Assembly: GCA_965204505.1 (NCBI GenBank)
Contig: CBDBFB010000004.1
Coordinates: 235,449 to 299,448 of the forward strand
Origin: an uncultured Candidatus Binatia bacterium
Lineage (GTDB): Bacteria > Desulfobacterota > Binatia > UBA9968 > JAJDTQ01
Direction: 5' to 3'
Length of the DNA stretch: 64,000 nucleotides
Shown: positions 1 to 64,000 of the stretch, one piece after another
How positions within the stretch are numbered: position 1 is the stretch's first letter
Layout: each line of letters opens with the position of its first letter
Translations under genes and position numbers: made by a program
Notes under the pieces: generated by a model
Databases searched by the model: none
What the model was told of the DNA's origin: nothing
The model's input: the letters and a program-made list of their open reading frames with translations, nothing else

Positions 1-60
1 TCCACGTCGCGGTGGAACCCGCCGGGGGGCGACCGCCGGTCGCCCCTACCGATTCGGTTC

Positions 61-528
61 CTACGCCATCCGCTTGGCGGCCAGCTCCACCGCGTCGAAG
101 ATCTTGGTGTAGCCGGTGCAACGGCAGATGTTGCCGGAGATAGCCTCCTCGACCTCCTCGGCCGTGGGGGTCTTGGTGCGGTCCAGCAGCGCCTTGAGGG
201 AGACGATGAAGCCCGGCGTGCAGTAACCGCACTGCACCGCGCCGGTGTCGATGAAGGCCTGCTGCACCGGGTGCAGCTCCTCGCCGTCGGCGATGCCCTC
301 CACCGTGACCACGTCGGCCCCGGCGGCATCCGCTCCCAGCACCACGCAGGAGTTCACCGGCTTGCCGTCCATGATGATGGTGCAGGCGCCGCACTCGCCC
401 GTGTTGCAGCAGAGCTTGACGCCCTTGTAGCCCAGCGTGTCCCGCAGGAAGTCCACCAGCGCGGTGGACGGCTCCAGCTCGGCCGTGTGGGTCTTTCCGT
501 TTACCGTCAGTGTGATCTCCAGGCCCAT
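61..528 (-). CDS. [2Fe-2S]-binding small subunit of a xanthine dehydrogenase/CO dehydrogenase-family molybdoenzyme (CoxS/CutS-like)
   Basis: 155 aa; CNTGECGACT and CGYCTPG cysteine motifs, plus NICRCTGY; ATG at 526-528 preceded by GGAGG; overlaps upstream FAD-subunit stop by 1 nt; large subunit presumably lies beyond the window start. Confidence 0.85.
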   Translation of the reverse strand: MGLEITLTVNGKTHTAELEPSTALVDFLRDTLGYKGVKLCCNTGECGACTIIMDGKPVNSCVVLGADAAGADVVTVEGIADGEELHPVQQAFIDTGAVQCGYCTPGFIVSLKALLDRTKTPTAEEVEEAISGNICRCTGYTKIFDAVELAAKRMA

Positions 529-1397
529 CAGGCCACCTCCTTGCCGGTCAACGCTTGCCAGCACTGTTCCAGCCCACGGCGCGTCAGCGCGTCGACGATC
601 CAGCCGCGGTACTCGCCGCTGCTCCGCTGGTCGGTAATGGGACTCGATTCGGAAGCCGCGCTCGCTCCCGCTTCCTTCACCAGGGCGGCGTCCAGCGCCT
701 TGCCCGAAACCAGCGCCTCGGTCTTGGGGGCGCGGATGGGCGTGGGCGCCACCGCTCCCAGGCCGATGCGGACGTCGTCCAGCCCGGTCTTGTCCGCGTT
801 GGCGGCGGCCATCACCGCCACTCCCACCATGGCGATGTCCATGGGGCCGCGCACCGCGTGCTTGAGGTACACGGCGTGGCTTCCGTCGGCGGGGAAGGGC
901 ACGTTGATGCCCGTGAGCAGGCCCTTGGAGCCGAGGCTGGTCTCGCCCGGCCCCTTGAAGAACACGCTGAACGGCTCGGTGCGGGCGCCGTCGGAGAACG
1001 TCACCTCGGCCTCCGCCTCCAGCACCAGCAGCGGCGCCAGGGTCTCGCCCGAAGGAGAGGCCCGGCAGATGTTGCCGCCGATGGTCGCGGTGTTCCGGAT
1101 TTGCAGCGAAGCGAACTGGTGCGCCGCCGACCACAGGAGCGGCAACCGCTCGCGTACCAGGTCGCTCTCTTCGAGCTCGTGGATGGTGGCCAGCGGGCCG
1201 ATGCGGACGCCGCCGTTGCTCTCGCGGATGGCGTTCAGGTCCGGAATGCGCTTGATGTTCACCAGGCACCCGGGCTCGTCCTGGTACTTGATGTCCACCA
1301 TCACGTCCGTGCCGCCGGCGATGACCTCCGCCTGCTCGCCGTGCCGGTCGAGCAGCGAAAGCGCTTCGCTCACGGTCTTGGGTTCGAAGTAGTCCAT
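528..1397 (-). CDS. FAD-binding medium subunit of xanthine dehydrogenase/CODH family (CoxM/CutM-like)
   Basis: Start MDYFEPKTV at 1397 with GGAGG upstream; AGGTDV... and TIGGNI motifs typical of FAD-binding PCMH-type subunits; coupled to downstream CoxS-like gene. Confidence 0.8.
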   Translation of the reverse strand: MDYFEPKTVSEALSLLDRHGEQAEVIAGGTDVMVDIKYQDEPGCLVNIKRIPDLNAIRESNGGVRIGPLATIHELEESDLVRERLPLLWSAAHQFASLQIRNTATIGGNICRASPSGETLAPLLVLEAEAEVTFSDGARTEPFSVFFKGPGETSLGSKGLLTGINVPFPADGSHAVYLKHAVRGPMDIAMVGVAVMAAANADKTGLDDVRIGLGAVAPTPIRAPKTEALVSGKALDAALVKEAGASAASESSPITDQRSSGEYRGWIVDALTRRGLEQCWQALTGKEVA

Positions 1398-1502
1398 GGG
1401 GTGGGTGCCTCCCTGTGATTGGTTCCCCGAGTCTGACGCTTCTCTTAGCCCAGTCGCATGGCGAATGGCAAGACGCGCGGAGCGCGACGCCGACCCGGGA
1501 CC

Positions 1503-1745
1503 CGTCATTCCCGCGCAAGCGGCTGTCTCAATTCTCTCCGTGGTTAACGGACATGGCACCGACGCCCGCTATCGTCATTCCGGCGAAAGCCGGAATCCAG
1601 GAGGGAGGGGGCAGGGAATCACTCCCGTTTGCCCCTCCGACCCTTGGATTCCGGCTTTCGCCGGAATGACGATAGCGGGCGTCCTTGCCATTCCGTATCC
1701 AACAGCAGTTTGACACGGCCTGGCAAGCGGGAATCCAGGGAGCGG
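1503..1745. repeat. Composite palindromic REP-like element (family A): two ~100-bp arms in inverted orientation, each carrying hairpin tcattccggc-gaaa-gccggaatga
   Basis: Arm 1503-1601 is the near-exact reverse complement of arm 1643-1745; same ~100-bp unit recurs at 48592-48690 and the hairpin core at 20179-20207; six-frame translations give the spurious GESRNP...WIPAFAGMT peptides. Confidence 0.8.
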
Positions 1746-1874
1746 GGCAGGGCCGGGAAGGCGTAGCGGTCAAGTGCCCCAGGGTTCCAGTTGTCCGGCG
1801 GCAGTGTTATTGTCGTGGCGGGTCGTCGGCGGACTTGGTCGGTGCCCTTGGACATTCACTTGGGAGGAACGGCC

Positions 1875-2897
1875 ATGGCGAAGGAAAGCACGGAGTACCG
1901 GGAGCACTGGGGCAGGGAAGGGTTCGCGGGGACCGGGGTGAACGTCGCTCGAACGCACCACAGCCCCGACTTCATTTCCGTCACCGGCCCGCACGTCCCG
2001 CACCGGCTGAACGTCGGCGCCGTGGCTCTGCCGGATCGAGACGATGCGGCAGCGCTGGCGGTCCCGATCCACACGGGCCGCACCGGTGTTCAGCTCGGCG
2101 TTTCCGGGCGCACCCAACCCATGCCCTTCGTGCTGTCCAACGTCGAGGCCGACGAGGTGCATTTCGTGCACGAAGGGGAGCTGGAGTTCCGCACGGCCTA
2201 CGGCACTCTCACCGGGGAACCGGGCGACTTCGTGGTGATTCCGCGCGGCATTCCTTACCGCGTCCGCCCACAGGCAGGCACGAGCCTCTCGGTTATAGTT
2301 GAAACTCCCGGAGCGGTCCGCTTCGAGCCGTCGCCCACGTTCGGCACCGGGTTGCGGCGCGCGGTGATCGGCGAGGACGAGGCCCAGGACGTGGAGACGG
2401 TACTGCTGCTCAAGTCCCTCGACGGCGTCACCCGGTACGTCAAGCCGACGAATCCATTGGCGACCCAGGCCCTCCTGGACGGACCCAGCCCGGTGTGGAA
2501 GCTCAATCTCAGGGACGTCCCTACCGATCCAAACGGTCCTCCCGTTCAGTTCATCACCTCGCCCGGCCGGGACGAGCTGTTCTACAACCTGAGCGCCCGC
2601 CACAAGCGCCGGCCGCCCATCCACAACAACGTGGACTACGACGAGCTGATCTACTACTTCGAGGGCCCGGGCGCGTGGGGCGGCGTGAGCGAGCCGGGCA
2701 TGTTGACCTGCGTGCCCAAGGGCGTGATGCATCACGGGCCGTCCGAGGACGTGCCCGAGGGCTACTACGCCTGGATGCTGGAGTCGCGCTGCACCCTGCG
2801 CCTTACCGACGCCGGTGCCGCTGTCGCGGAGCTCATGGAGACCGATCTGTACGGCCCCCACGTTGCGGGCGGGAACGGCAAGGCCAACGGCCGGTAG
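1875..2897 (+). CDS. Cupin-fold dioxygenase, homogentisate 1,2-dioxygenase-like bicupin
   Basis: ATG 1875 after GGAGG; motifs HFVHEGELEF and VDYDELIYYFEG resemble cupin metal-binding motifs of HGD-like proteins; shorter (340 aa) than canonical HmgA so family assignment is tentative. Confidence 0.45.
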   Translation: MAKESTEYREHWGREGFAGTGVNVARTHHSPDFISVTGPHVPHRLNVGAVALPDRDDAAALAVPIHTGRTGVQLGVSGRTQPMPFVLSNVEADEVHFVHEGELEFRTAYGTLTGEPGDFVVIPRGIPYRVRPQAGTSLSVIVETPGAVRFEPSPTFGTGLRRAVIGEDEAQDVETVLLLKSLDGVTRYVKPTNPLATQALLDGPSPVWKLNLRDVPTDPNGPPVQFITSPGRDELFYNLSARHKRRPPIHNNVDYDELIYYFEGPGAWGGVSEPGMLTCVPKGVMHHGPSEDVPEGYYAWMLESRCTLRLTDAGAAVAELMETDLYGPHVAGGNGKANGR

Positions 2898-2909
2898 GCT
2901 GTAAAGCCG

Positions 2910-4142
2910 TTGCGTTGGCGTCCCCGACGTTCCCTGGACCGGGACGGCGGCCTGTCCTCCCTGGCCGTCCGTGACTTCCGGCTGCTCTACATCGCCCTTT
3001 TCGGAACCTCGGTCAGCTACCAGCTCCAGCGCACCATCGAGCTCTGGCTGGTCTACCAAATCACCGGCTCCCCCCTGTTGACGGGGTTCACCGGCTTGGT
3101 CCGCGGCTTGGCCACGGTGGTATTCCAACTGGCCGGAGGAGTCGTGGCGGACCGCATCGACCGGCTGCGGTTCGTGATCCTGGTCCAGGGCGTGAATGCC
3201 CTGATTACCCTGTCGCTGGGAACGCTGGCCCTCACCGGCCTGATCCAGGTGTGGCACATTTACCTGGCGGCCTTCGTGAACTCGACCCTGACCACCGCGG
3301 CCGAACCGGCGCGGACCGCCATGATCCCCGGGCTCGTGCCGCGGGAACTGCTGGTCAATGCCTTCGCCCAGGTCGCGTCCGTGCGCAAACTGTCGCAACT
3401 CGTCGGCCCCGCGGTGGGCGGTATCCTGATCGGCGCCGCCGGCTCCGGATGGACCTACGGGGTGGCCTGCCTGATCTATATCGTGTCCGTCCCGATCATG
3501 GTCTGCATGCGCTACCAGTCCGGGCCCCTGGACCGGGAGCAGCCCCCGGTAAAGAGCCTGCTCGAGGGGATCGACTTCATCCGGCGCAACTCGCTGATCG
3601 TCGTGCTGCTGGTGACCGAGTTCGCGGCGGTCTTCTTCGGCAGCTACCGCGCGCTGCTGCCGATCTTCGCCGTGGCCATGGGACTCGGGCCCGAGGGCCT
3701 TGGCATCCTGCTGGCCGCGCCGGCGCTGGGCTCGCTCCCTGGCGTGGCCGCGATCATGTGGCTGGGGAATATCTCCTACAAGGGCCTGTTCATCGCGTTC
3801 AGCGTCATGGCCTACGCCGGCTGCCTTTTCGGGCTGGCGTTCTCGACATGGTTTCTCGGATCGGTGGCGATCCTGTTCCTGGTGGGTGTTTTCGACGCCC
3901 TGCAAGCCGTGGTGCGCCAGGTCGTGATCCAGGCCCGCACCCCGGACAACCTGCGAGGGCGCGCCGCGAGCTTCCAGCGCATCCTGGGCGTAGGCGCCCC
4001 CTCCCTCGGCGAGGCCCATTCCGGCGCCATCGCCGCGCTGATCGGCGCGCCGTGGACGCTGATGGTGACGGCGGCGGTCTGTATCGGGCTGACCGCGGGG
4101 CTGGTGGTCAAGCGGCCGGATCTGCGGGATCGGGATTTGTGA
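2910..4142 (+). CDS. MFS transporter (12-TM, EntS/MFS_3-like efflux permease)
   Basis: Hydrophobic 410-aa protein with MFS-like N-terminal FRLLYIALFG..., DRIDR(L)R loop motif; only start available is TTG at 2910 (no in-frame ATG/GTG near N-terminus), so start uncertain. Confidence 0.7.
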   Translation: MRWRPRRSLDRDGGLSSLAVRDFRLLYIALFGTSVSYQLQRTIELWLVYQITGSPLLTGFTGLVRGLATVVFQLAGGVVADRIDRLRFVILVQGVNALITLSLGTLALTGLIQVWHIYLAAFVNSTLTTAAEPARTAMIPGLVPRELLVNAFAQVASVRKLSQLVGPAVGGILIGAAGSGWTYGVACLIYIVSVPIMVCMRYQSGPLDREQPPVKSLLEGIDFIRRNSLIVVLLVTEFAAVFFGSYRALLPIFAVAMGLGPEGLGILLAAPALGSLPGVAAIMWLGNISYKGLFIAFSVMAYAGCLFGLAFSTWFLGSVAILFLVGVFDALQAVVRQVVIQARTPDNLRGRAASFQRILGVGAPSLGEAHSGAIAALIGAPWTLMVTAAVCIGLTAGLVVKRPDLRDRDL

Positions 4143-4219
4143 CGCCGTTTCGATTGGGCGTTTGATTTCCCGTGACACTGACGAGCCAGAACGACGATGG
4201 TACAATGGAAGCATAGATC

Positions 4220-4241
4220 GGCAACCACGTTGCCGTTTGTC
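4220..4241 (+). terminator. Putative intrinsic terminator after MFS gene
   Basis: Perfect hairpin cggcaac-cac-gttgccg followed by TTTGT; lies at the high-GC/low-GC boundary of the islet. Confidence 0.35.
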
Positions 4242-4363
4242 CCGAAATCTGTCACGGAAAGACTTCACCACCGGTATGCAAGTGCGGGCGGCGGCGATCT
4301 TCGACTGTTTGCCTTGGATTTTGAATCTGCCGCGCGTCTTAAAGTCATGCGGGAGGCGTCGCT

Positions 4364-5491
4364 ATGAGTAAAGAACCATTCGTGAGGTTGCGTCTAGTCG
4401 GAGCGCGCTACGATGACCATTCTGTACCGCTAGAATTCTTGAGGGATATCGCCGTATTGGAAGAAATGATCGTCGAAGTCGCTAAGTTCATGTTTCTTCG
4501 GGATAATCCAGACCGGCAGCGGTCGCCCCGTGGATTCACTAAGGACATCCGCCTAGCGCTTGCGACGATTAGTCCCGGAAGTACAGCTCTGGAAATCCTA
4601 CTTGTCTCGGAGCCGCCGACTTTGCTTCCGACCACCAACCAAGCGTACTTCGGGAAGGCACGTGATCTGATCATCAGTGCGATTGATGCAGCAGAACACG
4701 AAGACCCCCTTCCACAGGAACTGCCGGAGACGACCCTGAGCTACTTCGATAAGGTCGGTAGAAGCCTCAAAGACGGCGAAGCTATCGAATTCGACAGTCC
4801 GGACCATAAGACCACGGCTACGCTCAACAGAGAGATTCGACGACGTTTGGTCCTTGCATCGTCCAAAGTGAAGGAACTCACCGAGGAGATAGCCATTCGA
4901 GGCACGGTTCCCGAGGCTGATCAGGACGATATGACTTTCGAGATTCTGTTGGCTGATCGCCACAAAGTACAGGCTCCGGCCTCGCCACAGCATCTCGACA
5001 CGATTCTCAGGGCATTCAACGGTTATGTGGACGGAATGCACGTGCTCTTTCAGGGAATTGGTCGCTTCAGTCGCAACGAGCAACTAGTCGGTTTTGATTC
5101 GATCGAGCACTTGAGTATTCTCGACGCGCTAGATGTTGGTGTACAGATCGATGAGTTGAGGTTGTTGGAGGATGGGTGGCTTGACGGAGAAGGACTAGCG
5201 CCCCCTTCGGATGGCCTCGACTGGCTGTACAGCGCGTTCGATCGACACTATCCCGACGAGGTGCCGTTACCGCACCTCTACCCTACAGAAGGCGGTGGCG
5301 TTCAGGCCGAGTGGTCCCTAGGTCCAAACGAGGTCACGTTTGACATTGACCTCGCCACCCACGTGGGCGAATGGCATGTACTCGACACGGAGTCCGACGT
5401 CGACAGCCAACGTACGCTGAACTGTGACAACAACGACGATTGGACGTGGCTGGTCGCGGAGATCGAGGCCATGATGTCGGGCAACGTATGA
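4364..5491 (+). CDS. Hypothetical protein (375 aa), no recognizable domain; first gene of low-GC two-gene islet
   Basis: ATG 4364 preceded by GGGAGG; local GC ~55% vs ~68% background; stop overlaps start of next gene (ATGA at 5488-5491). Confidence 0.6.
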   Translation: MSKEPFVRLRLVGARYDDHSVPLEFLRDIAVLEEMIVEVAKFMFLRDNPDRQRSPRGFTKDIRLALATISPGSTALEILLVSEPPTLLPTTNQAYFGKARDLIISAIDAAEHEDPLPQELPETTLSYFDKVGRSLKDGEAIEFDSPDHKTTATLNREIRRRLVLASSKVKELTEEIAIRGTVPEADQDDMTFEILLADRHKVQAPASPQHLDTILRAFNGYVDGMHVLFQGIGRFSRNEQLVGFDSIEHLSILDALDVGVQIDELRLLEDGWLDGEGLAPPSDGLDWLYSAFDRHYPDEVPLPHLYPTEGGGVQAEWSLGPNEVTFDIDLATHVGEWHVLDTESDVDSQRTLNCDNNDDWTWLVAEIEAMMSGNV

Positions 5492-5865
5492 CACCTGATA
5501 CCTTACTCCTCCGGCAGATCAATCCACGCTGGATACGAGAAGGAAGAGTCACGTCGCAGGCGTTTAAGCCGACCGCAAAGGACAACAAGAGACTGTCCGT
5601 GCATGACGGCGACCAAACGACAGCCGAGGAGGCGTATCGTCGCTACACCGAACAACTAGGGTTGACCTCGTCTGGCGTCATGGCCGTGACAGTCCAAGAA
5701 TGCCAGAAACAGAGTTTACCAGTGACGCCCGATCCGGAGCCGTTCCCGGAACATGTCGTAATCGATTTCGTTTCGTACTCCAACGCGCAGATTGAGGCGA
5801 AGGCGAAGCAGTTGACAAAGGCGGCTCGACTGCGGGACTGGCTTTATCAGAGGGACGACCAGTAA
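5488..5865 (+). CDS. Hypothetical protein (125 aa), translationally coupled to upstream gene
   Basis: ATG at 5488 overlaps upstream TGA (ATGA); ORF-track version starting at 5440 is an upstream extension; no recognizable motif. Confidence 0.5.
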   Translation: MTPDTLLLRQINPRWIREGRVTSQAFKPTAKDNKRLSVHDGDQTTAEEAYRRYTEQLGLTSSGVMAVTVQECQKQSLPVTPDPEPFPEHVVIDFVSYSNAQIEAKAKQLTKAARLRDWLYQRDDQ

Positions 5866-5928
5866 GCATGCCGCTATTGGGCACCAGAGGCCATTCGGAC
5901 TGTCCGTATACAGGAAGCTAAAACGTAC

Positions 5929-7371
5929 CTAACGCAACTCCGGCTTCCTCTTATACCATCCCGCCGCCTGCTCATAAGCGTGGGCCACCTGGAACACCTG
6001 GTTTTCCCGGAAGCACGCCCCGACGATCTGCAACCCGATGGGCAGTCCGCCGTCCGTGAACCCGCAGCACACGCTCAGCACCGGCAGGCCGGTGACGTTG
6101 AAGGGGATGGTGCAGCGGGTGCCGATGCTGCCGCTGGGGTGGCGGAAGGGGATGCGGCGGCCGTCGATTTCGGCGAAGCCCTGCTTGCATTCCTCGATGG
6201 TGGGGGCGGCGATGCCGACGGTGGGAGCGACGATCACTTGCACGTCGTGGAGGGCCTCCTCGAACTCGCGGCAGATGACGCGCCGGACCCGCTGGGAAGT
6301 GACGTAGGTCGAGGCGGGTATGGTTAGGGAGGCGATGTTGCGGTGCAGCAGTTCGCGGCTGTAGTCCCGGGGCTGTTTACGGATGTAGGGCTCGTGGGCG
6401 ACGAGGTTCTCGCACCGGCTGGTGGCGGTTTGCACCGCGGGGACCATATCCATGTGGGGTATGGTGACGTCCTTGACCTGCATGCTCAGGGCCTCCAGGG
6501 CGACGAGGGCGTCCCGGAATGCCTTGTCGACCTCGTCCACCATGAGTTCTTGAAAGTAGCTGTCGACGACGCCGACTTTCATGCCGGCGACGGCGGCGCC
6601 CAGGCTTTCCGTGTAGGCGGCCACCGGCTCGGCTGAGCATAGGGGGTCGTTGGGGTCCTCCCCGGCGATGGCCGCCAGCACCAGCGCGCAATCCTCCACG
6701 GTCTTGGTGAAGGGGCCGAAGTGGTCGGACGAGAAACCGCCGGTGCCGGCTACCCCGCCCCACCGGCTTACCCGGCCGTAGGTGGCCTTGAGGCCCACGG
6801 TGCCGCACCAGGCTGCCGGGTTGCGCACGGAGCCGGCGTTGTCGGTGCCGATGGAGACCGGGCACAGGTCGGCGGCCACCGCGGCCGCCGAGCCGCCGCT
6901 GGACCCTCCCGGCACGCGGGTCGTATCCCACGGGTTGTAGGTCGTGCCGAAGTAGGGGTTCATGGTGGTGCCGCCGCCGGCCCACTCGTGCATGTTGTTC
7001 TTGCCCAGGACGATGGCTCCGGCCTCCCGCAGGCGGGTGACCACGGTGGCGTCGAAGTCGGGTTTCCAGTCCGCGAGGATTTGGCTCCCGGCCGTGGTCG
7101 GGTAGCCCTTGACGGCGAGGTTGTCCTTGATGGACACCGGCACGCCGTGCAGCGGGCCGCGGTAGTTGCCGCCGGCGATCTCCTCTTCGGCGCGCCCGGC
7201 CTCTGCCAGGGCCTCGTCCTCCATGACGGTGCTGTAGGCGTTGATCACCGGGTTGAGGCGCTTGATTCGCTCCAGGTAGCAGGTGGTGACCTCCACCGGC
7301 GAGACCTCACGGGAGGCGATACGCGGGGCGAGGTTCGCGATGGTGAGGGTTGTGGGGTCCAGATCGGGCAT
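5929..7371 (-). CDS. Amidase (amidase-signature family, GatA-like)
   Basis: 480 aa; GGSSGGSAAAVA amidase-signature motif with catalytic Ser-cisSer-Lys context (SIKDN...GGSSGGS); ATG at 7369-7371. Confidence 0.85.
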   Translation of the reverse strand: MPDLDPTTLTIANLAPRIASREVSPVEVTTCYLERIKRLNPVINAYSTVMEDEALAEAGRAEEEIAGGNYRGPLHGVPVSIKDNLAVKGYPTTAGSQILADWKPDFDATVVTRLREAGAIVLGKNNMHEWAGGGTTMNPYFGTTYNPWDTTRVPGGSSGGSAAAVAADLCPVSIGTDNAGSVRNPAAWCGTVGLKATYGRVSRWGGVAGTGGFSSDHFGPFTKTVEDCALVLAAIAGEDPNDPLCSAEPVAAYTESLGAAVAGMKVGVVDSYFQELMVDEVDKAFRDALVALEALSMQVKDVTIPHMDMVPAVQTATSRCENLVAHEPYIRKQPRDYSRELLHRNIASLTIPASTYVTSQRVRRVICREFEEALHDVQVIVAPTVGIAAPTIEECKQGFAEIDGRRIPFRHPSGSIGTRCTIPFNVTGLPVLSVCCGFTDGGLPIGLQIVGACFRENQVFQVAHAYEQAAGWYKRKPELR

Positions 7372-7400
7372 GGGGTTTCCTTTCCCTGACTGTTGGAATG

Positions 7401-7584
7401 GCGTCCTTCGACTTCGCTTCGCTGGCGCTCCGCTACGCTTAGGACGAACGGCAAGAGGCTACCACACCTTTCGTTCCGATCCCTTCGACAAGCCTGTCCT
7501 GAGCTTATCGAAGGGTCAGGACCAACGGGAAATGGCTGTCACACCCGTTCGTCCTGAGCGTAGCGAAGCGAAGTCGAAGGACGC
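7401..7584. repeat. Composite palindromic element (family B): ~50-bp inverted arms flanking core cccttcgacaagcctgtcctgagcttatcgaagggtcagg
   Basis: Arm 7401-7451 is reverse complement of 7545-7584; core hairpin recurs at 16742-16770 and 22957-22980; source of spurious PVLSLSKG / CPEPVEG peptides in six-frame ORFs. Confidence 0.75.
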
Positions 7585-7587
7585 AAG

Positions 7588-8589
7588 TCAGTCGAGGTCC
7601 GCGCAGGCCGGGATAACCTCGCGCCCCCAGAGATCCATGACTTGGTCGAACACGCCCATGGGGGGCGTCAGCAGCACGTGGGAGACACCGGCCTCCGCCA
7701 GCGCACGGACACGCGCCGCGCACTCATTCGGCGTGCCGGCGATGGCGAAGCGTTGCAGCAGGTAGTCGGTGATGAGGGCGGGGTCGGCCCGTTCCTCCAG
7801 CGGCTTGCTGATGTCGAAGGCGGCCATGAAGCGCTCGACGCCGGCGCGCTCGTCCCGTGGTACGGTTTCCATGGTGAAGCGGAAGTTGTGATGGGCGCGG
7901 TTGGCCAAGCGGGCGCGCACCAGCTCGCGGGCCCGGTCGCCGTCCTGGTGGACGCAGATCATCCCCGCCAGGGCGATGTCGATGTCGGACGGCTCGCGTC
8001 CGCCTTCCCTGGCGCCGTCGGCGATTCGCGCTTGCGCCCACTCCAGCACGTCGATGTCGAACCCGGTGCCCAGCATGATGCCGTCGGCGTAGCGTCCGGC
8101 CACCCCCAGGCTCCGCGGTCCCACCGCGGCGACATAGACGGACACCGGCAGCCTGCCGGCGTTGAGAGCAACCGCGCCGGCTCCTTCCCGGCCCCGCGGC
8201 ACCTCGATAGAGCGTTCCTGGAGCAGCTCGCGGATGGTCGCCAGTCCGGCCGCGAATTCGGTTAGTGGCGTGGCCTTTCGTCCCAGCCGGTAGGTGGAGC
8301 CGTCGCCCGTCCCCAAGCCGAGGATTGCCCGGCCGCCGGAGAACTCGTTGGACGTGGCCGCGGACAGGGCCAGGGTCGTGGGGTCGCGGTAGGCCATGGT
8401 GGTGGCGGCGATGCCGAAGCGAAGGCGCTCCGTTCGCAGCGCGCACACCGTCATGGCCTGGAAACCGTCCAGGTTGTTCAGGTGGCCGTCGGCGAAGAAC
8501 AGGGCGTGGAAGCCCAGGGCTTCGGCGGCGACAGCCCTGCGCGTGATCTGGTCGGCGTTGCGAGCGGGGGAATGAATGGAGAAACGCAC
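7588..8589 (-). CDS. LLM-class (luciferase-like) flavin/F420-dependent oxidoreductase
   Basis: 333 aa with luciferase-like TIM-barrel signatures (ILGLGTGD, FAIAGTPNE); GTG start at 8587-8589 as in ORF track; start uncertain. Confidence 0.65.
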   Translation of the reverse strand: MRFSIHSPARNADQITRRAVAAEALGFHALFFADGHLNNLDGFQAMTVCALRTERLRFGIAATTMAYRDPTTLALSAATSNEFSGGRAILGLGTGDGSTYRLGRKATPLTEFAAGLATIRELLQERSIEVPRGREGAGAVALNAGRLPVSVYVAAVGPRSLGVAGRYADGIMLGTGFDIDVLEWAQARIADGAREGGREPSDIDIALAGMICVHQDGDRARELVRARLANRAHHNFRFTMETVPRDERAGVERFMAAFDISKPLEERADPALITDYLLQRFAIAGTPNECAARVRALAEAGVSHVLLTPPMGVFDQVMDLWGREVIPACADLD

Positions 8590-8677
8590 ACATGACTCCT
8601 TGCAGGGAGGTGCAAAGGATCGTTGGGGCGGGTTTCAGACCCGCCCGTGCATCGGACCGGCGGCCCGGGGCGGGCCT

Positions 8678-9715
8678 TTACATGGCGAACAGCCGCATGG
8701 CGTTGCCGCCCAGGATCTTCTCCTTGTCGTCGGTCGAGATACCTTCCAGCTCCTGCACCATCCGCACCGTGCCTTCCTTCCAGGTGCCCGACGGGTCGTT
8801 GTGCGGGTAGTCGCTGCCCACCGTCAGGTTGTGGTCCTTCCAGAAGTCGCAGGCGTAGCGGATGGAGGTCTCGGCCGCGAAGGCCGACACCCAGATCTGG
8901 CTGAAGAACTCGCTGGGGGTCTTGCCCAGCTTCTTGCGGGCGTCGGGGTCCATGTCCAGGCGGTTCATGAGCCAGGGCACGAACGCTGCCGACCCCTCCA
9001 CGAAACAGATGCGCAGGTCGGGGAACTCCTTCAGGGCGCCGCGCAGGATCAGGCTGCCCATGTCGACGATGTAGCGGAACGGGAACGCCAGCAGGAAGGG
9101 CAGGGCGTTGTTGTCGGCTTCCAGGAAGAGTTGCTCGATGCCCACCAGCGCCGGGTTGGGATGGCCTTGGCGGTCCGACGCCGTGTCGTGCACCAGGATC
9201 GGGACGTCGAGCTGGCACACCTTGTCGTAGAAGGGCCACAGCCGCTCCGCTCCGAGGTTGGCGTCCTCGAAGCCGCCCATGAACTTCACCGCCTTGAGCC
9301 CGAGCTGGTTCACCATCCGGTCCAGCTCCTTGCAGGACTCTTCCACGTCCGGCAGGAACACCCAGCCGACGCCGATGTAGCGCTCGGGATGGGCGCATTC
9401 AGCGAGGTCCCGGGCCACCGCGTCGTTGTAGCGCCGGGCCAGCTCGCAGCCCAGATCCCGGTCCCAGGTGTACAGCAACTCGCGGTTCTCCGGGATGAGC
9501 ACGTGCTTGTCGAAGCCCTCGAAGTCGGCCTGCGCCACCCGGGTGTCCAGGTCCCAGCGCCCCTTGGGCGCCTGGTCCTTGATCAGCGTGCCATCCGGCA
9601 GCACCGACTTGACCTCGTCGCCGTTGCGCACCACGCGCGGCGACTCGGGGTACTGGTCGCTGATGCCTTCCAGGAACTTCACCGGGAAGTAATGAGTGTC
9701 GCAGTCGATGTACAT
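8678..9715 (-). CDS. Amidohydrolase-2 family metal-dependent hydrolase/decarboxylase (ACMSD-like)
   Basis: N-terminal IDCDTHYFP (IDxHxH) motif, HD...D downstream; ATG 9713-9715 with GGAGG. Confidence 0.8.
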   Translation of the reverse strand: MYIDCDTHYFPVKFLEGISDQYPESPRVVRNGDEVKSVLPDGTLIKDQAPKGRWDLDTRVAQADFEGFDKHVLIPENRELLYTWDRDLGCELARRYNDAVARDLAECAHPERYIGVGWVFLPDVEESCKELDRMVNQLGLKAVKFMGGFEDANLGAERLWPFYDKVCQLDVPILVHDTASDRQGHPNPALVGIEQLFLEADNNALPFLLAFPFRYIVDMGSLILRGALKEFPDLRICFVEGSAAFVPWLMNRLDMDPDARKKLGKTPSEFFSQIWVSAFAAETSIRYACDFWKDHNLTVGSDYPHNDPSGTWKEGTVRMVQELEGISTDDKEKILGGNAMRLFAM

Positions 9716-9728
9716 GAGCCGTCCTCCG

Positions 9729-10826
9729 TTACGAATACGTGAAGATCGCCCGCCCCAGGATCTTGCCTTCCTCGAGGTCGGCTACCGCCTCGTTGACCTG
9801 GTCCAGGCTGTAGCGGCGTGTCACCAGGTCGTCGAGCTTGAGCTTGCCTTCCCGGTACCAGCGCACGAACGTGGGGAAGTCGCGGTCCGGGAGGCAGTCG
9901 CCGGCGTGGGTGCGGGTGAAGTAGCGCCCGCCGGCGAAGAGGTTGGTGTTGATCAGCGGTGTGGCACCCGGGGGCGGCAGGCCGATCAGAAGGGCGGTGC
10001 CGCCGCGCTCGAGCCCGGGCGCCCCGGTGCGCACGGAGCGCAGGATCTGGTCCTGGGTGGTGGGATGCCCTACCGCGTCCAGGGCGTAGTCCGCGCCGCC
10101 GCCGGTGAGCTCGGTGATGGCCTCTACCGGATCCACCTTGCCGGCGTTGATGCAGTGAGTGGCGCCGAAACCCTTGGCGAACTCCAGCTTCTCGTCGTCC
10201 AGGTCCACGGCGATGAGCGGATAGGCGTCCACCACGGCCGCGGCCGCGATGGCGCACATGCCGATGCCGCCCACCCCGTAGACCGCCACCGACTGCCCCG
10301 GGCCCACCCGCAACGTGTTGATGATGGCGCCGGAGCCGGTGGTGACCGCGCAGCCGACGACGGAGGTCACCTCCGTGTCCACGTCGTCGTCCATCGGCAA
10401 GACCACCCGCTCGGACGCCACCAGGTGCTCGGCCCAGGTGGACGCCGACGCCCAGATGGACTGTTCGCGCCAGATGGCCGGAATCGGCGGCCGCATGTTG
10501 AGCGCGTGGGAGACGGGCGGCAGCGGCGACTCCGGGGCGTTGCGGTCCACCCAGGTGGTGAAGACATGGTCACCCTCCTTGACGTGGGTGACGTCGCGGC
10601 CCTTGGCCACCACCACGCCGGTGGACTCGTGGCCCAGGAGCGCCGGCAGCTTGGAGCGCTGCTCCTCCGGCGAGCGCTGGATCTGGTGGAGCTGGGAATG
10701 GCAGATGCCGCTGGCGAAAAGCTTCACCAGCACCTGATCCGGAGCCGGGTCCGGAAACGTGACCTCGTCCACCACCAGAGGCTTGCGCGATTCGACCAGG
10801 ATTGCGGCACGGGACTTCGTAGGCAT
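9729..10826 (-). CDS. Zinc-dependent alcohol dehydrogenase (MDR family)
   Basis: GHESTGVV zinc-ligand motif, GVGGIGMCAIAAAA Rossmann motif; start MPTKSRAAIL at 10824-10826 preceded by GGAAAGGAAAC; upstream extension in ORF track rejected. Confidence 0.8.
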   Translation of the reverse strand: MPTKSRAAILVESRKPLVVDEVTFPDPAPDQVLVKLFASGICHSQLHQIQRSPEEQRSKLPALLGHESTGVVVAKGRDVTHVKEGDHVFTTWVDRNAPESPLPPVSHALNMRPPIPAIWREQSIWASASTWAEHLVASERVVLPMDDDVDTEVTSVVGCAVTTGSGAIINTLRVGPGQSVAVYGVGGIGMCAIAAAAVVDAYPLIAVDLDDEKLEFAKGFGATHCINAGKVDPVEAITELTGGGADYALDAVGHPTTQDQILRSVRTGAPGLERGGTALLIGLPPPGATPLINTNLFAGGRYFTRTHAGDCLPDRDFPTFVRWYREGKLKLDDLVTRRYSLDQVNEAVADLEEGKILGRAIFTYS

Positions 10827-11042
10827 GGTGGTTTCCTTTCCGTCGGACGGCCCGCAGGGCCGCGCCGGCCTGGGGCCGTGTCGCCGCATGGTAGGCGGCT
10901 TCAGCAATTTCGTGACTAGTTGCCGGCGGGTGGTTTGTCAAGGGAACGCGGGCGGGGTTTCCGCTGGTTCCGTGGCCGAAAAGGTGGTATCCACGACTAC
11001 GGAATTCAGTGCCCCGTCATCAGAAATCGGGAGGTAGCGATC

Positions 11043-12119
11043 ATGTCGATTATCGATGCCGACGCCCACGTCGTCGAGTCCGAGCACACTTGGGACTACA
11101 TGGAACCGGCCGACCGGAAGTATCGCCCGTTGGTCGTCAAGCCCACCGGCGAGGGGGGCGGCGAGTACTGGTTCATCGACGGCAAGATCCGGGGACTGGT
11201 GCGGATCGTCATGACCGCCCAGGAGCTGGGCGAGGTGGCGGACCGCACCGGCCGTGTCATGTTCACTCCCCAGGAAACGCGCGAGATGGAGAACGTCGAG
11301 GCCCGCCTCAAGCACATGGACGAGCTGGGCATAGACGTCCAGGTGCTCTATCCCACGATCTTCATCGAGCAGGTCACCGACAAGGCCTCGGTGGAGATCC
11401 CCCTCTGCAAGAGCTACAACCGTTGGCTCGCCGACCTTCACAGCCGGGGGAAAGGACGGCTGCGCTGGATCTGCGTGCTGCCGCTGCTCGACATGAGCAC
11501 GGCCCTGGAGGAGCTGGAGTACTGCAAGCAGAACGGCGCCTGCGGGGTCTTCATGCGCCCCATCGAGGGCCATCGCCTGCTGACCGATCCCTACTTCTAC
11601 CCGCTGTACGAGAAGGTGAGCGAGCTGGACATGGCCGTGGGCGTTCACGTCGGCAACGGCAACCCGCAGGAGCTGGACCTCGTCTCCCAGTACAACGGCG
11701 GCGGCAGCTTCTGGAAGTTCCGCATCCCGGTCATCGGCATGTTCCACTCGGTGATCATGGGCGAGATCCCGAAGATGTTCCCCAAGCTCCGCTTCCACTG
11801 GGCCGAAGCCGCGGCGCTCTGGGTCCCCTACGTCGTCAAGGATCTCCAGCGCCGCTGGGGCGCGCAGAACAAGGACCTGCCGGACAACATCCTGAAGGAG
11901 TACCGGCAGTACGTGTCATGCCAGACCGACGACGACGTGGACTACGTCCTCAGGTACTCGGGAGAGGACAACATCGTCATCGGCACCGACTACGGCCACA
12001 ACGACCAGTCCACCGAGATCGAGGCGCTGCAGAACCTGAAGGAACTGGGCAGCATCACCGAGCCGCAGTACGAAAAGATCGTGACGCAGAACCCGAAGGA
12101 ACTGTTTGCATTGAACTAG
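11043..12119 (+). CDS. Amidohydrolase-2 family protein
   Basis: Start MSIIDADAHVVE (IDxHxH) at 11043 after GGGAGG; TDYGHND near C-terminus; 41-aa upstream extension rejected. Confidence 0.8.
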   Translation: MSIIDADAHVVESEHTWDYMEPADRKYRPLVVKPTGEGGGEYWFIDGKIRGLVRIVMTAQELGEVADRTGRVMFTPQETREMENVEARLKHMDELGIDVQVLYPTIFIEQVTDKASVEIPLCKSYNRWLADLHSRGKGRLRWICVLPLLDMSTALEELEYCKQNGACGVFMRPIEGHRLLTDPYFYPLYEKVSELDMAVGVHVGNGNPQELDLVSQYNGGGSFWKFRIPVIGMFHSVIMGEIPKMFPKLRFHWAEAAALWVPYVVKDLQRRWGAQNKDLPDNILKEYRQYVSCQTDDDVDYVLRYSGEDNIVIGTDYGHNDQSTEIEALQNLKELGSITEPQYEKIVTQNPKELFALN

Positions 12120-12169
12120 GTATCGGGAAGGTTGCCCGCGTCGCGCGGACAGCGGCCTACACGACAGTC

Positions 12170-12256
12170 GATTCCCGTAGGGCCGACCGGCCGGTTGCCC
12201 TACACGCGCTACTCTGCGGTGGAATTCCGGTAGGGGCGACCGGCGGTCGCCCCTCA
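12170..12256. repeat. Two tandem palindromic repeats of family C (taggggcgaccggcggtcgcccct-type)
   Basis: gtagggccgaccggccggttgccctac then taggggcgaccggcggtcgcccctca; same palindrome at 26-47 and twice at 49465-49531. Confidence 0.7.
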
Positions 12257-12264
12257 GCGGCAGG

Positions 12265-12807
12265 CTAGTCAGCCTCGGTACGCACGCGCCAGCGCTGGTA
12301 GTTGGACTGCCCCGCGTCACAAGGCTCCAGGGTCAGACGCCGTATGAGATGCACCGGCCGGCCGCCCCCTCCCTCGCGCGACTTGCCGCCCGCCACCGTC
12401 ACGCACAGCTTCGGCGCGGCCTTGGCAACGATCGTGCCGTCGGCCGTCATCGAGAAGCCCTGCCCCGGAGACCCGTCACACTTGGCCAGCCCGAGCCGGG
12501 CACCCGCCTCGGCCGCAGCGGTCATGCACACGTCGAACCCCGGCATGTGGAACCGCCCCACCTTGATGGCGTCGCTGTCGAACCCCTGGTCAACGCCGAT
12601 CTGCCCCTGATAGCTGTAGCAACTGTGGGCCTGAAGCCCCCTGTCGGGCTTGGCGCGCTGCTTGTAACCGCGAATGTCCAGGCAAAAACCCCGCTGGTCG
12701 TCCAGCCGGTCGACGAGGAGCACCTCCACCACATCGCCCGCGTATGCCGGGCCGGCAAGCGGAGCGCCGGCGAGCATGGCCACCAGAATGAGTCCAAGGG
12801 TTTTCAT
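12265..12807 (-). CDS. Secreted protein with ricin-B-like (beta-trefoil) lectin features
   Basis: Signal peptide MKTLGLILVAMLAGAPLAGPAYA; spaced Cys and QxW-like (QRW, GFCLD) pattern; ATG 12805-12807 after GGAGG. Confidence 0.45.
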   Translation of the reverse strand: MKTLGLILVAMLAGAPLAGPAYAGDVVEVLLVDRLDDQRGFCLDIRGYKQRAKPDRGLQAHSCYSYQGQIGVDQGFDSDAIKVGRFHMPGFDVCMTAAAEAGARLGLAKCDGSPGQGFSMTADGTIVAKAAPKLCVTVAGGKSREGGGGRPVHLIRRLTLEPCDAGQSNYQRWRVRTEAD

Positions 12808-12880
12808 GAGGCCTCCGTTCGTAGACAACGCGTTCAATTTTTCGAGCTTCAGCAAACGTGCGGACGCACCTTTACGCTGA

Positions 12881-13867
12881 TTAGACGCGGCGAGGTTCCT
12901 CCCCGAGCTTCAGCAACCGCGCCGCCGTGCCCCCGAGGATATCGTTCTTGACCTGCTCGGCAAGGTCGAGGCCCCTGACCGCTTCGATGTATTCGCGGAT
13001 GGCCTGGTTACCCTTGCCCCCCTGGGTGCTCACGCCGGTGAAGTTCTGCGGATAGTCCGTGGCGAACACCAGCCGTTCCGGCCGGATGCCGAGCAACCCG
13101 CAACGAAAAGCCGTGATTCCGCCTTCGAAACCCGATAGGTCGAAGTAGAGCCGGTCGAAGTATTCCTCGAACGGATGTTTCAAGGTGCCGAACCGGTGCG
13201 CCATGGCCACCAGCCGGTCCTTGAACGCGGCGATGCCGCCGCCGAAGTGCCCGATGATGAAGTCGATCTCCGGGTGGCGGTCGAGCACGCCGCCGGCGAT
13301 CAACCGTATGGTGGCGATGGTGAGGTCGATCTCCCTGCCGATGATGCGCGGCAGATCGTAGCCCTGGATCGAATCGTAACCCTTGGGCACGAGCGCCGGG
13401 TGCACGAAGATCGGAACGCCGAGCCGCGCGACCCGCTCGTAGAACCGGTCCAGCTCCGACGCATCGAGAAAGAGGCCGCCCACCTGCGAAGTGATGGTGA
13501 CGCCGTGGAGCCCGCGCTCCAGGACCGCCCGATTCAGCTCGTCCAACGCCGTGTCGCCTTCGAGGACGGGCGCATGCGCCAGCCCCACGAACCGCCCGTC
13601 GTACCGTCGTTCCAACTCAGCGTAACTGTCGTTGATGACCCTGCAATCCTCGAGACTCCCGTCCCACCCCAAGTGGCAGGACACCACCGACACGTCCACC
13701 CCCGCCTCGTCCATGTCCCGAAGCTGCGCATCCGCGTCGTAGAGCTTCGAGTGAAGCGTCATCCGCGGCACCCCGCCCTCGGTGGCCACGGCGACCTTGT
13801 CGGAGTAGAGACCCTTCTCTCGGGCCAGCTTCTCGGGCACGTAGTGATGCTGGAAGTCTATGACCAC
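12881..13867 (-). CDS. Amidohydrolase-2 family protein
   Basis: N-terminal VIDFQHHYVP (IDxHxH); FATDYPQN near C-terminus; GTG start at 13865-13867. Confidence 0.75.
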   Translation of the reverse strand: MVIDFQHHYVPEKLAREKGLYSDKVAVATEGGVPRMTLHSKLYDADAQLRDMDEAGVDVSVVSCHLGWDGSLEDCRVINDSYAELERRYDGRFVGLAHAPVLEGDTALDELNRAVLERGLHGVTITSQVGGLFLDASELDRFYERVARLGVPIFVHPALVPKGYDSIQGYDLPRIIGREIDLTIATIRLIAGGVLDRHPEIDFIIGHFGGGIAAFKDRLVAMAHRFGTLKHPFEEYFDRLYFDLSGFEGGITAFRCGLLGIRPERLVFATDYPQNFTGVSTQGGKGNQAIREYIEAVRGLDLAEQVKNDILGGTAARLLKLGEEPRRV

Positions 13868-13870
13868 AGG

Positions 13871-14224
13871 TTAGCCCATTGAGCGAAAGCCGAGGAGCAC
13901 GCGTAGGCTCTCCTCGACCTGTCGCATGATTGCGTCGGAGGCTCGCCCCACCCGCTCGATGAGGTATTCTTTGTCCAAGGTGATGATCTGCGACACGTTT
14001 ATCACAGACGCCCGTGGCAAGCCTGTCCCTCGCCGGGCAAGGGAGACATTGCCAGGCGCCTCAGCCAGTCTGAGGTTGGAGGTGATGGCCAGCGCGACCA
14101 CGGTCCGAATTTGGCTTCGGTTGAAGCCGTCGGATTGAACGATCAGAACAGGGCGGCGGTACCCGGGCTCTGATCGCCCCGGAACCGGTAAGTCCGCCCA
14201 CCAGATCTCACCACGATTCACCAC
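13871..14224 (-). CDS. MazF/PemK/Kid-family type II toxin (mRNA interferase)
   Basis: GEIWWADL...GYRRPVLIVQSDGFN motif characteristic of MazF/PemK; overlaps upstream antitoxin gene by 7 nt; lower GC than surroundings. Confidence 0.75.
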   Translation of the reverse strand: MVNRGEIWWADLPVPGRSEPGYRRPVLIVQSDGFNRSQIRTVVALAITSNLRLAEAPGNVSLARRGTGLPRASVINVSQIITLDKEYLIERVGRASDAIMRQVEESLRVLLGFRSMG

Positions 14225-14463
14225 TCGTCCTCGGCGGGCAACGAGAGGAATTGGAGGGCCTCGAGCCGTTTGTCGAGCATGGAGATCGAGGGGTCTTCGC
14301 CGTACACGGCGTTGAGCCGTTCAGTCAACTGGTCGCCAGCGTGCCGTGCAACGAACTCACCGACGGCCTTCGTGTAGAGCTCGCTCCGGGACATACCGAG
14401 GTCCTTCGCCGTACGCTCCGCGGCTTCGAAGACCTCGTCTCGAATGGATATGGCCGTTTTCAT
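14218..14463 (-). CDS. Type II antitoxin (RHH/MazE-PemI-like) paired with MazF-like toxin
   Basis: 81-aa protein MKTAISIRDEVFEAAERTAKDLGMSRSELY (ribbon-helix-helix-like N-terminus); immediately upstream of and overlapping toxin gene. Confidence 0.6.
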   Translation of the reverse strand: MKTAISIRDEVFEAAERTAKDLGMSRSELYTKAVGEFVARHAGDQLTERLNAVYGEDPSISMLDKRLEALQFLSLPAEDEW

Positions 14464-14560
14464 AATGCTGGAGTATGACGCAGGTTATACTCCTCGGCAA
14501 CCTGTGTGGTGATGACGCTCGCGATTGACCGGCAACCCGTGGACGTGGGAATATTGCGCC

Positions 14561-16708
14561 ATGGAATCCGGCACGGCCATCATCCCCAGCACCTGCTGGG
14601 AATGCAGCGCCCACTGCGGATCGCTGGTGACCGTCGAGGACGGGCGGGTGACCAAGGTGTCGCCCTACCCGGAGCACCCGGCGTCGCTGGGGGCGTTCTG
14701 CGTGAAGGGGATACGGGGGTTGCCGGAGTTGACTTACCATCCGGACCGGGTGCTGTATCCCATGAAGCGCACCGGGCCGCGGGGCGGGGGACGGTGGCAG
14801 CGGGTGTCGTGGGACGAGGCGTTGGACGAGATGGCAGAGGCGATGCTGGCGGTGCGGGAGCGGTACGGCCCCGTGGCGTTGTGCGGAGCGGTGAGCAACG
14901 CGCATTTCAGCCGCGGGGTGATGCTGGCGTTGCTCCTGCGCGCATTCGGGTCGCCCAACTGGATGATGAACCAGGACCTGTGCGGCGGGTGCCGGGCGCT
15001 GAGCGACCGGATCACGGGGCTGGCCATCAGCAAGGGCGAGGACATCGACAACACCCGTTGCGCGCTGGTCGTGGGGCGGAATCCTTATGCGGCCGACCCG
15101 CCGCAGTGGCAGGCTCTCAAGCGCGCCAAGGCCAAGGGGGCGCGCGTTGTCGTGCTGGATCCGGGCGAGACGCCGGCGTCCACCATGGCTGACCTCTGGC
15201 TGCGGCCGCGGCCGGGCACGGATGCGGCCATCGGGCTGGCGATGATCCACTGGCTGGTGGAGCACGGTCGCTATGACCGCGACTTCGTGGAGCGCTGGTG
15301 CCACGGCTTCGACGCGCTGGTGGAGCGGGCGGCGCAGTACCCGGCCGAGCGCGCGGCGGAGCTCACCGGGGTGCCGCGGGAGGACATCGAGAAGGCGGCG
15401 GAGTATTACGCCGACGGCCCTTCCTGCTTCGTGAGCGGGCATGGCATCGACGCCTTCAGCGCCGGCGTCCAGACCTTCCGCGCGTTCCATTGCCTTGTGG
15501 CCATCAGCGGCAACCTGGACCGCGAGGGCGGCAACCGGCGCGTCAAGAAGCCCGCGGGGTTCACCAACTACATTGAGGTGCTGCACAAGCCCGAGTTCCG
15601 GCTGCCCCTGGAGGTGGAGAACCGGACCATCGGCGCGGACCGCTTCCCGCTGTGGGCGGGACCCGAGGGGTGGCAGACGGCGTGCCACAATCCGTCGGTG
15701 ATCGAGGCGGTGTTAAGCGGCAAGCCCTATCCCGTGCGCGCCATGTACGTCAGCGGCGTGAACATCGTGGTGACCTATCCCGACACGCAGAAGACCCTGG
15801 CGGCGCTCAAGTCCCTGGACTTCCTCGCGGTGGCCACGCACATGATGACCCCGACGGCCGAGTACGCGGACATCGTGCTGCCCAAGACCACCGGGCTGGA
15901 GGACGAGGAGGTGTCGCTGGAGGGGTCCGGGCCGTGCCTGAGCCTCATCCAGCCTGCGGTGGAGCCGCTGGGGGAGGCGCGCGGCGACTTCCGCATCGCC
16001 CATGACCTTGCCCGGCGCATCGAAACCCGGGGGCTCACCGAGGCGCGGCGTTTCATTCCCTGGGAGACCAAGCGCGAGTTCAACGAATTCCTGCTGGGCG
16101 ACTGCGGCGTCACCGTGGAGCAGATGCGGGAGAAGGGGTACGCGAACTTTCCGTTCACCTACGGCGATTTCGAGAAGGCCGGGTTCAAGACCAAGACCGG
16201 CAAGGTGGAGCTCTACTCCGAACGTCTTGCCGAACTGGGGCTGGACCCGCTGCCCGACTACACGCCCACCCGCGCCGAGCGCGAGACCCCTGCGGTGCGC
16301 AGCGCCTACCCTCTGACGCTGCTTACCGGGGTGCGGGAGCGCACCTACCACCACTCCCGGTTCCGCGACCAGGGCTGGGCGCGCAAGGTCTCGCCGGACC
16401 CGTGGCTGCAACTGCACCCGGAGACGGCGACGCGGTACAGCCTGGCGGAAGACGACTGGGTATGGGTGGAGACCGCCGGCGGCCCGGGCCGCTGCCGCCT
16501 GAAGGTCCGGGTCACGGAGGCGACCCTGCCCGGGGTGGCACGCACGGGCATGGGGTGGTGGTACCCGGAGGCCGAAGCGCCGCACCGGGGCGCGCTGGAG
16601 GTGAACATCAACGCCGCCATGCGCTATGATGGGCCGTGGGATCCGGTGACGGGGTCCGCGGATACGCGCGGGCTGCCGTGCCGCATTGCCAAGGTCGAGC
16701 GCTTGTGA
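14561..16708 (+). CDS. Molybdopterin oxidoreductase catalytic subunit (MopB/DMSO-reductase superfamily), cytoplasmic
   Basis: N-terminal CWECSAHCG [4Fe-4S] motif, no twin-arginine signal; 715 aa with MopB-like conserved blocks; no partner subunits adjacent. Confidence 0.8.
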   Translation: MESGTAIIPSTCWECSAHCGSLVTVEDGRVTKVSPYPEHPASLGAFCVKGIRGLPELTYHPDRVLYPMKRTGPRGGGRWQRVSWDEALDEMAEAMLAVRERYGPVALCGAVSNAHFSRGVMLALLLRAFGSPNWMMNQDLCGGCRALSDRITGLAISKGEDIDNTRCALVVGRNPYAADPPQWQALKRAKAKGARVVVLDPGETPASTMADLWLRPRPGTDAAIGLAMIHWLVEHGRYDRDFVERWCHGFDALVERAAQYPAERAAELTGVPREDIEKAAEYYADGPSCFVSGHGIDAFSAGVQTFRAFHCLVAISGNLDREGGNRRVKKPAGFTNYIEVLHKPEFRLPLEVENRTIGADRFPLWAGPEGWQTACHNPSVIEAVLSGKPYPVRAMYVSGVNIVVTYPDTQKTLAALKSLDFLAVATHMMTPTAEYADIVLPKTTGLEDEEVSLEGSGPCLSLIQPAVEPLGEARGDFRIAHDLARRIETRGLTEARRFIPWETKREFNEFLLGDCGVTVEQMREKGYANFPFTYGDFEKAGFKTKTGKVELYSERLAELGLDPLPDYTPTRAERETPAVRSAYPLTLLTGVRERTYHHSRFRDQGWARKVSPDPWLQLHPETATRYSLAEDDWVWVETAGGPGRCRLKVRVTEATLPGVARTGMGWWYPEAEAPHRGALEVNINAAMRYDGPWDPVTGSADTRGLPCRIAKVERL

Positions 16709-16741
16709 GAAGAATGCGCCCCTTGATTTCGCTTCGCGAAA

Positions 16742-16770
16742 CCTGTCCTGAGTTTGTCGAAGGGCTCAGG
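16742..16770. repeat. Family B repeat core (cctgtcctgagtttgtcgaagggctcagg)
   Basis: Copy of the 7481-7520 core; preceded by near-palindrome tttcgcttcgcgaaa. Confidence 0.7.
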
Positions 16771-16817
16771 GCGAACGGCGTTTGGAAAGCGCGGGTTAGG
16801 ACCGCGGAGGAAGAACC

Positions 16818-17891
16818 ATGAGTAACCGAAACAGACAACCGGCCGTGCTGAGTGAACCCGTCGTGGACCCAGCGGCCTGGACCGCGGAGGATCTGGACGC
16901 CGATCAGAGCTGGATCTACCAGTTGACCGGAAGTGATATCGCGGAGCTGGATGCGGCCGTGGCGCGGGTGGAGGAGCGCGGGCTCGACACTATGGACATC
17001 AGCCGGGACGACTTCGTGCTACCGACTCTGGGCGGCCGGCTGGACGACGTCGCCGACGAGGTAGTCAACGGTCGCGGCATAGGGCTCATACGGGGCGTGC
17101 CGGTGGATCGCTACAACCGCGTTCAGGCGGCCATCGCCTTCTGGGGAATCGGCACCTTCCTGGGCGTTCCCGTCTCCCAGAACGCCAAGGGACACCTCCT
17201 GGGCCACGTGGCCGATCTAGGCTCGCACTCTCTCAAGAACCCGAAGCATCGCGGCTACCAGACCCACGACATGCTGCCGTTTCACTGCGACTCCAGCGAC
17301 GTGGTGGTGCTGATGTGCCTTCACCCGGCCAAGTCCGGCGGCTTGAGCCGTTTCACCAGCGCCCTCAACGTCTACAACGAGATGCTGAAACGCCGCCCCG
17401 AGCTGGTGCCGGAACTGGCCGCCCCCATCTACCGCGACCGGCGCGGCGAGATCCCGGTGGGGAAGGACCCGTGGTGGCGGCTCCCGGTGTTCAACTTCTA
17501 CGAGGGCTACCTGACCGTGAACGTGGGCGGCACCTACATCCGCTCGGCGCAACGTTTCGAGGAGTTGCCGCGCCACTCCGAGGCCCTCAAGGAGGCCCTG
17601 GACCTCTGCAGCCACCTCTGCGACGAGCTGTCGTACGACATGGAGTTCCTGCAAGGAGACGTGCAGGTACTGCACAACCACGTCACCTGCCACTCGCGCA
17701 CCGAGTTCGAGGACTACCCCGAGCCCGAACGCCGGCGCAACCTGCTGCGCCTGTGGCTTGCCACCCCCGAAGGGCGTCCACTGCCGCCGACGTACCGCGA
17801 CCGTTACGGCCATCTGAACGATGGCGAGCGGCCCGGAGGCGGCATCGTCGTGCCGGGAACCGTGTACACGGCGCCGTTGTATCCGGAGTAG
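16818..17891 (+). CDS. TauD/TfdA-family Fe(II)/2-oxoglutarate-dependent dioxygenase
   Basis: HCDSSD (HxD) and HNHVTCHSR motifs with clavaminate-synthase-like spacing; ATG after GGAGG. Confidence 0.75.
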   Translation: MSNRNRQPAVLSEPVVDPAAWTAEDLDADQSWIYQLTGSDIAELDAAVARVEERGLDTMDISRDDFVLPTLGGRLDDVADEVVNGRGIGLIRGVPVDRYNRVQAAIAFWGIGTFLGVPVSQNAKGHLLGHVADLGSHSLKNPKHRGYQTHDMLPFHCDSSDVVVLMCLHPAKSGGLSRFTSALNVYNEMLKRRPELVPELAAPIYRDRRGEIPVGKDPWWRLPVFNFYEGYLTVNVGGTYIRSAQRFEELPRHSEALKEALDLCSHLCDELSYDMEFLQGDVQVLHNHVTCHSRTEFEDYPEPERRRNLLRLWLATPEGRPLPPTYRDRYGHLNDGERPGGGIVVPGTVYTAPLYPE

Positions 17892-17900
17892 GGAGAGGGG

Positions 17901-19202
17901 CTAGTACGGCCGGCAGAGGCGGTCGCGGCCGCCCCAGATGTCGATGCCGCCGGCGATGACGTCGCGGGCTTCCATGGTCAAGGGGTCGCCGGCGGCCACG
18001 TAGGGGGCGCCGGGGTAGCCGATGAGTTGCAGCTGGTCGTAGGCGCCTACCACGCGGTCGGCCGCGGGCAGTTCCACGACGATGTCGCGGTTGCCGGTGC
18101 TGATCACGGCGTCCGCCTCCTTCTCGTAGTAGAGCAGCGGAGCGTCCGCGCCGTCCTTGCCGCCGTACTCGTAGGTGACGAGGACGGTCTTGATGCCTTT
18201 CTCCTCGCAGCCTTTCACCGTCAGCATGACCTCGATGAAAGCGTTGCCCGACCCGGTGCGGGTGATCAGGGCGGCGTCGGCGCCCAGGGACATGGCCACC
18301 CGCACGGCGTTGTGGGCGGCGATCTCCTTTTCGCGGGAGGTCTCGAAGCCGATGCGCTGGAGGATGACCCCCGCGCATCGGTAGCGCTTGTCGCGCAGGA
18401 GCCCCAGCACTAGGGGCTGGTGTTGCCAGTTCCAGGTGATGGGGTGGTAGCTGACGGTGCGGATGGTGCTGGGGGTGATGGCGCCGTCGGTCAGCTCGTT
18501 GGGATGGATTACCGTGGACAGCGATTCTTGCACCGGGAAGCCGTAGTAGGCGACGTTGGACGGCCGGTTGTCGGGTTCGGTGAACACGCCGATGATGACC
18601 ACGGCGCACGGGAGATCGTCTCCGGCGGCGTCGGGGTCGTGGATTTCCATGCTGTCGGGCGCAAGCCCCGTGGTGGTCTCGGCCAGGCGTAGCGCCGTGC
18701 CGAACTCCGCATGCTGGATGGCCTGATGCGCCTCGTAGGCGGACAGTCCGTCCTCCAGGTCCAGGGTCATGACCAGGTTGTTCAGGGAGCTGAACGGAGT
18801 CATGTCGGCGCCCGGTCCCCACATGTCCAGGATGGCGCTGCGCTGGGCGGTGGTGCCGGTGCGGACGGTGCCCTCGTAGGCGACCGCGGTGACCAGCGCC
18901 ATGCCCGACAGCCGGTGGGTGCGGCCTTGGCCGACGGGGGCAACCGGCCCCAGGATTCCTGGAAATACCTGTCCGGTGCCGGAGGTCTTGATGCGCGGCT
19001 CCACCACGTCGCGGATGCCGGTGACCCGCGCCTTCTCGCCGGGGCGCACGACGTCGAAGGCGGCGGAGCGCACGCGGGGATCCTGCTCCGCCAGGGCGGC
19101 GAGCGCGTCGGCGTCCACCTCCAACGCGCCGGAGTCATAGCGCGTCTCCCGGCCGAGGCGGATCTCGCGCACGCGGTACTCTGCCAATTCAAGGGCTGTC
19201 AT
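17901..19202 (-). CDS. Glycine/sarcosine/betaine reductase component-B (GrdB/PrdB)-like family protein, Cys (non-selenocysteine) form
   Basis: 433 aa; C-terminal block TVKGCEEKGIKTVLVTYEYGG... resembles Gly_reductase family; no in-frame TGA so no selenocysteine; family assignment from memory only. Confidence 0.4.
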   Translation of the reverse strand: MTALELAEYRVREIRLGRETRYDSGALEVDADALAALAEQDPRVRSAAFDVVRPGEKARVTGIRDVVEPRIKTSGTGQVFPGILGPVAPVGQGRTHRLSGMALVTAVAYEGTVRTGTTAQRSAILDMWGPGADMTPFSSLNNLVMTLDLEDGLSAYEAHQAIQHAEFGTALRLAETTTGLAPDSMEIHDPDAAGDDLPCAVVIIGVFTEPDNRPSNVAYYGFPVQESLSTVIHPNELTDGAITPSTIRTVSYHPITWNWQHQPLVLGLLRDKRYRCAGVILQRIGFETSREKEIAAHNAVRVAMSLGADAALITRTGSGNAFIEVMLTVKGCEEKGIKTVLVTYEYGGKDGADAPLLYYEKEADAVISTGNRDIVVELPAADRVVGAYDQLQLIGYPGAPYVAAGDPLTMEARDVIAGGIDIWGGRDRLCRPY

Positions 19203-19297
19203 AGTTGATTCCCGCGTCCGTCATTCGCGCGGAACGGGCTGTGTCGTGTGCAAGCCCATTCGCCCTGGGAGAGGGTGGCCGAAGCACCCTCACCCCA

Positions 19298-19319
19298 ACC
19301 CTCTCCCAGAGGGAGAGGG
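19298..19319. repeat. Family D palindrome (accctctcccagagggagaggg)
   Basis: Perfect palindrome ccctctccc-aga-gggagaggg; second copy at 46851-46877 with shared flanks ggcc..caccctc; yields spurious NPLPEGEGV peptide. Confidence 0.7.
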
Positions 19320-19371
19320 GGTTTCTTGCCATTCCAGAGGAGAGGGGGTTCGCTGCCATTCCACGCCGGCG

Positions 19372-20130
19372 TCAGTGCATGTGCTGGCCGCCGTCCACGC
19401 TGATGGACTGGCCGGTGACGAAGTCGCTGTCGTCGGAGGACAGGAAGATGACCGTGCCGACGAGGTCGTCCGGGTACTGGTCGCGCTGGAACGCGCGGCT
19501 CTTGCGCCGGTTTTCCAGTTGCTGGGGGGTGGTGACGCCGTCCTGGTTGTCGCTCGATATGGTGAGGCCGGGCATGATGGCGTTGACGCTGATCCCGTCG
19601 GGTCCGATCTCGCGCGCCAGCGCGCGGGTGAATCCCAGCACGCCGGCCTTGGAGGTGACGTAGTGCAGGAACATCGGCGTCCCGCCCAGGATCGTGCCCG
19701 AGGAGATGTTGATGATCTTGCCCTTGCCCTGCTCCTTCATGGCCGGATAGACCGCCTGCACGCACAGGTGCAGGCCCTTGACGTTCACCGCCATGACCCG
19801 GTCCCACTCGTCCTCGCCGATCTCCATGAAGGACTTCTTGGTGAGCGCGGTGTACAGGGCCGCGTTGTTCACCAGGACGTCGATGCGGCCGTAGGCCTTC
19901 AGCACCGCGTCCGCCATCTCGCGGGTCTTCTCGGGGGATGCCACGTCCACCGCCACCGGGATGGCGTCGCCGCCGTCCTTCTTGATCTCCTCCGCCACCT
20001 GGCTGGCGGCCTCCACCTGGATGTCGGCTACGGCGACCTTGGCGCCTTCCTTTGCCAGCCCCTTGGAATAGGCGCGGCCGATGCCGACGCCGCCGCCCGT
20101 TACGATCGCCACCTTACCGTCCAAACGCAT
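19372..20130 (-). CDS. SDR-family oxidoreductase
   Basis: MRLDGKVAIVTGGGVGIGRA (TGxxxGxG) and YxxxK (YVTSKAG) motifs; ATG 20128-20130 after GGAGG; long N-terminal extension in ORF track rejected. Confidence 0.85.
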   Translation of the reverse strand: MRLDGKVAIVTGGGVGIGRAYSKGLAKEGAKVAVADIQVEAASQVAEEIKKDGGDAIPVAVDVASPEKTREMADAVLKAYGRIDVLVNNAALYTALTKKSFMEIGEDEWDRVMAVNVKGLHLCVQAVYPAMKEQGKGKIINISSGTILGGTPMFLHYVTSKAGVLGFTRALAREIGPDGISVNAIMPGLTISSDNQDGVTTPQQLENRRKSRAFQRDQYPDDLVGTVIFLSSDDSDFVTGQSISVDGGQHMH

Positions 20131-20178
20131 GGTTGAATCCTCCTTTGATTGTGCCTGTGTTCCCCGCCCGCACCCAAC

Positions 20179-20207
20179 CTGGATTCCGGCTTTCGCCGGA
20201 ATGACGG
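20179..20207. repeat. Family A hairpin core (ctggattccggctttcgccggaatgacgg)
   Basis: Identical core to 1643-1670 and 48592-48620. Confidence 0.75.
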
Positions 20208-20257
20208 ATTCAGGAAATGGTAGGGATCTTCGTATCAGATAATGCCCTGCCTGTTCC

Positions 20258-21178
20258 CTACAGCCCATACAACTCCACCGCCGTCTTCCACAGCACCTGC
20301 TCCACGTCTTCTTCCGAGATGCCGCACTCCCTGACGACCTTGATCCTTGCCGGGTACAGCGGCTCCGGCACTTCGATGCACCTCCACGTCGGCGACCAGT
20401 CGGTGCCGAACATGATGCGGTCCGCGCCGATGGTCTCCACCGCCCGGCGCAGGTGTTCGGCCGTGGTGGAGGTCGTATCGAAATACACGTTGGGGTTGCG
20501 CATGGCAACGATCAGCGCCGATTCGAAGTAGTGCTGGATGGCGCGCCCCATCTTGGTGAGGACGATGGGGACGTCGGGATAACGCCCGGCGATCTCGTCC
20601 ACGTAGATGGGGTCGGCGTAGTACATGCGGCCGGGGAACTGGGTCCAGCCGGTGGCGATCAGCAGCGGCACTCGGTAGTTCGCCAGGGTCTCCATGATGG
20701 GCCGCAGGTCGTCGGCGATCTTGACCGGATGCGTCTCTGTGGTGAAAGGGCCGCCGTGGGATTCGCCGATGCCCTTGAAGCCCAGCCGCTCGATGCGGTC
20801 CGCGATCTGCGCCGGCGCGGCCTCGCGCAGCGCTGGCGCGTTCTCCCACACGCCGTTCCCCGAATAGTCCTCGCCCAGGCTCGCCAGCCCGTACAGCCGG
20901 TCCGGATACCGCGCCACCGCCGCCGCGGTCTTCCCGTCCTTCTCGTCCGGGCTGTCGCAACTGCCGGTGGTCATGATCAGCGCCTTGTCCACGCCGTACC
21001 GGTCCATGTCGGCGATCAGCTCGTCCACGTAGTCCACCAGCGGCTCGGTGTCCCGAGCCCGGTACAGCTCGGGATGGTTGCGGCGGAAGCCTATGAGGTC
21101 CGGGATGCTGCGTATCTTGTCGCGCAGGTCCCGGTAGGCGGGCGGCCCGAAGGGATGGCAATGGACCTCGACGATCAT
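20258..21178 (-). CDS. Amidohydrolase-2 family protein
   Basis: N-terminal EVHCHPF and FGTDW near C-terminus; ATG 21176-21178. Confidence 0.8.
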   Translation of the reverse strand: MIVEVHCHPFGPPAYRDLRDKIRSIPDLIGFRRNHPELYRARDTEPLVDYVDELIADMDRYGVDKALIMTTGSCDSPDEKDGKTAAAVARYPDRLYGLASLGEDYSGNGVWENAPALREAAPAQIADRIERLGFKGIGESHGGPFTTETHPVKIADDLRPIMETLANYRVPLLIATGWTQFPGRMYYADPIYVDEIAGRYPDVPIVLTKMGRAIQHYFESALIVAMRNPNVYFDTTSTTAEHLRRAVETIGADRIMFGTDWSPTWRCIEVPEPLYPARIKVVRECGISEEDVEQVLWKTAVELYGL

Positions 21179-21218
21179 GCGCGTCCTTCGCTGTCCGCCC
21201 GCCTCAGCCTGGAGGCGG

Positions 21219-22262
21219 TCACTGTTTCGGCACCAGGATGCTCCTCAACCTGGCCATCAGCTCGGCGTCGAGCTGGAAGAACTCGTTCACCGCCTCGGCG
21301 ACCCGGGGGCCGGGAATGGGGTTGATGATGAGCCTGGACTTCTTCGCCTCGGCCAGCAGTTGTGGGTCCTTGAAGGTGTCGGCGAAGGCCTTGCGCAGGA
21401 GTTCCACGCGGTCCTTCGGCGTGCCCGGAGGCAGCGAGAAGGCCCGCAGGATCTCGTGGGCGTTGCGGCCCACCACGCCGGCCAGTTGCCGCTGCGCGTC
21501 GTTCTTGGCGTATTCCAGGAGGTTCGGGACGTTGGGGAAACTGGGGTGCCTTCCGACGCCCACCTGGATCACGAAGTTCAGCTCTCCCGCGGGGATCCGC
21601 TTCGGCCAGTACGAAAAGATGACGTCGGGGCTCCAGCAGCCGCCCATGACCTCCCGCTTCTCGATGGCCAGGCGGATCCTGGCGGCGCCGCCGTAGCCCT
21701 CGATCAGTTGGAGGGGAACCCCCGTGATGTTTACGAGCAACCTGGGAATGTCCGAGATGGAGCTGCCCGGTCCCATGCCGCCGAGCTTGAGCGGCTTCTT
21801 GGCCGCGAGCCATTCGTCCATGTTGGTGATGCCGCTGTCCTTGGCCACGATGCACGCCGTGTAGCTGGGCTTGGGGACGGTGATCCAGTTGAACTTCCGG
21901 GCATCGAACTTGACCCGCTTGTTCCCCAACACCTGCTGCAGCACCAGGGTCCCCACCCAGTGGCCGATGGTCAGGCCGTCCGGCTTGGCCTTGTTGTACA
22001 TGTAGTTGGCGGCGATGAGGTTGCCGGCCCCGGTCATGCTGGTCACCAGCGTCCTGGGAGTCCCGGGTATATGCTTGGGGAGGTGCCGGGCCACCAGCCG
22101 TGCGTAAGTATCGAAGCCCCCGCCAGGGGCGGAGCCCACGATGATGCGGATGGTCTTGCCCTTGTAGAAATCAGCGGCGGCCGCCGCGGTGGCGGTCATG
22201 CAGACGAAGGCAATGCCCAAGGCAAGGGCGATTCGGAGCACGGAAACACGATTGGGTCGCAT
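21219..22262 (-). CDS. TctC/Bug-like periplasmic substrate-binding protein (tripartite tricarboxylate transporter family), paralog 1
   Basis: Signal peptide then KTIRIIVGSAPGGGFDTYARL motif; ATG at 22260-22262 after AGGAGG (the 8-aa extension to 22286 rejected); two paralogs at 40769 and 45252. Confidence 0.6.
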   Translation of the reverse strand: MRPNRVSVLRIALALGIAFVCMTATAAAAADFYKGKTIRIIVGSAPGGGFDTYARLVARHLPKHIPGTPRTLVTSMTGAGNLIAANYMYNKAKPDGLTIGHWVGTLVLQQVLGNKRVKFDARKFNWITVPKPSYTACIVAKDSGITNMDEWLAAKKPLKLGGMGPGSSISDIPRLLVNITGVPLQLIEGYGGAARIRLAIEKREVMGGCWSPDVIFSYWPKRIPAGELNFVIQVGVGRHPSFPNVPNLLEYAKNDAQRQLAGVVGRNAHEILRAFSLPPGTPKDRVELLRKAFADTFKDPQLLAEAKKSRLIINPIPGPRVAEAVNEFFQLDAELMARLRSILVPKQ

Positions 22263-22302
22263 GGTCTTTCCTCCTGTGTAACGCAACGGCGTCGACCGGC
22301 CC

Positions 22303-22884
22303 TCAGGCCGGAGATTTCGGTTCGTCAGGCATCACGAGCCGGCAGTGTACGGCTTCCGCCAGCAGATCGGTGATCAGGAACGCCTCCTGCAAGTCGCGTC
22401 CGCGGGCGACCGTGCCGTGGTCCCGCAGGATCACCACCGGGTGATGGCGCAACTGCTCGGCCACCGGTGCGGGGTCCGCGACCGTCGGGCCGTCGTGTGG
22501 GATCACCGGCACCCGGCCCAGACTATACTCCTCTTCGAAGCTCAACGGTACGAATTCGTCGCGGCCGCGGCAATAGGCGATGATCTCCGCCGGATGCACG
22601 TGGACCACCGCCCGGGCGTCGGTGGCCGCGTACACGGCCAGGTGGAGCGGGGTTTCGCTCGAAGGGCGCTGCTTTGGATTCAAGGCCTTGCCGCGAGCGT
22701 TGATCTCGACGACATCCTTCGTGCTCAGGAACCCCAGCGCGGCGTGCTGACCGGTGATCAGGTAGCGGCTCCGGCCGTAGCGGCAACTCAGGTTGCCGCC
22801 CCAACCGCTCACCAGACGGCGCTCGAACAGCTTCTCGCCCCATCGGATGATCTCGGCACGCGATCCTTTCGAACGCTCCGGCAT
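22303..22884 (-). CDS. Class II aldolase/adducin-family protein (fuculose-1-P aldolase / MtnB-like)
   Basis: GNLSCR...YLITG and HVHP metal-binding motifs; ATG 22882-22884. Confidence 0.75.
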   Translation of the reverse strand: MPERSKGSRAEIIRWGEKLFERRLVSGWGGNLSCRYGRSRYLITGQHAALGFLSTKDVVEINARGKALNPKQRPSSETPLHLAVYAATDARAVVHVHPAEIIAYCRGRDEFVPLSFEEEYSLGRVPVIPHDGPTVADPAPVAEQLRHHPVVILRDHGTVARGRDLQEAFLITDLLAEAVHCRLVMPDEPKSPA

Positions 22885-22956
22885 GGCTCCGTTCAGTCCT
22901 GCCTGACGGACTTCCAAGAAATTTGTACGGGCGCCCTTCGACTTCGCTCCGCCACG

Positions 22957-22980
22957 CCTGTCCTGAGCCTGTCGAAGGGC
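22957..22980. repeat. Family B repeat core (cctgtcctgagcctgtcgaagggc)
   Basis: Preceded by gcgcccttcgacttcgctccgcc matching left arm of 7401-7451. Confidence 0.7.
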
Positions 22981-23010
22981 GCCATCTTGCTCGGCGGCAA
23001 TTGATCAGAG

Positions 23011-23051
23011 TTTCCCTAATACGAAACCCGCGGTTCGCCAAATCCGCGGGT
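23011..23051 (-). terminator. Putative intrinsic terminator downstream of nucleoside phosphorylase-like gene
   Basis: Hairpin acccgcgg-N10-ccgcgggt immediately after stop, followed on minus strand by UUUCGUAUU. Confidence 0.35.
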
Positions 23052-23785
23052 CAGAGCCACTCCACCGCCTTGAGGGCGATCGCCATGATCCGCTCCTCGG
23101 CGTCGCGGAACGACGGGTGGCGGAAACCCAGCCTGCCGGTGAGGCATTCGTCCGAGACCGCCAGGATCGCTCCCGCCCTGGCGTTCCGAACCTGGGCCAC
23201 GGTCAGAAACGCGGAGGTCACCATGTCGATGGCCGTGATCCCCTCCCGCTCCAGGCCGGCTAGTAGTTCCGGCGTCTCCCGGAACAGCGCATCGGTGGTG
23301 AATACCCGGCCGTGGTGCACCGGAACCCCGAGGCTTTCGGCCGCCCGCGCGAGCGCCTCCACCACCCGCGGGTGGGGGAGGGTGGCGAAGTCTTCCGGGA
23401 CGTAGCGCGGGCTGGCGCCGTCGCCGCGGACCGCGCCGGTGGTGATGACGATGTCGCCGAGCTTCACCGCCTCCTGAAGCGAGCCGCAGCTCCCCACCCG
23501 CACCAGGGTCTCCACTCCGCCGGCGCACAGCAGCTCCGTGGTGATGGCCGACTCTGCGGCGTAGCGCCCGCCGTTGCCCACGGTGACGCGGTGGGAGCCC
23601 AGCGAGCCCGTGTACATCTCGTGGTCCTTCGAGGCGAAAGCCTTCCGAGGCGCCTCCAGCGCGCGCCGCAGCTTCGCGGCGCGGTCCCGGGGGCCGGGAA
23701 CCAGCGCGACCCTGCCGAGACAACCGGGCTTGAAACCCAGCCGGGACAGCATCTTCTCCGCGGTGATGTGGGGCTCGCTTCTCAT
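23051..23785 (-). CDS. Nucleoside phosphorylase (PNP/UDP/MTAP family-1 fold)
   Basis: 244 aa with RVGSCGSL and GDIVITTGAVR blocks typical of PNP_UDP_1; start ATG overlaps addA-like stop (ATGA). Confidence 0.7.
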   Translation of the reverse strand: MRSEPHITAEKMLSRLGFKPGCLGRVALVPGPRDRAAKLRRALEAPRKAFASKDHEMYTGSLGSHRVTVGNGGRYAAESAITTELLCAGGVETLVRVGSCGSLQEAVKLGDIVITTGAVRGDGASPRYVPEDFATLPHPRVVEALARAAESLGVPVHHGRVFTTDALFRETPELLAGLEREGITAIDMVTSAFLTVAQVRNARAGAILAVSDECLTGRLGFRHPSFRDAEERIMAIALKAVEWL

Positions 23786-26700
23786 GGCTCCGTGCCGGCA
23801 ATCCCGGGGGGCACTTCCACGCCGCGGCCGAGCCGCAACAGCAGCAGCTTGAACCCGGCCACGTCCCGGCCGAGGGTGCGCCGCACGGCCTCGGTGTAGA
23901 TCCGCGCTTGGTGGCGGTAGTCATGCATGATTCGGTCGATGTCGCCGTCGGTCACCTGGTCGGTCTTGTAGTCGGCCACGTACAGTTGCCCGTCCCGCTC
24001 GTAGACCACGTCGATGACGCCTTCCATGATCTGCCCGTTCCAGGGCATGACGAAGTGCATCTCCCGCCCCAGGATTTGCGCGGATCGCAGCTCGTCGTAG
24101 ACGGCGGACTCGGTCAGGGTGGTCCAGATGTCCTTCAACTCCCGGGCGACGGTTTGCTGTCGCGCTGCCGGGAGGTCGGCGCCATGTCTGGCGATAGCCT
24201 GGTCGAGGTCTTCCTTGACGCGGTTGGTCTCGAAGTCCCAATGTTCCAGCACCCGGTGGGCCAGCGTGCCGAGCATCCGCGCGGCGTCGCGCTCCAGGCC
24301 GCCGCCGCGCGCTCGGTCCGTGTCGATCTCTTCCACCTCGCCGGCGGCCTTGAGGCGGGTAGGAGTGAGGAACAGAGGGGTCTGGCGGCGGGTTTTGCAG
24401 TCATCCCATCGCCGGTGCCACATCTCCTCGTACCAAGTCCAGTCACCCGCATCCTGCGCCGCTTTCCGCCGGCCGCCTTTTGCCGCGCCATCCTCCACCA
24501 CCACTTCGACTTCCATCTCACCCGTGCCGCAAGGGACAATGCCCGGCCCGGCCTGCGCGAGGCTGACGCCCGTCGCCTCATCCAGCATGGACAGCAGGCT
24601 GTCGCTCCGCGCCTTCACCTCGCCCTCGGAGGCGAAGGAAATCACCAACCGTTCACGCGGCCGGGTCATGGCCACGTACAGAAGCCGGCTGCGTTCGTAC
24701 GCCTCCCGGTCGCGACGTTTCGCATCGAGAAAGACGCCGGCGAGGCTCGATACCTCTCCGATGCGCAGGCCGGCCAATCCCGTGGCCCAGTCCCGCCGCA
24801 CCTCGACCTCCGGGGAGCGGTTGCCGCCGGTGCCGCCCAGGGCGTCGACCAGCACCACCATGGGGAACTCCAGGCCCTTGGCCCGGTGGATGCTCATGAT
24901 CCTCACGGCGTCCAGGGTCTCTTCCTCCAGCGGGCTCTCGGGCTCGTTGTCCCTTTCCAAGACCCGGCGTTCCAACTCGGCGACCACGTCCTTCAGCGTC
25001 CCGCTACCTTCGGAGCCGGTCTCCTCGGCCACGAGGCGTATCTTCTCCAGGTTGGCAACCGCCTGCTGGCCCGCCCCCGTGCTCGCCGCCAGGACGGACA
25101 GCGGCAGCTCCCGGAAGACCCGCTCCACCGCCTGTCCGGCCTCGAGGAAGCGCGCCTCGCGGTGCAGGCGATGGAGCCGCTGGTAGAGATCCAGGGTCGC
25201 CCTGGGAAGGTCCACCCAGCGGGGGTCGGCCGCCAGGCGGTAGCTGAGAAGCCTCTTCCGGCTCAACTCGTAGATCTCGACGTCGTCGTGTCCGCCCAGC
25301 GGCGAGCGCAGCACGCCCACCAGCGCCAAGCGGTCGTGGGGGTTGTCGATGGCTCGCAGCAGATTGACGGCGTCGACGACTTCCTGGGTGGCGTAGAAGT
25401 CGCGCTCGCCTTCCACCACGTAGCCGATGTCCCGCCGGCGCAGCGCGTCCAGGTAGACCTGCACGTTGGTGAGGGCGCGCAGGAGAAAGGCGACGTGGCC
25501 AGGCCGCGCCGGCACGAGGTCACCGTCCCGGTCGTGGAAGTGGACACGGCCCACGACTTCCTCGTCGAGCCAGCGGGCCAGGGATTCCGCCTCCAGCCGG
25601 CGCCCCGCGTCGGCGTTGAGCTTGTGCCCCGTGGCCGTTGCCCGGCGCAGTCGCACCGGCCCTGGCGCGTGAACGGAAGTTGCCTCCGAGGCGCTGTCGA
25701 CGCCGGGCTGGAGCGCGATGTACTCCGGTTGAAGGCCGGGCCGTTCCCGGATCAGGTTCGAGAAGACACCGTTCACCACGTCCAGGATACGGGGGTGGCT
25801 GCGGAAGTTGGCGGTCAACGGGTAGCGGGTCCCGCCCTGGGCCTCGATCACTTCCTGGATGACCTTCAGGTAGGCTTCGATGTCGGCGCCGCGGAACCCG
25901 TAGATGGACTGCTTGGGGTCTCCCACCACGAAGAGCTTGTCGGCGGCCAGTCGGATGTCGCGCCAGGTTGCCGCGAGCCGGGAGCGCTCCTCGCACAGCC
26001 ACAGCAGGATCTCGTACTGGAGCGGGTCGGTGTCCTGGAACTCGTCCACCAGGATGGCCTTGTAGCGGTCCTTCAATTCTTCGCGGATGCGCGGGTGGTC
26101 GCGCAGGAGGTCGCGCGCGCGCACGAGCAGGCCGTCGAAGGTCACCAGGCCCTTGCGGGCGAAGTCCGCGCGGCATTGCCGGGCAAAGGGCGTCACGAGG
26201 GCGCAGAGCCGGCCGGTCTCCTCGTAGTCGACCTGGACCAGCGCGCTCGCGGCCTTCAGAAGTGTGGCGGCGCGGTCGAGATCATCCCCGTTCCACCCTT
26301 TCACGCGGGACGGTTTCCATTGCAGAAGGCTCGATTCGTCGGCGTCCACCGAAACGGGTGCCGCGGGATTCGCTCGGATCGACCGTACCACCTTCCGCGC
26401 CACCGCCAGCGCCCGTTCGTTTTTCCGTTGTTCCGGGTGACGCGTGATGAGATCGGTCACGGTTTCTTCCAGCCCGCCCAGCCACTCCGCAAGGATGTCG
26501 GCCGGGTCACCGGATAACCCGGCGCGCGGAATTCCTTCCAGGTCGACGTTCTCGGCGCACAGGCCCAGCGCCAGCTCCCCGATCCGCTCAAGGGGAAAGC
26601 GCGCGAGCACGTGCTTCCACTCCTCGGTCCTCGGCCCCGCGCTGGACAGCTCGCCGTCGAGCCACAGGCCCCAGGCGGTGTCGAAGTGCCTCGTCAGAAG

Positions 26701-27171
26701 CCGTTCGTCGCCCTCGCGGAACCCCGGGTCGAGTCCGGTCTCCAGGGGGTAGAGCCGCAGCAGCGACGCGGCGAACCCGTGGATAGTGCCGATCTGGGCC
26801 TGCTCCAGGTGTCGCAGCGCCGAGTCGGCGCGGCCGCGCACGTCGTCAGGCGCGAGTCCGTAGCGTCCGCACAGGGCCTCGATCTCGTCGGCCCCGCCGT
26901 CCTGCCGCGGGGGCGCGGCCCCGTGCTCGGCGAGCACTTCCAGCCGGTCGCGCAAACGCGCCTTCATCTCGTTGGCCGCCTTGTTGGTGAAGGTCAGGGC
27001 CACGATCTCGGTCATGGCCACGGGCGCCGGCTCGCGCATCAGCAGGTTCACGCAGCGCTCCACCAGCAGGGTCGTCTTACCGGTGCCGGCCGCCGCGGTT
27101 ACCACCACGTTGCGGTCGAAGGTGGTGGAGGCCAGGCGGCGTTCGCTGTCGTCGGTAGGCGGAGGAGTCAT
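23782..27171 (-). CDS. addA: AddA/UvrD-like ATP-dependent helicase with C-terminal PD-(D/E)XK nuclease
   Basis: Walker A AAAGTGKTTL near N-terminus, UvrD motifs, C-terminal VDVVYERDGQLYVADYKTD nuclease motif; ATG 27169-27171 after GGGAGG. Confidence 0.8.
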   Translation of the reverse strand: MTPPPTDDSERRLASTTFDRNVVVTAAAGTGKTTLLVERCVNLLMREPAPVAMTEIVALTFTNKAANEMKARLRDRLEVLAEHGAAPPRQDGGADEIEALCGRYGLAPDDVRGRADSALRHLEQAQIGTIHGFAASLLRLYPLETGLDPGFREGDERLLTRHFDTAWGLWLDGELSSAGPRTEEWKHVLARFPLERIGELALGLCAENVDLEGIPRAGLSGDPADILAEWLGGLEETVTDLITRHPEQRKNERALAVARKVVRSIRANPAAPVSVDADESSLLQWKPSRVKGWNGDDLDRAATLLKAASALVQVDYEETGRLCALVTPFARQCRADFARKGLVTFDGLLVRARDLLRDHPRIREELKDRYKAILVDEFQDTDPLQYEILLWLCEERSRLAATWRDIRLAADKLFVVGDPKQSIYGFRGADIEAYLKVIQEVIEAQGGTRYPLTANFRSHPRILDVVNGVFSNLIRERPGLQPEYIALQPGVDSASEATSVHAPGPVRLRRATATGHKLNADAGRRLEAESLARWLDEEVVGRVHFHDRDGDLVPARPGHVAFLLRALTNVQVYLDALRRRDIGYVVEGERDFYATQEVVDAVNLLRAIDNPHDRLALVGVLRSPLGGHDDVEIYELSRKRLLSYRLAADPRWVDLPRATLDLYQRLHRLHREARFLEAGQAVERVFRELPLSVLAASTGAGQQAVANLEKIRLVAEETGSEGSGTLKDVVAELERRVLERDNEPESPLEEETLDAVRIMSIHRAKGLEFPMVVLVDALGGTGGNRSPEVEVRRDWATGLAGLRIGEVSSLAGVFLDAKRRDREAYERSRLLYVAMTRPRERLVISFASEGEVKARSDSLLSMLDEATGVSLAQAGPGIVPCGTGEMEVEVVVEDGAAKGGRRKAAQDAGDWTWYEEMWHRRWDDCKTRRQTPLFLTPTRLKAAGEVEEIDTDRARGGGLERDAARMLGTLAHRVLEHWDFETNRVKEDLDQAIARHGADLPAARQQTVARELKDIWTTLTESAVYDELRSAQILGREMHFVMPWNGQIMEGVIDVVYERDGQLYVADYKTDQVTDGDIDRIMHDYRHQARIYTEAVRRTLGRDVAGFKLLLLRLGRGVEVPPGIAGTEP

Positions 27172-27188
27172 GACGTCCCGGCCTCCCG

Positions 27189-27353
27189 CTAGTGTCGCGT
27201 CCCATGATTTCCTGGCATAAGTTGCGCAGGATTTTTTGTTGTCGGCAAGGCGCGATGACGAGCAGTGGCGGGTACCACGCGAGGAAGAGCAACGCAGCCG
27301 ACGGCGAAAAAGACAAGCAAATTATGCCAGGAAATCATGGGACGCGACACTAG
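27189..27353. mobile_element. MITE copy E1 (165 bp, 32-bp perfect terminal inverted repeats ctagtgtcgcgtcccatgatttcctggcataa)
   Basis: Internal 85 bp is reverse complement of the cores of copies at 31279-31443 and 36255-36419; sits between addB stop and addA start; no transposase ORF. Confidence 0.8.
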
Positions 27354-30300
27354 AGCCTCGTCCGCCGGATACTCGCCAACGCCTCCGCCGCGGGATGTGT
27401 GGCGGCGCGCGTGTTCGACGGAAAGTGATCCTTGCGGCAGATCTCCGATACCCGGCAGAAGCGGCAGTAGTCGTCGCTTGGCATTATCGGGAACTCACCG
27501 TCCCGGATGCCCCTGAGCAGGCGCGCCACCGTGTCGCGAATCTTCTCACCCTCGGACTCCCGCCACGAAGATCCCGTGAACGTATTCGCGACCAGCGGTC
27601 CTTCGTCCCAGCGGGGCGCGAGAAAGTACCAGGTAGCGTCGATGACCGCCCCGGCGGCCGCTTCCCTGCCCAATTCGTCACCGGCGGCCAGCAGCAGGTA
27701 GACGGGCAGTTGCAGTCGCCGTCCCTGCACTGCGGCGAGCACCGGGTTCCGGTCCACCGCCCCGGGTTCCTTGCCGCTCTTGTACTTGTAGTCGATGACC
27801 CGGTAGCGGTTGCCGCGCGCATGGTGGTCGATACGGTCGAGCCGGCCCTGAAGCGGGAGCCCGCGCAGGTCCTGCGGCCAGTCCGCGTCGAGCTCCGCGG
27901 TCAGGTTTTTCTCCAGCCCCACCGGGCGGAAGCCGGAGCCGGCCATTTCCTGCCGGTCCACCCGCACCGCCTCGCGCAGCATCGCGAGCATCTCCTCCTT
28001 GGCGGTTTCCCACGCCGCCGGGTAGCCCGTGGGGGCGCGTGTTTCGAAGGCGGACAACACCCCGGCGGCGGCGCCGTCGAGCCACTCGCGCCAGCCGTCC
28101 CCGAGGGCGCGGTCCAGGTCCTCGTAGAACGCCTGAAGGATTTCGTGACAGATCTGGCCCTGCTCCAGCGCCTGGACCGGCGCGGTCCACTCGGGCCGCT
28201 CCAGCCGTTCCAGTTGAAGCACGCGGCCGGCGAAGTACTGGAAGGGGCAGCGCCCGTAGGCCTCCAGCATCGTCGGCGAGATACGGCGTTCCAGGAGTTG
28301 GTCCCATGCTTCCGGCAGGGGGCCGGTGACGCCGTCGAACGGCCCCGGCACGCCGGCGGGGTCGTCGAGCGCGCGGATGGCCGCGAGGCTTCTCTCGAAG
28401 TTGTCCATGGATGCGCCGGCGATGCGCGCTTGCGGGCGCGGGTCCTCGCCGCTCAGCGCCCGCCGCACCGCCAGCTCTTCGGGCAGGAGCCACCGGGGGT
28501 CGTCAAAGGGCGGGGTGTCACGCTTGCCGAGGACGCTCTTGGGAATGGCGCGGGAGTCCGCGTCCGTGGCGGGAGCCAGTTCGCGGAGGTACCACGACGG
28601 CGCCAGCGCCCGTCCGGCCGAATCGGCCCGCGGCCACGTGCAACAGAGGCGCTCGCCGGCCGAACCCGACAGCAGGGCGAACAGCAGCTTCTCCTCGTCG
28701 TAGCCCGCCAGCTTCGAGGAGATCTTGTACCCCAGAACGGTTTCCAGCGTGCGCCGGGCACGGTCCGGCAGGAACGGGTCCTCGCGGATGGTGCGGGGAA
28801 ACACGCCTTCGTTCATGCCTACCAGGAAGAGGGCACGGAACGGGATGCCCCGAGCCGCCCCGGCATCCAACACCTGCACGCCGGGCATGGGAACACGCAC
28901 CAGCGGCACCGAGCCCCGGTCCAGGGCCTTGCGCAGGGCGGCGACGAAATCCGGCAGCGGCACCTTCCCGCCGACGGCGTCCAGGGCGGCCAAACCGTCG
29001 AAGGCATCTTCGAAGGCGCGGGCCACGTCGGCTTCGCCGTCGCCCGGGTCCGTGATGAGGAAGCGGTGGATGATCGCGCGCCAGCGGGCCGCGAGATCGG
29101 ACCAGGCGCCTTCCGGTGGCAGGGCGCTCAGAGCCGCGTGCAAGGCCTCGACGGTGTCCATCAGCGCGCCGATCTGCTCCGGCGCTACGCGGAGGCGCCG
29201 GCCTTCGTCCTCCTCGTCCACCAGGCTCAAGTCGAGTCCGGTGTCGCGGTAGCGTTCCAGGCGCCGCCACTCGCCCATGCCGCGGCCGATGCCCAGCCAC
29301 CGAGTGGCCACGTCCCACAGTTCGGGCCGGGGCTCGGCTGCGCCGCCCCGGACCTCGGCGAAGTTGAAGTGATGGGATGCCAACAGGTCGACGACGCCGG
29401 CGCGTGGATAGTCCCGGACCGGCAGGTCCAGCAGCGCCAGCACGGCCCGGACCCGCTGGAAGCGATTAAGCGGCTCCCGCGCGGGGGTGTGATAGGGGAT
29501 GCCGTGGGCGGGAAAGATCTCCCTGATCCAGGGAAGGTACGGGTCGAGGGTGCGCGCCACTACCCCCACGTGCCGGAAATCGAGACCTTCCTCCTCCGCC
29601 AGCCGTAGCGCCTGCTTGGCCACGGTCACGATCTCGTCCCGCGGACCGGCGCAGCTAAGGACCTCGCGCCGGGGCATGGGGCCGGCGCCGGTTTCCGCGT
29701 CGCCGTCCAGCAGGTCCACGACGTCGTCCGTCCCGGCAAGGCCGCGCAGGTAGCGGTCATGGAAGTCCTGGGCGAAGGACCAGTCCGGGTGTCCTTGGGC
29801 GAGCGGGTAGAAGAGGGTCACCGGGAAGCTGGCGGCAATGCTCCGGAAGAGCTCCAACTGCGTCTGGGTCAACTCGTAGAAGCCGTAGTAGCAGATGCGC
29901 TCGAATTGCCCGAGCCAGCGCGAGAGAGGCGCCTCGGCCGCCGCCTGGCCGTCGAGGTCCTGGTGGTCTCGGGCCTGCCATTCGGCGAAGCGGCGTGTCA
30001 CCTCCCGGTACAACACGAACAGATCGTACAGCGCGTCCCGGTCCCTGCCCGCGAAATGCCCTTCACGCACTGCCTCCAGCGCCGGCTCGGGATCTACCAT
30101 GGCGTCCTTGAGATCGCGCAGGCTCTGCCACAGCGCGGCGCACCCCCCGTCATTGTCCGCGATGCGCGCGAAACGCCCATGGCCGGGGAGCACGCGTTTC
30201 AGCGCCTCCTCCAGGAAGGTCTCGTCGCGGACCGAGGGTTCCGCCCCGCGCGCCTCCCGAAAGAGTTCCTTGGTGAGCTGGGAAAAGCTCAGGATGCGGA

Positions 30301-30478
30301 AGTTCAACAGGTGGAGGCCGTGTTCATGCGCCAGCAGGACCTTGACGCGCCGCCGCAGGGTCTCCGAGGGCACCACCAGCAGCAGCGGGGCGAGCGGGTC
30401 CCTCTCGCGGTGCTCCCGGATCTCCTCCGCAAGGGCGCCTTCCAGTTGGGGGTGGTAGGGACCAAGAACGATTTTCAT
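27350..30478 (-). CDS. addB: AddB-like PD-(D/E)XK nuclease/helicase subunit with C-terminal Fe-S Cys cluster
   Basis: Start MKIVLGPYHP at 30476-30478; C-terminal RVIDYKYKSGK nuclease motif and CRFCRVSEIC cluster; stop TAG lies inside MITE E1 terminus; N-terminal 240-aa extension in ORF track rejected (overlaps MBL gene on other strand). Confidence 0.75.
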   Translation of the reverse strand: MKIVLGPYHPQLEGALAEEIREHRERDPLAPLLLVVPSETLRRRVKVLLAHEHGLHLLNFRILSFSQLTKELFREARGAEPSVRDETFLEEALKRVLPGHGRFARIADNDGGCAALWQSLRDLKDAMVDPEPALEAVREGHFAGRDRDALYDLFVLYREVTRRFAEWQARDHQDLDGQAAAEAPLSRWLGQFERICYYGFYELTQTQLELFRSIAASFPVTLFYPLAQGHPDWSFAQDFHDRYLRGLAGTDDVVDLLDGDAETGAGPMPRREVLSCAGPRDEIVTVAKQALRLAEEEGLDFRHVGVVARTLDPYLPWIREIFPAHGIPYHTPAREPLNRFQRVRAVLALLDLPVRDYPRAGVVDLLASHHFNFAEVRGGAAEPRPELWDVATRWLGIGRGMGEWRRLERYRDTGLDLSLVDEEDEGRRLRVAPEQIGALMDTVEALHAALSALPPEGAWSDLAARWRAIIHRFLITDPGDGEADVARAFEDAFDGLAALDAVGGKVPLPDFVAALRKALDRGSVPLVRVPMPGVQVLDAGAARGIPFRALFLVGMNEGVFPRTIREDPFLPDRARRTLETVLGYKISSKLAGYDEEKLLFALLSGSAGERLCCTWPRADSAGRALAPSWYLRELAPATDADSRAIPKSVLGKRDTPPFDDPRWLLPEELAVRRALSGEDPRPQARIAGASMDNFERSLAAIRALDDPAGVPGPFDGVTGPLPEAWDQLLERRISPTMLEAYGRCPFQYFAGRVLQLERLERPEWTAPVQALEQGQICHEILQAFYEDLDRALGDGWREWLDGAAAGVLSAFETRAPTGYPAAWETAKEEMLAMLREAVRVDRQEMAGSGFRPVGLEKNLTAELDADWPQDLRGLPLQGRLDRIDHHARGNRYRVIDYKYKSGKEPGAVDRNPVLAAVQGRRLQLPVYLLLAAGDELGREAAAGAVIDATWYFLAPRWDEGPLVANTFTGSSWRESEGEKIRDTVARLLRGIRDGEFPIMPSDDYCRFCRVSEICRKDHFPSNTRAATHPAAEALASIRRTRL

Positions 30479-30559
30479 GGCGCAGCCGGAATCTCCGAGA
30501 AATTTGGCAGACCCGGCACGCGTTGCCAAGGTCAATCCGGCGCTGCTAATCTCCGCCCC

Positions 30560-31282
30560 GTGAGAGTCCATTTTCTCGGCTCCGGCGATGCCTTCGGCAG
30601 CGGCGGCCGCAACCAGACCGCCTATCTTCTGGAGGACCACTCGCGCCTTCATCTCCTCGACTGCGGGCCGTCCACGCTGCCGGCCTTCAGGCGCGCCGGT
30701 CTGGACCCGGCGGCGCTGGACGCCGTGATCCTGAGCCACCTCCACGGCGACCACTTCGGCGGCTTGCCCTTCTTCTTCATCCACTACCTGTATGATCGGC
30801 CCCGGAGCCGTCCGCTGGAGGTGGCGGGCCCGCCCGGCACCGAAAGGCGCGTGCGCGATCTCATGAGGCTGATGTACGGGGAGAAGGCGCTGTCCTTCGT
30901 CGCCTTCGTCGAGCTGGTGCCGGACGCCGTCACCGCCGTGGCCGGGGCCGAGGTGCTGGCCTTCCGTGTTCCGCACCAGACCGACGCCGTCTCCCTCGGA
31001 CTCAGGGTCACGGTGGCGGGACGCACGGTGCTCTTCTCCGGCGATTCGAGCTGGACGGACCAGTTCATCACCCACAGCCGGGGCGCCGACCTGTTCATCT
31101 GCGAGTGCTGCCACTACGACGCCCCGTCCCCCTCGCACATGAGCTATGTGGAGATCGCCGCGCGCCGGGAACGCCTGGAGTGCAAGCGGCTCATCCTGAC
31201 CCACATGGGCGAGGAGATGCTGGCCCGGCGCGGGTCGTTGCCGGTCGCCACCGCGGAGGACGGCCTGGTGTTGGAAGTCTAG
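30560..31282 (+). CDS. MBL-fold metallo-hydrolase
   Basis: HLHGDH motif, N-terminal VHFLGSGDAFGSGG; GTG start at 30560 (uncertain); stop TAG coincides with CTAG terminus of MITE E2. Confidence 0.6.
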   Translation: MRVHFLGSGDAFGSGGRNQTAYLLEDHSRLHLLDCGPSTLPAFRRAGLDPAALDAVILSHLHGDHFGGLPFFFIHYLYDRPRSRPLEVAGPPGTERRVRDLMRLMYGEKALSFVAFVELVPDAVTAVAGAEVLAFRVPHQTDAVSLGLRVTVAGRTVLFSGDSSWTDQFITHSRGADLFICECCHYDAPSPSHMSYVEIAARRERLECKRLILTHMGEEMLARRGSLPVATAEDGLVLEV

Positions 31283-31443
31283 TGTCCTGTCCCACGTAAT
31301 TCATTACCGATATGCTTGTCTTTCTTGTCGTCGGCTGCGTTGCTCTTCCTCGCGTGGTGCCCGCCACTGCTCGTCATCGCGCCTTACCGACCACAAGAAA
31401 TCCTGCGCATCTTGGTAAAGAATTACGTGGGACAGGACACTAG
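31279..31443. mobile_element. MITE copy E2 (165 bp, 24-bp TIR ctagtgtcctgtcccacgtaattc)
   Basis: Near-identical to copy E3; same internal core as E1. Confidence 0.85.
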
Positions 31444-31644
31444 GGCAGGCTGGGGCGCGTCCCGGAAATCAGTTGACGGCGGGCGGACGTGATTCGTGCC
31501 CTGGATCGACCACCCGTCCCTTGCGCGAAGCACGACGCGCGGTCCTGCTGCAACCGTCTCCTGATTTCAGGGACGCGCCCCAGCCTGCCCCCGCCGCAGC
31601 GCCCAAAACTTGACATCCCGCCGTGCGTCTCCTACAACCCCGCC

Positions 31645-31929
31645 ATGCCTAGAGTCACTTTCATGCCGCTGGGGCAGAGCTTCGAGGTCGAGGACGGCAC
31701 CACCATCCTGGTGGCGGCGATACGCAACGGCGTCAAGCTTCGCCACGACTGCACCGAAGCCATCTGCGGTACCGACAAGGTGAAGATCCTGGCGGGCGAG
31801 AACAACCTGAGCCCCATGGACGACAACGAGGAGCTCACGCTGTCCATGCTCGAGTCGGACGCCGCGGACCGCCTGGGATGCGTGGCCAAGGTGCTCGGTG
31901 ACGTGATCGTGGAGATTCCCGCCGAGTAG
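31645..31929 (+). CDS. Small ferredoxin-like (beta-grasp, possible 2Fe-2S) protein
   Basis: 94 aa MPRVTFMPLGQSFEVEDGTTIL... with HDCTEAICG; only three Cys so cluster type uncertain. Confidence 0.35.
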   Translation: MPRVTFMPLGQSFEVEDGTTILVAAIRNGVKLRHDCTEAICGTDKVKILAGENNLSPMDDNEELTLSMLESDAADRLGCVAKVLGDVIVEIPAE

Positions 31930-31960
31930 CCCCCATGTCGACGACAACCTGGAGGCCCAA

Positions 31961-32815
31961 ATGAGCAGAGTCAAGGAAGCTCTCGACCGCAAGGGAACCC
32001 TGGTCATGCCCGGGGTCTACGACGCCCTGAGCGCGCGCATTGCCGAGCGCGCCGGCTTCGACGTCATCTTCACCACCGGCTACGGCATCTCGGCGACGCT
32101 GTTGGGGGAGCCGGACTTCGGCATCCTGACCCAGAGCGAGATGCTGAGCACCATCTACCGCATCTGTGGGGCGGTGCCCACGCCGGTCATCGTGGACTCG
32201 GACACCGGCTACGGCAACGCAGTGAACGTGGTCCGCACCGTCACCGAGCTCAAGCGGGCGGGGGCGGCCGGCATGTTCCTGGAAGACCAGATCTGGCCCA
32301 AGCGCTGCGGCCACATGAGGGGCAAGCAGGTGGTGCGGCTGGACGAGTATCTCAAGAAGCTCAACGCCGCGGTGGGCGCGAGGGAAGACGGCGACCTCTT
32401 TATCGTGGCGCGCACCGACGCCCGCCAGGCCCTGGGCCTGGACGAGGCCATCCGGCGCGGCATCGCCTTCAAGGAGAACGGCGCCGACGCGGTGTTCATC
32501 GAGGCGCCGGAGACCCGCGAGGAGATGCGGGAGATCGCCCGCAACATCCCGGGGCCGCTGGTGGCCAACATGATCGAGCGCGGGGTCACGCCGCTGATGA
32601 CGCCGGCGGAGCTGGCGGATCTGGGTTTCGCGCTGATCGTCTGGCCCGTGGGTCCGCTCTACTCCGCGGCCATGGCCCTCAAGAACTACTACTCCAACCT
32701 CAGGGAGCAGGGCACCGGCGAGGCCCTCATGGACCGGCTGCTGCCGTTTGACGAGTTTCACCAGATCGTGGGGCTGGAGGAGAAGTACGCTCTGGACGAA
32801 AAGTACCGGACGTGA
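31961..32815 (+). CDS. Isocitrate lyase/PEP mutase superfamily enzyme (2-methylisocitrate lyase / carboxy-PEP mutase, PrpB-like)
   Basis: KRCGH catalytic motif, DSDTGYG, EDQ blocks; ATG after GGAGG. Confidence 0.8.
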   Translation: MSRVKEALDRKGTLVMPGVYDALSARIAERAGFDVIFTTGYGISATLLGEPDFGILTQSEMLSTIYRICGAVPTPVIVDSDTGYGNAVNVVRTVTELKRAGAAGMFLEDQIWPKRCGHMRGKQVVRLDEYLKKLNAAVGAREDGDLFIVARTDARQALGLDEAIRRGIAFKENGADAVFIEAPETREEMREIARNIPGPLVANMIERGVTPLMTPAELADLGFALIVWPVGPLYSAAMALKNYYSNLREQGTGEALMDRLLPFDEFHQIVGLEEKYALDEKYRT

Positions 32816-33749
32816 GGTCCTCCCTCAGCGGTAGCGGAGTCATGACCCCGTCCGGCAGGTCCAGCAGCAGCCGGCGCAACTCTCTCAGGTCGGCTTTCAG
32901 GTTCAAGCCGGCGATCTGGCCCATGAGGTCCGTCATGAGCCGGGCGTCGTCCGCGACGCCGTAACGGTGGACCTGGAAGTAGGCCTTCCCTTCGCTCACA
33001 CCCACCTTGGCGTGCTGGTAGAGCACCCGCACGGGCGTGCCTTTCGGCACCCGTGGATACAGGTAGGCGATGTCCTCGGGATACAAGCGAATGCAGCCGT
33101 GGGTCACGCGGCGGCCGATGGCCCAGGGGTTGTTGGTGCCGTGGATGCCGTAGGTGGTGTGGGACAGCCGCATCCAGTATTTGCCCAGCGGGTTGTCCGG
33201 TCCCGGCGGGACCACCTTGCGCGGCACCTCCATCTCCGCCTGGATCGATTTCGGTACGTACCAGGTGGGGTTCGTGCGCTTCTGCCCGACTCGATAGGTC
33301 CCGTCCGGCGTGTTCTGGCCCTCCCTGCCCACCCCGAGCGGGAAGGTCATCACTCTTGAATCGGGCAGGTAGTAGTAGAGCCGCATCTCGGGAATGTTGA
33401 GAACGAGTCCCTCCCTCGGGGCGTCGGGAAGAATCCACCGGGAGGGGAGGGTGACCCACGTGCCTTCGCCGGGGAGCCAGGGGTCGACGCCGGGGTTGGC
33501 CCGTTTCAACTCCCGGTAGCCGAGGTGATACAGGCGGGCGATGTCGAGGAGGGTGTCCTTGTGCTCGGCCACGTGTATCCCCGGGAGGCCGATGATGGTG
33601 GAAGCGGCGTCCGGGTCCGCGGCCTCGGTTTCCGGGGGCTCCCGATATTCGAAGACGGTAGTGGCCGGCGTCCACTCGTACGCCAACGCGGGCAGCCCCA
33701 ACGCCGCCAGCCCAACGGCCATCAACACCCCCAGAGACATTCCCTTCAT
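32727..33749 (-). CDS. L,D-transpeptidase (YkuD domain) with LysM-like domain, secreted
   Basis: Signal peptide MKGMSLGVLMAVGLAALGLPALA; HGTNNPWAIGRRVTHGCIRL catalytic His/Cys motif; 3-prime end overlaps convergent PrpB-like gene by 89 nt. Confidence 0.75.
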   Translation of the reverse strand: MKGMSLGVLMAVGLAALGLPALAYEWTPATTVFEYREPPETEAADPDAASTIIGLPGIHVAEHKDTLLDIARLYHLGYRELKRANPGVDPWLPGEGTWVTLPSRWILPDAPREGLVLNIPEMRLYYYLPDSRVMTFPLGVGREGQNTPDGTYRVGQKRTNPTWYVPKSIQAEMEVPRKVVPPGPDNPLGKYWMRLSHTTYGIHGTNNPWAIGRRVTHGCIRLYPEDIAYLYPRVPKGTPVRVLYQHAKVGVSEGKAYFQVHRYGVADDARLMTDLMGQIAGLNLKADLRELRRLLLDLPDGVMTPLPLREDLTSGTFRPERTSPPAPRSGETRQTAAAGP

Positions 33750-33901
33750 CGCACCCCCCTGCTGGGATCGTACCGGCTACGGAAACCCCGCCTCGCGCGG
33801 ACCCTGAAATGCCCGGCTCGGTTCGAGCTCCCAAGGACGGTTGAAATGTGTAGCCCCGGATTATACCATCTTTTGCGCACACCGTTTAGAAAGGACCGCA
33901 A

Positions 33902-34765
33902 ATGCCGTTCGTCGCCGCGATGGCCGCAAGCCACGCACCCAACATGCTGCTCGATCCGGGCGCCGAGTGGGAGGAGTTCATGAAGCTCCACTACCGCATG
34001 GCGCCGCAGGCGGCCGGCGGGAAGCCTTCCCTGGAGACGCAGCAGAAGCTGCGCGAGGACGCGGAGGGCGCCTTTTCCGTGCTTCGCGCCGACATGGAAG
34101 CCGCCCGGCCCGACGTCCTGATCGTGGTCGCCAACGACCAGTTCGTGAACTTCTTCTTCGACAACATACCGACCTTCTTCGTCACCCTGGCGGACGAGGT
34201 CCGCGGCCGGTTCACCCGCTACGACTTCCACTACCGGAATCACCCCGAGCTGGGGCGGGCCATCCTGGAGGCCGGCGTGGCAGCCGGGCTGGACCTGTCC
34301 TTCGGCGAGGACATCGAGCTGCAGCACACGCAGATGGTGCCGCTCCACTTTCTGCTCCCGGAGCCCGAAATCCCCATCCTGCCCATTTTCGTCAACACCT
34401 GGATCGACCCGCTGCCGACACCTGCCCGGTGCTACGCGCTGGGAGGCCTCATCCGGCAGGTGGCGGACGCCGCCGCCGAGCGGGTGGCCATCCTCGCCAC
34501 CGGCGGCCTGTCGCACTTCCCGGGCTCGCCGCGCATCGGCGAGATCGACACCAGCTTCGATGAAGGGCTACTCCGGCAGATGCGCGCCGGCGAGGGCCCC
34601 GCGTTGGCCGGCCTGACCCTGGAGGAGTTGCGGCAGTCGGGAAACTCCGAGTTCCTGAACTGGATGGTCACCATCGGCGCCGTCAGCGACACTCCGGCCT
34701 CCGCCACCTTCTACATGCCCGACCACGTCGCCACCGGGTGGGGGTTCGTGAGCTGGAAGCTCTGA
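33902..34765 (+). CDS. Class III extradiol ring-cleavage dioxygenase catalytic subunit (LigB family)
   Basis: N-terminal AASHAPNM, later HTQMVPLHFL and ATGGLSHFPG blocks typical of LigB/DODA. Confidence 0.75.
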   Translation: MPFVAAMAASHAPNMLLDPGAEWEEFMKLHYRMAPQAAGGKPSLETQQKLREDAEGAFSVLRADMEAARPDVLIVVANDQFVNFFFDNIPTFFVTLADEVRGRFTRYDFHYRNHPELGRAILEAGVAAGLDLSFGEDIELQHTQMVPLHFLLPEPEIPILPIFVNTWIDPLPTPARCYALGGLIRQVADAAAERVAILATGGLSHFPGSPRIGEIDTSFDEGLLRQMRAGEGPALAGLTLEELRQSGNSEFLNWMVTIGAVSDTPASATFYMPDHVATGWGFVSWKL

Positions 34766-34808
34766 TTCGCGGACCCGCGGGCCGGCACCAGGAACACGGG
34801 AGCATCGC

Positions 34809-35054
34809 ATGAGCCGCTACCATCTGAACCGGTTTCTCTTCGACCTCAAGATGAAGCCGGCCACCCTGGACCGGGCGCGCGTCGACCTGGACGGGGCCTT
34901 GTCGGGCTATGACCTGAGCGCGGAGGAGATCGCCGCCGTCAAGAGCGGAGATCCGCGGCAGTTGAGGCCGCTGGGCGCCCACGGCATGCTGTCGCTGTAC
35001 CTGATGCGGCTGGACTCGGAGTTCGACGACAACATCTACTGGACACAGAAGTGA
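34809..35054 (+). CDS. LigA-like small subunit of aromatic ring-opening dioxygenase
   Basis: 81 aa MSRYHLNRFLFDLKMKP... resembles LigA N-terminus; located downstream of LigB-like gene (order reversed from canonical ligAB). Confidence 0.5.
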   Translation: MSRYHLNRFLFDLKMKPATLDRARVDLDGALSGYDLSAEEIAAVKSGDPRQLRPLGAHGMLSLYLMRLDSEFDDNIYWTQK

Positions 35055-35126
35055 AGGCGGGCGTCCGCCGGCACGCCGCCCGAAGGCGGGCGCGGCGGAT
35101 GCGGTAACCTAGAAAGAGGAGCTTGG

Positions 35127-35918
35127 ATGGACCTGGGACTGGCAGGCAAGGTGGCGCTGGTGGGCGGCGCGAGTCAGGGGATGGGAAAGGCGATCGCCAA
35201 GGGTTTCGCCGCGGAGGGGGCGAAGGTGAGTATTTGCGCCCGCGGCGGCGAGGCGCTGGAACGCGCCGCGGACGAGATCCGGAAAGAGACGGGGGGCGAG
35301 GTTCTCGCCACCGTCGCGGACATGTCCAAGTACGATGATATACGGAACTTCGTCGACAAGAGCGTCGACGCCTTCGGGCGGGTCGACGTCATCGTGAACA
35401 ACGCCGGCGGACCGCCGTTCGGCGCGTTCGATGCGTTGAGCGAGGACGACTGGAGCGCGGCCTACAACCTGAGCCTCATGGGCACGGTCAGGCTGACGCG
35501 CGAGGCGGTGCCGCACATGAAGAAGGTGGGGGCGGGGCGCATCATCAACATCACCTCCTACGGCATCAAGGAGCCCATTCCCAACCTGATCCTGTCGAAC
35601 ACGTTCCGCACCGGCGTGGTGGGATGGACCAAGACGCTGTCGCGCGAGCTGGCGCCCGACAACATCCTCATCAACACGGTGATGCCCGGACGCATCGACA
35701 CCGAGCGCCATCACAACCTCAACGTGGCGCGGGCCAAGCGGCTCAACCTGCCGCTGGAGCAGGTTCAGGAACAGAGCAGGGCGGAGATCGCCCTGGGCCG
35801 TTTCGGGCAGTCCGAGGAAGTCGCCGACCTGGTCGTGTTCCTCGGCTCCGACCGCGCGAGCTACATCACGGGGACGGCGCTCCTGATCGACGGCGGGCTG
35901 GTCAGGACACTCATGTAG
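35127..35918 (+). CDS. SDR-family oxidoreductase (3-oxoacyl-ACP reductase-like)
   Basis: GGASQGMGKA glycine motif, NNAG, YxxxK (YGIKE?) region; ATG after GAGGAG. Confidence 0.85.
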   Translation: MDLGLAGKVALVGGASQGMGKAIAKGFAAEGAKVSICARGGEALERAADEIRKETGGEVLATVADMSKYDDIRNFVDKSVDAFGRVDVIVNNAGGPPFGAFDALSEDDWSAAYNLSLMGTVRLTREAVPHMKKVGAGRIINITSYGIKEPIPNLILSNTFRTGVVGWTKTLSRELAPDNILINTVMPGRIDTERHHNLNVARAKRLNLPLEQVQEQSRAEIALGRFGQSEEVADLVVFLGSDRASYITGTALLIDGGLVRTLM

Positions 35919-35928
35919 GGAGGCGATC

Positions 35929-36258
35929 ATGGTCACCTATGTCGTTCAGTGGGACCTGCCCGACCAGAAGGCGAACCTGACGATCTACAGCAACAAGGCC
36001 AAGAACGACTGGCTGCCCATGACGCTGGCGGCGCCCGGGGTCAAGGAAATCCGCAATCTCCGAAACCCGCTGGAGGTGAGCCCCCAGGTCGCCATCATGA
36101 TCGAGTTCGATACCCCGCAGGCGTGGGAGAGCTACATCGAGTCGCAGGACTACATCCGCATCATGCGCGAGCTGAGAATCCTCGGCTGCACCAACTTCAA
36201 CGCCCAGGTCTGGTTCCCGTCCCGCTACTTCCCGGAATCGCTCAAGCCGGGGAACTAG
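35929..36258 (+). CDS. Hypothetical protein (109 aa)
   Basis: ATG after GGGAGG, coupled to SDR stop; stop TAG coincides with CTAG terminus of MITE E3. Confidence 0.45.
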   Translation: MVTYVVQWDLPDQKANLTIYSNKAKNDWLPMTLAAPGVKEIRNLRNPLEVSPQVAIMIEFDTPQAWESYIESQDYIRIMRELRILGCTNFNAQVWFPSRYFPESLKPGN

Positions 36259-36419
36259 TGTCCTGTCCCAGGTAATTCTATACCGATATGCTTGTCTTTC
36301 TTGTCGTCGGCTGCGTTGCTCTTCCTCGCGTGGTGCCCGCCACTGCTCGTCATCGCGCCTTGCCGACCACAAGAAATCCGGCGCATCTCGGTAAAGAATT
36401 ACCTGGGACAGGACACTAG
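36255..36419. mobile_element. MITE copy E3 (165 bp)
   Basis: ~95% identical to E2 including 24-bp TIRs. Confidence 0.85.
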
Positions 36420-36447
36420 CCTGTACCCGTTTCCCATTGCTCCCGAC

Positions 36448-37032
36448 GTGGATGTCTGCGCAAACAGATTCGATATTCTCGGGACCCGGGCGCCGAAGAC
36501 CGTCGCCGGCGACGACTTCCGGCCCGCGGCGGTTCTGGCTCCCATTCAGGAGCGCCGCGACGGAGACCACCTCATCCTGACGTTGCGGGCGGACAACCTG
36601 AGTTCCCACAGCGGTCAGGTGGCGTTTCCCGGCGGCAGGGTCGACCCGGACGACGACGGCCCGCTGGCCACGGCGTTGCGGGAGACGGAGGAAGAGATCG
36701 GCGTCGATCCCGGCCACGTGCGCGTCCTGGGCCAGCTCGACCAGGTGTTCGCGGGCTACAACTTCCTGGTGACCCCTTTCGTGGGGCTGATTCCCTACCC
36801 GTACGAGTTTCGTCCCGACCCGCGGGAGACGGCCGAGGTGTTCTCCGTGCCGGTGGCCGCGCTGTTGCGCCAGGATGCGCTCACGCTCGACTCCCGCCTG
36901 TCGCAGAGGTCGGAACCCATCTACCACTTTCAATATCGGGAGTGGGACATCTGGGGGGCCACGGCGCGGATGGTCAAGCAGTTGCTCGAGCTCGTGTACG
37001 GCTACGAGGCGAAAGCGGCAAGGCCGTCGTGA
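36448..37032 (+). CDS. NUDIX hydrolase, CoA pyrophosphatase (NudL)-like
   Basis: Nudix box GGRVDPDDDGPLATALRETEEEIGV; GTG at 36448 is first start after MITE E3 (ORF-track start at 36292 lies inside the MITE and is rejected); start uncertain. Confidence 0.6.
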   Translation: MDVCANRFDILGTRAPKTVAGDDFRPAAVLAPIQERRDGDHLILTLRADNLSSHSGQVAFPGGRVDPDDDGPLATALRETEEEIGVDPGHVRVLGQLDQVFAGYNFLVTPFVGLIPYPYEFRPDPRETAEVFSVPVAALLRQDALTLDSRLSQRSEPIYHFQYREWDIWGATARMVKQLLELVYGYEAKAARPS

Positions 37033-37068
37033 CGGCCGGCGGAAGCTCGGCGCGGGGTCTGGACGGCG

Positions 37069-37377
37069 TCAGTCGAGGTCGATGTCCTTGAGGGGCTTCT
37101 CGATGGGCTCGGCCTTGGCCTTCTTGAACAGCTCCTGGAACTTGCGGTCCAGCACCTTGCCCTTGTCCTTTTCCGCATCGAGAATGTGGCGGTACTTCTG
37201 ATCGCGCTGTGTCGCCTCTTCCCGGAGCAGGCGGCCGGCGTCCTTGAGATCCGGCGCCCTGTGCTGCGGCGGCGGCACCTCGTGCCGCAACACCACCGCC
37301 AGCGACGGGTCCACGATCAGGGTCGCGCCGCAGCAGGGGCAGTCCAGCTTGATCGTCGTGGCTTCCTGGTCCGGCAT
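37069..37377 (-). CDS. Small zinc-ribbon protein, hypothetical
   Basis: 102 aa with CPCCGATL CxxC motif; ATG 37375-37377. Confidence 0.4.
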   Translation of the reverse strand: MPDQEATTIKLDCPCCGATLIVDPSLAVVLRHEVPPPQHRAPDLKDAGRLLREEATQRDQKYRHILDAEKDKGKVLDRKFQELFKKAKAEPIEKPLKDIDLD

Positions 37378-37411
37378 GGGATCTTCCTCGCCGCGCTGCC
37401 GGCGGCATCGG

Positions 37412-37780
37412 CTAGCCGCGGAGCTCGATCTGCTCGCCGTCGGGGCCGCCGAAGACGACCCGGCGCCAGCCTTCCTCCCGCGGCTCCCGCGCCGCGGTCC
37501 GGTGGGGTTCCCTCAACAGCGTCACGCCGCGCCGTTGCAACTCCGCGACGGTCTCGTCGAAGCTGTCGGTCTCAAGACAGAAGTGAAAACCGGCCATGGA
37601 GCCGTCGCTCCTGTGAGTCAGCTCCAGCACGGTGTCTCCCAGCTTGAGGTACGCGATCTGCATCCCCGCCGTGGCCTGGTGCTGGAAGTATCTCCGGAAG
37701 CCGAAGTTCTCCTCGTAGAAGGCAATGGTACGATCCAGATCCGCGACATGGAGCGCGACGTGGTCGATCCTCTTGAACAT
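37412..37780 (-). CDS. VOC-family (glyoxalase/bleomycin-resistance/dioxygenase fold) protein
   Basis: MFKRIDHVALHVADLDRTIAFYEENFGF typical VOC N-terminus; ATG 37778-37780. Confidence 0.7.
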   Translation of the reverse strand: MFKRIDHVALHVADLDRTIAFYEENFGFRRYFQHQATAGMQIAYLKLGDTVLELTHRSDGSMAGFHFCLETDSFDETVAELQRRGVTLLREPHRTAAREPREEGWRRVVFGGPDGEQIELRG

Positions 37781-37890
37781 GGCCGTGTCCCTGTCCCCGT
37801 ATAACACGATTGCGGTGTAAAGTCCCGGTTGTTCGTTTCATCGCCACCTTCCCGCCGCGTTCCTTGCATCCCTTCGGTCGATTCTGCACC

Positions 37891-38586
37891 ATGGTCCGGT
37901 CCATGCCTGTCTATCGCTTGACCCGGGAGCTCGTTTTCCCCCACCCTCGCGAGGCGGAACCGAACGGGCTGCTGGCGGTGGGTGGCGACCTCGGCAGCGG
38001 GCGTCTCCTGCTGGCGTACTCCATGGGCATCTTTCCCTGGTACAGCGACGGGCAGCCGATCCTGTGGTGGTCCCCGGACCCCCGTTGCGTCCTGGAACTG
38101 GAGGACTTCCACGTCTCCAGGCGGCTGCGGCGCGTGTTGAACCAGGGGCGGTTCCGGGTGAGTTTCGATGAAGACTTCCGCGCCGTGATCCGTGCCTGCG
38201 CTGCCGTCGAGCGGCCGGGTCAGGAAGGCACGTGGATTACCGCTGAAATGGAACAGGCCTACGTGCTTCTTTACGAAGCAGGCCTGGCCCACTCGGTGGA
38301 ATGCCGGCTCGGCGCCGACCTTGTCGGAGGCATCTACGGGATCGCCCTGGGCCGGGGGTTCTTCGGCGAGTCGATGTTCCACCGGGAGCGGGACGCCTCC
38401 AAGGTGGCGCTGGCGCGGCTGGTGGAACGGCTCGCGGGTTGGGGCTTCCATTTCATCGACGTGCAGGTTACAACCTCCCATATGCTGAGCCTCGGCGCCC
38501 GGGAGGTGCCGCGGACGGCCTTCCTGGAGAGGCTGGAAGCGGCGTTGCGCCATCCGACCCGGCGCGGCAGTTGGCGGGACGTGTAG
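37891..38586 (+). CDS. aat: Leucyl/phenylalanyl-tRNA--protein transferase
   Basis: EPNGLLAVGGDL, GIFPWYSDGQPILWWSPDPR and FGESMFH motifs characteristic of Aat; start ATG 37891 or 37903 uncertain. Confidence 0.8.
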   Translation: MVRSMPVYRLTRELVFPHPREAEPNGLLAVGGDLGSGRLLLAYSMGIFPWYSDGQPILWWSPDPRCVLELEDFHVSRRLRRVLNQGRFRVSFDEDFRAVIRACAAVERPGQEGTWITAEMEQAYVLLYEAGLAHSVECRLGADLVGGIYGIALGRGFFGESMFHRERDASKVALARLVERLAGWGFHFIDVQVTTSHMLSLGAREVPRTAFLERLEAALRHPTRRGSWRDV

Positions 38587-38663
38587 GGGCGGGTTTCAAA
38601 CCCCCGCGGCCGGCCAACACCCGAGAGCCGGCAGACCATCCACGATGAAGGGAGGGGCCTCGG

Positions 38664-38849
38664 ATGGCCACGGTCAAGCAAGCGTTTACCTACAAGTATC
38701 AGTCAACCAAGAACTCGGAAATCGAGGAAGCGAGCTTCTCGCCGGGGGACGAGGTAGAGGTGGTGAAGGAGTGGGACAACGATATGGCCCTGGTGAGGAA
38801 CGGCGACGGCGTCGTTTTCAACGTGCCGAAGAAAAACCTCGACATGTAA
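38664..38849 (+). CDS. Small hypothetical protein (61 aa, SH3/Tudor-like)
   Basis: ATG preceded by GGGAGGGG; lower local GC. Confidence 0.4.
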   Translation: MATVKQAFTYKYQSTKNSEIEEASFSPGDEVEVVKEWDNDMALVRNGDGVVFNVPKKNLDM

Positions 38850-38880
38850 GATGCGTGTGGGCAGGCAGGCCTGCCGCCGG

Positions 38881-40113
38881 TCACCCGCCGCGGAACTCGT
38901 CCGGGAAGAGCCGGAGGGCGCTCTCGATGGGCGGGCCGGGCATGTTGATCAGGCTGCAGAAACCTTTCCCCTTGTTGAACTCGATCACCTTCCCGAACTG
39001 CTCCAGCAGCGCATCGTTCCCCTGGCCCTCCTGAACCTTCTTGAGCAGCGCCACCAGCATGTTGGTTTCCATGCGGCAGGCCGGGCACTGGCCGCAGGAT
39101 TCCCGAGCGAAGAAATCCGCGATCCGCGCCACCTCATCCACCACCGAGTCGTCTTCGGTCAGGACCTTGACGACGCCGCAGCCGATGGACGAGGCCGCCT
39201 CGCGCAGGGAATCGTGATCCAGCGGAATGTCGAGGTTTTCGGGCAGCAGGAACCCCGATGACGGGCCTCCCGGCAGAACGGCCTTGATGCGCTTGCCGCC
39301 CTTCAGGCCGCCGCCGCATTCCTCCACGAGGTGGCGCAGCGGGGTGCCCAGGGGGAGCTCGTAGACCCCGGGCCTCTCCATCTCGTCCCCGAGCGAGAAG
39401 ATCATGGTCCCGGTGCTCTCGGCGGTGCCGAAGGACCGGAACCACTCCGGTCCCCTGGCGACGATGGGCGCGATATTGGCCAGCGTCTCCACGTTGTTGA
39501 CCAGGCTGGGCTTGCCGAACAGGCCTTCGGTCACCGGAAACGGCGGCTTCTGCCGGGGCAGCGGCTCCTTCCCCTCGATCACCTCCAGCGCGGCGGTGTC
39601 CTCTCCGGCCACGTAGTTGGACGGCGCCGCAACGATCACGAGCTCCAGGCTGAAACCGGAGCCGGCGATGTCATCGCCCCAGTAGCCGGCCTCCCGGGCT
39701 TCGCGCATGGCGTTCTCGACCGCGCCGGTGGCGGCGTCATAGCCGTGATTGATGTAGAGGTAGGCATTCTCCGCCTGCACCGCGTAGGCCGCGAGAATGA
39801 TCCCATCGAGGATGAGATGGGGGACGTTCTCCATGAGGACGCGGTCCTTGTGGCTGCCGGGCTCGTCCTCGCCTCCGTTCATGACCACGTAGTGGGGGGT
39901 ATCGGGACATTCCAGGGTCAGGGCGAGCTTCCTGGAGGCGGGAAACCCCGCGCCGCCCCGGCCGCGCAGGCCGGAGGCTTCCACTCTCGCGATGACTTCT
40001 TGGGGGGACAGCTCTCCCAGGCGCGCAAGAGCCTCGTAACCGCCTCTCGAACGGTAGGCGTCAAGCCCCTCGAGTCCCTCCACCACGCCTCGCGGGAACA
40101 GGATGCCTTCCAT
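38881..40113 (-). CDS. NuoF-like NADH-binding flavoprotein (51-kDa subunit family; FMN, 4Fe-4S)
   Basis: GRGGAGFP FMN/NADH motif, ESCGQCPACR 4Fe-4S motif. Confidence 0.85.
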   Translation of the reverse strand: MEGILFPRGVVEGLEGLDAYRSRGGYEALARLGELSPQEVIARVEASGLRGRGGAGFPASRKLALTLECPDTPHYVVMNGGEDEPGSHKDRVLMENVPHLILDGIILAAYAVQAENAYLYINHGYDAATGAVENAMREAREAGYWGDDIAGSGFSLELVIVAAPSNYVAGEDTAALEVIEGKEPLPRQKPPFPVTEGLFGKPSLVNNVETLANIAPIVARGPEWFRSFGTAESTGTMIFSLGDEMERPGVYELPLGTPLRHLVEECGGGLKGGKRIKAVLPGGPSSGFLLPENLDIPLDHDSLREAASSIGCGVVKVLTEDDSVVDEVARIADFFARESCGQCPACRMETNMLVALLKKVQEGQGNDALLEQFGKVIEFNKGKGFCSLINMPGPPIESALRLFPDEFRGG

Positions 40114-40118
40114 GACGG

Positions 40119-40442
40119 CTAGAACACTCCGGTGTCGAGCAACTGGTAGATGAGCTCCTTGAGGGAAGGATCGATCTTGTCGAGACGTTCCACGTGCGGG
40201 CCGCCGGCCAGGTGTTCGACGATCTCGTCAACGTCCTCTTTCTTGACTCCGGCATACCAGCACTTGTCGGGATAGACGACCATGTTGGGGCCTTCCTGAC
40301 AGGCGCCGAAACACATGTAGGAACGCACCTCCACGTCGCCCAGCCCCTTGGCCGCCACCCGCTCCTGCAGCTCCTTCATCAACTCTTCGGAGCCTCGACT
40401 CTTGCAGTCGACATTCTGACAGACGAGGCAGAAACGATTCAC
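40119..40442 (-). CDS. NuoE-like thioredoxin-fold [2Fe-2S] ferredoxin (24-kDa subunit family)
   Basis: CLVCQNVDC...CFGACQEGP Cys pattern; GTG start; 5 nt upstream of NuoF-like gene. Confidence 0.7.
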   Translation of the reverse strand: MNRFCLVCQNVDCKSRGSEELMKELQERVAAKGLGDVEVRSYMCFGACQEGPNMVVYPDKCWYAGVKKEDVDEIVEHLAGGPHVERLDKIDPSLKELIYQLLDTGVF

Positions 40443-40663
40443 GAGATTCTCCTTGCTCGCAACGGGAGAAAAACCGCACGGCCGGCGCGGTCTTTCGAGG
40501 GATTCTCCGTCCGCGAGGAGGCGGGCGACCAGTTCATCTGAAGAACCCAGTCCTTGAAGGTCTCGTTCAGGACGCGCTCGTCCCCGGCGTCGGGAAGCAC
40601 CCTGGAAAGATGTTTCTCATATTCCGACTCGGAGAGCAAATCGCCGTGGACGCCGTAGCGCAT
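40439..40663 (-). CDS. Small hypothetical protein, possibly coupled upstream of NuoE-like gene
   Basis: 74-aa ORF, stop overlaps NuoE-like GTG (GTGA); no motif. Confidence 0.25.
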   Translation of the reverse strand: MRYGVHGDLLSESEYEKHLSRVLPDAGDERVLNETFKDWVLQMNWSPASSRTENPSKDRAGRAVFLPLRARRIS

Positions 40664-40768
40664 TCCGGCGTGGTCTTTGCTCTTTTCTTTGGCCCGGATT
40701 TGTGAAAGAAAGCAGGTTCAAGTTCGTGCGACATCTTGCAACGTGAAAGAAAACTCAGGAGGTTCGTT

Positions 40769-41803
40769 ATGACCAGTCGATTTCTCCGTATCCTCATGGT
40801 TTCGGCGCTTGTCCTTGCGCTGGTCCCGTCTCTGGCGATGGGAGCTGACGACTTCTTCAAGGGCAAGACCATTCGTTTCGTGGTCGGATTCTCTCCGGGC
40901 GGCGGGTTCGACACCTACACCCGGCTGATTGCCCGCTACTTCGGCAAAAATGTCCCCGGCAACCCCAGGACGGTGGTCCAGAACCGGACCGGCGCCGGCA
41001 GCATGATCGCCGCCAACTACATCTACGCCAAGGCCAAGCCCGACGGCCTGACCATCGGCAACTGGATCGGCCCCCTGGTGCTGCAGCACGTGCTCGGCAA
41101 GAAGGGCATCCGGTTCGACGGGCGCAAGTTCAACTGGCTCGGTGTCCCGTCCACGGACGACAACACCTGTGCGCTCACCAAGGCCAGCGGCATCAGCAAC
41201 GTCAAGGAGTGGCTCAACTCCAAGAGGCCGGTCAAGATCGGCGCCACCGGTCCCGGCTCGACCACCGATGACGTGCCCAAGCTGATCAAGGCCGCAACGG
41301 ACCTGCCGATACAGATCATCGAGGGTTACGGCGGTACCGCGATCATACGGCTGGCGGCGGAAAAGGGCGAGATCGACGGCGGCTGCTGGGCGTGGCAGTC
41401 CATCAAGCCGACCTGGAGCCAGGGTATCGAAAGCGGCAACGTCAAGCCCGTCCTCCAGGTGGGCCCCGACAAGCATCCTGACCTCAAGGACGTGGGGGTG
41501 GCATTCGATTTGGCCAAGGGCGACACCGGCAAGAAGCTGTTGGGGGTGGCGGCTGACGTCTACCGCGCCCTGTCGCGGCCCTACAGCCTGCCGCCCGGAG
41601 TGCCCGCGGACCGGGTCAAGACGCTCCAGAAGGCGTTCGCGGATACCTTGAAAGACCCCGAGCTGGTCGCCGCCGCCAAGAAGGCGAAGGTGGAGTTGAA
41701 CCCGCACGACGGCAATTGGGTGGCGAAGAAGATGCAGGGGCTCTACGACATGGACGCCGACACGTTGGCCTTGTTGAAGAAGACCCTATTGCCGAAAAAG
41801 TAG
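40769..41803 (+). CDS. TctC/Bug-like periplasmic substrate-binding protein, paralog 2
   Basis: ATG 40769 after AGGAGG; signal peptide; KTIRFVVGFSPGGGFDTYTRL; directly upstream of TctA/TctB permease gene. Confidence 0.65.
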   Translation: MTSRFLRILMVSALVLALVPSLAMGADDFFKGKTIRFVVGFSPGGGFDTYTRLIARYFGKNVPGNPRTVVQNRTGAGSMIAANYIYAKAKPDGLTIGNWIGPLVLQHVLGKKGIRFDGRKFNWLGVPSTDDNTCALTKASGISNVKEWLNSKRPVKIGATGPGSTTDDVPKLIKAATDLPIQIIEGYGGTAIIRLAAEKGEIDGGCWAWQSIKPTWSQGIESGNVKPVLQVGPDKHPDLKDVGVAFDLAKGDTGKKLLGVAADVYRALSRPYSLPPGVPADRVKTLQKAFADTLKDPELVAAAKKAKVELNPHDGNWVAKKMQGLYDMDADTLALLKKTLLPKK

Positions 41804-41926
41804 CTACGCATCACGGGGAGGAGACGGTCTTCCGGCCACGCGTGGCGTGTGCCGGGAGACCGTTCAGCGTTTACCCGGGTCCTCTCTTTGACCCGGGTTC
41901 ATTTCCTTCGCTGAAAGTCAGGCATC

Positions 41927-43951
41927 ATGGGCGAAATGGTTCAGGCCTTCGGGGCCGGCCTAGCACAGGTTTTCACGGCGACCACGTTCACGCTCATGAT
42001 TCTGGGCATCGTGATCGGTTTCGCCGTGGGCATTCTGCCCGGCCTCGGCGGCCCGGTCACGCTGGCGCTGATGCTGCCGTTCATCTTCAAGATGGAGGCG
42101 GTGGAAGCGTTCGCCTTCCTCCTGGGCATGTCCGCGGTCACCGCCACCACCGGGGACATCACCTCCATCCTGTTCGGCATACCGGGCGAGGCCATTACCG
42201 CGTCCACCATTGTCGACGGCCATCCCATGGCCAAGAAGGGCGAGGCCGGGCGCGCTCTGGGGGCGTCGCTCATGAGCTCGCTGGTGGGGGCCATCTTCGG
42301 CGCCTTCGCCCTCGCCCTCGCCATCCCCATCGTCCGGCCGCTGGTGCTGGCCATCGGGTCGCCGGAGTTCTTCATGCTGGCGCTCCTGGGGGTGACCTTT
42401 TTAGCCTCCTTGAGCGGTGAGGCCGTCATCCGGGGCCTCACCGCCGCCGCCCTCGGGCTCATGCTCGCAACCGTGGGACTCGATCCGATCTCCGGCATCG
42501 AGAGGTTCACCTTCGACAATCTCTATCTATGGGACGGCATCAAGCTGGTGCCGGTGACCCTCGGCCTGTTCGCCATCCCCGAGGTCATCGAGCTCTCGGT
42601 CAAGGGGTCCAGCATCGCGGAAGGGAAGGTGGAGAAGCTGGGCGGGGTGATGGAGGGCATCAAGGACACGTTCCGCCACTGGGGACTGGTGCTGCGCTGC
42701 AGCGCCATCGGCACCTACATCGGGATCATTCCCGGCATGGGAGGCGCCGTCTCGCAGTGGGTTGCCTACGCCCACGCGGTGCAAAGCTCCCCGGACAAGG
42801 AGCGCTTCGGCAAGGGGGCGGTGGAAGGCGTGCTGGGCCCGGGCGCGGCCAACAACTCGAACTTGGGCGGGGCCCTGGTCCCCACCATCGCTTTCGGCGT
42901 CCCGGGCAGCGTCACCATGGCCATCCTGCTGGGGGCTTTCATCATCCAGGGTCTCGTGCCGGGACCGCCGATGCTGGAACCGGCCAGTCGGGGAGGCAAC
43001 CTCGACCTTACGTTCTCGTTCGTATGGATCGTGGTGGTCTCGAACATCATCACCGTCTCCATCTGCATCATCTTCCTCAAGCAACTGGCGCGCATCACCG
43101 AGGTGCGCGGCAGCCTGGTGCTGCCGTTCCTGCTGGTGCTCATCTACCTGGGCGGGTTCGCCCAGAACAACGCCTTCGAGGACCTCATCGTGGTGCTGGC
43201 CTTCGGGCTCCTGGGCTGGGTCATGGTGCAGCTCGACTGGCCGCGGCCGCCGCTGCTGCTGGGGTTGGTGCTGGGCTCGCTGGCGGAGAAGAACCTCTTC
43301 CTGGCTACTGACAACTACGGCTGGGTGTGGGTGGGCTTCCCCGGGGTCCTGGTCATCGGAACGATCATTCTGGCGGGCATCCTCTATCCCGTCTACCAGC
43401 GGCGGCGCGATGAAAAGCGGAAGTCCGCCGGAGCCGCGCCCGCGGCCGTCCCCGTGCCGGAGATGGAGATGGGCGAGGGCCCCAAGACCCTCAACGTCTG
43501 GCATATCGTCTTCACGGGTGTGCTCCTGGCGGGTTTCACATGGGGCGTGTGGGAGGCGAGGGACTGGGGCTTCCGGGCCAGCCTGTTCCCCTGGGTGATC
43601 GGCTTTCCCGGGATCGTGCTGGCCCTGGCCCAGCTCGAGATCGACGCTGTCGGATTTCTCAAGCAGCGGAAGGCCGCGGTGCCTTCCGAGGCCGTGAACC
43701 CGGTGGTCGTCAGGCGGACGCTGGACATCGTGGGCTGGATCCTCGGCTTCTTCGTGTCCATCTGGCTGCTCGGCTTCTCCATCACGGTGCCGCTTTGCAC
43801 CTTCCTCTTCCTCAAGGTAGGGGCCGCGGAGAAGTGGTTCATCAGCGTCCTGCTGACGCTGGTGGCATGGGCGGGATTCTATTTCGTCTTCGTCTACTCG
43901 TTGAGCCTGCCGTTTCCGCCCGGAACGCTCGTTGAGATGTTCACGGAGTGA
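41927..43951 (+). CDS. Tripartite tricarboxylate transporter permease, TctA fused to C-terminal TctB-like 4-TM domain
   Basis: 674 aa; TctA-like blocks (GILPGLGG, GIPGEAITAS, twofold internal repeat) through ~500 aa, then extra ~170-aa hydrophobic domain. Confidence 0.8.
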   Translation: MGEMVQAFGAGLAQVFTATTFTLMILGIVIGFAVGILPGLGGPVTLALMLPFIFKMEAVEAFAFLLGMSAVTATTGDITSILFGIPGEAITASTIVDGHPMAKKGEAGRALGASLMSSLVGAIFGAFALALAIPIVRPLVLAIGSPEFFMLALLGVTFLASLSGEAVIRGLTAAALGLMLATVGLDPISGIERFTFDNLYLWDGIKLVPVTLGLFAIPEVIELSVKGSSIAEGKVEKLGGVMEGIKDTFRHWGLVLRCSAIGTYIGIIPGMGGAVSQWVAYAHAVQSSPDKERFGKGAVEGVLGPGAANNSNLGGALVPTIAFGVPGSVTMAILLGAFIIQGLVPGPPMLEPASRGGNLDLTFSFVWIVVVSNIITVSICIIFLKQLARITEVRGSLVLPFLLVLIYLGGFAQNNAFEDLIVVLAFGLLGWVMVQLDWPRPPLLLGLVLGSLAEKNLFLATDNYGWVWVGFPGVLVIGTIILAGILYPVYQRRRDEKRKSAGAAPAAVPVPEMEMGEGPKTLNVWHIVFTGVLLAGFTWGVWEARDWGFRASLFPWVIGFPGIVLALAQLEIDAVGFLKQRKAAVPSEAVNPVVVRRTLDIVGWILGFFVSIWLLGFSITVPLCTFLFLKVGAAEKWFISVLLTLVAWAGFYFVFVYSLSLPFPPGTLVEMFTE

Positions 43952-44047
43952 CCGCCACGCGATTGACAGTGCCCGAGGGATGGGACTAGGTTAGTCGTTC
44001 GGCTTCGGCAGGTCCGCCGCCCACGCTCGCAAAGGAGATCGAACCGC

Positions 44048-45190
44048 ATGAAAGTCTACAACTTCGACCTTTTGGCCTATCCGGAGGTCCCCGAGGATGT
44101 CCCCGGTACACCGGTTCCGAGCTCCTACTTCGACCCGCCGGTGGGCTCGCGGAACTACCGGGAGCACCTCGACGAGATGGCCTACTGCGAGGAGTTGGGG
44201 TTCGAGGGCGTGGTCTTCAACGAGCACCACTACAGCGCCTACGGCACCATGCCGTCCCCCAACCTCATCGCCGCGGCCCTGAGCCAGAAGACCAAGCACA
44301 TCAAGATCGGCGTGCTCGGCAACATCCTGCCGTTGCGCCAGCACCCCGTGCGCGTGGCCGAAGAGTACGCCATGATCGACTGCCTGTCCGAGGGCCGCCT
44401 GATCGCCGGCTTCGTCCGCGGCATTCCCTCGGAGTACCTCTGGTACAACGTCAAGCCCCAGGAGTCGCGTGGACGGTTCGGGGAAGCGTTCGACGTTATC
44501 ATGAGAGCTTGGACCGAGCCGGTATGGAGCTACGAGGGCGAGTTCTTCCGGTTCGAGAACTGCGCCATTTGGCCGCGCCCGGTTCAGCAGCCGCACCCGC
44601 CTATCTGGGTGGCGGCGCGCAGCGCGGAGTCCATCGAGTGGTGCGTCAAGCGCCAGGTTCCCATCGCGCAGGTGTACCAGACCACCGACCAGATCGAGGA
44701 CACCTTCAACTACTACCGCAAGGTTGCCAAGGAAGACGGCTGGGAGGGCGGCCCCGACAAGTTCGTCCTCTGCCGCCACATCTACGTGGGCGAGACCGAC
44801 GAGCAGGCCCGCGCCGTCGCCGAGCCGCCGTTGCGGTATTTCTTCACGTTGTGGAACCGCGGCTTCAACGAGGCCAAGACGGAGATCGCCGTCGACCAGC
44901 GCAAGGTCAAGGAAGCCATGGTCAGCGCCAGGTCCGCCAGCTACTTCCGCCCCGGCAACGAGGAACGGGTCAATTTCCACCCCATGAGCTGGGAGCAGCT
45001 CATCGACTCGGGGTTCGTCATCGCCGGCAGCCCCGACACAGTGGCGCGGCAGGTCAACCAGCAGATGAGCCAGATCGGCGCTGACCATTTCATGGGCATG
45101 TTCCACATCGGCAATCTCGCCCACGACAAGGTCATCGACTCCCTGAACCTCTTCCACAAGGAGGTCATGCCAAGGCTGAACGGGGCCTGA
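44048..45190 (+). CDS. LLM-class flavin-dependent oxidoreductase
   Basis: 380 aa with luciferase-like blocks (GFEGVVFNEHH, IGVLGNILPL, IAGSPDTV); ATG after AAAGGAG. Confidence 0.8.
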   Translation: MKVYNFDLLAYPEVPEDVPGTPVPSSYFDPPVGSRNYREHLDEMAYCEELGFEGVVFNEHHYSAYGTMPSPNLIAAALSQKTKHIKIGVLGNILPLRQHPVRVAEEYAMIDCLSEGRLIAGFVRGIPSEYLWYNVKPQESRGRFGEAFDVIMRAWTEPVWSYEGEFFRFENCAIWPRPVQQPHPPIWVAARSAESIEWCVKRQVPIAQVYQTTDQIEDTFNYYRKVAKEDGWEGGPDKFVLCRHIYVGETDEQARAVAEPPLRYFFTLWNRGFNEAKTEIAVDQRKVKEAMVSARSASYFRPGNEERVNFHPMSWEQLIDSGFVIAGSPDTVARQVNQQMSQIGADHFMGMFHIGNLAHDKVIDSLNLFHKEVMPRLNGA

Positions 45191-45251
45191 ACCGAAGAAA
45201 CGGCCGCGTTCCCGACGAGCCTTCGTCAAACAACCCGCGAGGCGGACCAAC

Positions 45252-46301
45252 GTGCCCATGTTCCCCACGCGTATTCTCGCGGCAGTCCTGGTACTGGCGC
45301 TCCCGCCGCTCCTCGGCGCGGGCGCCTCGGCGCAGGAGCGCACCCTGACGTTTGTGGTGGGCGCCGGCGCCGGAAGCGTCTTCGACAACTACACCCGCGT
45401 TCTCGCCCGGCACATCGGCCGCCATCTCCCGGGCCGCCCCAAAGTCACGGTCAGGAACATGGTAGGGGGAGGCGGCACGGTCGCCGCCGAGTACCTCTAC
45501 CGCGAAGCCAAGCCCGACGGACGGACGGTGGGCAACTGGCCGGGCGACATCATTCACAACCAGATATTCGGCAGCAAGGAAGTGCGGCTCGACACCCGGC
45601 GCTTCGGGTGGGTGGGCGCCGTCTCCACCCTGCATCCCGTATGTATCCTCACCAAGGCAAGCGGCATCGGCGATGTGGCGGGGTGGGCCGGCGCCAAGAA
45701 ACCCGTCAAGCTCGGGGGCGTCGGCCGCAACGACGCCACCACCAACATGTCGCGCGTCCTGGGCGCTGCCCTGGCCCTGCCCATCAAGCTCATCCACGGG
45801 TTCAAGGGTCCGGAGAACGTGCGCCTGGCCGCCGGCAACCGGGAGTTGGAAGGCGGGTGCTGGTACTGGCAGGACGTGAAGAACGGGTGGGGGAAGATGC
45901 TCGCCGCGAGGGACGCCAAGGTCGTGCTGCAGGCCATGGCCGAGCCTCACCCGGACCTGCCTTCGGTGCCCAACGCCATGGACCTGGCCAAGTCTCGGGA
46001 CGACCGGATGCTTCTCAGGTACGGCGTCCACGACCCGGCGAAGATCGCGCGCGCCTACTCGCTGCCGCCCGGCACCCCGGACACGCAGGTGGCCATGCTG
46101 CGCAAGGCGTTGGCCGCCGCCGTGGCCGACCCGGCGTTCGCCGCCGAGGTCAACAGCCAGGGTCTGGAGGTCCGGCCGTTGGCCGGCGCGGCGATCGAAG
46201 AGACCGTCAGGCGGCTGTTCGCGGTGGACCCGAAGTTCATCGTGCAACTTCGCAAATTGCTCTTCCCGGAAAAACCCGCCGGGGACAAGAAAGCTCCGTA
46301 A
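45252..46301 (+). CDS. TctC/Bug-like periplasmic substrate-binding protein, paralog 3
   Basis: Signal peptide; LTFVVGAGAGSVFDNYTRVLARH; C-terminal region alignable to paralogs 1 and 2. Confidence 0.6.
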   Translation: MPMFPTRILAAVLVLALPPLLGAGASAQERTLTFVVGAGAGSVFDNYTRVLARHIGRHLPGRPKVTVRNMVGGGGTVAAEYLYREAKPDGRTVGNWPGDIIHNQIFGSKEVRLDTRRFGWVGAVSTLHPVCILTKASGIGDVAGWAGAKKPVKLGGVGRNDATTNMSRVLGAALALPIKLIHGFKGPENVRLAAGNRELEGGCWYWQDVKNGWGKMLAARDAKVVLQAMAEPHPDLPSVPNAMDLAKSRDDRMLLRYGVHDPAKIARAYSLPPGTPDTQVAMLRKALAAAVADPAFAAEVNSQGLEVRPLAGAAIEETVRRLFAVDPKFIVQLRKLLFPEKPAGDKKAP

Positions 46302-46363
46302 CGGCGGCTTCGGACCCGGCCGACATCGCGCTGTCCAGGCACGGGCGGGTTTGAAACCCGCTC

Positions 46364-46819
46364 CTAAGCCTCCTTGCCGCGAATCAGCCGCTCCACCGTG
46401 TAGTCCATGACCGTCTCGTCGCGCTGGTTTTTCACCACGTGCCGGCAGCGGACGATTGCGGCGTTGCGGGTTTTGGTCCGGCGGCTTTCGAGCACTTCGA
46501 TCTCGACGCCGATGGTGTCGCCGACCTTGACCGGGCGGTAGAGCCGCATTCCTTGCAGGCCGACGAAGGCCAGACCCGTGCCGTGGATCATGCCGGTCTG
46601 AGTGGTCAATCCTTCGGCCAGCGCGAAGGTGAGGCTGCCCGGCGCGATGCGCCCACCGTACTCGGTCTCGTTCCGCATGTACTCCTCATCGATGAACAGA
46701 GGCTCCATGAGGCCGGCCAGGTTGACGAACTGGACCACGTCCGTCTCGGTTACGGTGCGCCGGGCTGTCCGGTGGATGTCGCCCGGCCGAAACTCCTCCC
46801 AGGTCATCCCATGTTGCAT
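46364..46819 (-). CDS. MaoC-like (R)-specific enoyl-CoA hydratase / hotdog-fold dehydratase
   Basis: 151 aa with hotdog-fold hydratase pattern (TETDVVQFVNLAG...GGRIAPG...). Confidence 0.7.
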   Translation of the reverse strand: MQHGMTWEEFRPGDIHRTARRTVTETDVVQFVNLAGLMEPLFIDEEYMRNETEYGGRIAPGSLTFALAEGLTTQTGMIHGTGLAFVGLQGMRLYRPVKVGDTIGVEIEVLESRRTKTRNAAIVRCRHVVKNQRDETVMDYTVERLIRGKEA

Positions 46820-46850
46820 GCTGACGCCCTCGTCTTGCTAGGCCCTCACC

Positions 46851-46877
46851 CGGCCTTCGGCCACCCTCTCCCAGAGG
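46851..46877. repeat. Family D palindrome copy 2
   Basis: caccctctcccagagggagagggtttg. Confidence 0.7.
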
Positions 46878-46911
46878 GAGAGGGTTTGTGTTTGACTACT
46901 CGGACAGACTC

Positions 46912-48114
46912 CTAGCCCAGCGTCCCCTTGCCTCGTAGCTCCGCGACGGCCGCGTCGTCCAGCTCCAGCCAGTCCTTCAGAACCTGCTCGTTGTGCTCGC
47001 CCAGGCGCGGTGGCGGCAGCCGGATGGAGGCGGGAGTCCTGGAGAACTTCACCGGCAACCCGGCCATGCGCACCTTTCCGGCGGTCGGGTGGTCGATCTC
47101 CCTGAGCATCCCGGTCGCCCGCACTTGCGGGGAGTCGAAAACCTGCCGGATGTCCTGGACCGGGGAGCAGGGCACTCCCGCGTCGTTGAGCAATTCGATC
47201 CAATCCCGGCCGGGGCGTCCTCGGAACATGTCGTCGAGGAGCGCGATGAGCGCGTCGCGGTTCTCCACCCGGTGCGCATTGGTGTCGAACCGGGGGTCCG
47301 CCGCCAGCTCCGGTTTGCTCACACCCTCACAGAAACGCGCCCAGATGGCCTCGTTGGCCACCGCGACGACCAGATGGCCGTCCGCGGTGGGGAAGCTCTG
47401 GTAAGGGACGATGTTGGGGTGGGCGTTGCCCCAGCGGCCGGGGACCTTGCCGGTCACGAGATAGTTGCTGCCGGCGTTGATCAGGCTGGCGATCTCCGCC
47501 TCCATGAGGGAGGTCTCGATCCGTTGCCCTTCGCCGGTCTGCTCGCGGGCATAGAGGGCCGCGGCGATGGAGTTGCCCAGCATGAGACCGGCGACGACGT
47601 CGATGATGGCCACCCCCACCTTCGCCGGCTCGCCGTCTGCGGCGCCGGTGATGCTCATGAGGCCGCCCCAGGCCTGAATGGCCAGATCGTACCCCGGACG
47701 ATCCTTCATGGGACCGCTGGAGCCGAAGGCGGAGAGCGACGCGTAGACGAGGCGAGGGTTGTCCCGCCGGATCTCCGCTTCGGAGAGCCCCCAGCCGGCC
47801 AGCGTGCCGGGCCGGAAGTTCTCCATCAGCACATCCGCCTCGAGCGCGAGACGGCGCAGCAGCTCGATGCCGTCCGGCGTCCTCAGGTCCAGGGTGATGC
47901 TGCGCTTGTTGCGGTTGACGCACAGGAAGTAGGCGCTCTCGCCTCCCTGAAAAGGCGGTCCCCAGCTCCGCGTGTCGTCCCCCAGGCCCGGCTGCTCGAT
48001 CTTGACCACCTCCGCGCCGAGATCGCCCAGGAACATGGTGCAATAGGGGCCGGCCAGGACCCGCGACAGATCCAGCACCCTGATGCCGTGCAGGGGGCCG
48101 GCGGCCTCGCTCAT
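46912..48114 (-). CDS. Family III CoA-transferase (CaiB/BaiF)
   Basis: GIRVLDLSRVLAGPYCTMFLGDLGAEV N-terminal signature; ATG 48112-48114 overlaps upstream CMD stop (ATGA). Confidence 0.85.
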   Translation of the reverse strand: MSEAAGPLHGIRVLDLSRVLAGPYCTMFLGDLGAEVVKIEQPGLGDDTRSWGPPFQGGESAYFLCVNRNKRSITLDLRTPDGIELLRRLALEADVLMENFRPGTLAGWGLSEAEIRRDNPRLVYASLSAFGSSGPMKDRPGYDLAIQAWGGLMSITGAADGEPAKVGVAIIDVVAGLMLGNSIAAALYAREQTGEGQRIETSLMEAEIASLINAGSNYLVTGKVPGRWGNAHPNIVPYQSFPTADGHLVVAVANEAIWARFCEGVSKPELAADPRFDTNAHRVENRDALIALLDDMFRGRPGRDWIELLNDAGVPCSPVQDIRQVFDSPQVRATGMLREIDHPTAGKVRMAGLPVKFSRTPASIRLPPPRLGEHNEQVLKDWLELDDAAVAELRGKGTLG

Positions 48115-48485
48115 TTGAATTCCATGCCCTGCTCGCGCAGGATCTCGTCCAGCGTCTCGGCGCCGAGCCACAGTCCGGGCATGCCGCCGGGTATGGCCGA
48201 CACCTCCACCGCCTCCAGCACCTGGCGCGGCGTGGCGCCGAGCTTGAGTGCCCGTTCGCTGTGGATCCGCACGCCGCGGGGCCGGTTCAGGGCGCAGGTG
48301 ATGCCCACCATGATGAGTTCCTTGGTCTTTCTGTCCAGCGCTCCCTCGCGCCCGAAGGTGCCGTCCACGAACAGCCCCGTGAGGTGCCGGGAGTATTCGG
48401 GATCGAGGTCGGCGATGATGTCGTAGGCCTTGTTGGTGGCGCCCAGCGATACGTCCTCGAAAGCCTTGCGCGCGTCGTCCGCCAT
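48111..48485 (-). CDS. Carboxymuconolactone decarboxylase (AhpD-like) family protein
   Basis: Start MADDARKAFEDV at 48483-48485 after AAGGAG; CMD-type helix core (ELIMVGITCALN); the N-terminal extension to 48713 overlaps repeat A4 and is rejected. Confidence 0.7.
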   Translation of the reverse strand: MADDARKAFEDVSLGATNKAYDIIADLDPEYSRHLTGLFVDGTFGREGALDRKTKELIMVGITCALNRPRGVRIHSERALKLGATPRQVLEAVEVSAIPGGMPGLWLGAETLDEILREQGMEFK

Positions 48486-48591
48486 GTCGCGTCTCCTTTC
48501 CGGGCCATGCCGCGGTGTCCGGTGTACGGGTGGTCCGTGGTTCCTTGTAGCAGTACGTCTACATGCGGCCAAGGTTTGGATGAGTCCTGGA

Positions 48592-48690
48592 TTCCGGCTT
48601 TCGCCGGAATGACGATACGGGATGTCGGAGCCATGTCCATAACCACGGAGAGTTTTGACACAGGCTGTTTCGCGGGAATTTCGCGGGAAT
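48592..48690. repeat. Family A ~100-bp arm, single copy
   Basis: ~85% identical to reverse complement of 1503-1601. Confidence 0.75.
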
Positions 48691-48773
48691 AATGGGTCTG
48701 GCGATACCGTCAATTGACACGGTAGGAGTCGGTCGTTAGTGTGATTCAGCTTCTATCGGGAGGATGCACCGCC

Positions 48774-49469
48774 ATGACCGGAAGGGAATTCGTCGAGTCC
48801 TTGTGGAGCCGGTACCACGATGAGTTGGAGGGGCCCGTCATCGCCATCCGCAAGGCGTTGGCGGAGCTCGATCCACAAAGCCCGGAATTCGTCGGCCTCA
48901 TGCAGCGGCAGGCGAAGAAGGAATTGGCCCACGCGGTGGCGTTCACCAAGGCGCTGCTGCAATACGGCGAGCTGGAGCCCCACGAGCGCGCCGGCGTGGC
49001 CGAGCAGGCGGCCGACGAGTACAAGCACTACGCGCTCATCTACGACTACCTCGCCGTCCGCGGCGCCGCCGACGATATTCCCGCGGAGGCCTACGACGGC
49101 TACTTCGGGCAGTTCCTCACCGGCGACGTGCGCGCCTTTCGGCTCTGCAACATCGCCGAGAAATCCGCGGTGGTGTTCATGGAGCACATGAGGGACGTCA
49201 CCCCCGATCCGGTGGTGCGTCAACTCGCCAAGGACATCGTCGACGACGAGGAAGGCCACGAGGACATGGTCATGGAGAAGCTGGCGCGCTTCGCCGAGGA
49301 CCCCGGCAACCGCGAGTTCCTGGAGAACATGTTCGTCCAGAGCTGGACCAGCCAGAAGGAAGGCGTGATCCGCGAAGGACGCGAGCTGGGCATCGACGTC
49401 GACGCGATCCTCGACCGGTTCAAGGACCGCGCCGCGGGCCGCCCGGCCGGCAGCCGGTCCGACCTGTAG
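48774..49469 (+). CDS. Ferritin-like di-iron superfamily protein, hypothetical
   Basis: ATG 48774 10 nt after GGGAGG; paired E..H motifs (KELAHAV, DEEGHED). Confidence 0.5.
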   Translation: MTGREFVESLWSRYHDELEGPVIAIRKALAELDPQSPEFVGLMQRQAKKELAHAVAFTKALLQYGELEPHERAGVAEQAADEYKHYALIYDYLAVRGAADDIPAEAYDGYFGQFLTGDVRAFRLCNIAEKSAVVFMEHMRDVTPDPVVRQLAKDIVDDEEGHEDMVMEKLARFAEDPGNREFLENMFVQSWTSQKEGVIREGRELGIDVDAILDRFKDRAAGRPAGSRSDL

Positions 49470-49531
49470 GGGCGACCGGCGGTCGCCCATGCGGAGGCGC
49501 CCACAAGGGGGGCGACCGCCGGTCGCCCCTA
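49465..49531. repeat. Two family C palindromes in tandem
   Basis: gtaggggcgaccggcggtcgccca and ggggggcgaccgccggtcgcccctac. Confidence 0.7.
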
Positions 49532-49599
49532 CAATGGGGTCCCCGCGATGCACCCCGGGTCCCTGCAGCGCGAGCCCCGGCCCGTTCCCGTCCACGGCT

Positions 49600-50547
49600 T
49601 CAGTGCCAGAAGCCGTGTTTCCGCACCACCTCCATGTAGTCCGCGAGCCCTTTCTCCAGCGAATACTGGGGCTTGTAGCCCAGGATACGTTCCGAAGCGG
49701 ACAGGTCGACGCGCGGCCTTGTCTCCTTCTTGCCGGCTCCCGCGGCCAGCGCGACGGCCCGGCCCGGCAGCAGCTTGCGCAGCGCCTGGAGGAAATCCGC
49801 GGGGCCGTAGTTCTTCCCGGCGCCCACGTGGAAGGCCTTGCCGGGCGCTTCCTTGGCGGTGCAGGCCAGCGCGATGCCGCGGCCGACGTCGGCGGCATAG
49901 ACGAAATCGTTGGGTCCCACGTGCCGGTCCTCGAGCTCGATGGGCGCGTCGCCCATGCACGCGCGCACCAGGTCGTTCATGGCGATGCCGCCGCCGGAGC
50001 CGCCGCGATAGTGCCCCGGGCCGTAGACGCCCGTGGGCCGGATGCGGACGCACTCCATGCCGTAATAGTTCTCGTACGCGTCCAGCAGCACCTCGTTGGC
50101 CACCTTGGTAGCGGGGTAGAACCGGTTGCCCCAGCGCGGGGCGTCCTCCTTGACCGGCCCCTTGCGGATGTTGTCCCAGTCGTAGACGCCGAACGTGCTG
50201 AGGTGAACCAGCCGCTTGATCCGGGAGATCTGGCAGGCCTCGAAGACGTTCACCGACCCCACGGTGTTGGTCTGGAAGCCGCGGTAGGGCGGGCTTTCCA
50301 CCTGGCCGCCGATGAAACCGGCGGTGTGCACCAACACGTCGGGCTTGGCCTTGGAAAGGGCGCGGAGCAGATTGGGCAGGTCCAGGAGGTCGCCGCGTAC
50401 CGTCGTGATCCGCTTCTTTCCGGCGATGGCCGCGACGTAGTCGGGATCGGGTCCGAGGTCGTAGAGGTGGACGCTGTGTCCTTTCTGCGTCAGCTCCCTG
50501 GCCGTGTGGCATCCCAGCATTCCGGCTCCGGTGATGAATACCTTCAT
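49600..50547 (-). CDS. NAD-dependent epimerase/dehydratase (extended SDR)
   Basis: MKVFITGAGMLG Rossmann motif, YxxxK (YPATK); ATG after GGAGG. Confidence 0.8.
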   Translation of the reverse strand: MKVFITGAGMLGCHTARELTQKGHSVHLYDLGPDPDYVAAIAGKKRITTVRGDLLDLPNLLRALSKAKPDVLVHTAGFIGGQVESPPYRGFQTNTVGSVNVFEACQISRIKRLVHLSTFGVYDWDNIRKGPVKEDAPRWGNRFYPATKVANEVLLDAYENYYGMECVRIRPTGVYGPGHYRGGSGGGIAMNDLVRACMGDAPIELEDRHVGPNDFVYAADVGRGIALACTAKEAPGKAFHVGAGKNYGPADFLQALRKLLPGRAVALAAGAGKKETRPRVDLSASERILGYKPQYSLEKGLADYMEVVRKHGFWH

Positions 50548-50716
50548 GAATTGCCTCCGGGTCTGTGGTTGAAGTTGCGGTCCATGGCAGCGGGCCGGCG
50601 GCGCAAGGCGCCTCCCGGCCGCAGCCCCGAAAATCTGTCACAGGTGCGGCCGAACCGTCAAGGACATGCGGATTCGCGGCACTGTCAGGCGCGCTTTGCA
50701 GGCGCTGAAATTTGAC

Positions 50717-50745
50717 TTGACCTGCGATCGGACGACGTATATTCT
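50717..50745 (+). promoter_or_regulatory. Candidate sigma70-type promoter for coxSLM-like operon
   Basis: TTGACC (50717-50722), 17-nt spacer, TATTCT (50740-50745), ~25 nt upstream of the GAGGA ribosome-binding site and ATG 50770. Confidence 0.35.
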
Positions 50746-50769
50746 CTCGACCCGAAAGGCTGAGGAACT

Positions 50770-51252
50770 ATGGCAAACACGACCAAAATCGAGGTTGCAG
50801 TCAACGGCGCCGGCCGCACGGCCGAAGTGGAGCCGCGGCTGCTGCTGGTGCACTATCTTCGGGATGTGCTCGGTCTCACCGGGACCCACATCGGTTGCGA
50901 GACCAGCCTGTGCGGTGCCTGCACCGTCATGGTGGACGGCGCGGCGGTGAAGTCGTGCACCCTGCTGGCGGTGCAGGCGGACGGCTGCGAGGTTCGGACC
51001 ATCGAGTCGCTCGCCACCGACGAAGGGCTTCATCCGATACAGGAGGCGTTCTGGGAGTGCCACGGGCTCCAGTGCGGCTTTTGCACGCCCGGCATGATCA
51101 TGGCCACGCAGCAGCTCCTCCAGGAGATTCCGAGCCCGTCGGAGGAGGAGATCCGCCACGGTCTCGAAGGCAACATCTGCCGTTGTACCGGGTACAAGCA
51201 TATCGTCGACGCGGTGCAGCAGGCCGCGGAACAAATGAAAGCTGGGACGTAA
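50770..51252 (+). CDS. [2Fe-2S] small subunit, xanthine dehydrogenase/CODH family (CoxS-like), cluster 2
   Basis: [25 protein letters not shown] motifs. Confidence 0.9.
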
Positions 51253-51255
51253 GCC

Positions 51256-53580
51256 ATGCCTGTAAGCAAGCTCGTAGGAACCAAGGTAAAGAGGCGTGAA
51301 GACCCGCGCCTGGTGCAGGGTCTCTCGCACTATGTGGACGATCTGCGGATGGCGGACGTGATGCACGTGGCCCTCCTGCGGAGCCCTCACGCCCACGCCC
51401 GCATCAACGGCATCAACACGGACGCCGCGGCCGCGCTGCCCGGGGTCGTCAGCGTCGTGACCGGCGCGGACATCGGCGACAGCGTGGGCTCGGTGCCTTG
51501 CGCCGCGGCCAATCCGACGCTGCGCACGCCGCCGCACCCCGTGCTGGCCCAGGGCGAGGTGCGCTACGTGGGAGAGCCGGTGGCCGCGGTGGTGGCCGAG
51601 GATTCGTACACGGCCCGGGACGCCATCGACTTGATCGAGGTGGACTACGAGCCGTTGCCGGCGGTCTCGGATCTTGAGAAGGCGCTGGAGCCGGGCTCGC
51701 CGCTGGTCCATTCCCAGTGGGACAGCAACCAGGCCTTCACCTTCGAGTGCGGCACGGGTGACATGGACAAGGCGCGCGCCGAGGCGGACGTCATCGTCAA
51801 GCAGAAGTTCATCCATCAACGGCTGGCGCCGATTTCGGTGGAGACCCGCGGCGTGGTGGCCCGGTACTTTCCCGGCGAGGATGAGCTGACGGTGTGGAGT
51901 TCGACGCAGATCCCGCATCTGCTCCGGGCCATGCTGGCGCTCGTGCTCGGGTTTCCGGAACATCGCATCCGCATCATCGCCCCGGAGGTGGGCGGCGGCT
52001 TCGGCTGCAAGCTGAACGTCTACCGGGAAGAGGCGCTGCTCGCCCACTTGGCGATAAAGCTCAAGGGCACGGTGAAGTGGATCGAAGGACGGCGCGAGAA
52101 CATCCAGGCGACGATCCACGGACGCGGACAGGTGGGCACGGTGGAAGCGGCGGTGAAAAAGGACGGCACCATCCTGGGCGTCACCTACGACAGCCTGCTG
52201 GATACCGGGGCCTACCACCAGCTCCTCACGCCGGGAATGCCGCCGCTCACGGGTCTGATGATCAGCGGGTCCTACAAGATCCCCACCCTGAAGTTCACTT
52301 CCACCGGCGGCTTCACCAACAAGGTCGCCACCGACGCCTATCGCGGCGCCGGCAGGCCCGAGGCCACCCTGGTGATCGAGCGGACCATGGACCTGATCGC
52401 GCACGAGCTGGACATGGACCCGGTTGAGGTGCGCCGCAAGAACTTCGCCCAGCCCGACGATTTCCCGCTGCAGGTGGCCACCGGGCTCGCCTATGACAGC
52501 GGCAACTACCAGGCGGCGCTGGACAGGGCTCTGGAGATGGTGGGCTACGAGGACCTTCGCGCCGAGCAGGCGCGGGCGCGGGAAGAAGGCCGCTACATCG
52601 GCATCGGCTTCTCCACCTATGTAGAGATCTGCGCCATGGGCCCCTCGGCGGCGCTGCCGGCGGGTGGTTGGGAGAGCGGGACCGTGCGGCTGGATTTCAC
52701 CGGCAAGACCACCGTGCTCACCGGCGTTTCGCCCCACGGCCAGGGTGAGGAGACCACCTTCGCGCAGATCGTCTCCGACGAACTGGGCGTTCCCATCGAG
52801 GACGTTGCCGTGCTCCACGGCGATACGGCGGTGGTGCCCAACGGCATCGGCACCTTCGGGAGCCGCGGCATCTCCGTCGGCGGCACCGCCGTGTACATGG
52901 CGACGCAGACGGTCAGGGAGAAGGCCGAGGCCATTGCCGCCAACGTGCTGGAATGCAGCACCGACGACCTGGAGTTCGAGGACGGCAAGTTCACGGTCAA
53001 GGGCGTACCCGACAAGGGCATCACCATCCAGGAAGTGGCGCTGCAGGCCCACGTGGCCACCAAGCTGCCGGCGGGCATGGAGCCGGGTCTGCAGGCGACG
53101 TCGGTGTTCGAGCCCTCGAACTTCACGTTCCCCTTCGGCACCCACATCTGTGTGGTGGAGGTGGATACTCAGAGCGGCGAGATCGAGATCCACAGGTACA
53201 TCGCCGTGGACGACTGCGGCAAGGTCATCAACCCCATGATCGTGGACGGCCAGGTGCAGGGCGGGATAGCCCAGGGACTCGGACAGGCGCTCCTGGAGGA
53301 GGTGGTCTACGACGAGGACGGCCAGCTCGTTACCGGCAGCCTCATGGACTACGCCGTGGCCCGGGCGGAAGACGTGCCGACCCTGGAGTTCGACCGCACG
53401 GAGACCCCGTCGCCGGTGAACCCCATGGGGGTCAAGGGAGTGGGGGAGGCCGGCACCATCGGCTCCACCCCCTCCATCGTCAACGCCGTGGTGGATGCGC
53501 TGGCCCCGTTCGGGGTCACCCATATCGACATGCCGCTCAAGCCCGAGAAGATCTGGCGCCTGTGCCAGGGCGGCAAGTAA
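51256..53580 (+). CDS. Molybdopterin-binding large subunit, xanthine dehydrogenase/CODH family, form II (AYRGAGR) type
   Basis: 774 aa; active-site loop ATDAYRGAGRPEAT (form II motif; form I CO dehydrogenases have VAYRCSFR). Confidence 0.85.
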   Translation: MPVSKLVGTKVKRREDPRLVQGLSHYVDDLRMADVMHVALLRSPHAHARINGINTDAAAALPGVVSVVTGADIGDSVGSVPCAAANPTLRTPPHPVLAQGEVRYVGEPVAAVVAEDSYTARDAIDLIEVDYEPLPAVSDLEKALEPGSPLVHSQWDSNQAFTFECGTGDMDKARAEADVIVKQKFIHQRLAPISVETRGVVARYFPGEDELTVWSSTQIPHLLRAMLALVLGFPEHRIRIIAPEVGGGFGCKLNVYREEALLAHLAIKLKGTVKWIEGRRENIQATIHGRGQVGTVEAAVKKDGTILGVTYDSLLDTGAYHQLLTPGMPPLTGLMISGSYKIPTLKFTSTGGFTNKVATDAYRGAGRPEATLVIERTMDLIAHELDMDPVEVRRKNFAQPDDFPLQVATGLAYDSGNYQAALDRALEMVGYEDLRAEQARAREEGRYIGIGFSTYVEICAMGPSAALPAGGWESGTVRLDFTGKTTVLTGVSPHGQGEETTFAQIVSDELGVPIEDVAVLHGDTAVVPNGIGTFGSRGISVGGTAVYMATQTVREKAEAIAANVLECSTDDLEFEDGKFTVKGVPDKGITIQEVALQAHVATKLPAGMEPGLQATSVFEPSNFTFPFGTHICVVEVDTQSGEIEIHRYIAVDDCGKVINPMIVDGQVQGGIAQGLGQALLEEVVYDEDGQLVTGSLMDYAVARAEDVPTLEFDRTETPSPVNPMGVKGVGEAGTIGSTPSIVNAVVDALAPFGVTHIDMPLKPEKIWRLCQGGK

Positions 53581-53600
53581 ACGAATAGCGAGATCCGATC

Positions 53601-54455
<855 letters not shown>

Positions 54456-54516
54456 CGTACCCAAGCGAGGCCGGCCACCCGCCGGCCTCGCATCAACTCC
54501 AACAAGGACCCAACTC

Positions 54517-54933
54517 ATGCCCAAGGCGCTCAGCGGCCTGATGGGAATGCGCCACATCGCCCTCAACGTCAAGGACGTCGAGCGCTCCAAAGCCTTCTAC
54601 CAGGACGTCCTGGGCATGGAAGTGGTGTGGCAGCCGGACCCGAAAAACGTCTACCTGAGCTCCGGGCCGGACAATTTGGCCTTGCACGAGACCGCTGGCG
54701 ACCGGGTGCCCGCCGCCACTTCGTCTCTCGACCACTTGGGCTTCATTGTTTCCGACATCGAACGCGTCGAGGAACTCGAAAACGAGTTCCGCGCCAGGCA
54801 GGTCACCATCATCAAACCCTTCAAGCGCCACCGCGACGGCAGCGCCTCGTTCTACTGTGCCGACCCGGACGGGGTCGTGATTCAGATGCTCTACGAGCCG
54901 ACTTTGAGCAGGCAGAGCATCAGAAGGGAGTGA
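54517..54933 (+). CDS. VOC-family (glyoxalase I-like) protein
   Basis: MRHIALNVKDVERSKAFYQDVLGM; ATG 54517 after AAGGA; upstream extension rejected. Confidence 0.7.
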   Translation: MPKALSGLMGMRHIALNVKDVERSKAFYQDVLGMEVVWQPDPKNVYLSSGPDNLALHETAGDRVPAATSSLDHLGFIVSDIERVEELENEFRARQVTIIKPFKRHRDGSASFYCADPDGVVIQMLYEPTLSRQSIRRE

Positions 54934-55106
54934 CGGGATTTGCCACCCAAGTGTGGTTCGCCGGACTCGGCAAAATGCGGTGCCCTAGTTTATCTGACAG
55001 GATGGCGGCGGAGTAAAGGCTGTACTCCAGAATCTGCGCTAGCGGTCCTTTCTCGTGGGCATCGACCAGACTCGACTCACCCAAGGCCCGTTTCTGATAT
55101 GGGCTA

Positions 55107-55520
55107 CTAACCGCCCGTGGTGGAAGTAGTAGCGCCTGCCTGTCTCTTCTTCTGTTCGTCGTCGGCTTTCTTCTTCAGCAAGTCCGGACGGCGAATGCCC
55201 ATCTTTGTAAAAAGGCTAAATACAGCATCACTGCCTCCTGCGACGAGCAAACCAGTTATTACACGTCCGAGGAAAGTACTTTGAGTCTCTTTTCCAAGAG
55301 AGGCGATTATTTCTTGAAAGAGGTCGATGTCGTAGTGGTAGAGCAAAAATATGGCGAGAATTACCGTTATTGGAGTCTTGACACCCTTTCCTTCACAGTA
55401 TCGAGCGAATATGCGCCACTGGAAGATCGGCGTTAGCGCAACTTCAAATGCTACCGCAATCACTGCTAGTACCATGACCACGTCTGCTACGTGCTGAAAG
55501 TTGACTTGTAATCCGCCCAT
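55107..55520 (-). CDS. Small integral membrane protein (3 predicted TM), last gene of CBASS-like island
   Basis: 137 aa, three hydrophobic segments, ~48% GC. Confidence 0.45.
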   Translation of the reverse strand: MGGLQVNFQHVADVVMVLAVIAVAFEVALTPIFQWRIFARYCEGKGVKTPITVILAIFLLYHYDIDLFQEIIASLGKETQSTFLGRVITGLLVAGGSDAVFSLFTKMGIRRPDLLKKKADDEQKKRQAGATTSTTGG

Positions 55521-55652
55521 GCCATCTCCTTTCTTGCGACGATGGATTCCGAGTATCGGCCTTTGTTTCTACTGGATCATCTCTTTCCCATTCCAACACA
55601 TCACCTTCCCCTCCATTTCTAATACTTCTGGCCCAGGAAGCAAAGTAGATAG

Positions 55653-56129
55653 TCACGACCGAGAGCGTGCTGCTCTCCGGACGTGTCGGTTGGGGGTCAA
55701 CGTGGGGTTCTGACCTGGATGTGTCCCTCCACCATTCCACTCACCGTGTGCGAGCCAGTCTTCGAAATAGAAGAGCCAAGTGTAGCTCCACGGCACGATG
55801 GTCTGGTCTATCCGTTTCGTGGGTGCCCATTGGCCAGTACCTGGTGTATAGAGGCACAGTCGTGTCGGTTTTTGGTAAACATGCGGCAGTTTACGCCCGT
55901 CCGCCAGGAGTTCAAGATTCGGTTCTTCGACGAAGACCTCGGGGCTCATTCCAGCACGGTATTCAATGCGCAACCGATAGCGCCGAGAGAGTACGGTCGG
56001 GCGTATGTAGAAATGCCAAACGAGTCGACTAGCAACAATTCGCCCGACACCTTGGCAATTCGGATTCCCCTTCAGCGACAAGTGCTGCTGAGGTAAGGTA
56101 AGAGCCTTCGTCCCGCGCTGTCCGATCAA
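55653..56129 (-). CDS. Putative E2 (ubiquitin-conjugating-like) protein of a type II-short CBASS
   Basis: 158 aa; HVY...TRLCLYTPGTGQW resembles E2 HPN-Cys active-site region; TTG start 3 nt after nucleotidyltransferase stop; weak assignment. Confidence 0.35.
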   Translation of the reverse strand: MIGQRGTKALTLPQQHLSLKGNPNCQGVGRIVASRLVWHFYIRPTVLSRRYRLRIEYRAGMSPEVFVEEPNLELLADGRKLPHVYQKPTRLCLYTPGTGQWAPTKRIDQTIVPWSYTWLFYFEDWLAHGEWNGGGTHPGQNPTLTPNRHVRRAARSRS

Positions 56130-56132
56130 AGG

Positions 56133-57332
56133 TTAGTCTCCGAAGAAGTCGTTCCTGGGCACTGGGGTCGTCCCAGCGAGGAAGCTCATGGACAATCCGA
56201 CATTTGGAGCAACGCGTAGCGAGCCATTCGTTCGTGCCGCAGAAACTGCCTGCGTCTGCGCTGCGGTTGCCTTCTTGACGACCGACTCGCCGAGTGCATC
56301 ATGCATTTCGTGTACAATCCTATCGATGCCAACAGCGTCGCGGATGGCTTCAAAATCTGCCAAAGCTTTGGCCTGCCACTGATAAAACGCGACGACCCGC
56401 GCGGGCTCCGCATTCCAGCGGTCGGCGAAGTTCTCGCCTTCAGTGGTCTCGTTCCAGACCGCATGAAATTCGATACCGTTTGTGATGGAATGTTCAATGA
56501 AATGAGGTAAATTCCGGATTGTCTCAATGAGGACTTCCAGTTCGTCACCAAAAATACGTCCTTGAACACAATATTCATATGAGCGCATCGCGAGGGTAGT
56601 GATGATCACAGAAATCGGCGCAAGATCTGCCGTCGTGTTCTGAAAGTGGTAGTCGCGGTGTCGCTTTAACAGTTGAATCGTGCGGCGCAGGATGCCCTTA
56701 ACGGTCTGTTGTACAGGGAAGGGTTCTACCGTTGCCGCGTCTTTTAACATGGCTAGCCGTTGCCCAGAAAGGGTGGGCTGTATGGCGGCGCGTCGTTCGA
56801 AAAGGGCCTTGAACGCGCGCGGGTTGGTTGGATGCCAACCATGAAGTTTTCGGTCGGGGACAAGTTCGCCCCCGTTAAAGCATTTCGGGTTTGAGATCGT
56901 AGGCGAAATGTCGAGGTGAAATTCACCGGTGTAGTTCAACCGCCAGCAGCGCTTCTTCTCCTCAAGAATCGCCGCATAGGACCTGTGCTCTGCAAGTCGA
57001 TCTCCGATAGACCGCTTGAGGGTTGCAGGCGGCACGCTGGTCGAGATGTATGCCGCGAAAGCGATTAAATCCACATCGAATTCGTCCTGTCGGATCGGTC
57101 GAACCGATGTGCCAAGTGCTCCAGAGCCCTGAAGGTAGACGGCTATTGCCGCTAGCAATGGGTCCTTGGAAGCTGCTAACCATTCGGCCACAGACTCGTA
57201 AGCTTGTCGGGCCCGCTCGAACTGGGTCCCGGTGAGTTCAAGTTCCTGACAGATTCTTTCGAGAATCGTGAAGATTTGCACACGTCGCTGTAGGTCAGCG
57301 TCGCGCAGGTGTGTGTGAAGTAAACTGTTCAT
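56133..57332 (-). CDS. SMODS/CD-NTase-like nucleotidyltransferase (putative cyclic-oligonucleotide synthase)
   Basis: GSGALGTS...DEFDVDL (GS...DxD) and later HLDIS acidic residue = Pol-beta-like NTase catalytic triad as in CBASS cyclases; ATG after AGGAG; overlaps patatin stop (ATGA). Confidence 0.6.
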   Translation of the reverse strand: MNSLLHTHLRDADLQRRVQIFTILERICQELELTGTQFERARQAYESVAEWLAASKDPLLAAIAVYLQGSGALGTSVRPIRQDEFDVDLIAFAAYISTSVPPATLKRSIGDRLAEHRSYAAILEEKKRCWRLNYTGEFHLDISPTISNPKCFNGGELVPDRKLHGWHPTNPRAFKALFERRAAIQPTLSGQRLAMLKDAATVEPFPVQQTVKGILRRTIQLLKRHRDYHFQNTTADLAPISVIITTLAMRSYEYCVQGRIFGDELEVLIETIRNLPHFIEHSITNGIEFHAVWNETTEGENFADRWNAEPARVVAFYQWQAKALADFEAIRDAVGIDRIVHEMHDALGESVVKKATAAQTQAVSAARTNGSLRVAPNVGLSMSFLAGTTPVPRNDFFGD

Positions 57333-58363
57333 GCTGTAGCTCCTGGTAGGTTGTGGACCGGGACAAACGGGTCTGCGGTCGTCTGGAAGAACACGGGCGT
57401 CAAGTCTGGTTTGGCATCCCGTGCTGCGGAGACACCTATGCCCTTGAGACGACTGATTCTTGACGCATCATCCATTGCGAAGAATCCAGCCGGTACAGTG
57501 GGTGCATATCGGAAGACCCTTTGTCCGTTACGAGAATCCCTCGTGAGTAGCTTTGCCATACCGAGTGCACCATGGGACTGGCCGTCCGCCAGAAGGTTCA
57601 GAATTTTCCCTTTGAGCTTGAGGTAACCTGGGTTCTCGGGAAGCATGTACACTTCGTCAGTGCAACCGAGGCTTAGTATGCGTAAATCCGCCGGATTCCA
57701 GTTGAGGAGAGCAATCGCCTCGACTGTCGCTACCGCGATGGGGTTGTTGGCCCAAGTGCCGCCGTCTAGGAGACCAACATCACTTACCGTCCGATGCCGC
57801 TTGAACTGGGTAGGTGCTGCCGCTGTGGCCAACGCAGCATCGACTACCGGCTGGCGGTAGTCAGTGCTGATCCGCTCGTGATGAGCGGTCTTGTATATGT
57901 AGGGACGGCGGCGGTCGGCGTCCCACGCTGGAATGACCAGGCGTGTCGTGGCATCTCCGATGCGCGCGCCTTTGAGAAATTTCTCCAACTCCACTTGGAG
58001 GTTTGAAGCGTCGTGCTTCGATCTGAACCAGGGCCTCAGTTTCGACAGGAGGCGTCTTCCCAGCCGTTCCAGGACACCACCAAGCATGGAGTCGGACCTA
58101 GTCGCGTCACCGAAGATGACGGGGCCACGATCCTCGTAAAGCGACAAGATCTCTTTGGCGGGATGACCGAGGGCCAATCCGATCGCGATAATGCCGCCAG
58201 TGGAGGTCCCTGCGATAAGATCGAAGTATTCGCCGATAGGTCTACCTAGGTCTTCTTCGAGAGTCGCTAGGAAAGCGGCGGGTTGTGTCCCCTTTATTCC
58301 ACCCCCGTCTAGGGAAAGCACACGCTTGATTTTGGCTTCACTCACGTCCACAGGACAACACAT
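57329..58363 (-). CDS. capV: Patatin-like phospholipase (CapV-like CBASS effector)
   Basis: LSLDGGGIKG oxyanion motif and GTSTGG (GxSxG) nucleophile elbow, DGG catalytic Asp region. Confidence 0.8.
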   Translation of the reverse strand: MCCPVDVSEAKIKRVLSLDGGGIKGTQPAAFLATLEEDLGRPIGEYFDLIAGTSTGGIIAIGLALGHPAKEILSLYEDRGPVIFGDATRSDSMLGGVLERLGRRLLSKLRPWFRSKHDASNLQVELEKFLKGARIGDATTRLVIPAWDADRRRPYIYKTAHHERISTDYRQPVVDAALATAAAPTQFKRHRTVSDVGLLDGGTWANNPIAVATVEAIALLNWNPADLRILSLGCTDEVYMLPENPGYLKLKGKILNLLADGQSHGALGMAKLLTRDSRNGQRVFRYAPTVPAGFFAMDDASRISRLKGIGVSAARDAKPDLTPVFFQTTADPFVPVHNLPGATA

Positions 58364-58478
58364 AGCCGTTCCCTTGGTATTGTCTTTCCTCCAGGACCGC
58401 TTGACCCACGATACTAGGTATGGTTCAAGCGTGCATGGATTCCAGCATACCGTACCAGTCTATGAAACACAAGTCCAT

Positions 58479-58507
58479 TTGACGAAACACATATATCGGG
58501 CTAAGAT
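58479..58507 (+). promoter_or_regulatory. Sigma70-like promoter of capH-capP-like pair
   Basis: TTGACG-17 nt-TAAGAT, ~6 nt upstream of AGGAGG ribosome-binding site and ATG 58523; short inverted repeat ggtatgg/ccatacc 40 nt upstream could be an operator. Confidence 0.45.
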
Positions 58508-58522
58508 ACACTAGGAGGTCGG

Positions 58523-58840
58523 ATGAAGATAGACGAACTGGCTTCCCTCCTCTCCCGACGACGGGGAAACATGGGCGTAAGGGCTGCGGCGCAGGAGATA
58601 GGTATCAGCCCCACCACGCTGTCGCGGATCGAGAAAGGACACGTCCCAGATGTTGGGACCCTCGAAAAGGTATGTATGTGGTTAGGGGAGGAGACATCTC
58701 GGTTCACTGGCTTGGGGAATCTTCAAATTGCGTTCAAGAACCGCAAGGCCGTTCCTCCAGATACTGCCAAGGCATTGGCATCCCTTATCGAGAATGCTTC
58801 CGAGCAATTCGCGGCCGAGGTGGCGGCTCGAGGGCACTAG
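58523..58840 (+). CDS. capH: XRE-family HTH transcriptional regulator (CapH-like)
   Basis: AAAQEIGISPTTLSRIEKG helix-turn-helix; divergent from CBASS operon; coupled to downstream peptidase gene. Confidence 0.7.
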   Translation: MKIDELASLLSRRRGNMGVRAAAQEIGISPTTLSRIEKGHVPDVGTLEKVCMWLGEETSRFTGLGNLQIAFKNRKAVPPDTAKALASLIENASEQFAAEVAARGH

Positions 58841-59431
58841 GTGGCCTTCCGCCGTGGGTTCAAGTCCCAGTGCGAGCGCCGCTCGGTGGAATTCCGAAGA
58901 CAACTCGGGATCTTGAATACTGGAGCGCTGAGTGCCAGTGCTCTCGCTAGCCAACTTGGGGTGACCGTTTGGTCTACCAGAGACATCGTGACGCTTCCTG
59001 CTGATGATCTGGCAGTCCTCAACGACCCGCATGACGATTCATGGGCGGCGCTGACCATGCGGATCGGATCGTCGAACCTAGTGGTTTACAAGCCCGTTCC
59101 CTCCGCGAGACGACAAAACAATGTGATCATGCACGAGTTGGCCCACATTATATTGGGTCACGAGTTGGCCGCGGCCTGCATTCTTGAGGACGGGTCACTG
59201 GTTCCTGGCAATTTCGATCAGGAGCAGGAAGACGAAGCTGATTGGCTAGCCGGCACCCTATTGCTCCCTAGACAGGCCTTGATGTCAATCCGCCAGCGAC
59301 GCCTCCCGATTCGTCAGGCGTGCAATGAATATATGGTCAGTGAGGACATGCTCGCTTGGCGCATTCGGATGACAGGGGTTGATTATCAGTTGTCGCGCTC
59401 GCGAGTAAATAGAGGTCGTTCCTTGAGATGA
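58841..59431 (+). CDS. capP: ImmA/IrrE-family zinc metallopeptidase (CapP-like)
   Basis: HELAHIILGH (HExxH) motif in DUF955-like context; GTG start directly after capH-like TAG. Confidence 0.7.
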   Translation: MAFRRGFKSQCERRSVEFRRQLGILNTGALSASALASQLGVTVWSTRDIVTLPADDLAVLNDPHDDSWAALTMRIGSSNLVVYKPVPSARRQNNVIMHELAHIILGHELAAACILEDGSLVPGNFDQEQEDEADWLAGTLLLPRQALMSIRQRRLPIRQACNEYMVSEDMLAWRIRMTGVDYQLSRSRVNRGRSLR

Positions 59432-59468
59432 AACAGGGCATGGGCCGCTCGTGGGCTGATTGCCACCC

Positions 59469-60893
59469 TCACGCCTCTTGGGTTAAGCTCTCGACAATCC
59501 CTTCCGCCGCCGCCTCCCCGCTAGCGATGCAGTCGGCGATGCCGACGCCGCGGTAGCTCTTGCCGGCGAGGGCGAGGGTGGGGAACTTCTGCAGCCGGGC
59601 TTCGATTCCGTCGATCCGGTCCAAATGGCCGACGTTGTACTGAGGCATACCGCAGACATAACGGGTGGTGCGGCAGATCGTCGGAGCGCCGGAGATGCCG
59701 AGGAGCGATTCCAGATCCTCCCGGACCTGGGCTTCCAGGGCCTCGTCGGGTTGGTCGAGGAGGTCCGGTTGCAGCGCTCCCCCCGCGAAGCAACGTAGCA
59801 GGGCGATTTCTTCCGGAGCTCTTCCGGCGTACTTCACGCTGCTGAAGGTGCAGGCCATGATCTTCCGGCGTTCCACGTGCGGGACCACGAATCCGTAGCC
59901 GTCGAGGGGGTGGGCGATATCGCTCCTCCGATACGCCAGGTTGACGGTGGCGGTGGACGAGAAGGGGATCGCCCGTAGCTCACCGGCCAGTTCGGGGTCC
60001 AGGGTTGTCATGGCAGCAGCCGCGGCATCGGCCGGCAGGGTGCAAATCACGGCGTTGGCTTCGAACCCGGAACGGCCGGTGTCGACCCTCCAGCGGCTGG
60101 TGTCGGGGTTCCATCCCAGTTCGCGGACCGTCTCGCCCGGATGCACCACGCCGGCACCGAGTGCCTCCTCGATGCGGCGCACGAGCACTTCCATGCCCCC
60201 GTCGATGCTCACGAACAGGCTCCAGCGCGCGCCGGTCTCGTCCGCGGCTTGGACGCGGCGCTTCTGCGCGCGGCGGGTGCCGAGGATAACGCTCCCGTGG
60301 TTGCGCTCCATTTCCAGGAACCGCGGCATGGTGGCGGCCAAGCTGAGGGTTTCGGGGTTGGAAGCGTAGATGCCGCCGATGAGGGGCTGGGCGACACGCT
60401 CCAGGACTTCGCGGCCCAGCCGGCGGCGCACGAACGAAGCGAGGCTTTCGTCGCCGTCATCGGAGCGCCTGGGCATCAGCGGCTCCAGCGCCATGCGCAG
60501 CTTGCCGCCCCAGGAGAACACGGGACTGCGCAGCACCGAGCCCACGCGCGTGGGAGCCATCAACAGAAACCCTTCGGGCAGCGGCATCAGCGCGCCCCGG
60601 TGGACGGTATACAGCTTCAACGCGCCCTGTCGCGGTGCAATGAGACGGTCGGTGAGGCCGAGGCGCTCGCAGAGACGCAGCGCCGCGGGCTTGTCGGTGA
60701 TGTAGGAATCCGGACCCAGTTCGATGAGGAGATCGCCGGCGTGCTCTGTGGCGATGACGCCTCCGAGGCGGTCGGAGGCTTCCAGCAGGGTGACGCGCAA
60801 GGCTAGCGACCCGGCGCGGCTCAGCTCCGTCAGCCGATGCGCCGCGGCGAGGCCCGAGATGCCGCCGCCGATGACGATGATGTGCTTTGTCAT
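59469..60893 (-). CDS. hemY: Protoporphyrinogen/coproporphyrinogen III oxidase (HemY-type, FAD)
   Basis: IIVIGGGISGLAAAHRL FAD dinucleotide motif; 474 aa; downstream of hemE. Confidence 0.8.
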   Translation of the reverse strand: MTKHIIVIGGGISGLAAAHRLTELSRAGSLALRVTLLEASDRLGGVIATEHAGDLLIELGPDSYITDKPAALRLCERLGLTDRLIAPRQGALKLYTVHRGALMPLPEGFLLMAPTRVGSVLRSPVFSWGGKLRMALEPLMPRRSDDGDESLASFVRRRLGREVLERVAQPLIGGIYASNPETLSLAATMPRFLEMERNHGSVILGTRRAQKRRVQAADETGARWSLFVSIDGGMEVLVRRIEEALGAGVVHPGETVRELGWNPDTSRWRVDTGRSGFEANAVICTLPADAAAAAMTTLDPELAGELRAIPFSSTATVNLAYRRSDIAHPLDGYGFVVPHVERRKIMACTFSSVKYAGRAPEEIALLRCFAGGALQPDLLDQPDEALEAQVREDLESLLGISGAPTICRTTRYVCGMPQYNVGHLDRIDGIEARLQKFPTLALAGKSYRGVGIADCIASGEAAAEGIVESLTQEA

Positions 60894-60946
60894 TCCTGCC
60901 AGGAAAAGAACCCCGGTAGGGCCATAACTTGGAGTTTAATGGACAA

Positions 60947-62008
60947 CTAGCTGATTTGATTACAAGAACCGTTATATCCGCTGAGCTCGTGCACCGCGTC
61001 CACCATGGCTCTCACGTGGTCCACGGGGGTTTCGGGGAGGATGCCGTGGCCGAGGTTGAAGATGTGGCCTGGACGGCCTTGGGCGCGGCGGAGGATGTCC
61101 CGGATCCGCCGGCGGATCTCGGTCGGGGGCGCGAACAGGGCCACGGGGTCGAGGTTGCCCTGGATGGCCACGTCATGGCCCACGCGGCTCCAGGCCACGT
61201 CCAGGTCCACGCGCCAGTCCACGCCTAGCACGTCGCTGCCGGCCTCCCGCATGAGTTCGAGCAGGCCCGCGGTGCCGGTGCCGAAGTGGATGACCGGCAC
61301 GCCTGGGGTCACCCCCGCCATCAGCCGGCGCATGTGCGGCAGCACGTACTGGCGGTAGTCGTCCGGCGCGAGGCACCCCACCCAACTGTCGAAGACCTGA
61401 AGTGCGTCGATCCCGGCCTCGATCTGGGCGTTGACATAGGAGACCGTGGAGGCCACCAGCCGCTCCATGAGCGTGTTCCAGGCGCCGGCATCGGTGTGGA
61501 ACAGGCGCTTGGTGTGGATATAGTTCCGCGAGGCGCCGCCTTCGATGAGGTAGGACGCCAGCGTGAAGGGGGCGCCGCAGAACCCGATCAGCGGCACGCG
61601 CCCGGCCAGGGCCGCGCGGGTGGCGCGGACGGCGTCGCACACGTACGAGAGGGACTCTTCCGGCACCGGATCGCGGAGCGCGTCGACGTCCCGGCCCGTC
61701 CTCACCGGCCGTTGGATCGTGGGACCTCCGTCACCATACTCCAACCCCACTCCCATGGGCTCCAGCAGCAGGAGGATGTCGGCGAAGATGATGGCGGCGT
61801 CCACGTCGAGCCGCTCCACCGGCGTCACGGTGACCTCCGCCACCAGATCCGGGGTCTTGCACAGCTCCAGGAAGCCGACCTTGGCCCGTATGTCGCGGTA
61901 GTGCTTCATGTAGCGCCCGGCCTGGCGCATGAGCCATACGGGCGTGAAAGGGGTCTTGCCGCGCCGGCAGGCAGTGAGGAACGGATGCTGTGGCGAGGTG
62001 TCGTTCAT
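60947..62008 (-). CDS. hemE: Uroporphyrinogen decarboxylase
   Basis: PVWLMRQAGRY signature motif; start MNDTSPQHPF at 62006-62008; upstream extension rejected. Confidence 0.9.
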   Translation of the reverse strand: MNDTSPQHPFLTACRRGKTPFTPVWLMRQAGRYMKHYRDIRAKVGFLELCKTPDLVAEVTVTPVERLDVDAAIIFADILLLLEPMGVGLEYGDGGPTIQRPVRTGRDVDALRDPVPEESLSYVCDAVRATRAALAGRVPLIGFCGAPFTLASYLIEGGASRNYIHTKRLFHTDAGAWNTLMERLVASTVSYVNAQIEAGIDALQVFDSWVGCLAPDDYRQYVLPHMRRLMAGVTPGVPVIHFGTGTAGLLELMREAGSDVLGVDWRVDLDVAWSRVGHDVAIQGNLDPVALFAPPTEIRRRIRDILRRAQGRPGHIFNLGHGILPETPVDHVRAMVDAVHELSGYNGSCNQIS

Positions 62009-62021
62009 GCCCGGTCCGGTC

Positions 62022-63143
62022 TCAGTGTTCCCGGTTCTTTCCCGCCCCCAGGGTGACGGTCTCCGCGCCGTACTTGTGCCGCAGCCGGTCGATGCCCTTG
62101 TAGAGCTGTTCCATGGAGGCGCGCTCGCGGTAGTCGAAGATCGAGTCCTGCCACCCCTCGGTGGAGATGCCGCTGGTGCTGACTCCCAGGAGGCGCACCG
62201 GCCGCTCCGGCGCAAGATTTGCCTCGAGCAGCTCCCGCGCGACCTTGAAGATGTCCACGTCGAAGCAGGTGGGCGCCTTCAGGGTGCGCGAGCGGGTGAT
62301 GGTCCTGAAGTCGGAATAACGCAGCTTCAAGGTGATGCGGCGGGCGCGGCCCCCCTGGCGTCGCAACCGGGCTGCCACCTCTTCGACGAGACCTCCCAGC
62401 ACCTGCTCCATGGCCGCCGTATCCAGGAGCGGCTGGGCGAGGGTGGTCTCGCTGCCGATGGAGTGCTCGTGGACGTGTCCGCTCGACTCCGGACGGTCCA
62501 GGTTCAGGAAGCGCCCTCCAAGCCGGGGGTGGGCGAGAAGCTGGGCCACCGTGGCAACGCCGCGGGCCGTCAGCTCCCGATGCGTCTTGGGGCCGATGCC
62601 GGGGACGATCGATACGTCAAGGGGCCCCAGGAAGCGTTCCTCCGAGCCCGGCGGCACGTAGAGCAGGCCACGCGGCTTCACCGTGGTGGCGGCGATCTTG
62701 GCCACGGTCGGGTGGGTGGCGAGCCCGCCGGACGACGGCAGCCCCAGCTCGCTCCGGATGCGGCCGATGATCTCGTGGGCGGCGCGGATGGGGTGCCCCA
62801 TCAGGCGTTCGGTGCCGGTCAGGTTGACCAGCCCCTCGTCGATGGAGAACGCGCGAACATCGGGCGAAAACGTGCGCAGCAGGTCGAACACCTTTGCCGA
62901 GAACTCGCTGTAGACCTTGCGCCGGCCGGGGACGAAGATTCCGTCGGGGCAGAGGCGCCGCGCCTGGAATCCCGGCATGGCGGAGCGGACCCCGAACTGG
63001 CGCGCCTCGTAGGACGCGGAGGTGACCACCCCGCGGCTGGAGCCGCCGCCCACCATCACGGGCTTGCCTTCCAGGGAAGGGTCCAGGACGCGCTCCACGG
63101 ACACGTAGAACGAGTCCATGTCGATGTGCAGGTAGAAGGCCAT
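62022..63143 (-). CDS. dinB: DNA polymerase IV (Y-family)
   Basis: HIDMDSFYVSVE catalytic Asp motif, SIDEGL, 373 aa. Confidence 0.9.
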   Translation of the reverse strand: MAFYLHIDMDSFYVSVERVLDPSLEGKPVMVGGGSSRGVVTSASYEARQFGVRSAMPGFQARRLCPDGIFVPGRRKVYSEFSAKVFDLLRTFSPDVRAFSIDEGLVNLTGTERLMGHPIRAAHEIIGRIRSELGLPSSGGLATHPTVAKIAATTVKPRGLLYVPPGSEERFLGPLDVSIVPGIGPKTHRELTARGVATVAQLLAHPRLGGRFLNLDRPESSGHVHEHSIGSETTLAQPLLDTAAMEQVLGGLVEEVAARLRRQGGRARRITLKLRYSDFRTITRSRTLKAPTCFDVDIFKVARELLEANLAPERPVRLLGVSTSGISTEGWQDSIFDYRERASMEQLYKGIDRLRHKYGAETVTLGAGKNREH

Positions 63144-63244
63144 ACGGCATCCTCATGTTAACAGCAGGGGGAAACTCCGGGCAATTGGAACGAATCCCGA
63201 TGGCATTCCTTTTGCTCCCCTCCTATGATGAACGGGGGGTGAGG

Positions 63245-64000
63245 CATGGCACGGGCCAGGGTCGTCTACGAATGTCAGAACTGCGGTTTCCAGTCCCCCA
63301 AGTGGCTGGGCCGGTGTCCGGACTGCGGCCGGTGGGACTCGCTGGTCGAGGAAGCGGTCGCGGTCCCGTCGAGCGCCCGGGGAGACGGCGATGCCGGGCC
63401 CGCGCGGGAGCCTTCGCCCATCCACGCCGTCACCACCGAGACGGGCGGCCGCCTGCGTTCGGGCATCGAGGAGTTCGACCGGGTCCTGGGAGGCGGCCTG
63501 GTGGACGGCTCCGCCGTGCTCATCGGCGGCGATCCGGGCATCGGCAAGTCGACCCTGCTGCTGCAGGCCGTGGCGGGCCTGAGCCATGAAGGTCCCCCCT
63601 GCCTCTACGTCTCCGGCGAGGAGTCCGAACAGCAGGTGAAGATGCGCGGCCGGCGCGTCTCCCTGGCGTCCTCGAACCTGCTGGTGCTGAGCGAGACGTC
63701 GCTGGAGCGCATCCTGGAGCAGGTCAGGGCGGTCAAGCCCGCCGTGCTGGTGGTGGACTCCATACAGACGGTGCACACCTCCGCCATTCCGTCCGCTCCG
63801 GGGAGCATCGGCCAGGTGCGGGAATGCTCGAGCGCGCTGATCTCCATGGCCAAGAAGACCGGCATCGCCACCTTTCTCGTGGGGCACGTGACCAAGGACG
63901 GGGCCATCGCCGGCCCGCGGGTGCTTGAGCACATGGTGGACACGGTGCTCTACTTCGAGGGCGAGCGCGGCCACAGCTTCCGCATCCTGCGGGCGGTCAA
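63245..64000 (+). CDS. radA: DNA repair protein RadA/Sms (partial, runs off window end)
   Basis: N-terminal zinc finger YECQNCGFQSPKWLGRCPDCGRW and Walker A GGDPGIGKSTLLLQ; not in ORF track because no stop within window. Confidence 0.9.

What the first reader, a model, noticed from the sequence alone, without database searches (positions are those of the whole stretch)
4143..5928. Uncharacterized, translationally coupled two-gene islet of lower GC between an MFS transporter and an amidase; candidate novel defense or toxin-antitoxin-like module
The 375-aa gene (4364-5491) and the 125-aa gene (5488-5865) overlap by ATGA. The first has a strong GGGAGG ribosome-binding site. Local GC is about 55% against ~68% background. 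The upstream spacer carries the inverted repeat tttcccgtgacac (4166-4178) / tgtcacggaaa (4250-4260) bracketing a terminator-like hairpin. I recognise no enzymatic motif in either protein. The size, coupling, compositional anomaly and insertion between housekeeping-type catabolic genes fit a horizontally acquired accessory module such as phage defense, abortive infection or toxin-antitoxin. Calling it a defense module is purely inference.
Basis: inference. Interest (0 to 1): 0.7.

Follow-up and report, generated by a model that had tools for sequence, protein, structure and literature searches.

The report
ART-fold toxin pair, candidate phage defence
The two overlapping genes are a copy of PDC-M32, a mobile gene pair already listed as an untested candidate anti-phage system; its small protein has the fold of ADP-ribosylating toxins and its large partner contains an OB fold, which gives this uncharacterised family a testable mechanism.

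Summary
The two genes, their ATGA overlap, the GGGAGG ribosome-binding site and the GC dip (0.52-0.58 against 0.65-0.72) are real. The upstream inverted repeat and hairpin are at chance level.

Both proteins match, over their full length, the two models of PADLOC candidate system PDC-M32 (E 3e-137 and 2.5e-53). PDC-M32 is one of 145 untested "guilt-by-embedding" candidates. Pfam, NCBIfam and PDB sequence searches give nothing.

Structure prediction adds a mechanism:
- The 375-aa protein A has a central OB fold.

The pair is mobile:
- It recurs across many phyla, nearly always with a 4-nt or 1-nt overlap.
- It lies next to type I restriction-modification genes in 28 of 80 loci, usually between hsdM and hsdS.
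- It lies directly downstream of the cI-like repressor in at least 9 of 11 prophage contigs.

B has decayed in about 8 loci where A is intact. A sister genome carries the pair at the same site under purifying selection, and a paralogous copy of that site holds PIN, AbiJ-like and Phd/YefM-like genes instead.

Best reading: a toxin-antitoxin-like abortive-infection module. The defence role and the chemistry are inferred, not shown.

The parts
4143..5928 (.). Low-GC islet between the MFS stop codon and the amidase stop codon.
   Evidence: GC is 0.52-0.58 against 0.65-0.72 in the flanks. Homology between the window and the two paralogous L001 sites ends exactly at the MFS stop (4142) and resumes at the amidase 3' end.
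4178..4206 (+). Weak sigma-70-like promoter candidate (CTGACG-17-TACAAT with an extended TG).
   Evidence: 1 site found against 0.8 expected, so not significant on its own. The -10 region is largely conserved in L001 copy 1 (TACGAT). Inference only.
4351..4356 (+). Shine-Dalgarno sequence GGGAGG for gene A, 7 nt before the ATG.
   Evidence: It is conserved in L001. DNA homology to loci of other phyla begins at about 4348, so it includes this site.
4364..5491 (+). Gene A (375 aa), matching PDC-M32A. It has a central OB fold (about residues 171-253) and unassigned N- and C-terminal domains. Proposed partner, neutraliser or sensor of B.
5488..5865 (+). Gene B (125 aa), matching PDC-M32B. A minimal ADP-ribosyltransferase-fold protein and the proposed toxin/effector. 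The best-conserved residues are R9, F26, S37, G63, E71 and H89.
5488..5491 (+). ATGA start/stop overlap, giving translational coupling of A and B.
   Evidence: The same 4-nt overlap occurs in 44 of 65 related loci and a 1-nt overlap in 13 of 65.
4166..4260 (.). Probably not functional.
   Evidence: Chance level in shuffles (57 of 300). The left arm is not conserved in L001. No terminator is called. Fold z = +1.49.

Best explanation
The islet is a copy of the mobile two-gene cassette that PADLOC lists as candidate defence system PDC-M32.

Shown: the identity of the cassette, the predicted folds, the translational coupling, the cassette's mobility, its genomic contexts and purifying selection.

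Inferred mechanism:
1. A and B are made together from one transcript by translational coupling.
2. B is a minimal ADP-ribosyltransferase-fold enzyme. It uses NAD+ to modify or deplete an essential target (nucleic acid, a translation factor, or NAD+ itself) and is therefore toxic.
3. A is a 375-aa protein built round an OB fold. It binds B and keeps it inactive in uninfected cells.
4. A cue from phage infection frees or activates B. The cue could be single-stranded nucleic acid or a phage protein recognised by A, or loss of A synthesis.
5. B then arrests the infected cell, or modifies phage nucleic acid, so phage replication fails.

In other words, it would be a toxin-antitoxin-like abortive-infection module.
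For: Identity:
- Both PADLOC PDC-M32 models match full length, and the genes are adjacent in the order A then B.
- PDC systems were defined from genes embedded in BREX, DISARM and type I R-M systems. PDC-M32 is cassette CAS_00128, counted 98 times.

B is toxin-like:
- The model is confident (pLDDT 95.6).
- Arg9 on strand 1 and Ser37 on strand 2 are 95-99% conserved across 140 representatives. These are the positions used by R-S-E ARTs.
- B is decayed (truncated, frameshifted or absent) in about 8 of 80 loci where A is intact. This is the pattern expected of a toxic partner.

A is the partner:
- A always lies upstream, with a 4-nt or 1-nt overlap in 57 of 65 loci.
- A has a central OB fold.
- A-like and B-like genes stay paired even at 27-33% identity on plasmids.

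Defence context:
- 28 of 80 genomic loci (23 of the 50 with >= 3 kb of flank on both sides) have type I R-M genes adjacent on the same strand, usually as hsdM-[A-B]-hsdS.
- In at least 9 of 11 IMG/VR prophage contigs the pair directly follows the cI-like repressor on the same strand, the slot that rexAB occupies in lambda.
- The Limnohabitans plasmid copy sits among RelE/ParE and VapBC modules.

Mobility and maintenance:
- The pair has lower GC than its flanks in 58 of 65 loci.
- Only the two genes are shared between phyla.
- dN/dS against the syntenic Binatia locus is 0.13 for A and 0.17 for B, like the flanking genes.
- The paralogous MFS|amidase site in L001 carries PIN, AbiJ-like and Phd/YefM-like genes instead.
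- The window has a second low-GC islet holding a CBASS-like system.
Against: - No member of PDC-M32 has been tested. The source paper lists it among 145 untested candidates.
- The Glu expected before the last core strand (E88) is replaced by Ala or Gly in distant B homologues, so a canonical R-S-E triad is not established.
- Some ART-fold proteins, such as Tse2, have no demonstrated ADP-ribosyl transfer (my own knowledge).
- A is far larger than typical antitoxins and shows no HTH or RHH domain. Its N- and C-terminal domains are unassigned.
- A-B binding, the toxicity of B and any trigger are all untested.
- There was no hit in 50,697 deposited phage genomes.
Confidence: 0.6

Rival explanations
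1. A two-subunit nucleic-acid ADP-ribosyltransferase rather than a toxin-antitoxin pair. A's OB fold supplies the single-strand nucleic-acid binding lobe that B lacks; Tpt1 carries its RNA lobe in the same chain. The complex would directly mark phage DNA or RNA, and A would not act as an inhibitor.
For: - A's best fold matches are ssDNA-binding OB folds: RPA, SSB, PriB.
- Strict 1:1 translational coupling suits an obligate complex.
Against: - B decays while A persists in about 8 loci. That fits a costly toxin better than a harmless subunit.
- OB folds also bind metals and proteins; the top hit is SilF.
- No nucleic-acid binding has been shown.
Confidence: 0.17
2. A plain addiction-type toxin-antitoxin module. 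It stabilises the mobile DNA it rides on (R-M operons, prophages, plasmids, islets) and gives no real protection against phage.
For: - The architecture is TA-like, and the plasmid copy lies among RelE/ParE and VapBC modules.
- The paralogous site in L001 holds PIN and Phd/YefM-like genes.
- The family has never been shown to defend.
Against: - Placement between hsdM and hsdS on the same strand in many unrelated lineages and directly after cI-like repressors in prophages is typical of defence cargo expressed in lysogens.
- Many TA modules do both jobs, so this rival overlaps the best explanation.
Confidence: 0.13
3. A phage- or mobile-element-encoded counter-defence or host-takeover module. For example, an ART that modifies host proteins as T4 Alt/ModA/ModB do, rather than a host defence.
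For: - PHROG families exist for both proteins, and 11 IMG/VR contigs carry the pair.
- ART enzymes are used by phages for host takeover (my own knowledge).
Against: - In prophages the pair is co-oriented with the repressor and divergent from the replication genes. That is the lysogenic transcription unit, not an early lytic one.
- Most copies are chromosomal, and many sit inside host R-M operons.
- No copy was found in 50,697 deposited phage genomes.
Confidence: 0.05
4. A core metabolic or transport accessory of the neighbouring MFS transporter and amidase.
For: The pair keeps the same position between the MFS and amidase genes in one related Binatia genome, with a dS like that of the flanks.
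Against: - All other loci have unrelated flanks.
- The GC content is foreign to the surrounding DNA.
- No metabolic family matches.
- A paralogous copy of the same site holds different cargo.
Confidence: 0.02

Closest known systems
PADLOC phage defence candidate PDC-M32 (Payne et al., bioRxiv 10.1101/2024.01.29.577857; cassette CAS_00128)
   Same: Both proteins match its two HMMs over their full length. The genes are in the same order and adjacent. My own locus survey reproduces the type I R-M embedding from which the candidate was derived.
   Different: This copy is solitary, between an MFS transporter gene and an amidase gene, not embedded in a defence system. The catalogue entry carries no function, fold or test (PADLOC description '-').
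DarTG (DarT ADP-ribosylates ssDNA thymidine or guanosine; DarG macrodomain antitoxin; anti-phage; e.g. PMC11825919)
   Different: - B is about half the size of DarT and has no DarT (DUF4433) sequence match.
- A has no macrodomain, so enzymatic reversal of the modification is not predicted.
- The gene order is partner first, then ART.
CmdTAC (CmdT mRNA ADP-ribosyltransferase, CmdA antitoxin, CmdC SecB-like chaperone; PMC11618068)
   Same: An ART effector held inactive until phage infection, with defence by blocking an essential process.
   Different: No third chaperone gene is conserved next to the pair. There is no sequence relation. A is a single large OB-fold protein.
RES-domain toxin systems (Xre-RES, ParST, MbcTA)
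   Different: B has no RES Pfam match. A is not an Xre/DUF2384-type antitoxin.
Tpt1/KptA RNA 2'-phosphotransferase
   Different: B lacks the N-terminal RNA-binding lobe and has no Pfam Tpt1-family match. The genomic context is conflict, not RNA repair.
Tse2-Tsi2 (Pseudomonas T6SS toxin and immunity protein)
   Different: Tse2 is a secreted interbacterial effector. Among the 150 best B relatives listed there is no sign of a secretion or polymorphic-toxin fusion; nearly all are small stand-alone proteins.
PrrC in the EcoprrI type Ic R-M locus, and lambda RexAB downstream of cI (positional analogues)
   Same: The same genomic logic: an abortive-infection module embedded in a type I R-M operon (PrrC), or co-transcribed with the prophage repressor (RexAB) (the comparison rests on my own knowledge).
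   Different: There is no homology. PADLOC returned only PDC-M32 and weak PDC-M63B matches. The effector chemistry differs (anticodon nuclease; membrane depolarisation).

Membership tests
PADLOC PDC-M32 (candidate defence system) | A protein matching a PDC-M32A HMM | tested here: met
   PDLC04574, E 3.4e-137, residues 2-371 against profile positions 2-372 of 376.
PADLOC PDC-M32 (candidate defence system) | A protein matching a PDC-M32B HMM | tested here: met
   PDLC04579, E 2.5e-53, residues 1-121 against profile positions 1-121 of 123.
PADLOC PDC-M32 (candidate defence system) | The two genes adjacent, on the same strand, in the order A then B | tested here: met
   A is 4364-5491 and B is 5488-5865, both on the + strand, with a 4-nt overlap. 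The same arrangement holds in about 72 of 80 genomic loci and all 11 viral loci.
PADLOC PDC-M32 (candidate defence system) | Demonstrated anti-phage activity | not testable with these tools
   The family is one of 145 untested candidates. The only other mention found is a PADLOC hit in S. meliloti prophages.
ADP-ribosyltransferase (ART) superfamily (protein B) | ART fold (split beta-sheet NAD+-binding core) | tested here: met
ADP-ribosyltransferase (ART) superfamily (protein B) | Sequence match to a curated ART family (Pfam or NCBIfam) | tested here: not met
   No family for B at E <= 1 or 10. No consistent family across 45 homologues at E <= 10. No PDB sequence match.
ADP-ribosyltransferase (ART) superfamily (protein B) | A catalytic triad of R-S-E or H-Y-E type | tested here: inconclusive
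   R9 (strand 1) and S37 (strand 2) are 95-99% conserved. E88, before the last core strand, is conserved in the core family but is Ala or Gly in the plasmid outgroups, whereas H89 and E71 are kept. No residue-level superposition was available.
ADP-ribosyltransferase (ART) superfamily (protein B) | NAD+ binding and ADP-ribosyl transfer or NAD+ hydrolysis | not testable with these tools
   Needs biochemistry.
Type II toxin-antitoxin system | Two adjacent co-transcribed genes, with the neutraliser upstream of the toxin and tightly coupled to it | tested here: met
   ATGA overlap. Start and stop codons overlap in 62 of 65 loci.
Type II toxin-antitoxin system | A toxic product neutralised by direct binding of the partner protein | not testable with these tools
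   Indirect evidence only: B is decayed where A is intact in L006, L016, L020, L023, L027, L055, L057 and L058.
Type II toxin-antitoxin system | A small antitoxin with a DNA-binding domain (HTH, RHH or AbrB) that autoregulates the operon | tested here: not met
   A is 375 aa, and no such domain is found by Pfam or fold search. The upstream inverted repeat is at chance level.
DarTG | A DarT (DUF4433) toxin and a macrodomain DarG antitoxin | tested here: not met
CmdTAC | Three genes including a SecB-like chaperone | tested here: not met
   No conserved third gene appears in the neighbour clustering of 80 loci. PADLOC gives no Cmd hit.
RES-Xre / ParST / MbcTA | A RES-domain toxin with an Xre/DUF2384-type antitoxin | tested here: not met
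Tpt1/KptA RNA 2'-phosphotransferase | A two-lobe enzyme (RNA lobe plus NAD lobe) matching the Pfam Tpt1 family | tested here: not met
   No Pfam match. B is 125 aa, and only 87 residues align to the 179-residue chain 9ld3_A.

The most novel reading that the evidence does not exclude
PDC-M32 is a new kind of ADP-ribosylation-based immunity. An OB-fold sensor protein (A) recognises a phage replication cue, such as single-stranded DNA/RNA or a phage single-strand-binding or anti-restriction protein. It then unleashes, or guides, a minimal 125-aa ADP-ribosyltransferase (B) with a non-canonical active site (Arg-Ser-His/Glu) onto nucleic acid. In its frequent hsdM|hsdS position it would act as a second line that fires when type I restriction is bypassed, much as PrrC does for EcoprrI.
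Probability: 0.2. Interest if true: 0.75.

Novelty: new member of a known kind. Interest (0 to 1): 0.5.

Why it matters
PDC-M32 is one of 145 catalogued candidate defence systems that nobody has tested and that carry no functional annotation. This work gives the family a concrete, testable mechanism:
- a minimal ADP-ribosyltransferase-fold effector with named residues to mutate (R9, S37, E71, H89);
- an OB-fold partner;
- three independent genomic contexts that argue for immunity: inside type I R-M operons, directly after prophage repressors, and in a swappable TA/Abi islet.

If confirmed, it would add a third architecture to ADP-ribosylation-based phage defence, after DarTG and CmdTAC, and one of the smallest ART enzymes known. 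For the window itself, the two low-GC islets in this high-GC genome (this one and a CBASS-like one) both read as defence cargo dropped between metabolic genes.

Tried and rejected
- **Sequence families.** Pfam and NCBIfam gave no hit for A or B. Scanning 45 B and 47 A homologues at E <= 10 gave no consistent family. Profile searches against PDB sequences gave only chance hits to retroviral capsid for B and nothing for A.
- **Canonical R-S-E triad with E88.** Rejected as established, because E88 is Ala or Gly in the distant plasmid homologues.
- **A related to the 312-aa protein upstream of the PIN gene in the paralogous L001 islet.** This would have meant one partner scaffold for several toxins. 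Pairwise BLAST gave E 6e-4, but hhalign with the A profile gave probability 0.3%. Not supported.
- **Foldseek of A against the PDB.** No hit at E <= 0.001. The Whirly/PUR-like matches have low probability and 15-20 Å rmsd, so the N- and C-terminal domains stay unassigned. The weak PADLOC PDC-M63B and phrog_6603 matches to A residues 5-85 were not pursued.
- **Search with A residues 1-138.** It returned only fragments of A itself.
- **Exact-sequence look-up of the window's own contig.** Not on record.
- **Deposited phage genomes.** No hit. Plasmids gave only 4 distant hits.
- **Inverted repeat, hairpin and terminator in the spacer.** Chance level and not conserved.
- **A self-mobile element.** No flanking direct repeats and no tRNA gene in the window. 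No integrase or transposase family recurred among the neighbour clusters, though only the clusters scanned were annotated.
- **A metabolic role linked to the MFS and amidase genes.** Rejected.
Full report
**1. Observation**

- ORF A is 4364-5491 (ATG, 375 aa) and ORF B is 5488-5865 (ATG, 125 aa). They share ATGA at 5488-5491.
- GGGAGG lies at 4351-4356, 7 nt before A's start codon.
- GC falls to 0.52-0.58 between about 4200 and 6000, against 0.65-0.72 on either side. At 1-kb resolution this is one of only two such dips in the window.
- The flanking genes are an MFS_3/MFS_1 transporter (2910-4142, +) and an amidase (5929-7371, -).

The spacer features are weaker.
- The inverted repeat needs a bulge. 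Its longest perfect arm is 8 nt, which 57 of 300 shuffles match.
- The left arm is not conserved in the syntenic relative.
- No terminator is called, and the spacer RNA folds no better than shuffles (z = +1.49).

**2. What the genes are**

Pfam and NCBIfam find nothing for either protein. PADLOC-DB does.
- A matches PDC-M32A (E 3.4e-137, full length) and B matches PDC-M32B (E 2.5e-53, full length).
- Both also match PHROGs of unknown function.

PDC ("phage defence candidate") systems come from a guilt-by-embedding screen of genes nested in BREX, DISARM and type I R-M systems.
- 145 untested candidates were added to PADLOC (10.1101/2024.01.29.577857).
- PDC-M32 is cassette CAS_00128, counted 98 times, with no function given.
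- The only other mention I found is a PADLOC hit in Sinorhizobium prophages (PMC12429752).

**3. Structure**

Protein B:
- An alignment of 45 homologues gave a model with pLDDT 95.6.
- No ART sequence family matches, even across all 45 homologues.
- Conservation over 140 cluster representatives plus two distant plasmid homologues singles out R9 (strand 1), F26, S37 (strand 2), G63, E71 and H89.
- E88 sits where the ART catalytic Glu would be expected. It is conserved in the core family but replaced by Ala or Gly in the outgroups. The third catalytic position is therefore unresolved.
- The B family is large: 1300 representatives at 50% identity with E <= 0.001. The 150 listed are nearly all small stand-alone proteins.

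Protein A:
- The model has pLDDT 88.4 and three parts.
- Foldseek gave nothing significant for the rest.

**4. Comparative genomics**

- A scan of one genome per species returned 80 loci. They span Binatia, Acidobacteriota, Latescibacterota, Planctomycetota, Verrucomicrobiota, several proteobacterial classes, Chlorobi, Chloroflexota, Firmicutes, Spirochaetes and others.
- B follows A directly in about 72 of the 80 loci.
- Of 65 loci where B's start could be placed, 44 have the 4-nt overlap, 13 a 1-nt overlap and 5 a longer overlap.
- In about 8 loci B is truncated, frameshifted or gone while A is intact: L006, L016, L020, L023, L027, L055, L057 and L058.
- The pair has lower GC than its flanks in 58 of 65 loci.
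- Between phyla, DNA similarity covers only window ~4348-5870, meaning the ribosome-binding site plus the two genes.

**5. Context**

Type I R-M operons:
- I clustered my own ORF calls for up to five neighbours on each side of the pair. The three largest clusters are HsdM (24 loci, mostly immediately upstream on the same strand), HsdS (19-20 loci, immediately downstream) and HsdR (14 loci, further downstream).
- 28 of 80 loci are R-M associated. That is 23 of the 50 loci with at least 3 kb of flank on both sides. In most of the 17 loci that have both hsdM and hsdS, the order is hsdM-[A-B]-hsdS.

Prophages:
- In IMG/VR, 11 contigs carry the pair.
- In at least 9 of them it directly follows a cI-like repressor (phrog_4) on the same strand, divergent from O/P-like and DnaB replication genes. 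This is the place rexAB occupies in lambda (my own knowledge).

Plasmids and deposited phages:
- A Limnohabitans plasmid carries a 27%-identical A-like gene overlapping a B-like gene among RelE/ParE and VapBC modules. A Rhodococcus plasmid has a similar pair.
- No deposited phage genome has the pair.

**6. The window's own site**

- L001, a Binatia MAG chromosome, is syntenic with the window at 85-87% DNA identity from the gene upstream of MFS through the amidase, and it includes the pair.
- dN/dS between the two genomes is 0.13 for A and 0.17 for B, against 0.18 for MFS and 0.14 for the amidase, with similar dS. The pair was therefore present in their common ancestor and is maintained by selection.
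- L001 also holds a second, paralogous MFS...amidase unit. Its intergenic slot carries different low-GC cargo: a short-chain dehydrogenase (SDR), a 312-aa protein overlapping a PIN gene, an AbiJ-like/Abi_C gene and a Phd/YefM-like gene.
- An 84-aa Phd/YefM-like ORF also lies between B and the amidase in L001 copy 1, and it is missing from the window.
- The slot is thus a small variable TA/Abi islet.
- No recombinase family recurred among the neighbour clusters (only those scanned were annotated). No tRNA gene or flanking direct repeat was found.

**7. Mechanism**

Shown:
- the identity with PDC-M32;
- the ART fold of B and the OB fold of A;
- conserved translational coupling;
- mobility of the cassette;
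- embedding in R-M operons and placement next to prophage repressors;
- purifying selection;
- a bias toward decay of B.

Inferred:
- B uses NAD+ to modify or deplete an essential target and is toxic.
- A binds and restrains B, or directs it.
- An infection cue, perhaps read by the OB fold, releases B and aborts the infection.

I put 0.6 on this toxin-antitoxin-like abortive-infection reading. The main rival (0.17) keeps the defence role but makes A the nucleic-acid-binding subunit of a two-part enzyme rather than an inhibitor. A pure addiction module (0.13), a phage counter-defence or takeover module (0.05) and a metabolic role (0.02) are less likely.

**8. Comparison with known systems**

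- By membership the locus is PDC-M32: all three testable defining features are met.
- By mechanism it resembles DarTG (e.g. PMC11825919), CmdTAC (PMC11618068) and RES-type TA systems. It fails their defining features: no DarT, macrodomain, SecB-like chaperone, RES or Xre domains.
- The resemblance to Tpt1 and Tse2 is at fold level only.

**9. Verdict**

The module is not unknown, however. It is a new, solitary member of a catalogued but untested candidate family.
- What is new here is the fold-based mechanism and the three independent contexts.
- Interest is moderate (0.5). It would rise if B proves to be a minimal ART with a non-canonical active site that acts on nucleic acid under control of an OB-fold sensor.

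Noticed in passing
window 55000-59450: A second low-GC islet (0.52-0.57) between a glyoxalase gene (54322-54933) and an amine oxidase gene (59469-60893). It holds a CBASS-like system: a CD-NTase (SMODS/DncV-like, 56133-57332, -) overlapping a patatin phospholipase (57329-58363, -). Divergent from these are an HTH gene (58523-58840, +) and a Peptidase_M78/IrrE-like gene (58841-59431, +), which resemble CapH/CapP regulators. Two unassigned small ORFs lie at 55107-55520 and 55653-56129.
   Followed up: partly
L001 13652-21118 (Binatia MAG OZ253480.1): A tandem paralogous copy of the MFS...amidase unit. Its intergenic slot carries different low-GC cargo: a short-chain dehydrogenase (SDR), a 90-aa ORF, a 312-aa unknown protein overlapping a PIN gene, an AbiJ-like/Abi_C gene and a Phd/YefM-like gene. 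The slot behaves as a swappable TA/Abi islet.
   Followed up: partly
L001 11518-11772: An 84-aa Phd/YefM-like ORF lies between gene B and the amidase in the syntenic relative. It is homologous to the one in the paralogous copy (19719-19997). It is absent from the window, where only 63 nt separate B from the amidase.
   Followed up: yes
L083-L093 (IMG/VR contigs), about 5100-7500 in most: In prophage contigs the A-B pair lies directly downstream of a cI-like repressor (HTH plus S24 peptidase, phrog_4) on the same strand, divergent from the replication genes. This is the position rexAB holds in lambda.
   Followed up: partly
L055 11091-14090 and L058 11242-14241 (also L050 3106-6102): In three Chromatiaceae-type loci B is missing, or reduced to a short remnant in L058. 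A 999-aa Tubulin_2-family protein is encoded convergently right after A.
   Followed up: no
L065 13786-14715, L069 13512-14528 and three further loci: An FRG-domain protein recurs between hsdS and hsdR in the type I R-M operons that carry the pair. It may be another embedded accessory gene.
   Followed up: no
window gene B, residues 39 and 52: The window's B has His at position 39 and Arg at position 52, where at least 90% of homologues have Tyr and His. H39 is shared with L001, while R52 is unique to the window. This may be lineage-specific tuning or attenuation of the effector.
   Followed up: partly
window 40001-41000: A smaller GC dip (0.595 against about 0.66). Not examined.
   Followed up: no

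Follow-up and report, generated by a model that had tools for sequence, protein, structure and literature searches.

Three hairpin repeats with IS630-type ends in a Candidatus Binatia genome, very probably mobile elements of a multi-phylum MITE family

The 64-kb window, by which we mean the whole stretch of Binatia DNA that was analysed, contains three 165-bp copies of a repeat (c1, c2 and c3) set at the ends of protein-coding genes. These include addB, a metallo-beta-lactamase-fold gene and a 109-aa gene (Table 1). All three copies were located exactly where a sequence-only reading had placed them, with c1 in reverse orientation. Copies c2 and c3 are 96% identical across 165 nt, and c1, compared in reverse orientation, matches them at 84% identity over 134 nt, or 91% over 103 nt. 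The perfect terminal inverted repeats of 24-32 bp that had been reported are likewise present: terminal complementarity is perfect over 32 bp in c1 and over 24 bp in each of c2 and c3, and the arms of all three reach 37 nt at 92-97% complementarity. A shared core had also been described. The block common to c1 and c2/c3 indeed spans about 95 nt, but the string quoted as an 85-bp core is 70 nt long; it is exact in c2, with one difference in c3 and a few in c1. Within the 64-kb window, CTAGTGTC and GACACTAG are confined to the six ends of c1-c3. The element proper is 161 bp (GTGTC...GACAC) and lies between the duplicated TA.

Table 1. Positions in the window of the repeat copies, their arms and cores, and associated target sites and stop codons
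Feature	Position	Strand	Remarks
MITE copy c1	27189..27353	+	165 bp with both flanking CTAGs; strand is that of the purine core (CAAGGCG...CAACGC)
MITE copy c2	31279..31443	-	165 bp
MITE copy c3	36255..36419	-	165 bp
c1 left arm, stem P1	27189..27225	.	outer box GTGTCGCGTC, identical to the ISPna1 inverted repeat
c1 right arm, stem P1'	27317..27353	.	37 nt, 97% complementary
c2 left arm	31279..31315	.	inverted repeat I12
c2 right arm	31407..31443	.	inverted repeat I12
c3 left arm	36255..36291	.	inverted repeat I10
c3 right arm	36383..36419	.	inverted repeat I10
c1 conserved core	27233..27310	+	78 nt; P2, CAAGGCG/CAACGC junction, tandem G·A helix CGATGACGA/GAGGAAGAG, apical hairpin
c2 conserved core	31322..31399	-	78 nt
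c3 conserved core	36298..36375	-	78 nt
Unoccupied CTAG target	35109..35112	.	between 81-aa ORF and SDR gene; c1-type copy in L121, deletion scars in L122/L128
addB stop TAG	27350..27352	-	provided by terminal CTAG of c1, which sits between addB and addA
TAG stop, metallo-beta-lactamase-fold gene	31280..31282	+	within c2 CTAG
TAG stop, 109-aa gene (35929-36258)	36256..36258	+	within c3 CTAG

Each copy forms a single long hairpin, with a minimum free energy of -86 to -94 kcal/mol (z about -13), and none of 200 shuffled sequences folded as well as the real copies. The covariance model R1 scored c1 at 152 bits on the (+) strand versus 68.8 on the (-) strand, and favoured the (-) strand in both c2 (139.6 versus 63.8 bits) and c3 (142.9 versus 66.9 bits).

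The sequence-only reading proposed a non-autonomous transposable element, and orthologous sites that are filled in some relatives and empty in others bear this out, as do the TA (CTAG) duplication and the ISPna1-like IS630 ends described below. The insertion-site polymorphism that it had suggested looking for was found among relatives 92-96% identical. We obtained three clean pairs of sites, the empty allele having a single CTAG and the filled allele reading CTAG-element-CTAG. The orthologue of the c3 site is empty in L126, with one CTAG. Between the 81-aa ORF and the SDR gene, L121 is filled while both L123 and the window are empty, and the site after tctA is filled in L121 and L123 and empty in L122. 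The element has been mobile recently, and close relatives of this Binatia genome also have copies at further sites. The c1-type copy of L121 has arms identical to those of c1 at a different locus. For c1 and c2, the nearest empty alleles read TTTG and GTAG rather than CTAG at the insertion site.

Insertion at CTAG with duplication of TA is established for IS630 elements. Among 117 elements from an unbiased metagenome sample, the base 5' of the TA was C in 88%, with no base preference beyond that C. As the two flanks vary independently in this sample, the duplication is that of TA. The preference for TA within CTAG often places the element on TAG stop codons. All three window copies provide the stop of the upstream gene, because CTAG is rare in this 67% GC genome and is often part of a TAG stop. 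In L127, addB is 7 codons longer and overlaps the start of addA. The peptide that had been noted as a spurious product of the core is merely a frame that continues past the TAG of the upstream gene.

The ends of the repeat are those of IS630-family insertion sequences. ISPna1, from Polaromonas naphthalenivorans pPNAP02 (L252, 706-1888), matches NCBIfam NF033545 (IS630) and has the ends CTAGTGTCGCGTCATGA... and ...TCATGACGCGACACTAG, which recur in a Nitrococcus copy and in metagenome IS630 copies. ISPna1-like insertion sequences share with the MITE an identical terminal sequence (CTAGTGTCnnGTC... / ...GACnnGACACTAG) and a flanking TA within CTAG, and many MITE lineages also have the ISPna1-like inner AAATGTCG box. 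Beyond the ends they differ: the insertion sequences are 1.18-1.23 kb long with a two-ORF transposase (DDE_3, PF13358), whereas the MITE is 161 bp, non-coding, and has a core that was not found in the parent insertion sequences. A coreless variant, L090, retains a 25-aa relic that matches the C-terminus of an IS630 transposase (tblastn on plasmids). At L215, an ISPna1-like insertion sequence adjoins a core-bearing MITE, the only co-occurrence seen.

The sequence-only reading saw no transposase near the copies, and tblastn of the whole window with two IS630 transposases gave zero matches. By tblastn, ISPna1-like transposases were found neither in the 64-kb window nor in Binatia loci totalling about 250 kb, so any partner resident in the lineage is putative. 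When the loci analysed were searched for autonomous copies framed by like termini at a spacing of 0.2-4 kb, only a different IS630 element (L031) was returned, inserted at the terminal TA of a MITE.

The repeat had been introduced as a local family of three copies; it is instead part of a very large family found across many phyla. Two family scans comprised at least 120 loci each, from at least 15 phyla, and hundreds more copies occur in isolates (Pseudomonas, Tahibacter, Castellaniella and Desulfosediminicola) and in long-read chromosomes. The base composition of the copies fits each host. Plasmid BLAST gave zero matches with a window copy and one marginal match with a Pseudomonas-type copy, and the element was in none of the viral contigs. 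A literature search for the string CTAGTGTC returned primers only. MITEPsy1/2 and YPAL/RU-2 were unrelated by sequence.

Approximately 70% of family members contain a core of about 80 nt, while approximately 30% have the same ends without it. The helices of the core covary, its CAAGGCG/CAACGC junction has a CAA bulge, and its three tandem G·A/A·G steps alternate with Watson-Crick pairs. Pairing was observed in 86% of cells (slid controls: 33-41%). Changes on both sides were seen in 1050 cells, compared to 368 in shuffles. The purine-core strand was the more stable in 86 of 87 and 84 of 84 elements (170/171 in total), and arm mismatches were predominantly of G·T type on that strand (225 vs 78). 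What were described as terminal inverted repeats are present as such, but they behave as a covarying base-paired stem rather than as a pair of binding sites that drift separately. At first, the core seemed GC3-rich in the reading frame that it shares with the upstream stop; as the helices covary and the orientation of the element is random, a coding reading of the core was rejected. At inner arm positions 14-37, c1 is unlike c2/c3, and the arms depart from the inner box of the insertion sequences. Differences between c1 and L009 are confined to positions 16-24 of both arms, and an exotic arm-copying process was dropped as their source, since one gene-conversion tract across the inner part suffices.

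We conclude that c1-c3 are very probably IS630-derived, TA-duplicating MITEs moved in trans by an ISPna1-like transposase, within a multi-phylum family. Judging from the ends, the enzyme would be an ISPna1-like IS630-family DDE transposase, whose insertion sequences share the outer box CTAGTGTCnnGTC with the MITEs, and an inner AAATGTCG box with many of the lineages. As the inner arms (14-37) diverge between copies, one transposase would need to recognise little beyond about 13 bp. Plain double-stranded cut-and-paste does not account for arms that covary almost perfectly, for a G·T and G·A bias specific to one strand, or for the conservation across phyla of a core that the insertion sequences lack. 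We would guess that the element pairs by folding back or as a cruciform, which brings the two short-range ends together for synapsis. Any RNA hairpin effects on adjacent transcripts, for instance between addB and addA, would be secondary to this. A more tentative proposal, which we consider possible but hold with some doubt, is that the core is a functional nucleic-acid module, acting as single-stranded DNA, cruciform or RNA on one specific strand, and is the real reason for the success of these MITEs. Its role might be that of an end-pairing transposition enhancer or of a structure that binds a host factor or the transposase. The core is conserved in at least 15 phyla and occurs with two or more IS630-type end sets, perhaps with that of ERIC among them.

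The strand asymmetry and the covariation also bear on other explanations. Were the element first and foremost a structured RNA, whether an sRNA or a structure acting in cis within a 3'-UTR or between cistrons, its inverted ends would be the closing stem, and the strong covariation, the stability and G·T bias of the purine-core strand, the alternating tandem G·A steps and the many copies at gene 3' ends would all be in keeping. Orientation relative to flanking genes is, however, random, both for ORFs with a terminal TAG (31 vs 29) and in tandem gene contexts (16 vs 13), and no promoter was noticed on reading the sequences. A known structured-RNA family had been named at the outset as the finding that would speak against a transposable element; in gathering mode, neither the window nor the 18 loci scanned from a range of phyla gave an Rfam match to the element, and the lone match in E-value mode was a spurious snoRNA (E = 0.38). 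Presence/absence polymorphism, TA duplication and ends identical to those of insertion sequences show that the element has spread as DNA, and the coreless members share those ends. We therefore regard a primarily RNA element as unlikely, although the core may have an RNA role as cargo.

The need for intramolecular pairing and the one favoured strand would also suit a REPIN-like or IS200/IS605-like element mobilised as single-stranded DNA by an HUH/Y1 enzyme (RAYT or TnpA). In that case, what looks like a CTAG duplication would consist of a target in the left flank and a second copy within the element. GTAG- and CGTC-tagged REPs are present in the window and nest in family members. We consider this very improbable, as the ends are those of DDE IS630 elements and have no GTAG or CGTC head, and the left and right flanks vary independently of one another, in agreement with TA duplication. 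Neither GC skew (45 vs 57, p = 0.17) nor gene direction biases the orientation of the element, which argues against lagging-strand single-stranded DNA transposition as well as against a cis-RNA role linked to the upstream gene. A chance palindrome or an assembly artefact has in its favour only the general caution due to MAG-derived sequence; with three copies in the window, hundreds elsewhere and the folding z-score given above, it is scarcely credible.

ERIC is the closest described analogue of this IS630-derived family, the resemblance being one of architecture only. PMC6267812 ascribes ERIC-type elements to IS630-type transposons. Like the window family, ERIC is a TA-flanked hairpin MITE and is more stable on one strand, -61.8 vs -45.2 kcal/mol in its consensus. 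That consensus (PMC2759123) has the same stem-closed junction words, CAAGGCG ... CAACGCAG, and tandem G·A steps (GUGAGUGA / UGAGCGAA). In L089 (6638-6792), a copy from Flavobacteriales, the family core (64.8 bits) is joined to ERIC-like TATACTC ends. ERIC (the MITEEc1/MITEPlu5/MITEYpe1 group) differs in being 127 bp long, with TATAC(C/T)C ends, and in occurring in enterobacteria and vibrios; the copies in the window measure 165 bp and have CTAGTGTC ends. The sequence-only reading had likened the repeats to Correia/ERIC-like MITEs in size and architecture, and the likeness of architecture to ERIC stands, but profile tests of ERIC membership failed: R1 gave no match on E. coli ERIC, the core model R2 gave a non-significant 10.6 bits (E = 1.2; L131, 20015-20113), and a profile HMM gave p of about 0.012, counted as non-significant. 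Homology to ERIC is thus not demonstrated.

Correia (Neisseria) and Nezha (cyanobacteria) are small TA-duplicating hairpin MITEs (table in PMC3184786) that are often co-transcribed with adjacent genes. By description, they differ from the window family in their ends and interiors, and each is confined to one lineage. REP/REPIN sequences are abundant extragenic hairpins with GTAG or CGTC tags (PMC3733652); they differ in their length of 20-40 bp, the lack of TA duplication, their heads and their tie to RAYT. The REPs of the window are separate repeats, sometimes nested in the MITE core.

For annotation, these elements provide stop codons, create 'pseudocoding' ORFs and put hairpins of about -85 to -95 kcal/mol inside operons; c1 shortens addB by 7 codons and keeps addA apart from it. 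For the study of transposons, an orphan hairpin repeat of very wide distribution is tied to a defined IS630 subgroup, and its two 'terminal inverted repeats' are shown to be under selection for mutual pairing. Should the core prove functional and be shared with ERIC, it would offer a testable handle on two old questions, the spread of ERIC-type elements and the reason for their strong conservation.

Coordinates of three MITE copies, here called c1, c2 and c3, had been proposed in the sequence-only reading, and all were exact on checking, as were the perfect terminal inverted repeats (c1, 32 bp; c2 and c3, 24 bp each). Copies c2 and c3 were 96% identical across 165 nt, and c1, when inverted, matched c2/c3 at 84% (134 nt) and 91% (103 nt) identity. 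The arms reached 37 nt at 92-97% complementarity, and each copy folded as a single continuous hairpin (MFE -86 to -94 kcal/mol, z ~-13). Outside these copies, neither CTAGTGTC nor its complement occurred again in the 64-kb window. A second hairpin of ~148 bp (31443-31590) adjoins c2 and has its terminal G in common with it. Its 37-nt arms (GGGCAGGCTGGGGCGCGTCCCGGAAATCAG..., 92% complementarity) are similar to the family arms (GCGTCCCGGAAATC); it has neither CTAGTGTC nor the core, and neither covariance model (R1, or R2 for the core) detected it. Relatives carry a GGGCGGGTTTCAAACCCGCCC hairpin in its place.

Elements of this type have recently been active in this lineage, and the family to which they belong is pan-bacterial. 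The window was syntenic with Candidatus Binatia MAGs, from which ten syntenic loci (L121-L130) were recovered, and the 109-aa protein encoded at 35929-36258 was 98% identical to P0001, a protein in a relative. Flanking DNA of the relatives was 92-96% identical, yet c1, c2 and c3 were all missing there. Clean filled/empty pairs were limited to c3 (...gagaaCTAGcctgta... in L126 versus ...gggaaCTAG[157 nt]CTAGcctgta... in the window) and two relative-specific sites; the empty alleles at the c1 and c2 sites were TTTG and GTAG, with CTAG in neither. L121 carried a c1-type copy, its arms identical to those of c1, between an 81-aa ORF and an SDR gene. In L123 and in the window, where it is the CTAG at 35109, this site was unoccupied; it bore deletion scars in L122 (~9165-9185) and L128 (~9160-9185), gcgacactag and gacgcgacaccag, indicating that copies are lost by imprecise deletion besides being gained. 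Downstream of tctA, both L121 and L123 held another copy; in L122 this site was unoccupied. A Binatia MAG (L067, 83% identical) held, at the position orthologous to c3, an element (6276-6440) with different arms and the opposite core orientation, which could be an independent insertion into the same CTAG or an interior inverted between its arms. The same locus has a truncated copy at 7161-7291.

In all three window copies, the TAG within a terminal CTAG served the upstream gene as its stop codon. The closest empty c1 allele (L127) had an addB seven codons longer that overlapped the addA start (by 4 nt in relatives), indicating that the c1 insertion shortened addB and uncoupled it from addA. 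The c1 hairpin (~-89 kcal/mol) lies 17 nt upstream of the addA ATG (junction region 27171-27352), and the addA Shine-Dalgarno sequence (GGGAGG) was kept despite the insertion.

The L090 member of the family, which lacks the usual interior, was a perfect 178-nt palindrome, its arm holding a GC3-rich 25-aa ORF (...FATDDARVKLWRLYPTCDV, then stop). When compared with plasmids by tblastn, this peptide matched the C-termini of annotated IS630-family transposases. Both overlapping ORFs of the insertion sequence ISPna1 matched NCBIfam NF033545 (IS630 family transposase), and its ends (CTAGTGTCGCGTCATGAGG... and ...TCATGACGCGACACTAG) were exactly the MITE termini, flanking CTAG included. ISPna1 relatives from Nitrococcus mobilis and metagenomes (transposases 75-77% identical) had the ends CTAGTGTCATGTCACG...AAATGTCG, the outer and inner boxes of which were also found in many MITE lineages. 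At locus L215, an ISPna1-like IS adjoined a core-bearing MITE, with one CTAG common to both. The earlier interpretation as MITEs was essentially right; the analysis places c1-c3 as IS630-derived (ISPna1-type) MITEs targeting C|TA|G. As had been read from the window, it contained no such transposase; none was found in the Binatia loci examined either, so that we can only infer a resident ISPna1-like partner in this lineage. An IS630-family element from another subgroup, carrying a frameshift (L031 4469-5730, ends GTATTTAGTTCTT...), had gone into the TA within the terminal CTAG of a MITE. After it came a TA-flanked 12-nt "mini" remnant (GTGACAGGACAC), similar to what internal deletion or abortive repair would leave.

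When a single genome of each species was scanned with the pattern CTAGTGTCNNGTC-N(124-154)-GACNNGACACTAG, at least 120 loci matched, in Pseudomonadota (including isolates of Pseudomonas, Tahibacter and Castellaniella), Thermodesulfobacteriota (including the complete genome of Desulfosediminicola flagellatus), Binatia, Acidobacteriota, Actinomycetota, Chloroflexota, Nitrospirota, Bacteroidota, Verrucomicrobiota, Planctomycetota, Gemmatimonadota, Latescibacterota, Eisenbacteria, Caldisericota and Bacillota. A scan of metagenomes likewise gave at least 120 loci. Among the matches listed, lengths centred on 164-168 nt and base composition matched the host. The element was nearly absent from plasmids and was found in none of the viral contigs searched.

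The metagenome pattern left the outer C and G free. Among the matches listed (117 non-redundant elements), the base 5' of TA was C at 88% of ends, T at 8%, A at 3% and G at 1%, with no preference at positions -2 to -6. Left and right flanks varied independently (e.g. T..G, C..A) and the inner G and C were invariant; the element is therefore GTGTC...GACAC, the duplication TA and the preferred target C|TA|G. As CTAG was scarce in the window (52 observed, 87-204 expected), the association with TAG stops is that expected from target preference and purifying selection. Among the genome-scan loci listed, the terminal TAG closed an ORF of 100 codons or more at ~40% of ends, and neither orientation was preferred (31 versus 29). 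By greedy ORF calls it was a gene stop in 34 cases, convergent contexts exceeded divergent ones (22 versus 10), and tandem contexts were split 16 to 13 by orientation. No orientation bias relative to genes or GC skew was observed, which argues against a cis-acting RNA role linked to the gene upstream, and also against lagging-strand ssDNA transposition.

Features of the window and the ISPna1 reference element
Feature	Location	Strand	Setting or remark
c1	27189-27353	+	addB-addA junction; terminal TAG is addB stop
c2	31279-31443	-	downstream of metallo-beta-lactamase-fold gene; terminal TAG is its stop
c3	36255-36419	-	downstream of 109-aa gene; terminal TAG is its stop
GTAG-tagged REP hairpins (GTAGGGGCGACCGGCGGTCGCCCC type)	24-49, 12231-12256, 49467-49492, 49507-49532
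CGTC-tagged REP-like repeats (CGTCATTCCGGCGAAAGCCGGAATCCA)	1553-1691, 20157-20226, 48585-48638		partly inverted doublets
GGGCGGGTTTGAAACCCGCCC-type hairpins	8612-8650, 46339-46377
Low-GC island	55100-58400		GC 0.55-0.59
SMODS/CD-NTase gene	56133-57332	-	low-GC island
Patatin-like phospholipase gene	57329-58363	-	low-GC island
Peptidase_M78/IrrE-like gene	58841-59431		adjoins low-GC island pair
ISPna1	L252 706-1888		1179 bp; Polaromonas naphthalenivorans pPNAP02

Other repeats were also present. In relatives, family members carried the GTAG REP type within their apical hairpin, in two cases at the same position (L121 8999-9184, L070 1225-1360), and the GGGCGGGTTTGAAACCCGCCC-type hairpin lay downstream of the beta-lactamase-fold gene. 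Repeats similar to the CGTC type took the place of the core in some elements (L008, L094). A 314-nt inverted repeat (21874-22187/40835-41148, 75% complementarity, 18.6 kb apart) probably reflects paralogous genes. CTAG was dense in the low-GC island, where the SMODS/CD-NTase and phospholipase pair looks like a CBASS-type defence operon.

In an alignment of 84 sequences, standard pairs filled 86% of cells versus 33-41% with slid partners, and changes on both sides affected 1050 cells versus 368 in shuffles. Stems P1 (the two arms) and P2 (within the core) showed four to six pair types at every variable position. The two arms thus covary, which would not be expected of independently drifting transposase-binding sites. 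The length-conserved core of ~80 nt, carried by ~70% of elements, reads on one strand as stem, CAAGGCG, 4-bp helix, GA C GA, hairpin, GA G GA, returning helix, CAA bulge, CGC, returning stem. At three of its pairs most sequences had G·A/A·G and the remainder Watson-Crick pairs that covaried, and the C-G pairs between these steps exchanged for G-C. Of 87 genome-scan elements, 86 were more stable on this purine-core strand (mean difference 15 kcal/mol), as were all 84 independent metagenome elements (13.7 kcal/mol). Arm mismatches were more often of G·T type on it (225 versus 78, p = 1e-17).

A known structured-RNA family would have been an alternative to a transposable element; Rfam matched neither the window nor 18 diverse loci. 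REP/REPIN identity was ruled out by ends, size and duplication. The closest described analogue is ERIC (MITEEc1, MITEPlu5), which is TA-flanked, hairpin-forming, attributed to IS630-type transposons and highly polymorphic among Photorhabdus strains (PMC6267812). Its consensus (PMC2759123) shares with the MITEs the junction words, the tandem G·A steps and the asymmetry between strands. On E. coli ERIC, however, model R1 gave no match and R2 only 10.6 bits (E = 1.2), with p ~0.012 for a profile HMM on ERIC. The proposed likeness to ERIC therefore stands in that the family works like it, but the profile tests did not show membership. A Flavobacteriales copy (L089 6638-6792) scored 64.8 bits with R1 yet had ERIC-like TATACTC ends; evidently the core can also occur with a different set of IS630-type ends.

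The core was not found in ISPna1-like ISs and so is not a deletion remnant of them, nor is it strictly required for carrying the ends, since 35 of 119 elements had the same ends and other interiors. A plain MITE model leaves unexplained the arm covariation, the conserved core, the strand bias and the absence of the core from the ISs. We favour the guess that the two ends of the element, which is shorter than the DNA persistence length, would be brought together by fold-back or cruciform pairing, and that the core would stabilise or mark that fold. The conserved core, specific to one strand and rich in G·A pairs, deserves follow-up.

Follow-up and report, generated by a model that had tools for sequence, protein, structure and literature searches.

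CTAG-flanked MITEs at stop codons in a Candidatus Binatia genome: probable IS630-type elements positioned by target availability

In the present study, we analyzed a 64-kb stretch of DNA from an uncultured Candidatus Binatia bacterium (hereafter the window). Three copies of one MITE were found in it, each lying against the stop codon of a protein-coding gene. The MITE copies, the neighboring genes and an unoccupied target site are listed below; the boundaries of each element proper follow the TA-duplication model developed further on.

23782..27171, minus strand: addA-like helicase-nuclease gene of the addB-addA operon, lying directly downstream of MITE copy 1; Pfam UvrD-helicase, UvrD_C and PDDEXK_1
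27168..27188, minus strand: relic of the ancestral addB tail, CGG GAG GCC GGG ACG TCA TGA, in frame, reading REAGTS*
27189..27353, minus strand: MITE copy 1, 165 nt including the CTAG at both ends; subfamily termini GTGTCGCGTCCCATGATTTCC; putative element proper 27192-27350 (159 nt), with TA duplications at 27190-27191 and 27351-27352 within CTAG 27189-27192 and 27350-27353
27350..30478, minus strand: addB-like gene, 5' end approximate (ca. 30480); TAG stop 27350-27352 at the MITE junction; Pfam ADDB_N and PDDEXK_1
30560..31282, plus strand: MBL-fold hydrolase gene; TAG stop 31280-31282 at the MITE junction; Pfam Lactamase_B_2
31279..31443, plus strand: MITE copy 2, 165 nt including both CTAGs; subfamily termini GTGTCCTGTCCCACGTAATTC; putative element proper 31282-31440, with TA at 31280-31281 and 31441-31442
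35109..35112: intergenic CTAG target without an insertion, shortly before the ribosome-binding site of an SDR gene; the orthologous site in L007 has a MITE
35929..36258, plus strand: conserved 109-aa hypothetical gene; TAG stop 36256-36258 at the MITE junction
36255..36419, plus strand: MITE copy 3, 165 nt including both CTAGs; same subfamily as copy 2; putative element proper 36258-36416, with TA at 36256-36257 and 36417-36418

The initial annotation had placed the stops of the addB-like gene, the MBL hydrolase gene and the 109-aa gene within the CTAG at a MITE end, and we verified all three positions as well as the reality of the genes. The 109-aa protein was identical on six other metagenome contigs, and 20 homologues of the MBL hydrolase all ended at the same alignment column. 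The MITE itself was non-coding, with no ORF, and consisted of two arms of 37 nt that were 92-97% complementary; its terminal inverted repeats were short and its copies many. Copies 2 and 3 were 96% identical to each other, and copy 1 was inverted relative to both. Copy 1 had its outermost 16 nt and a central stretch of ~90 nt in common with copies 2/3. The subterminal ~20 nt of both arms differed between them, and the changes were compensatory. RNA folding predicted a single hairpin for copy 1 (-88.7 kcal/mol, z=-12.9) and for copy 2 (-85.7 kcal/mol, z=-13.0). No Rfam match was obtained for the whole window at gathering thresholds or for copy 1 at E<=10, and a tblastn search detected no transposase gene in the 64-kb window. 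CTAG had been described as rare in high-GC DNA, which agreed with our count of 52 sites in the window against ~96 expected; six of the 52 were MITE ends.

Several other features were recorded in the window. A 148-nt palindromic element unrelated to the MITE (31443-31590; arms GGGCAGGCTGGGGCGCGTCCCGGAAATCAG..., 37 nt, 92% complementary) abutted the right end of copy 2 and took the place of the small GGGCGGGTTTCAAACCCGCCC hairpin that follows the MBL stop in relatives; only two weak matches to it were found in 133 loci. A CTAG-dense, low-GC island (~54.5-59.5 kb, GC 0.55-0.59) carried a CBASS-like defence pair (55653-58363 region), namely an SMODS/DncV-like nucleotidyltransferase (56133-57332, minus strand) and a patatin phospholipase (57329-58363, minus strand), with an M78 peptidase (IrrE-like) ORF beside them at 58841-59431. 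A second low-GC patch (4364-5865, GC 0.56), which contained eight CTAGs and ORFs of 375 and 141 aa without a Pfam match, is probably foreign DNA. In addition, an inverted-repeat family around ATTCCGGCGAAAGCCGGAATCCAGG occurred at 1507-1691, 20157-20226 and 48585-48679 and resembled the Neisseria RS/dRS3-like motif ATTCCC..GGGAAT.

The GTDB species representatives were scanned with an exact 20-mer of the MITE core, and the scan returned at least 120 loci (L010-L129). The matches listed all came from 14 MAG assemblies; Candidatus Binatia or an equivalent lineage was the label of nearly all of these, and several were from sponges. We analyzed at least 116 non-redundant full copies, comprising the three of the window, one on a related metagenome contig (L007) and at least 112 from the 14 MAG assemblies. 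Among the matches listed, the modal length between the CTAGs was 157 nt, with an element body of 159 nt, and longer classes of 178, 181 and 216 nt carried nested REP-like insertions. CTAG was present on both sides in 79 of the 116 copies among the matches listed, and most of the others were one base off. None of these 116 copies was located inside a called gene, according to home-made gene calls on the matches listed. Tandem MITE-MITE and IS-MITE pairs had one CTAG in common.

Two kinds of nested repeats were observed in the longer copies. The REP-like palindrome GGGGCGACCGCCGGTCGCCCC, which occurred in the window at 9-47, 12216-12254 and 49492-49530, was nested in the MITE of L007 (14412-14440) and in many 178/181-nt copies at the same core point in other genomes; this core point appears to be an insertion hot spot within the MITE. 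The repeat family ...CCTGAGCGTAGCGAAGCGAAGTCGAAGGGC..., found in the window at 7382-7579, 16716-16765 and 22912-22980, was inserted in the left half of the 216-nt MITE copies of other Binatia genomes (e.g., L102, L109 and L122).

The flanks were then compared base by base. Among the matches listed, the base next to the element was an inner G at 110 of 112 left ends and an inner C at 112 of 112 right ends (222 of 224 ends), whereas the outer bases (C in 100/112, G in 106/112) were variable in 18 of 224. The flank pairs TTAG/CTAG, GTAG/CTAG and CTAG/CTAT were observed seven times, twice and twice, respectively, and TTAG/TTAG and GTAG/GTAG were never observed among the matches listed. The invariant inner G/C and the variable outer bases suggested an element proper of GTGT...ACAC (159 nt), a duplication of TA and a preferred target of C-TA-G. 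Insertion at TA within CTAG, with duplication of the TA, is thus inferred from the pattern of the flanks together with the empty alleles described below. It has been reported that IS630-family elements insert at TA and duplicate it, as ISY100 does (PMC2170065), and the same paper cites Tenzen & Ohtsubo (1991) for a preference of IS630 itself for a TA that lies in CTAG. The suggestion of the initial annotation that the element targets CTAG was borne out by the 79 of 116 copies with CTAG on both sides among the matches listed and by the single CTAG of the empty sites. Inverted-repeat-symmetric flanks, CTGG...CCAG, were present in three unrelated copies among the matches listed (L107, L036 and L059), a symmetry that plain TA duplication followed by independent mutation would not predict.

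Empty sites were available in related genomes. The site of copy 3 was unoccupied in L001, L003, L006 and L007, where a single CTAG served as the existing stop of the 109-aa gene. In L001, L003 and L006, whose flanks were 98% identical to the window, the gene ended ...GGGGAA CTAG CCCGTA... with no element, and a Nudix gene followed 28 nt later. The comparison thus showed that the stop of the 109-aa gene was older than the insertion of copy 3, and that one CTAG had become two. L007 and L009, which were syntenic with the window (MBL genes 92% and 91% identical), were without all three of its copies, and their MBL genes read CTG TAG at the same residue with no MITE. L007 had a MITE of its own between an 81-aa gene and the SDR gene, with flanks TTAG...CTAG, where the window has the unoccupied CTAG at 35109-35112; this insertion lay just upstream of the ribosome-binding site and not at a stop. 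Presence/absence polymorphism between close strains, with flanks 98% identical, shows recent mobility only.

Other empty alleles read CCAG, CTAA and TCAG. In one pair with 95% identical flanks, the filled allele read CACC CTAG[MITE]CTAG CTGC (L092, 5729-5894) and the empty allele read CACC GTGA CTGC (L077, ~5610), so that three of the four target bases differed and the empty allele had no CTAG. This pair and the addB site, where relatives have ACGG in place of the window's TAGC, count against the CTAG-target reading; local divergence, an excision scar, target-site instability or a non-canonical event could lie behind them. Taken with the three copies with CTGG...CCAG flanks, the two sites hint at elevated change exactly at the target sites, for which excision scars, hairpin-templated repair or CTAG instability might account, seven independent site comparisons being too small a number to choose among these causes.

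The stop of the 109-aa gene was affected repeatedly. At the orthologous stop, L033 (OY729432) carried a MITE of another subfamily in the opposite orientation, which is an independent insertion at the same target. Two strains (L002, 2706-3880; L005, 1249-1556) carried a lower-GC gene for a 325-aa Sel1-repeat protein, and their sequence diverged from the window directly past the CTAG that ends the 109-aa gene. Together with copy 3 and the L033 MITE, this makes the junction a recurrent breakpoint. At the orthologous stop of L009 (10728-10745), the sequence read CC TAG TGTCGCG TGG. No element was present there, yet the heptamer that follows the stop is that of the MITE terminus (TGTCGCG); it may be either a remnant or a coincidence.

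Autonomous partners were sought as long ORFs running through the right terminus of an element into the flanking TAG, and two were found, both in related Binatia genomes. A CTAG-bounded element of 1.15 kb was found in L114 (6520-7666), with ends TGTACTGTCCCAC (TGTACTGTCCCACAAATA) and TGTCGCGTCCCGC (TGTCGCGTCCCGCAAATA), and it encoded a 365-aa protein. This protein scored 254.8 bits on NF033545 (cut-off 100) and contained Pfam DDE_3 and HTH_23/29/32 domains. Its reading frame passed the right inverted repeat and ended in a TAG composed of the duplicated TA and a host G (L114, 7646-7670), which indicated that the target choice of the element also supplies the transposase's own stop codon. A second IS, 43% identical to that of L114, was found in L110 (5167-6348); its ends, TGTGGTGTCTCACAAATA, were those of the commonest MITE subfamily, and it adjoined a MITE through a common CTAG. 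Only 11-13 terminal bases of the window's two subfamilies matched the L114 IS, and no exact cognate transposase of these two subfamilies was found among the elements examined. In a search for paired solo termini 0.8-3 kb apart, a candidate at L087 569-1609 proved to be a false positive, a chance match inside a histidine-kinase gene.

These results are very probably explained by MITEs of the IS630/Tc1-mariner type that target CTAG, with the position at stop codons being a by-product of target availability. The repeats would be non-autonomous members of a large family spread across Candidatus Binatia genomes, mobilized by an IS630-family DDE transposase that is encoded elsewhere and would recognize the ~18-nt termini GTGTSSTGTCYCR.... 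The element would enter a TA dinucleotide, with TA in 5'-CTAG-3' strongly preferred, and the TA would be duplicated; since the element begins with G and ends with C, each insertion would be bracketed as CTAG...CTAG. In these genomes of 65-70% GC, CTAG is under-represented and almost absent from reading frames, and insertions inside genes would be lost as well, so that the usable targets would be intergenic CTAGs and the many C-TAG stops. At a stop, the host TA would stay with the gene, the element would give the G, and the host's own G would go to the far end.

The claim that every MITE copy abuts a stop held for the three copies of the window but not for the family, in which the flanking TAG was the stop of a called gene in 39 of 116 non-redundant copies (34%) among the matches listed, the stop and intergenic classes being approximate because they came from a home-made GC3-based gene caller checked on the window. 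The unoccupied CTAGs were classified in the same way. Over all loci listed, 67 were stops, 183 were intergenic and 47 lay in genes; the stop share of the non-genic sites was 27%, compared with 34% for the MITEs (OR 1.38, p=0.22). When only sites with GC >=62% around them were kept, which leaves out the low-GC islands that the gene caller cannot read, the corresponding counts were 47, 69 and 44, with a stop share of 40% against 38% for the MITEs (OR 0.91, p=0.77). Tested three ways, no enrichment of stop codons over CTAG availability was found among the matches listed. Given a chance of 27-40% per CTAG site, three of three copies at stops in the window corresponds to p ~0.02-0.06, which is not compelling. 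Stop usage over all loci listed was TAG 301, TGA 376 and TAA 93 (TAG ~39%), and 113 of the 301 TAG stops were CTAG among the matches listed; in the window, 22 of 53 called genes had a TAG stop. The unusually frequent use of TAG as a stop is part of why CTAG sites coincide so often with stops, and with no enrichment and frequent CTAG stops, the pattern of the window is as expected of a CTAG-seeking element.

Under the TA-insertion reading, the mRNA of a gene with a MITE at its stop would gain a near-perfect hairpin of 159 nt right after the stop codon. It could be asked whether the post-stop position is itself selected, with the element acting as an RNA hairpin in a 3-prime UTR or between cistrons (an RNase III substrate, mRNA stabilizer or attenuator) in the manner of Correia/nemis and ERIC, for which effects on transcripts are documented (PMC10969869). 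The whole element is predicted to form one hairpin, with an energy near -86 to -89 kcal/mol and z near -13, the arm changes between subfamilies are compensatory and the central core is well conserved, all of which would suit an RNA role. However, the conservation of the core is partly an artefact of ascertainment with an exact core 20-mer, and the complementary arms are explained by transposase-binding inverted repeats. No terminator-like T-tract, promoter consensus or Rfam match was observed, and a promoter/terminator consensus scan of 27000-36600 gave no hit inside the MITEs. Stop-adjacent sites were not enriched over CTAG availability, and the orientation relative to the gene was mixed (13 vs 26 among the matches listed); together, these two results argue against a transcript effect as the reason for the positions. 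We therefore consider selection for such a role unlikely, and the hairpin may possibly act on transcripts in the way of Correia or ERIC elements.

The initial annotation had also offered the alternative that insertion donates a stop codon and remodels 3-prime ends. As a general rule this was refuted, since the stops of copies 2 and 3 were older than the insertions and the original codon, reconstructed under the TA model for the 39 stop-abutting copies among the matches listed, was TAG in 36 and TAA in three, and TAY in none. As a tyrosine codon was never implied, the stops would not have been made from sense codons. The far flank of all three window copies keeps the host G, which indicates that the pre-insertion sequence was already xTAG. 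On the other side, the TA model makes the G of the junction stop element-derived, and three TAA stops elsewhere have by this route become TAG among the matches listed. The creation or displacement of stop codons by insertion is thus quite unlikely, and the evidence that favors it most comes from addB.

In L007, L009, L130, L131 and L133, the addB stop is a TGA either overlapping the ATG of addA or located a few bases ahead of it; in L007 and L009, which are syntenic with the window here, the overlap of addB and addA is 4 nt. The window's addB is shorter by six codons, its stop being the CTC TAG in front of the MITE. Beyond the MITE lies the in-frame relic REAGTS*, homologous to the tails of relatives (RQTGTS* in L009, GETGTS* in L130 and L133), whose TGA overlaps the start codon of addA as ATGA and which the MITE separates from addB. 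L130 and L133 read xTC ACG GGG where the window reads CTC TAG CGG, that is, ACGG in place of TAGC. The TAG of addB is clearly a young nonsense change and evolutionarily derived. Since the host G is still present in the far flank, the canonical mechanism implies that this TAG was present when the element arrived, and it is conceivable that the insertion was linked to the loss of the last six codons of addB. Whatever the order of events, the addB-MITE-addA operon has lost its ATGA overlap. Relatives were sought in several ways. A homology search with the AddB C-terminus gave only three short matches, including P0121/L130, and a protein pattern of the AddA N-terminus found no relatives in JGI metagenomes. 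A follow-up with a DNA pattern gave three loci, of which L131 and L133 could be read at the junction and had no MITE. Among the relatives found, none carried an empty allele close enough to the window at addB.

An IS5-family origin with duplication of a 4-bp YTAR target (CTAG), as put forward in the initial annotation, would also produce CTAG at both ends and one CTAG in the empty sites; since CTAG is a palindrome, CTAG flanks alone cannot separate a 4-bp from a TA duplication. The termini of the MITE begin with GTGT, unlike those of IS5, whose typical terminal bases are GG/GA. There is a precedent in MITEPsy1, an IS5-related element of Pseudomonas syringae that duplicates CTAG or YTAA (PMC3189936), but the variant flanks in the present family were not direct repeats, with 13 outer-only variants (12 plain and one inverted-repeat-symmetric) against one direct-repeat variant in 112 copies among the matches listed. 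In addition, the bases adjoining TGT...ACA were invariant, as expected of bases owned by the element, and the only full-length elements with these termini encoded IS630-family transposases among the matches listed. The IS5 assignment was thus not borne out, with IS630-family partners (NF033545, 254.8 bits) and a duplication that reads as TA, and we consider it very unlikely. An IS481-family origin, suggested by TGT...ACA termini directly after CTAG and by an L114 transposase that likewise ends in the flanking TAG, as in ISLxc2 and ISRe46/TnRErm46 with their TGT ends, NCTAGN duplication and repeat TAG serving as the stop of the transposase and of parB (PMC2516522, PMC6794481), is scarcely credible and was rejected for the partners found here, because no 6-bp duplication was present, the bases outside CTAG being unrelated on the two sides, and because the partner transposase reached 64.7 bits with the IS481 model NF033577 (cut-off 224) but 254.8 bits with the IS630 model.

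The preferred IS630-type reading agrees with known systems in several respects. Like IS630 of Shigella sonnei and IS630-family MITEs, the present elements combine TA duplication and a strong preference for TA in CTAG with terminal inverted repeats that are short; their partner element, ~1.15 kb long, has one ORF, which encodes a DDE transposase of ~350 aa with HTH domains, and the non-autonomous derivatives have only the termini in common with it. They differ from IS630 in occurring in a host lineage that is new for this type (Candidatus Binatia, with several of the genomes from sponge metagenomes), in new terminal sequences and in having several MITE subfamilies with one core and different subterminal arms matched to different IS copies. 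IS481, ISLxc2 and ISRe46/TnRErm46 have in common with the present family the CTAG target, the TGT...ACA ends and the use of the duplicated-target TAG as a transposase or host stop (parB in TnRErm46), so that a CTAG-target TAG doubling as host and transposase stop was already known in the IS481 family (PMC6794481); theirs is a six-base NCTAGN duplication with another transposase family, whereas the present family duplicates TA and has an IS630-family transposase. Correia/nemis of Neisseria, which are often co-transcribed with neighboring genes, are likewise ~100-160 bp long, duplicate TA and form a long hairpin, and part of their recurring flanking motif is element-borne. Promoters, an IHF site and processing by RNase III have been documented for Correia elements, which have no identified transposase, whereas here a strong hairpin is predicted and an autonomous partner can be identified. 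MITEPsy1 is also a small MITE that inserts at CTAG or YTAA, but it has a 4-bp duplication, GGAAGG termini and an IS5-family partner, and the flank pattern here excludes the 4-bp mode.

Collectively, these elements appear to form an abundant MITE family of the IS630 type that had not been described before and whose autonomous partners can be identified; its hosts, the Binatia, are an uncultured phylum that includes sponge symbionts. For annotation, it is advisable to mask these MITEs and to avoid running ORFs through them. The family also illustrates that a pattern of a MITE on every stop codon can come purely from the supply of target sites when selection in a GC-rich genome acts against CTAG. 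It offers a testable transposase/MITE pair and strain-level presence/absence markers. The addB-MITE-addA arrangement is the one place with a plausible physiological effect, namely lost translational coupling in a recombination-repair operon. A more speculative reading, to which we give little credence, is that the family is more than passive junk. A single conserved core of ~90 nt would have acquired, by modular terminus swapping, various subterminal arms fitting different IS630 transposases, and insertion and excision may leave clusters of mutations at CTAG (GTGA in L077, ACGG versus TAGC at addB) that could give rise to premature stops and break the coupling within operons, addB-addA among them. 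If terminus swapping were true, one MITE could parasitize several transposases, and if the core-swap and mutation-cluster reading held as a whole, recurrent hits at orthologous stops would make the family a driver of 3-prime-end and operon evolution in Binatia.
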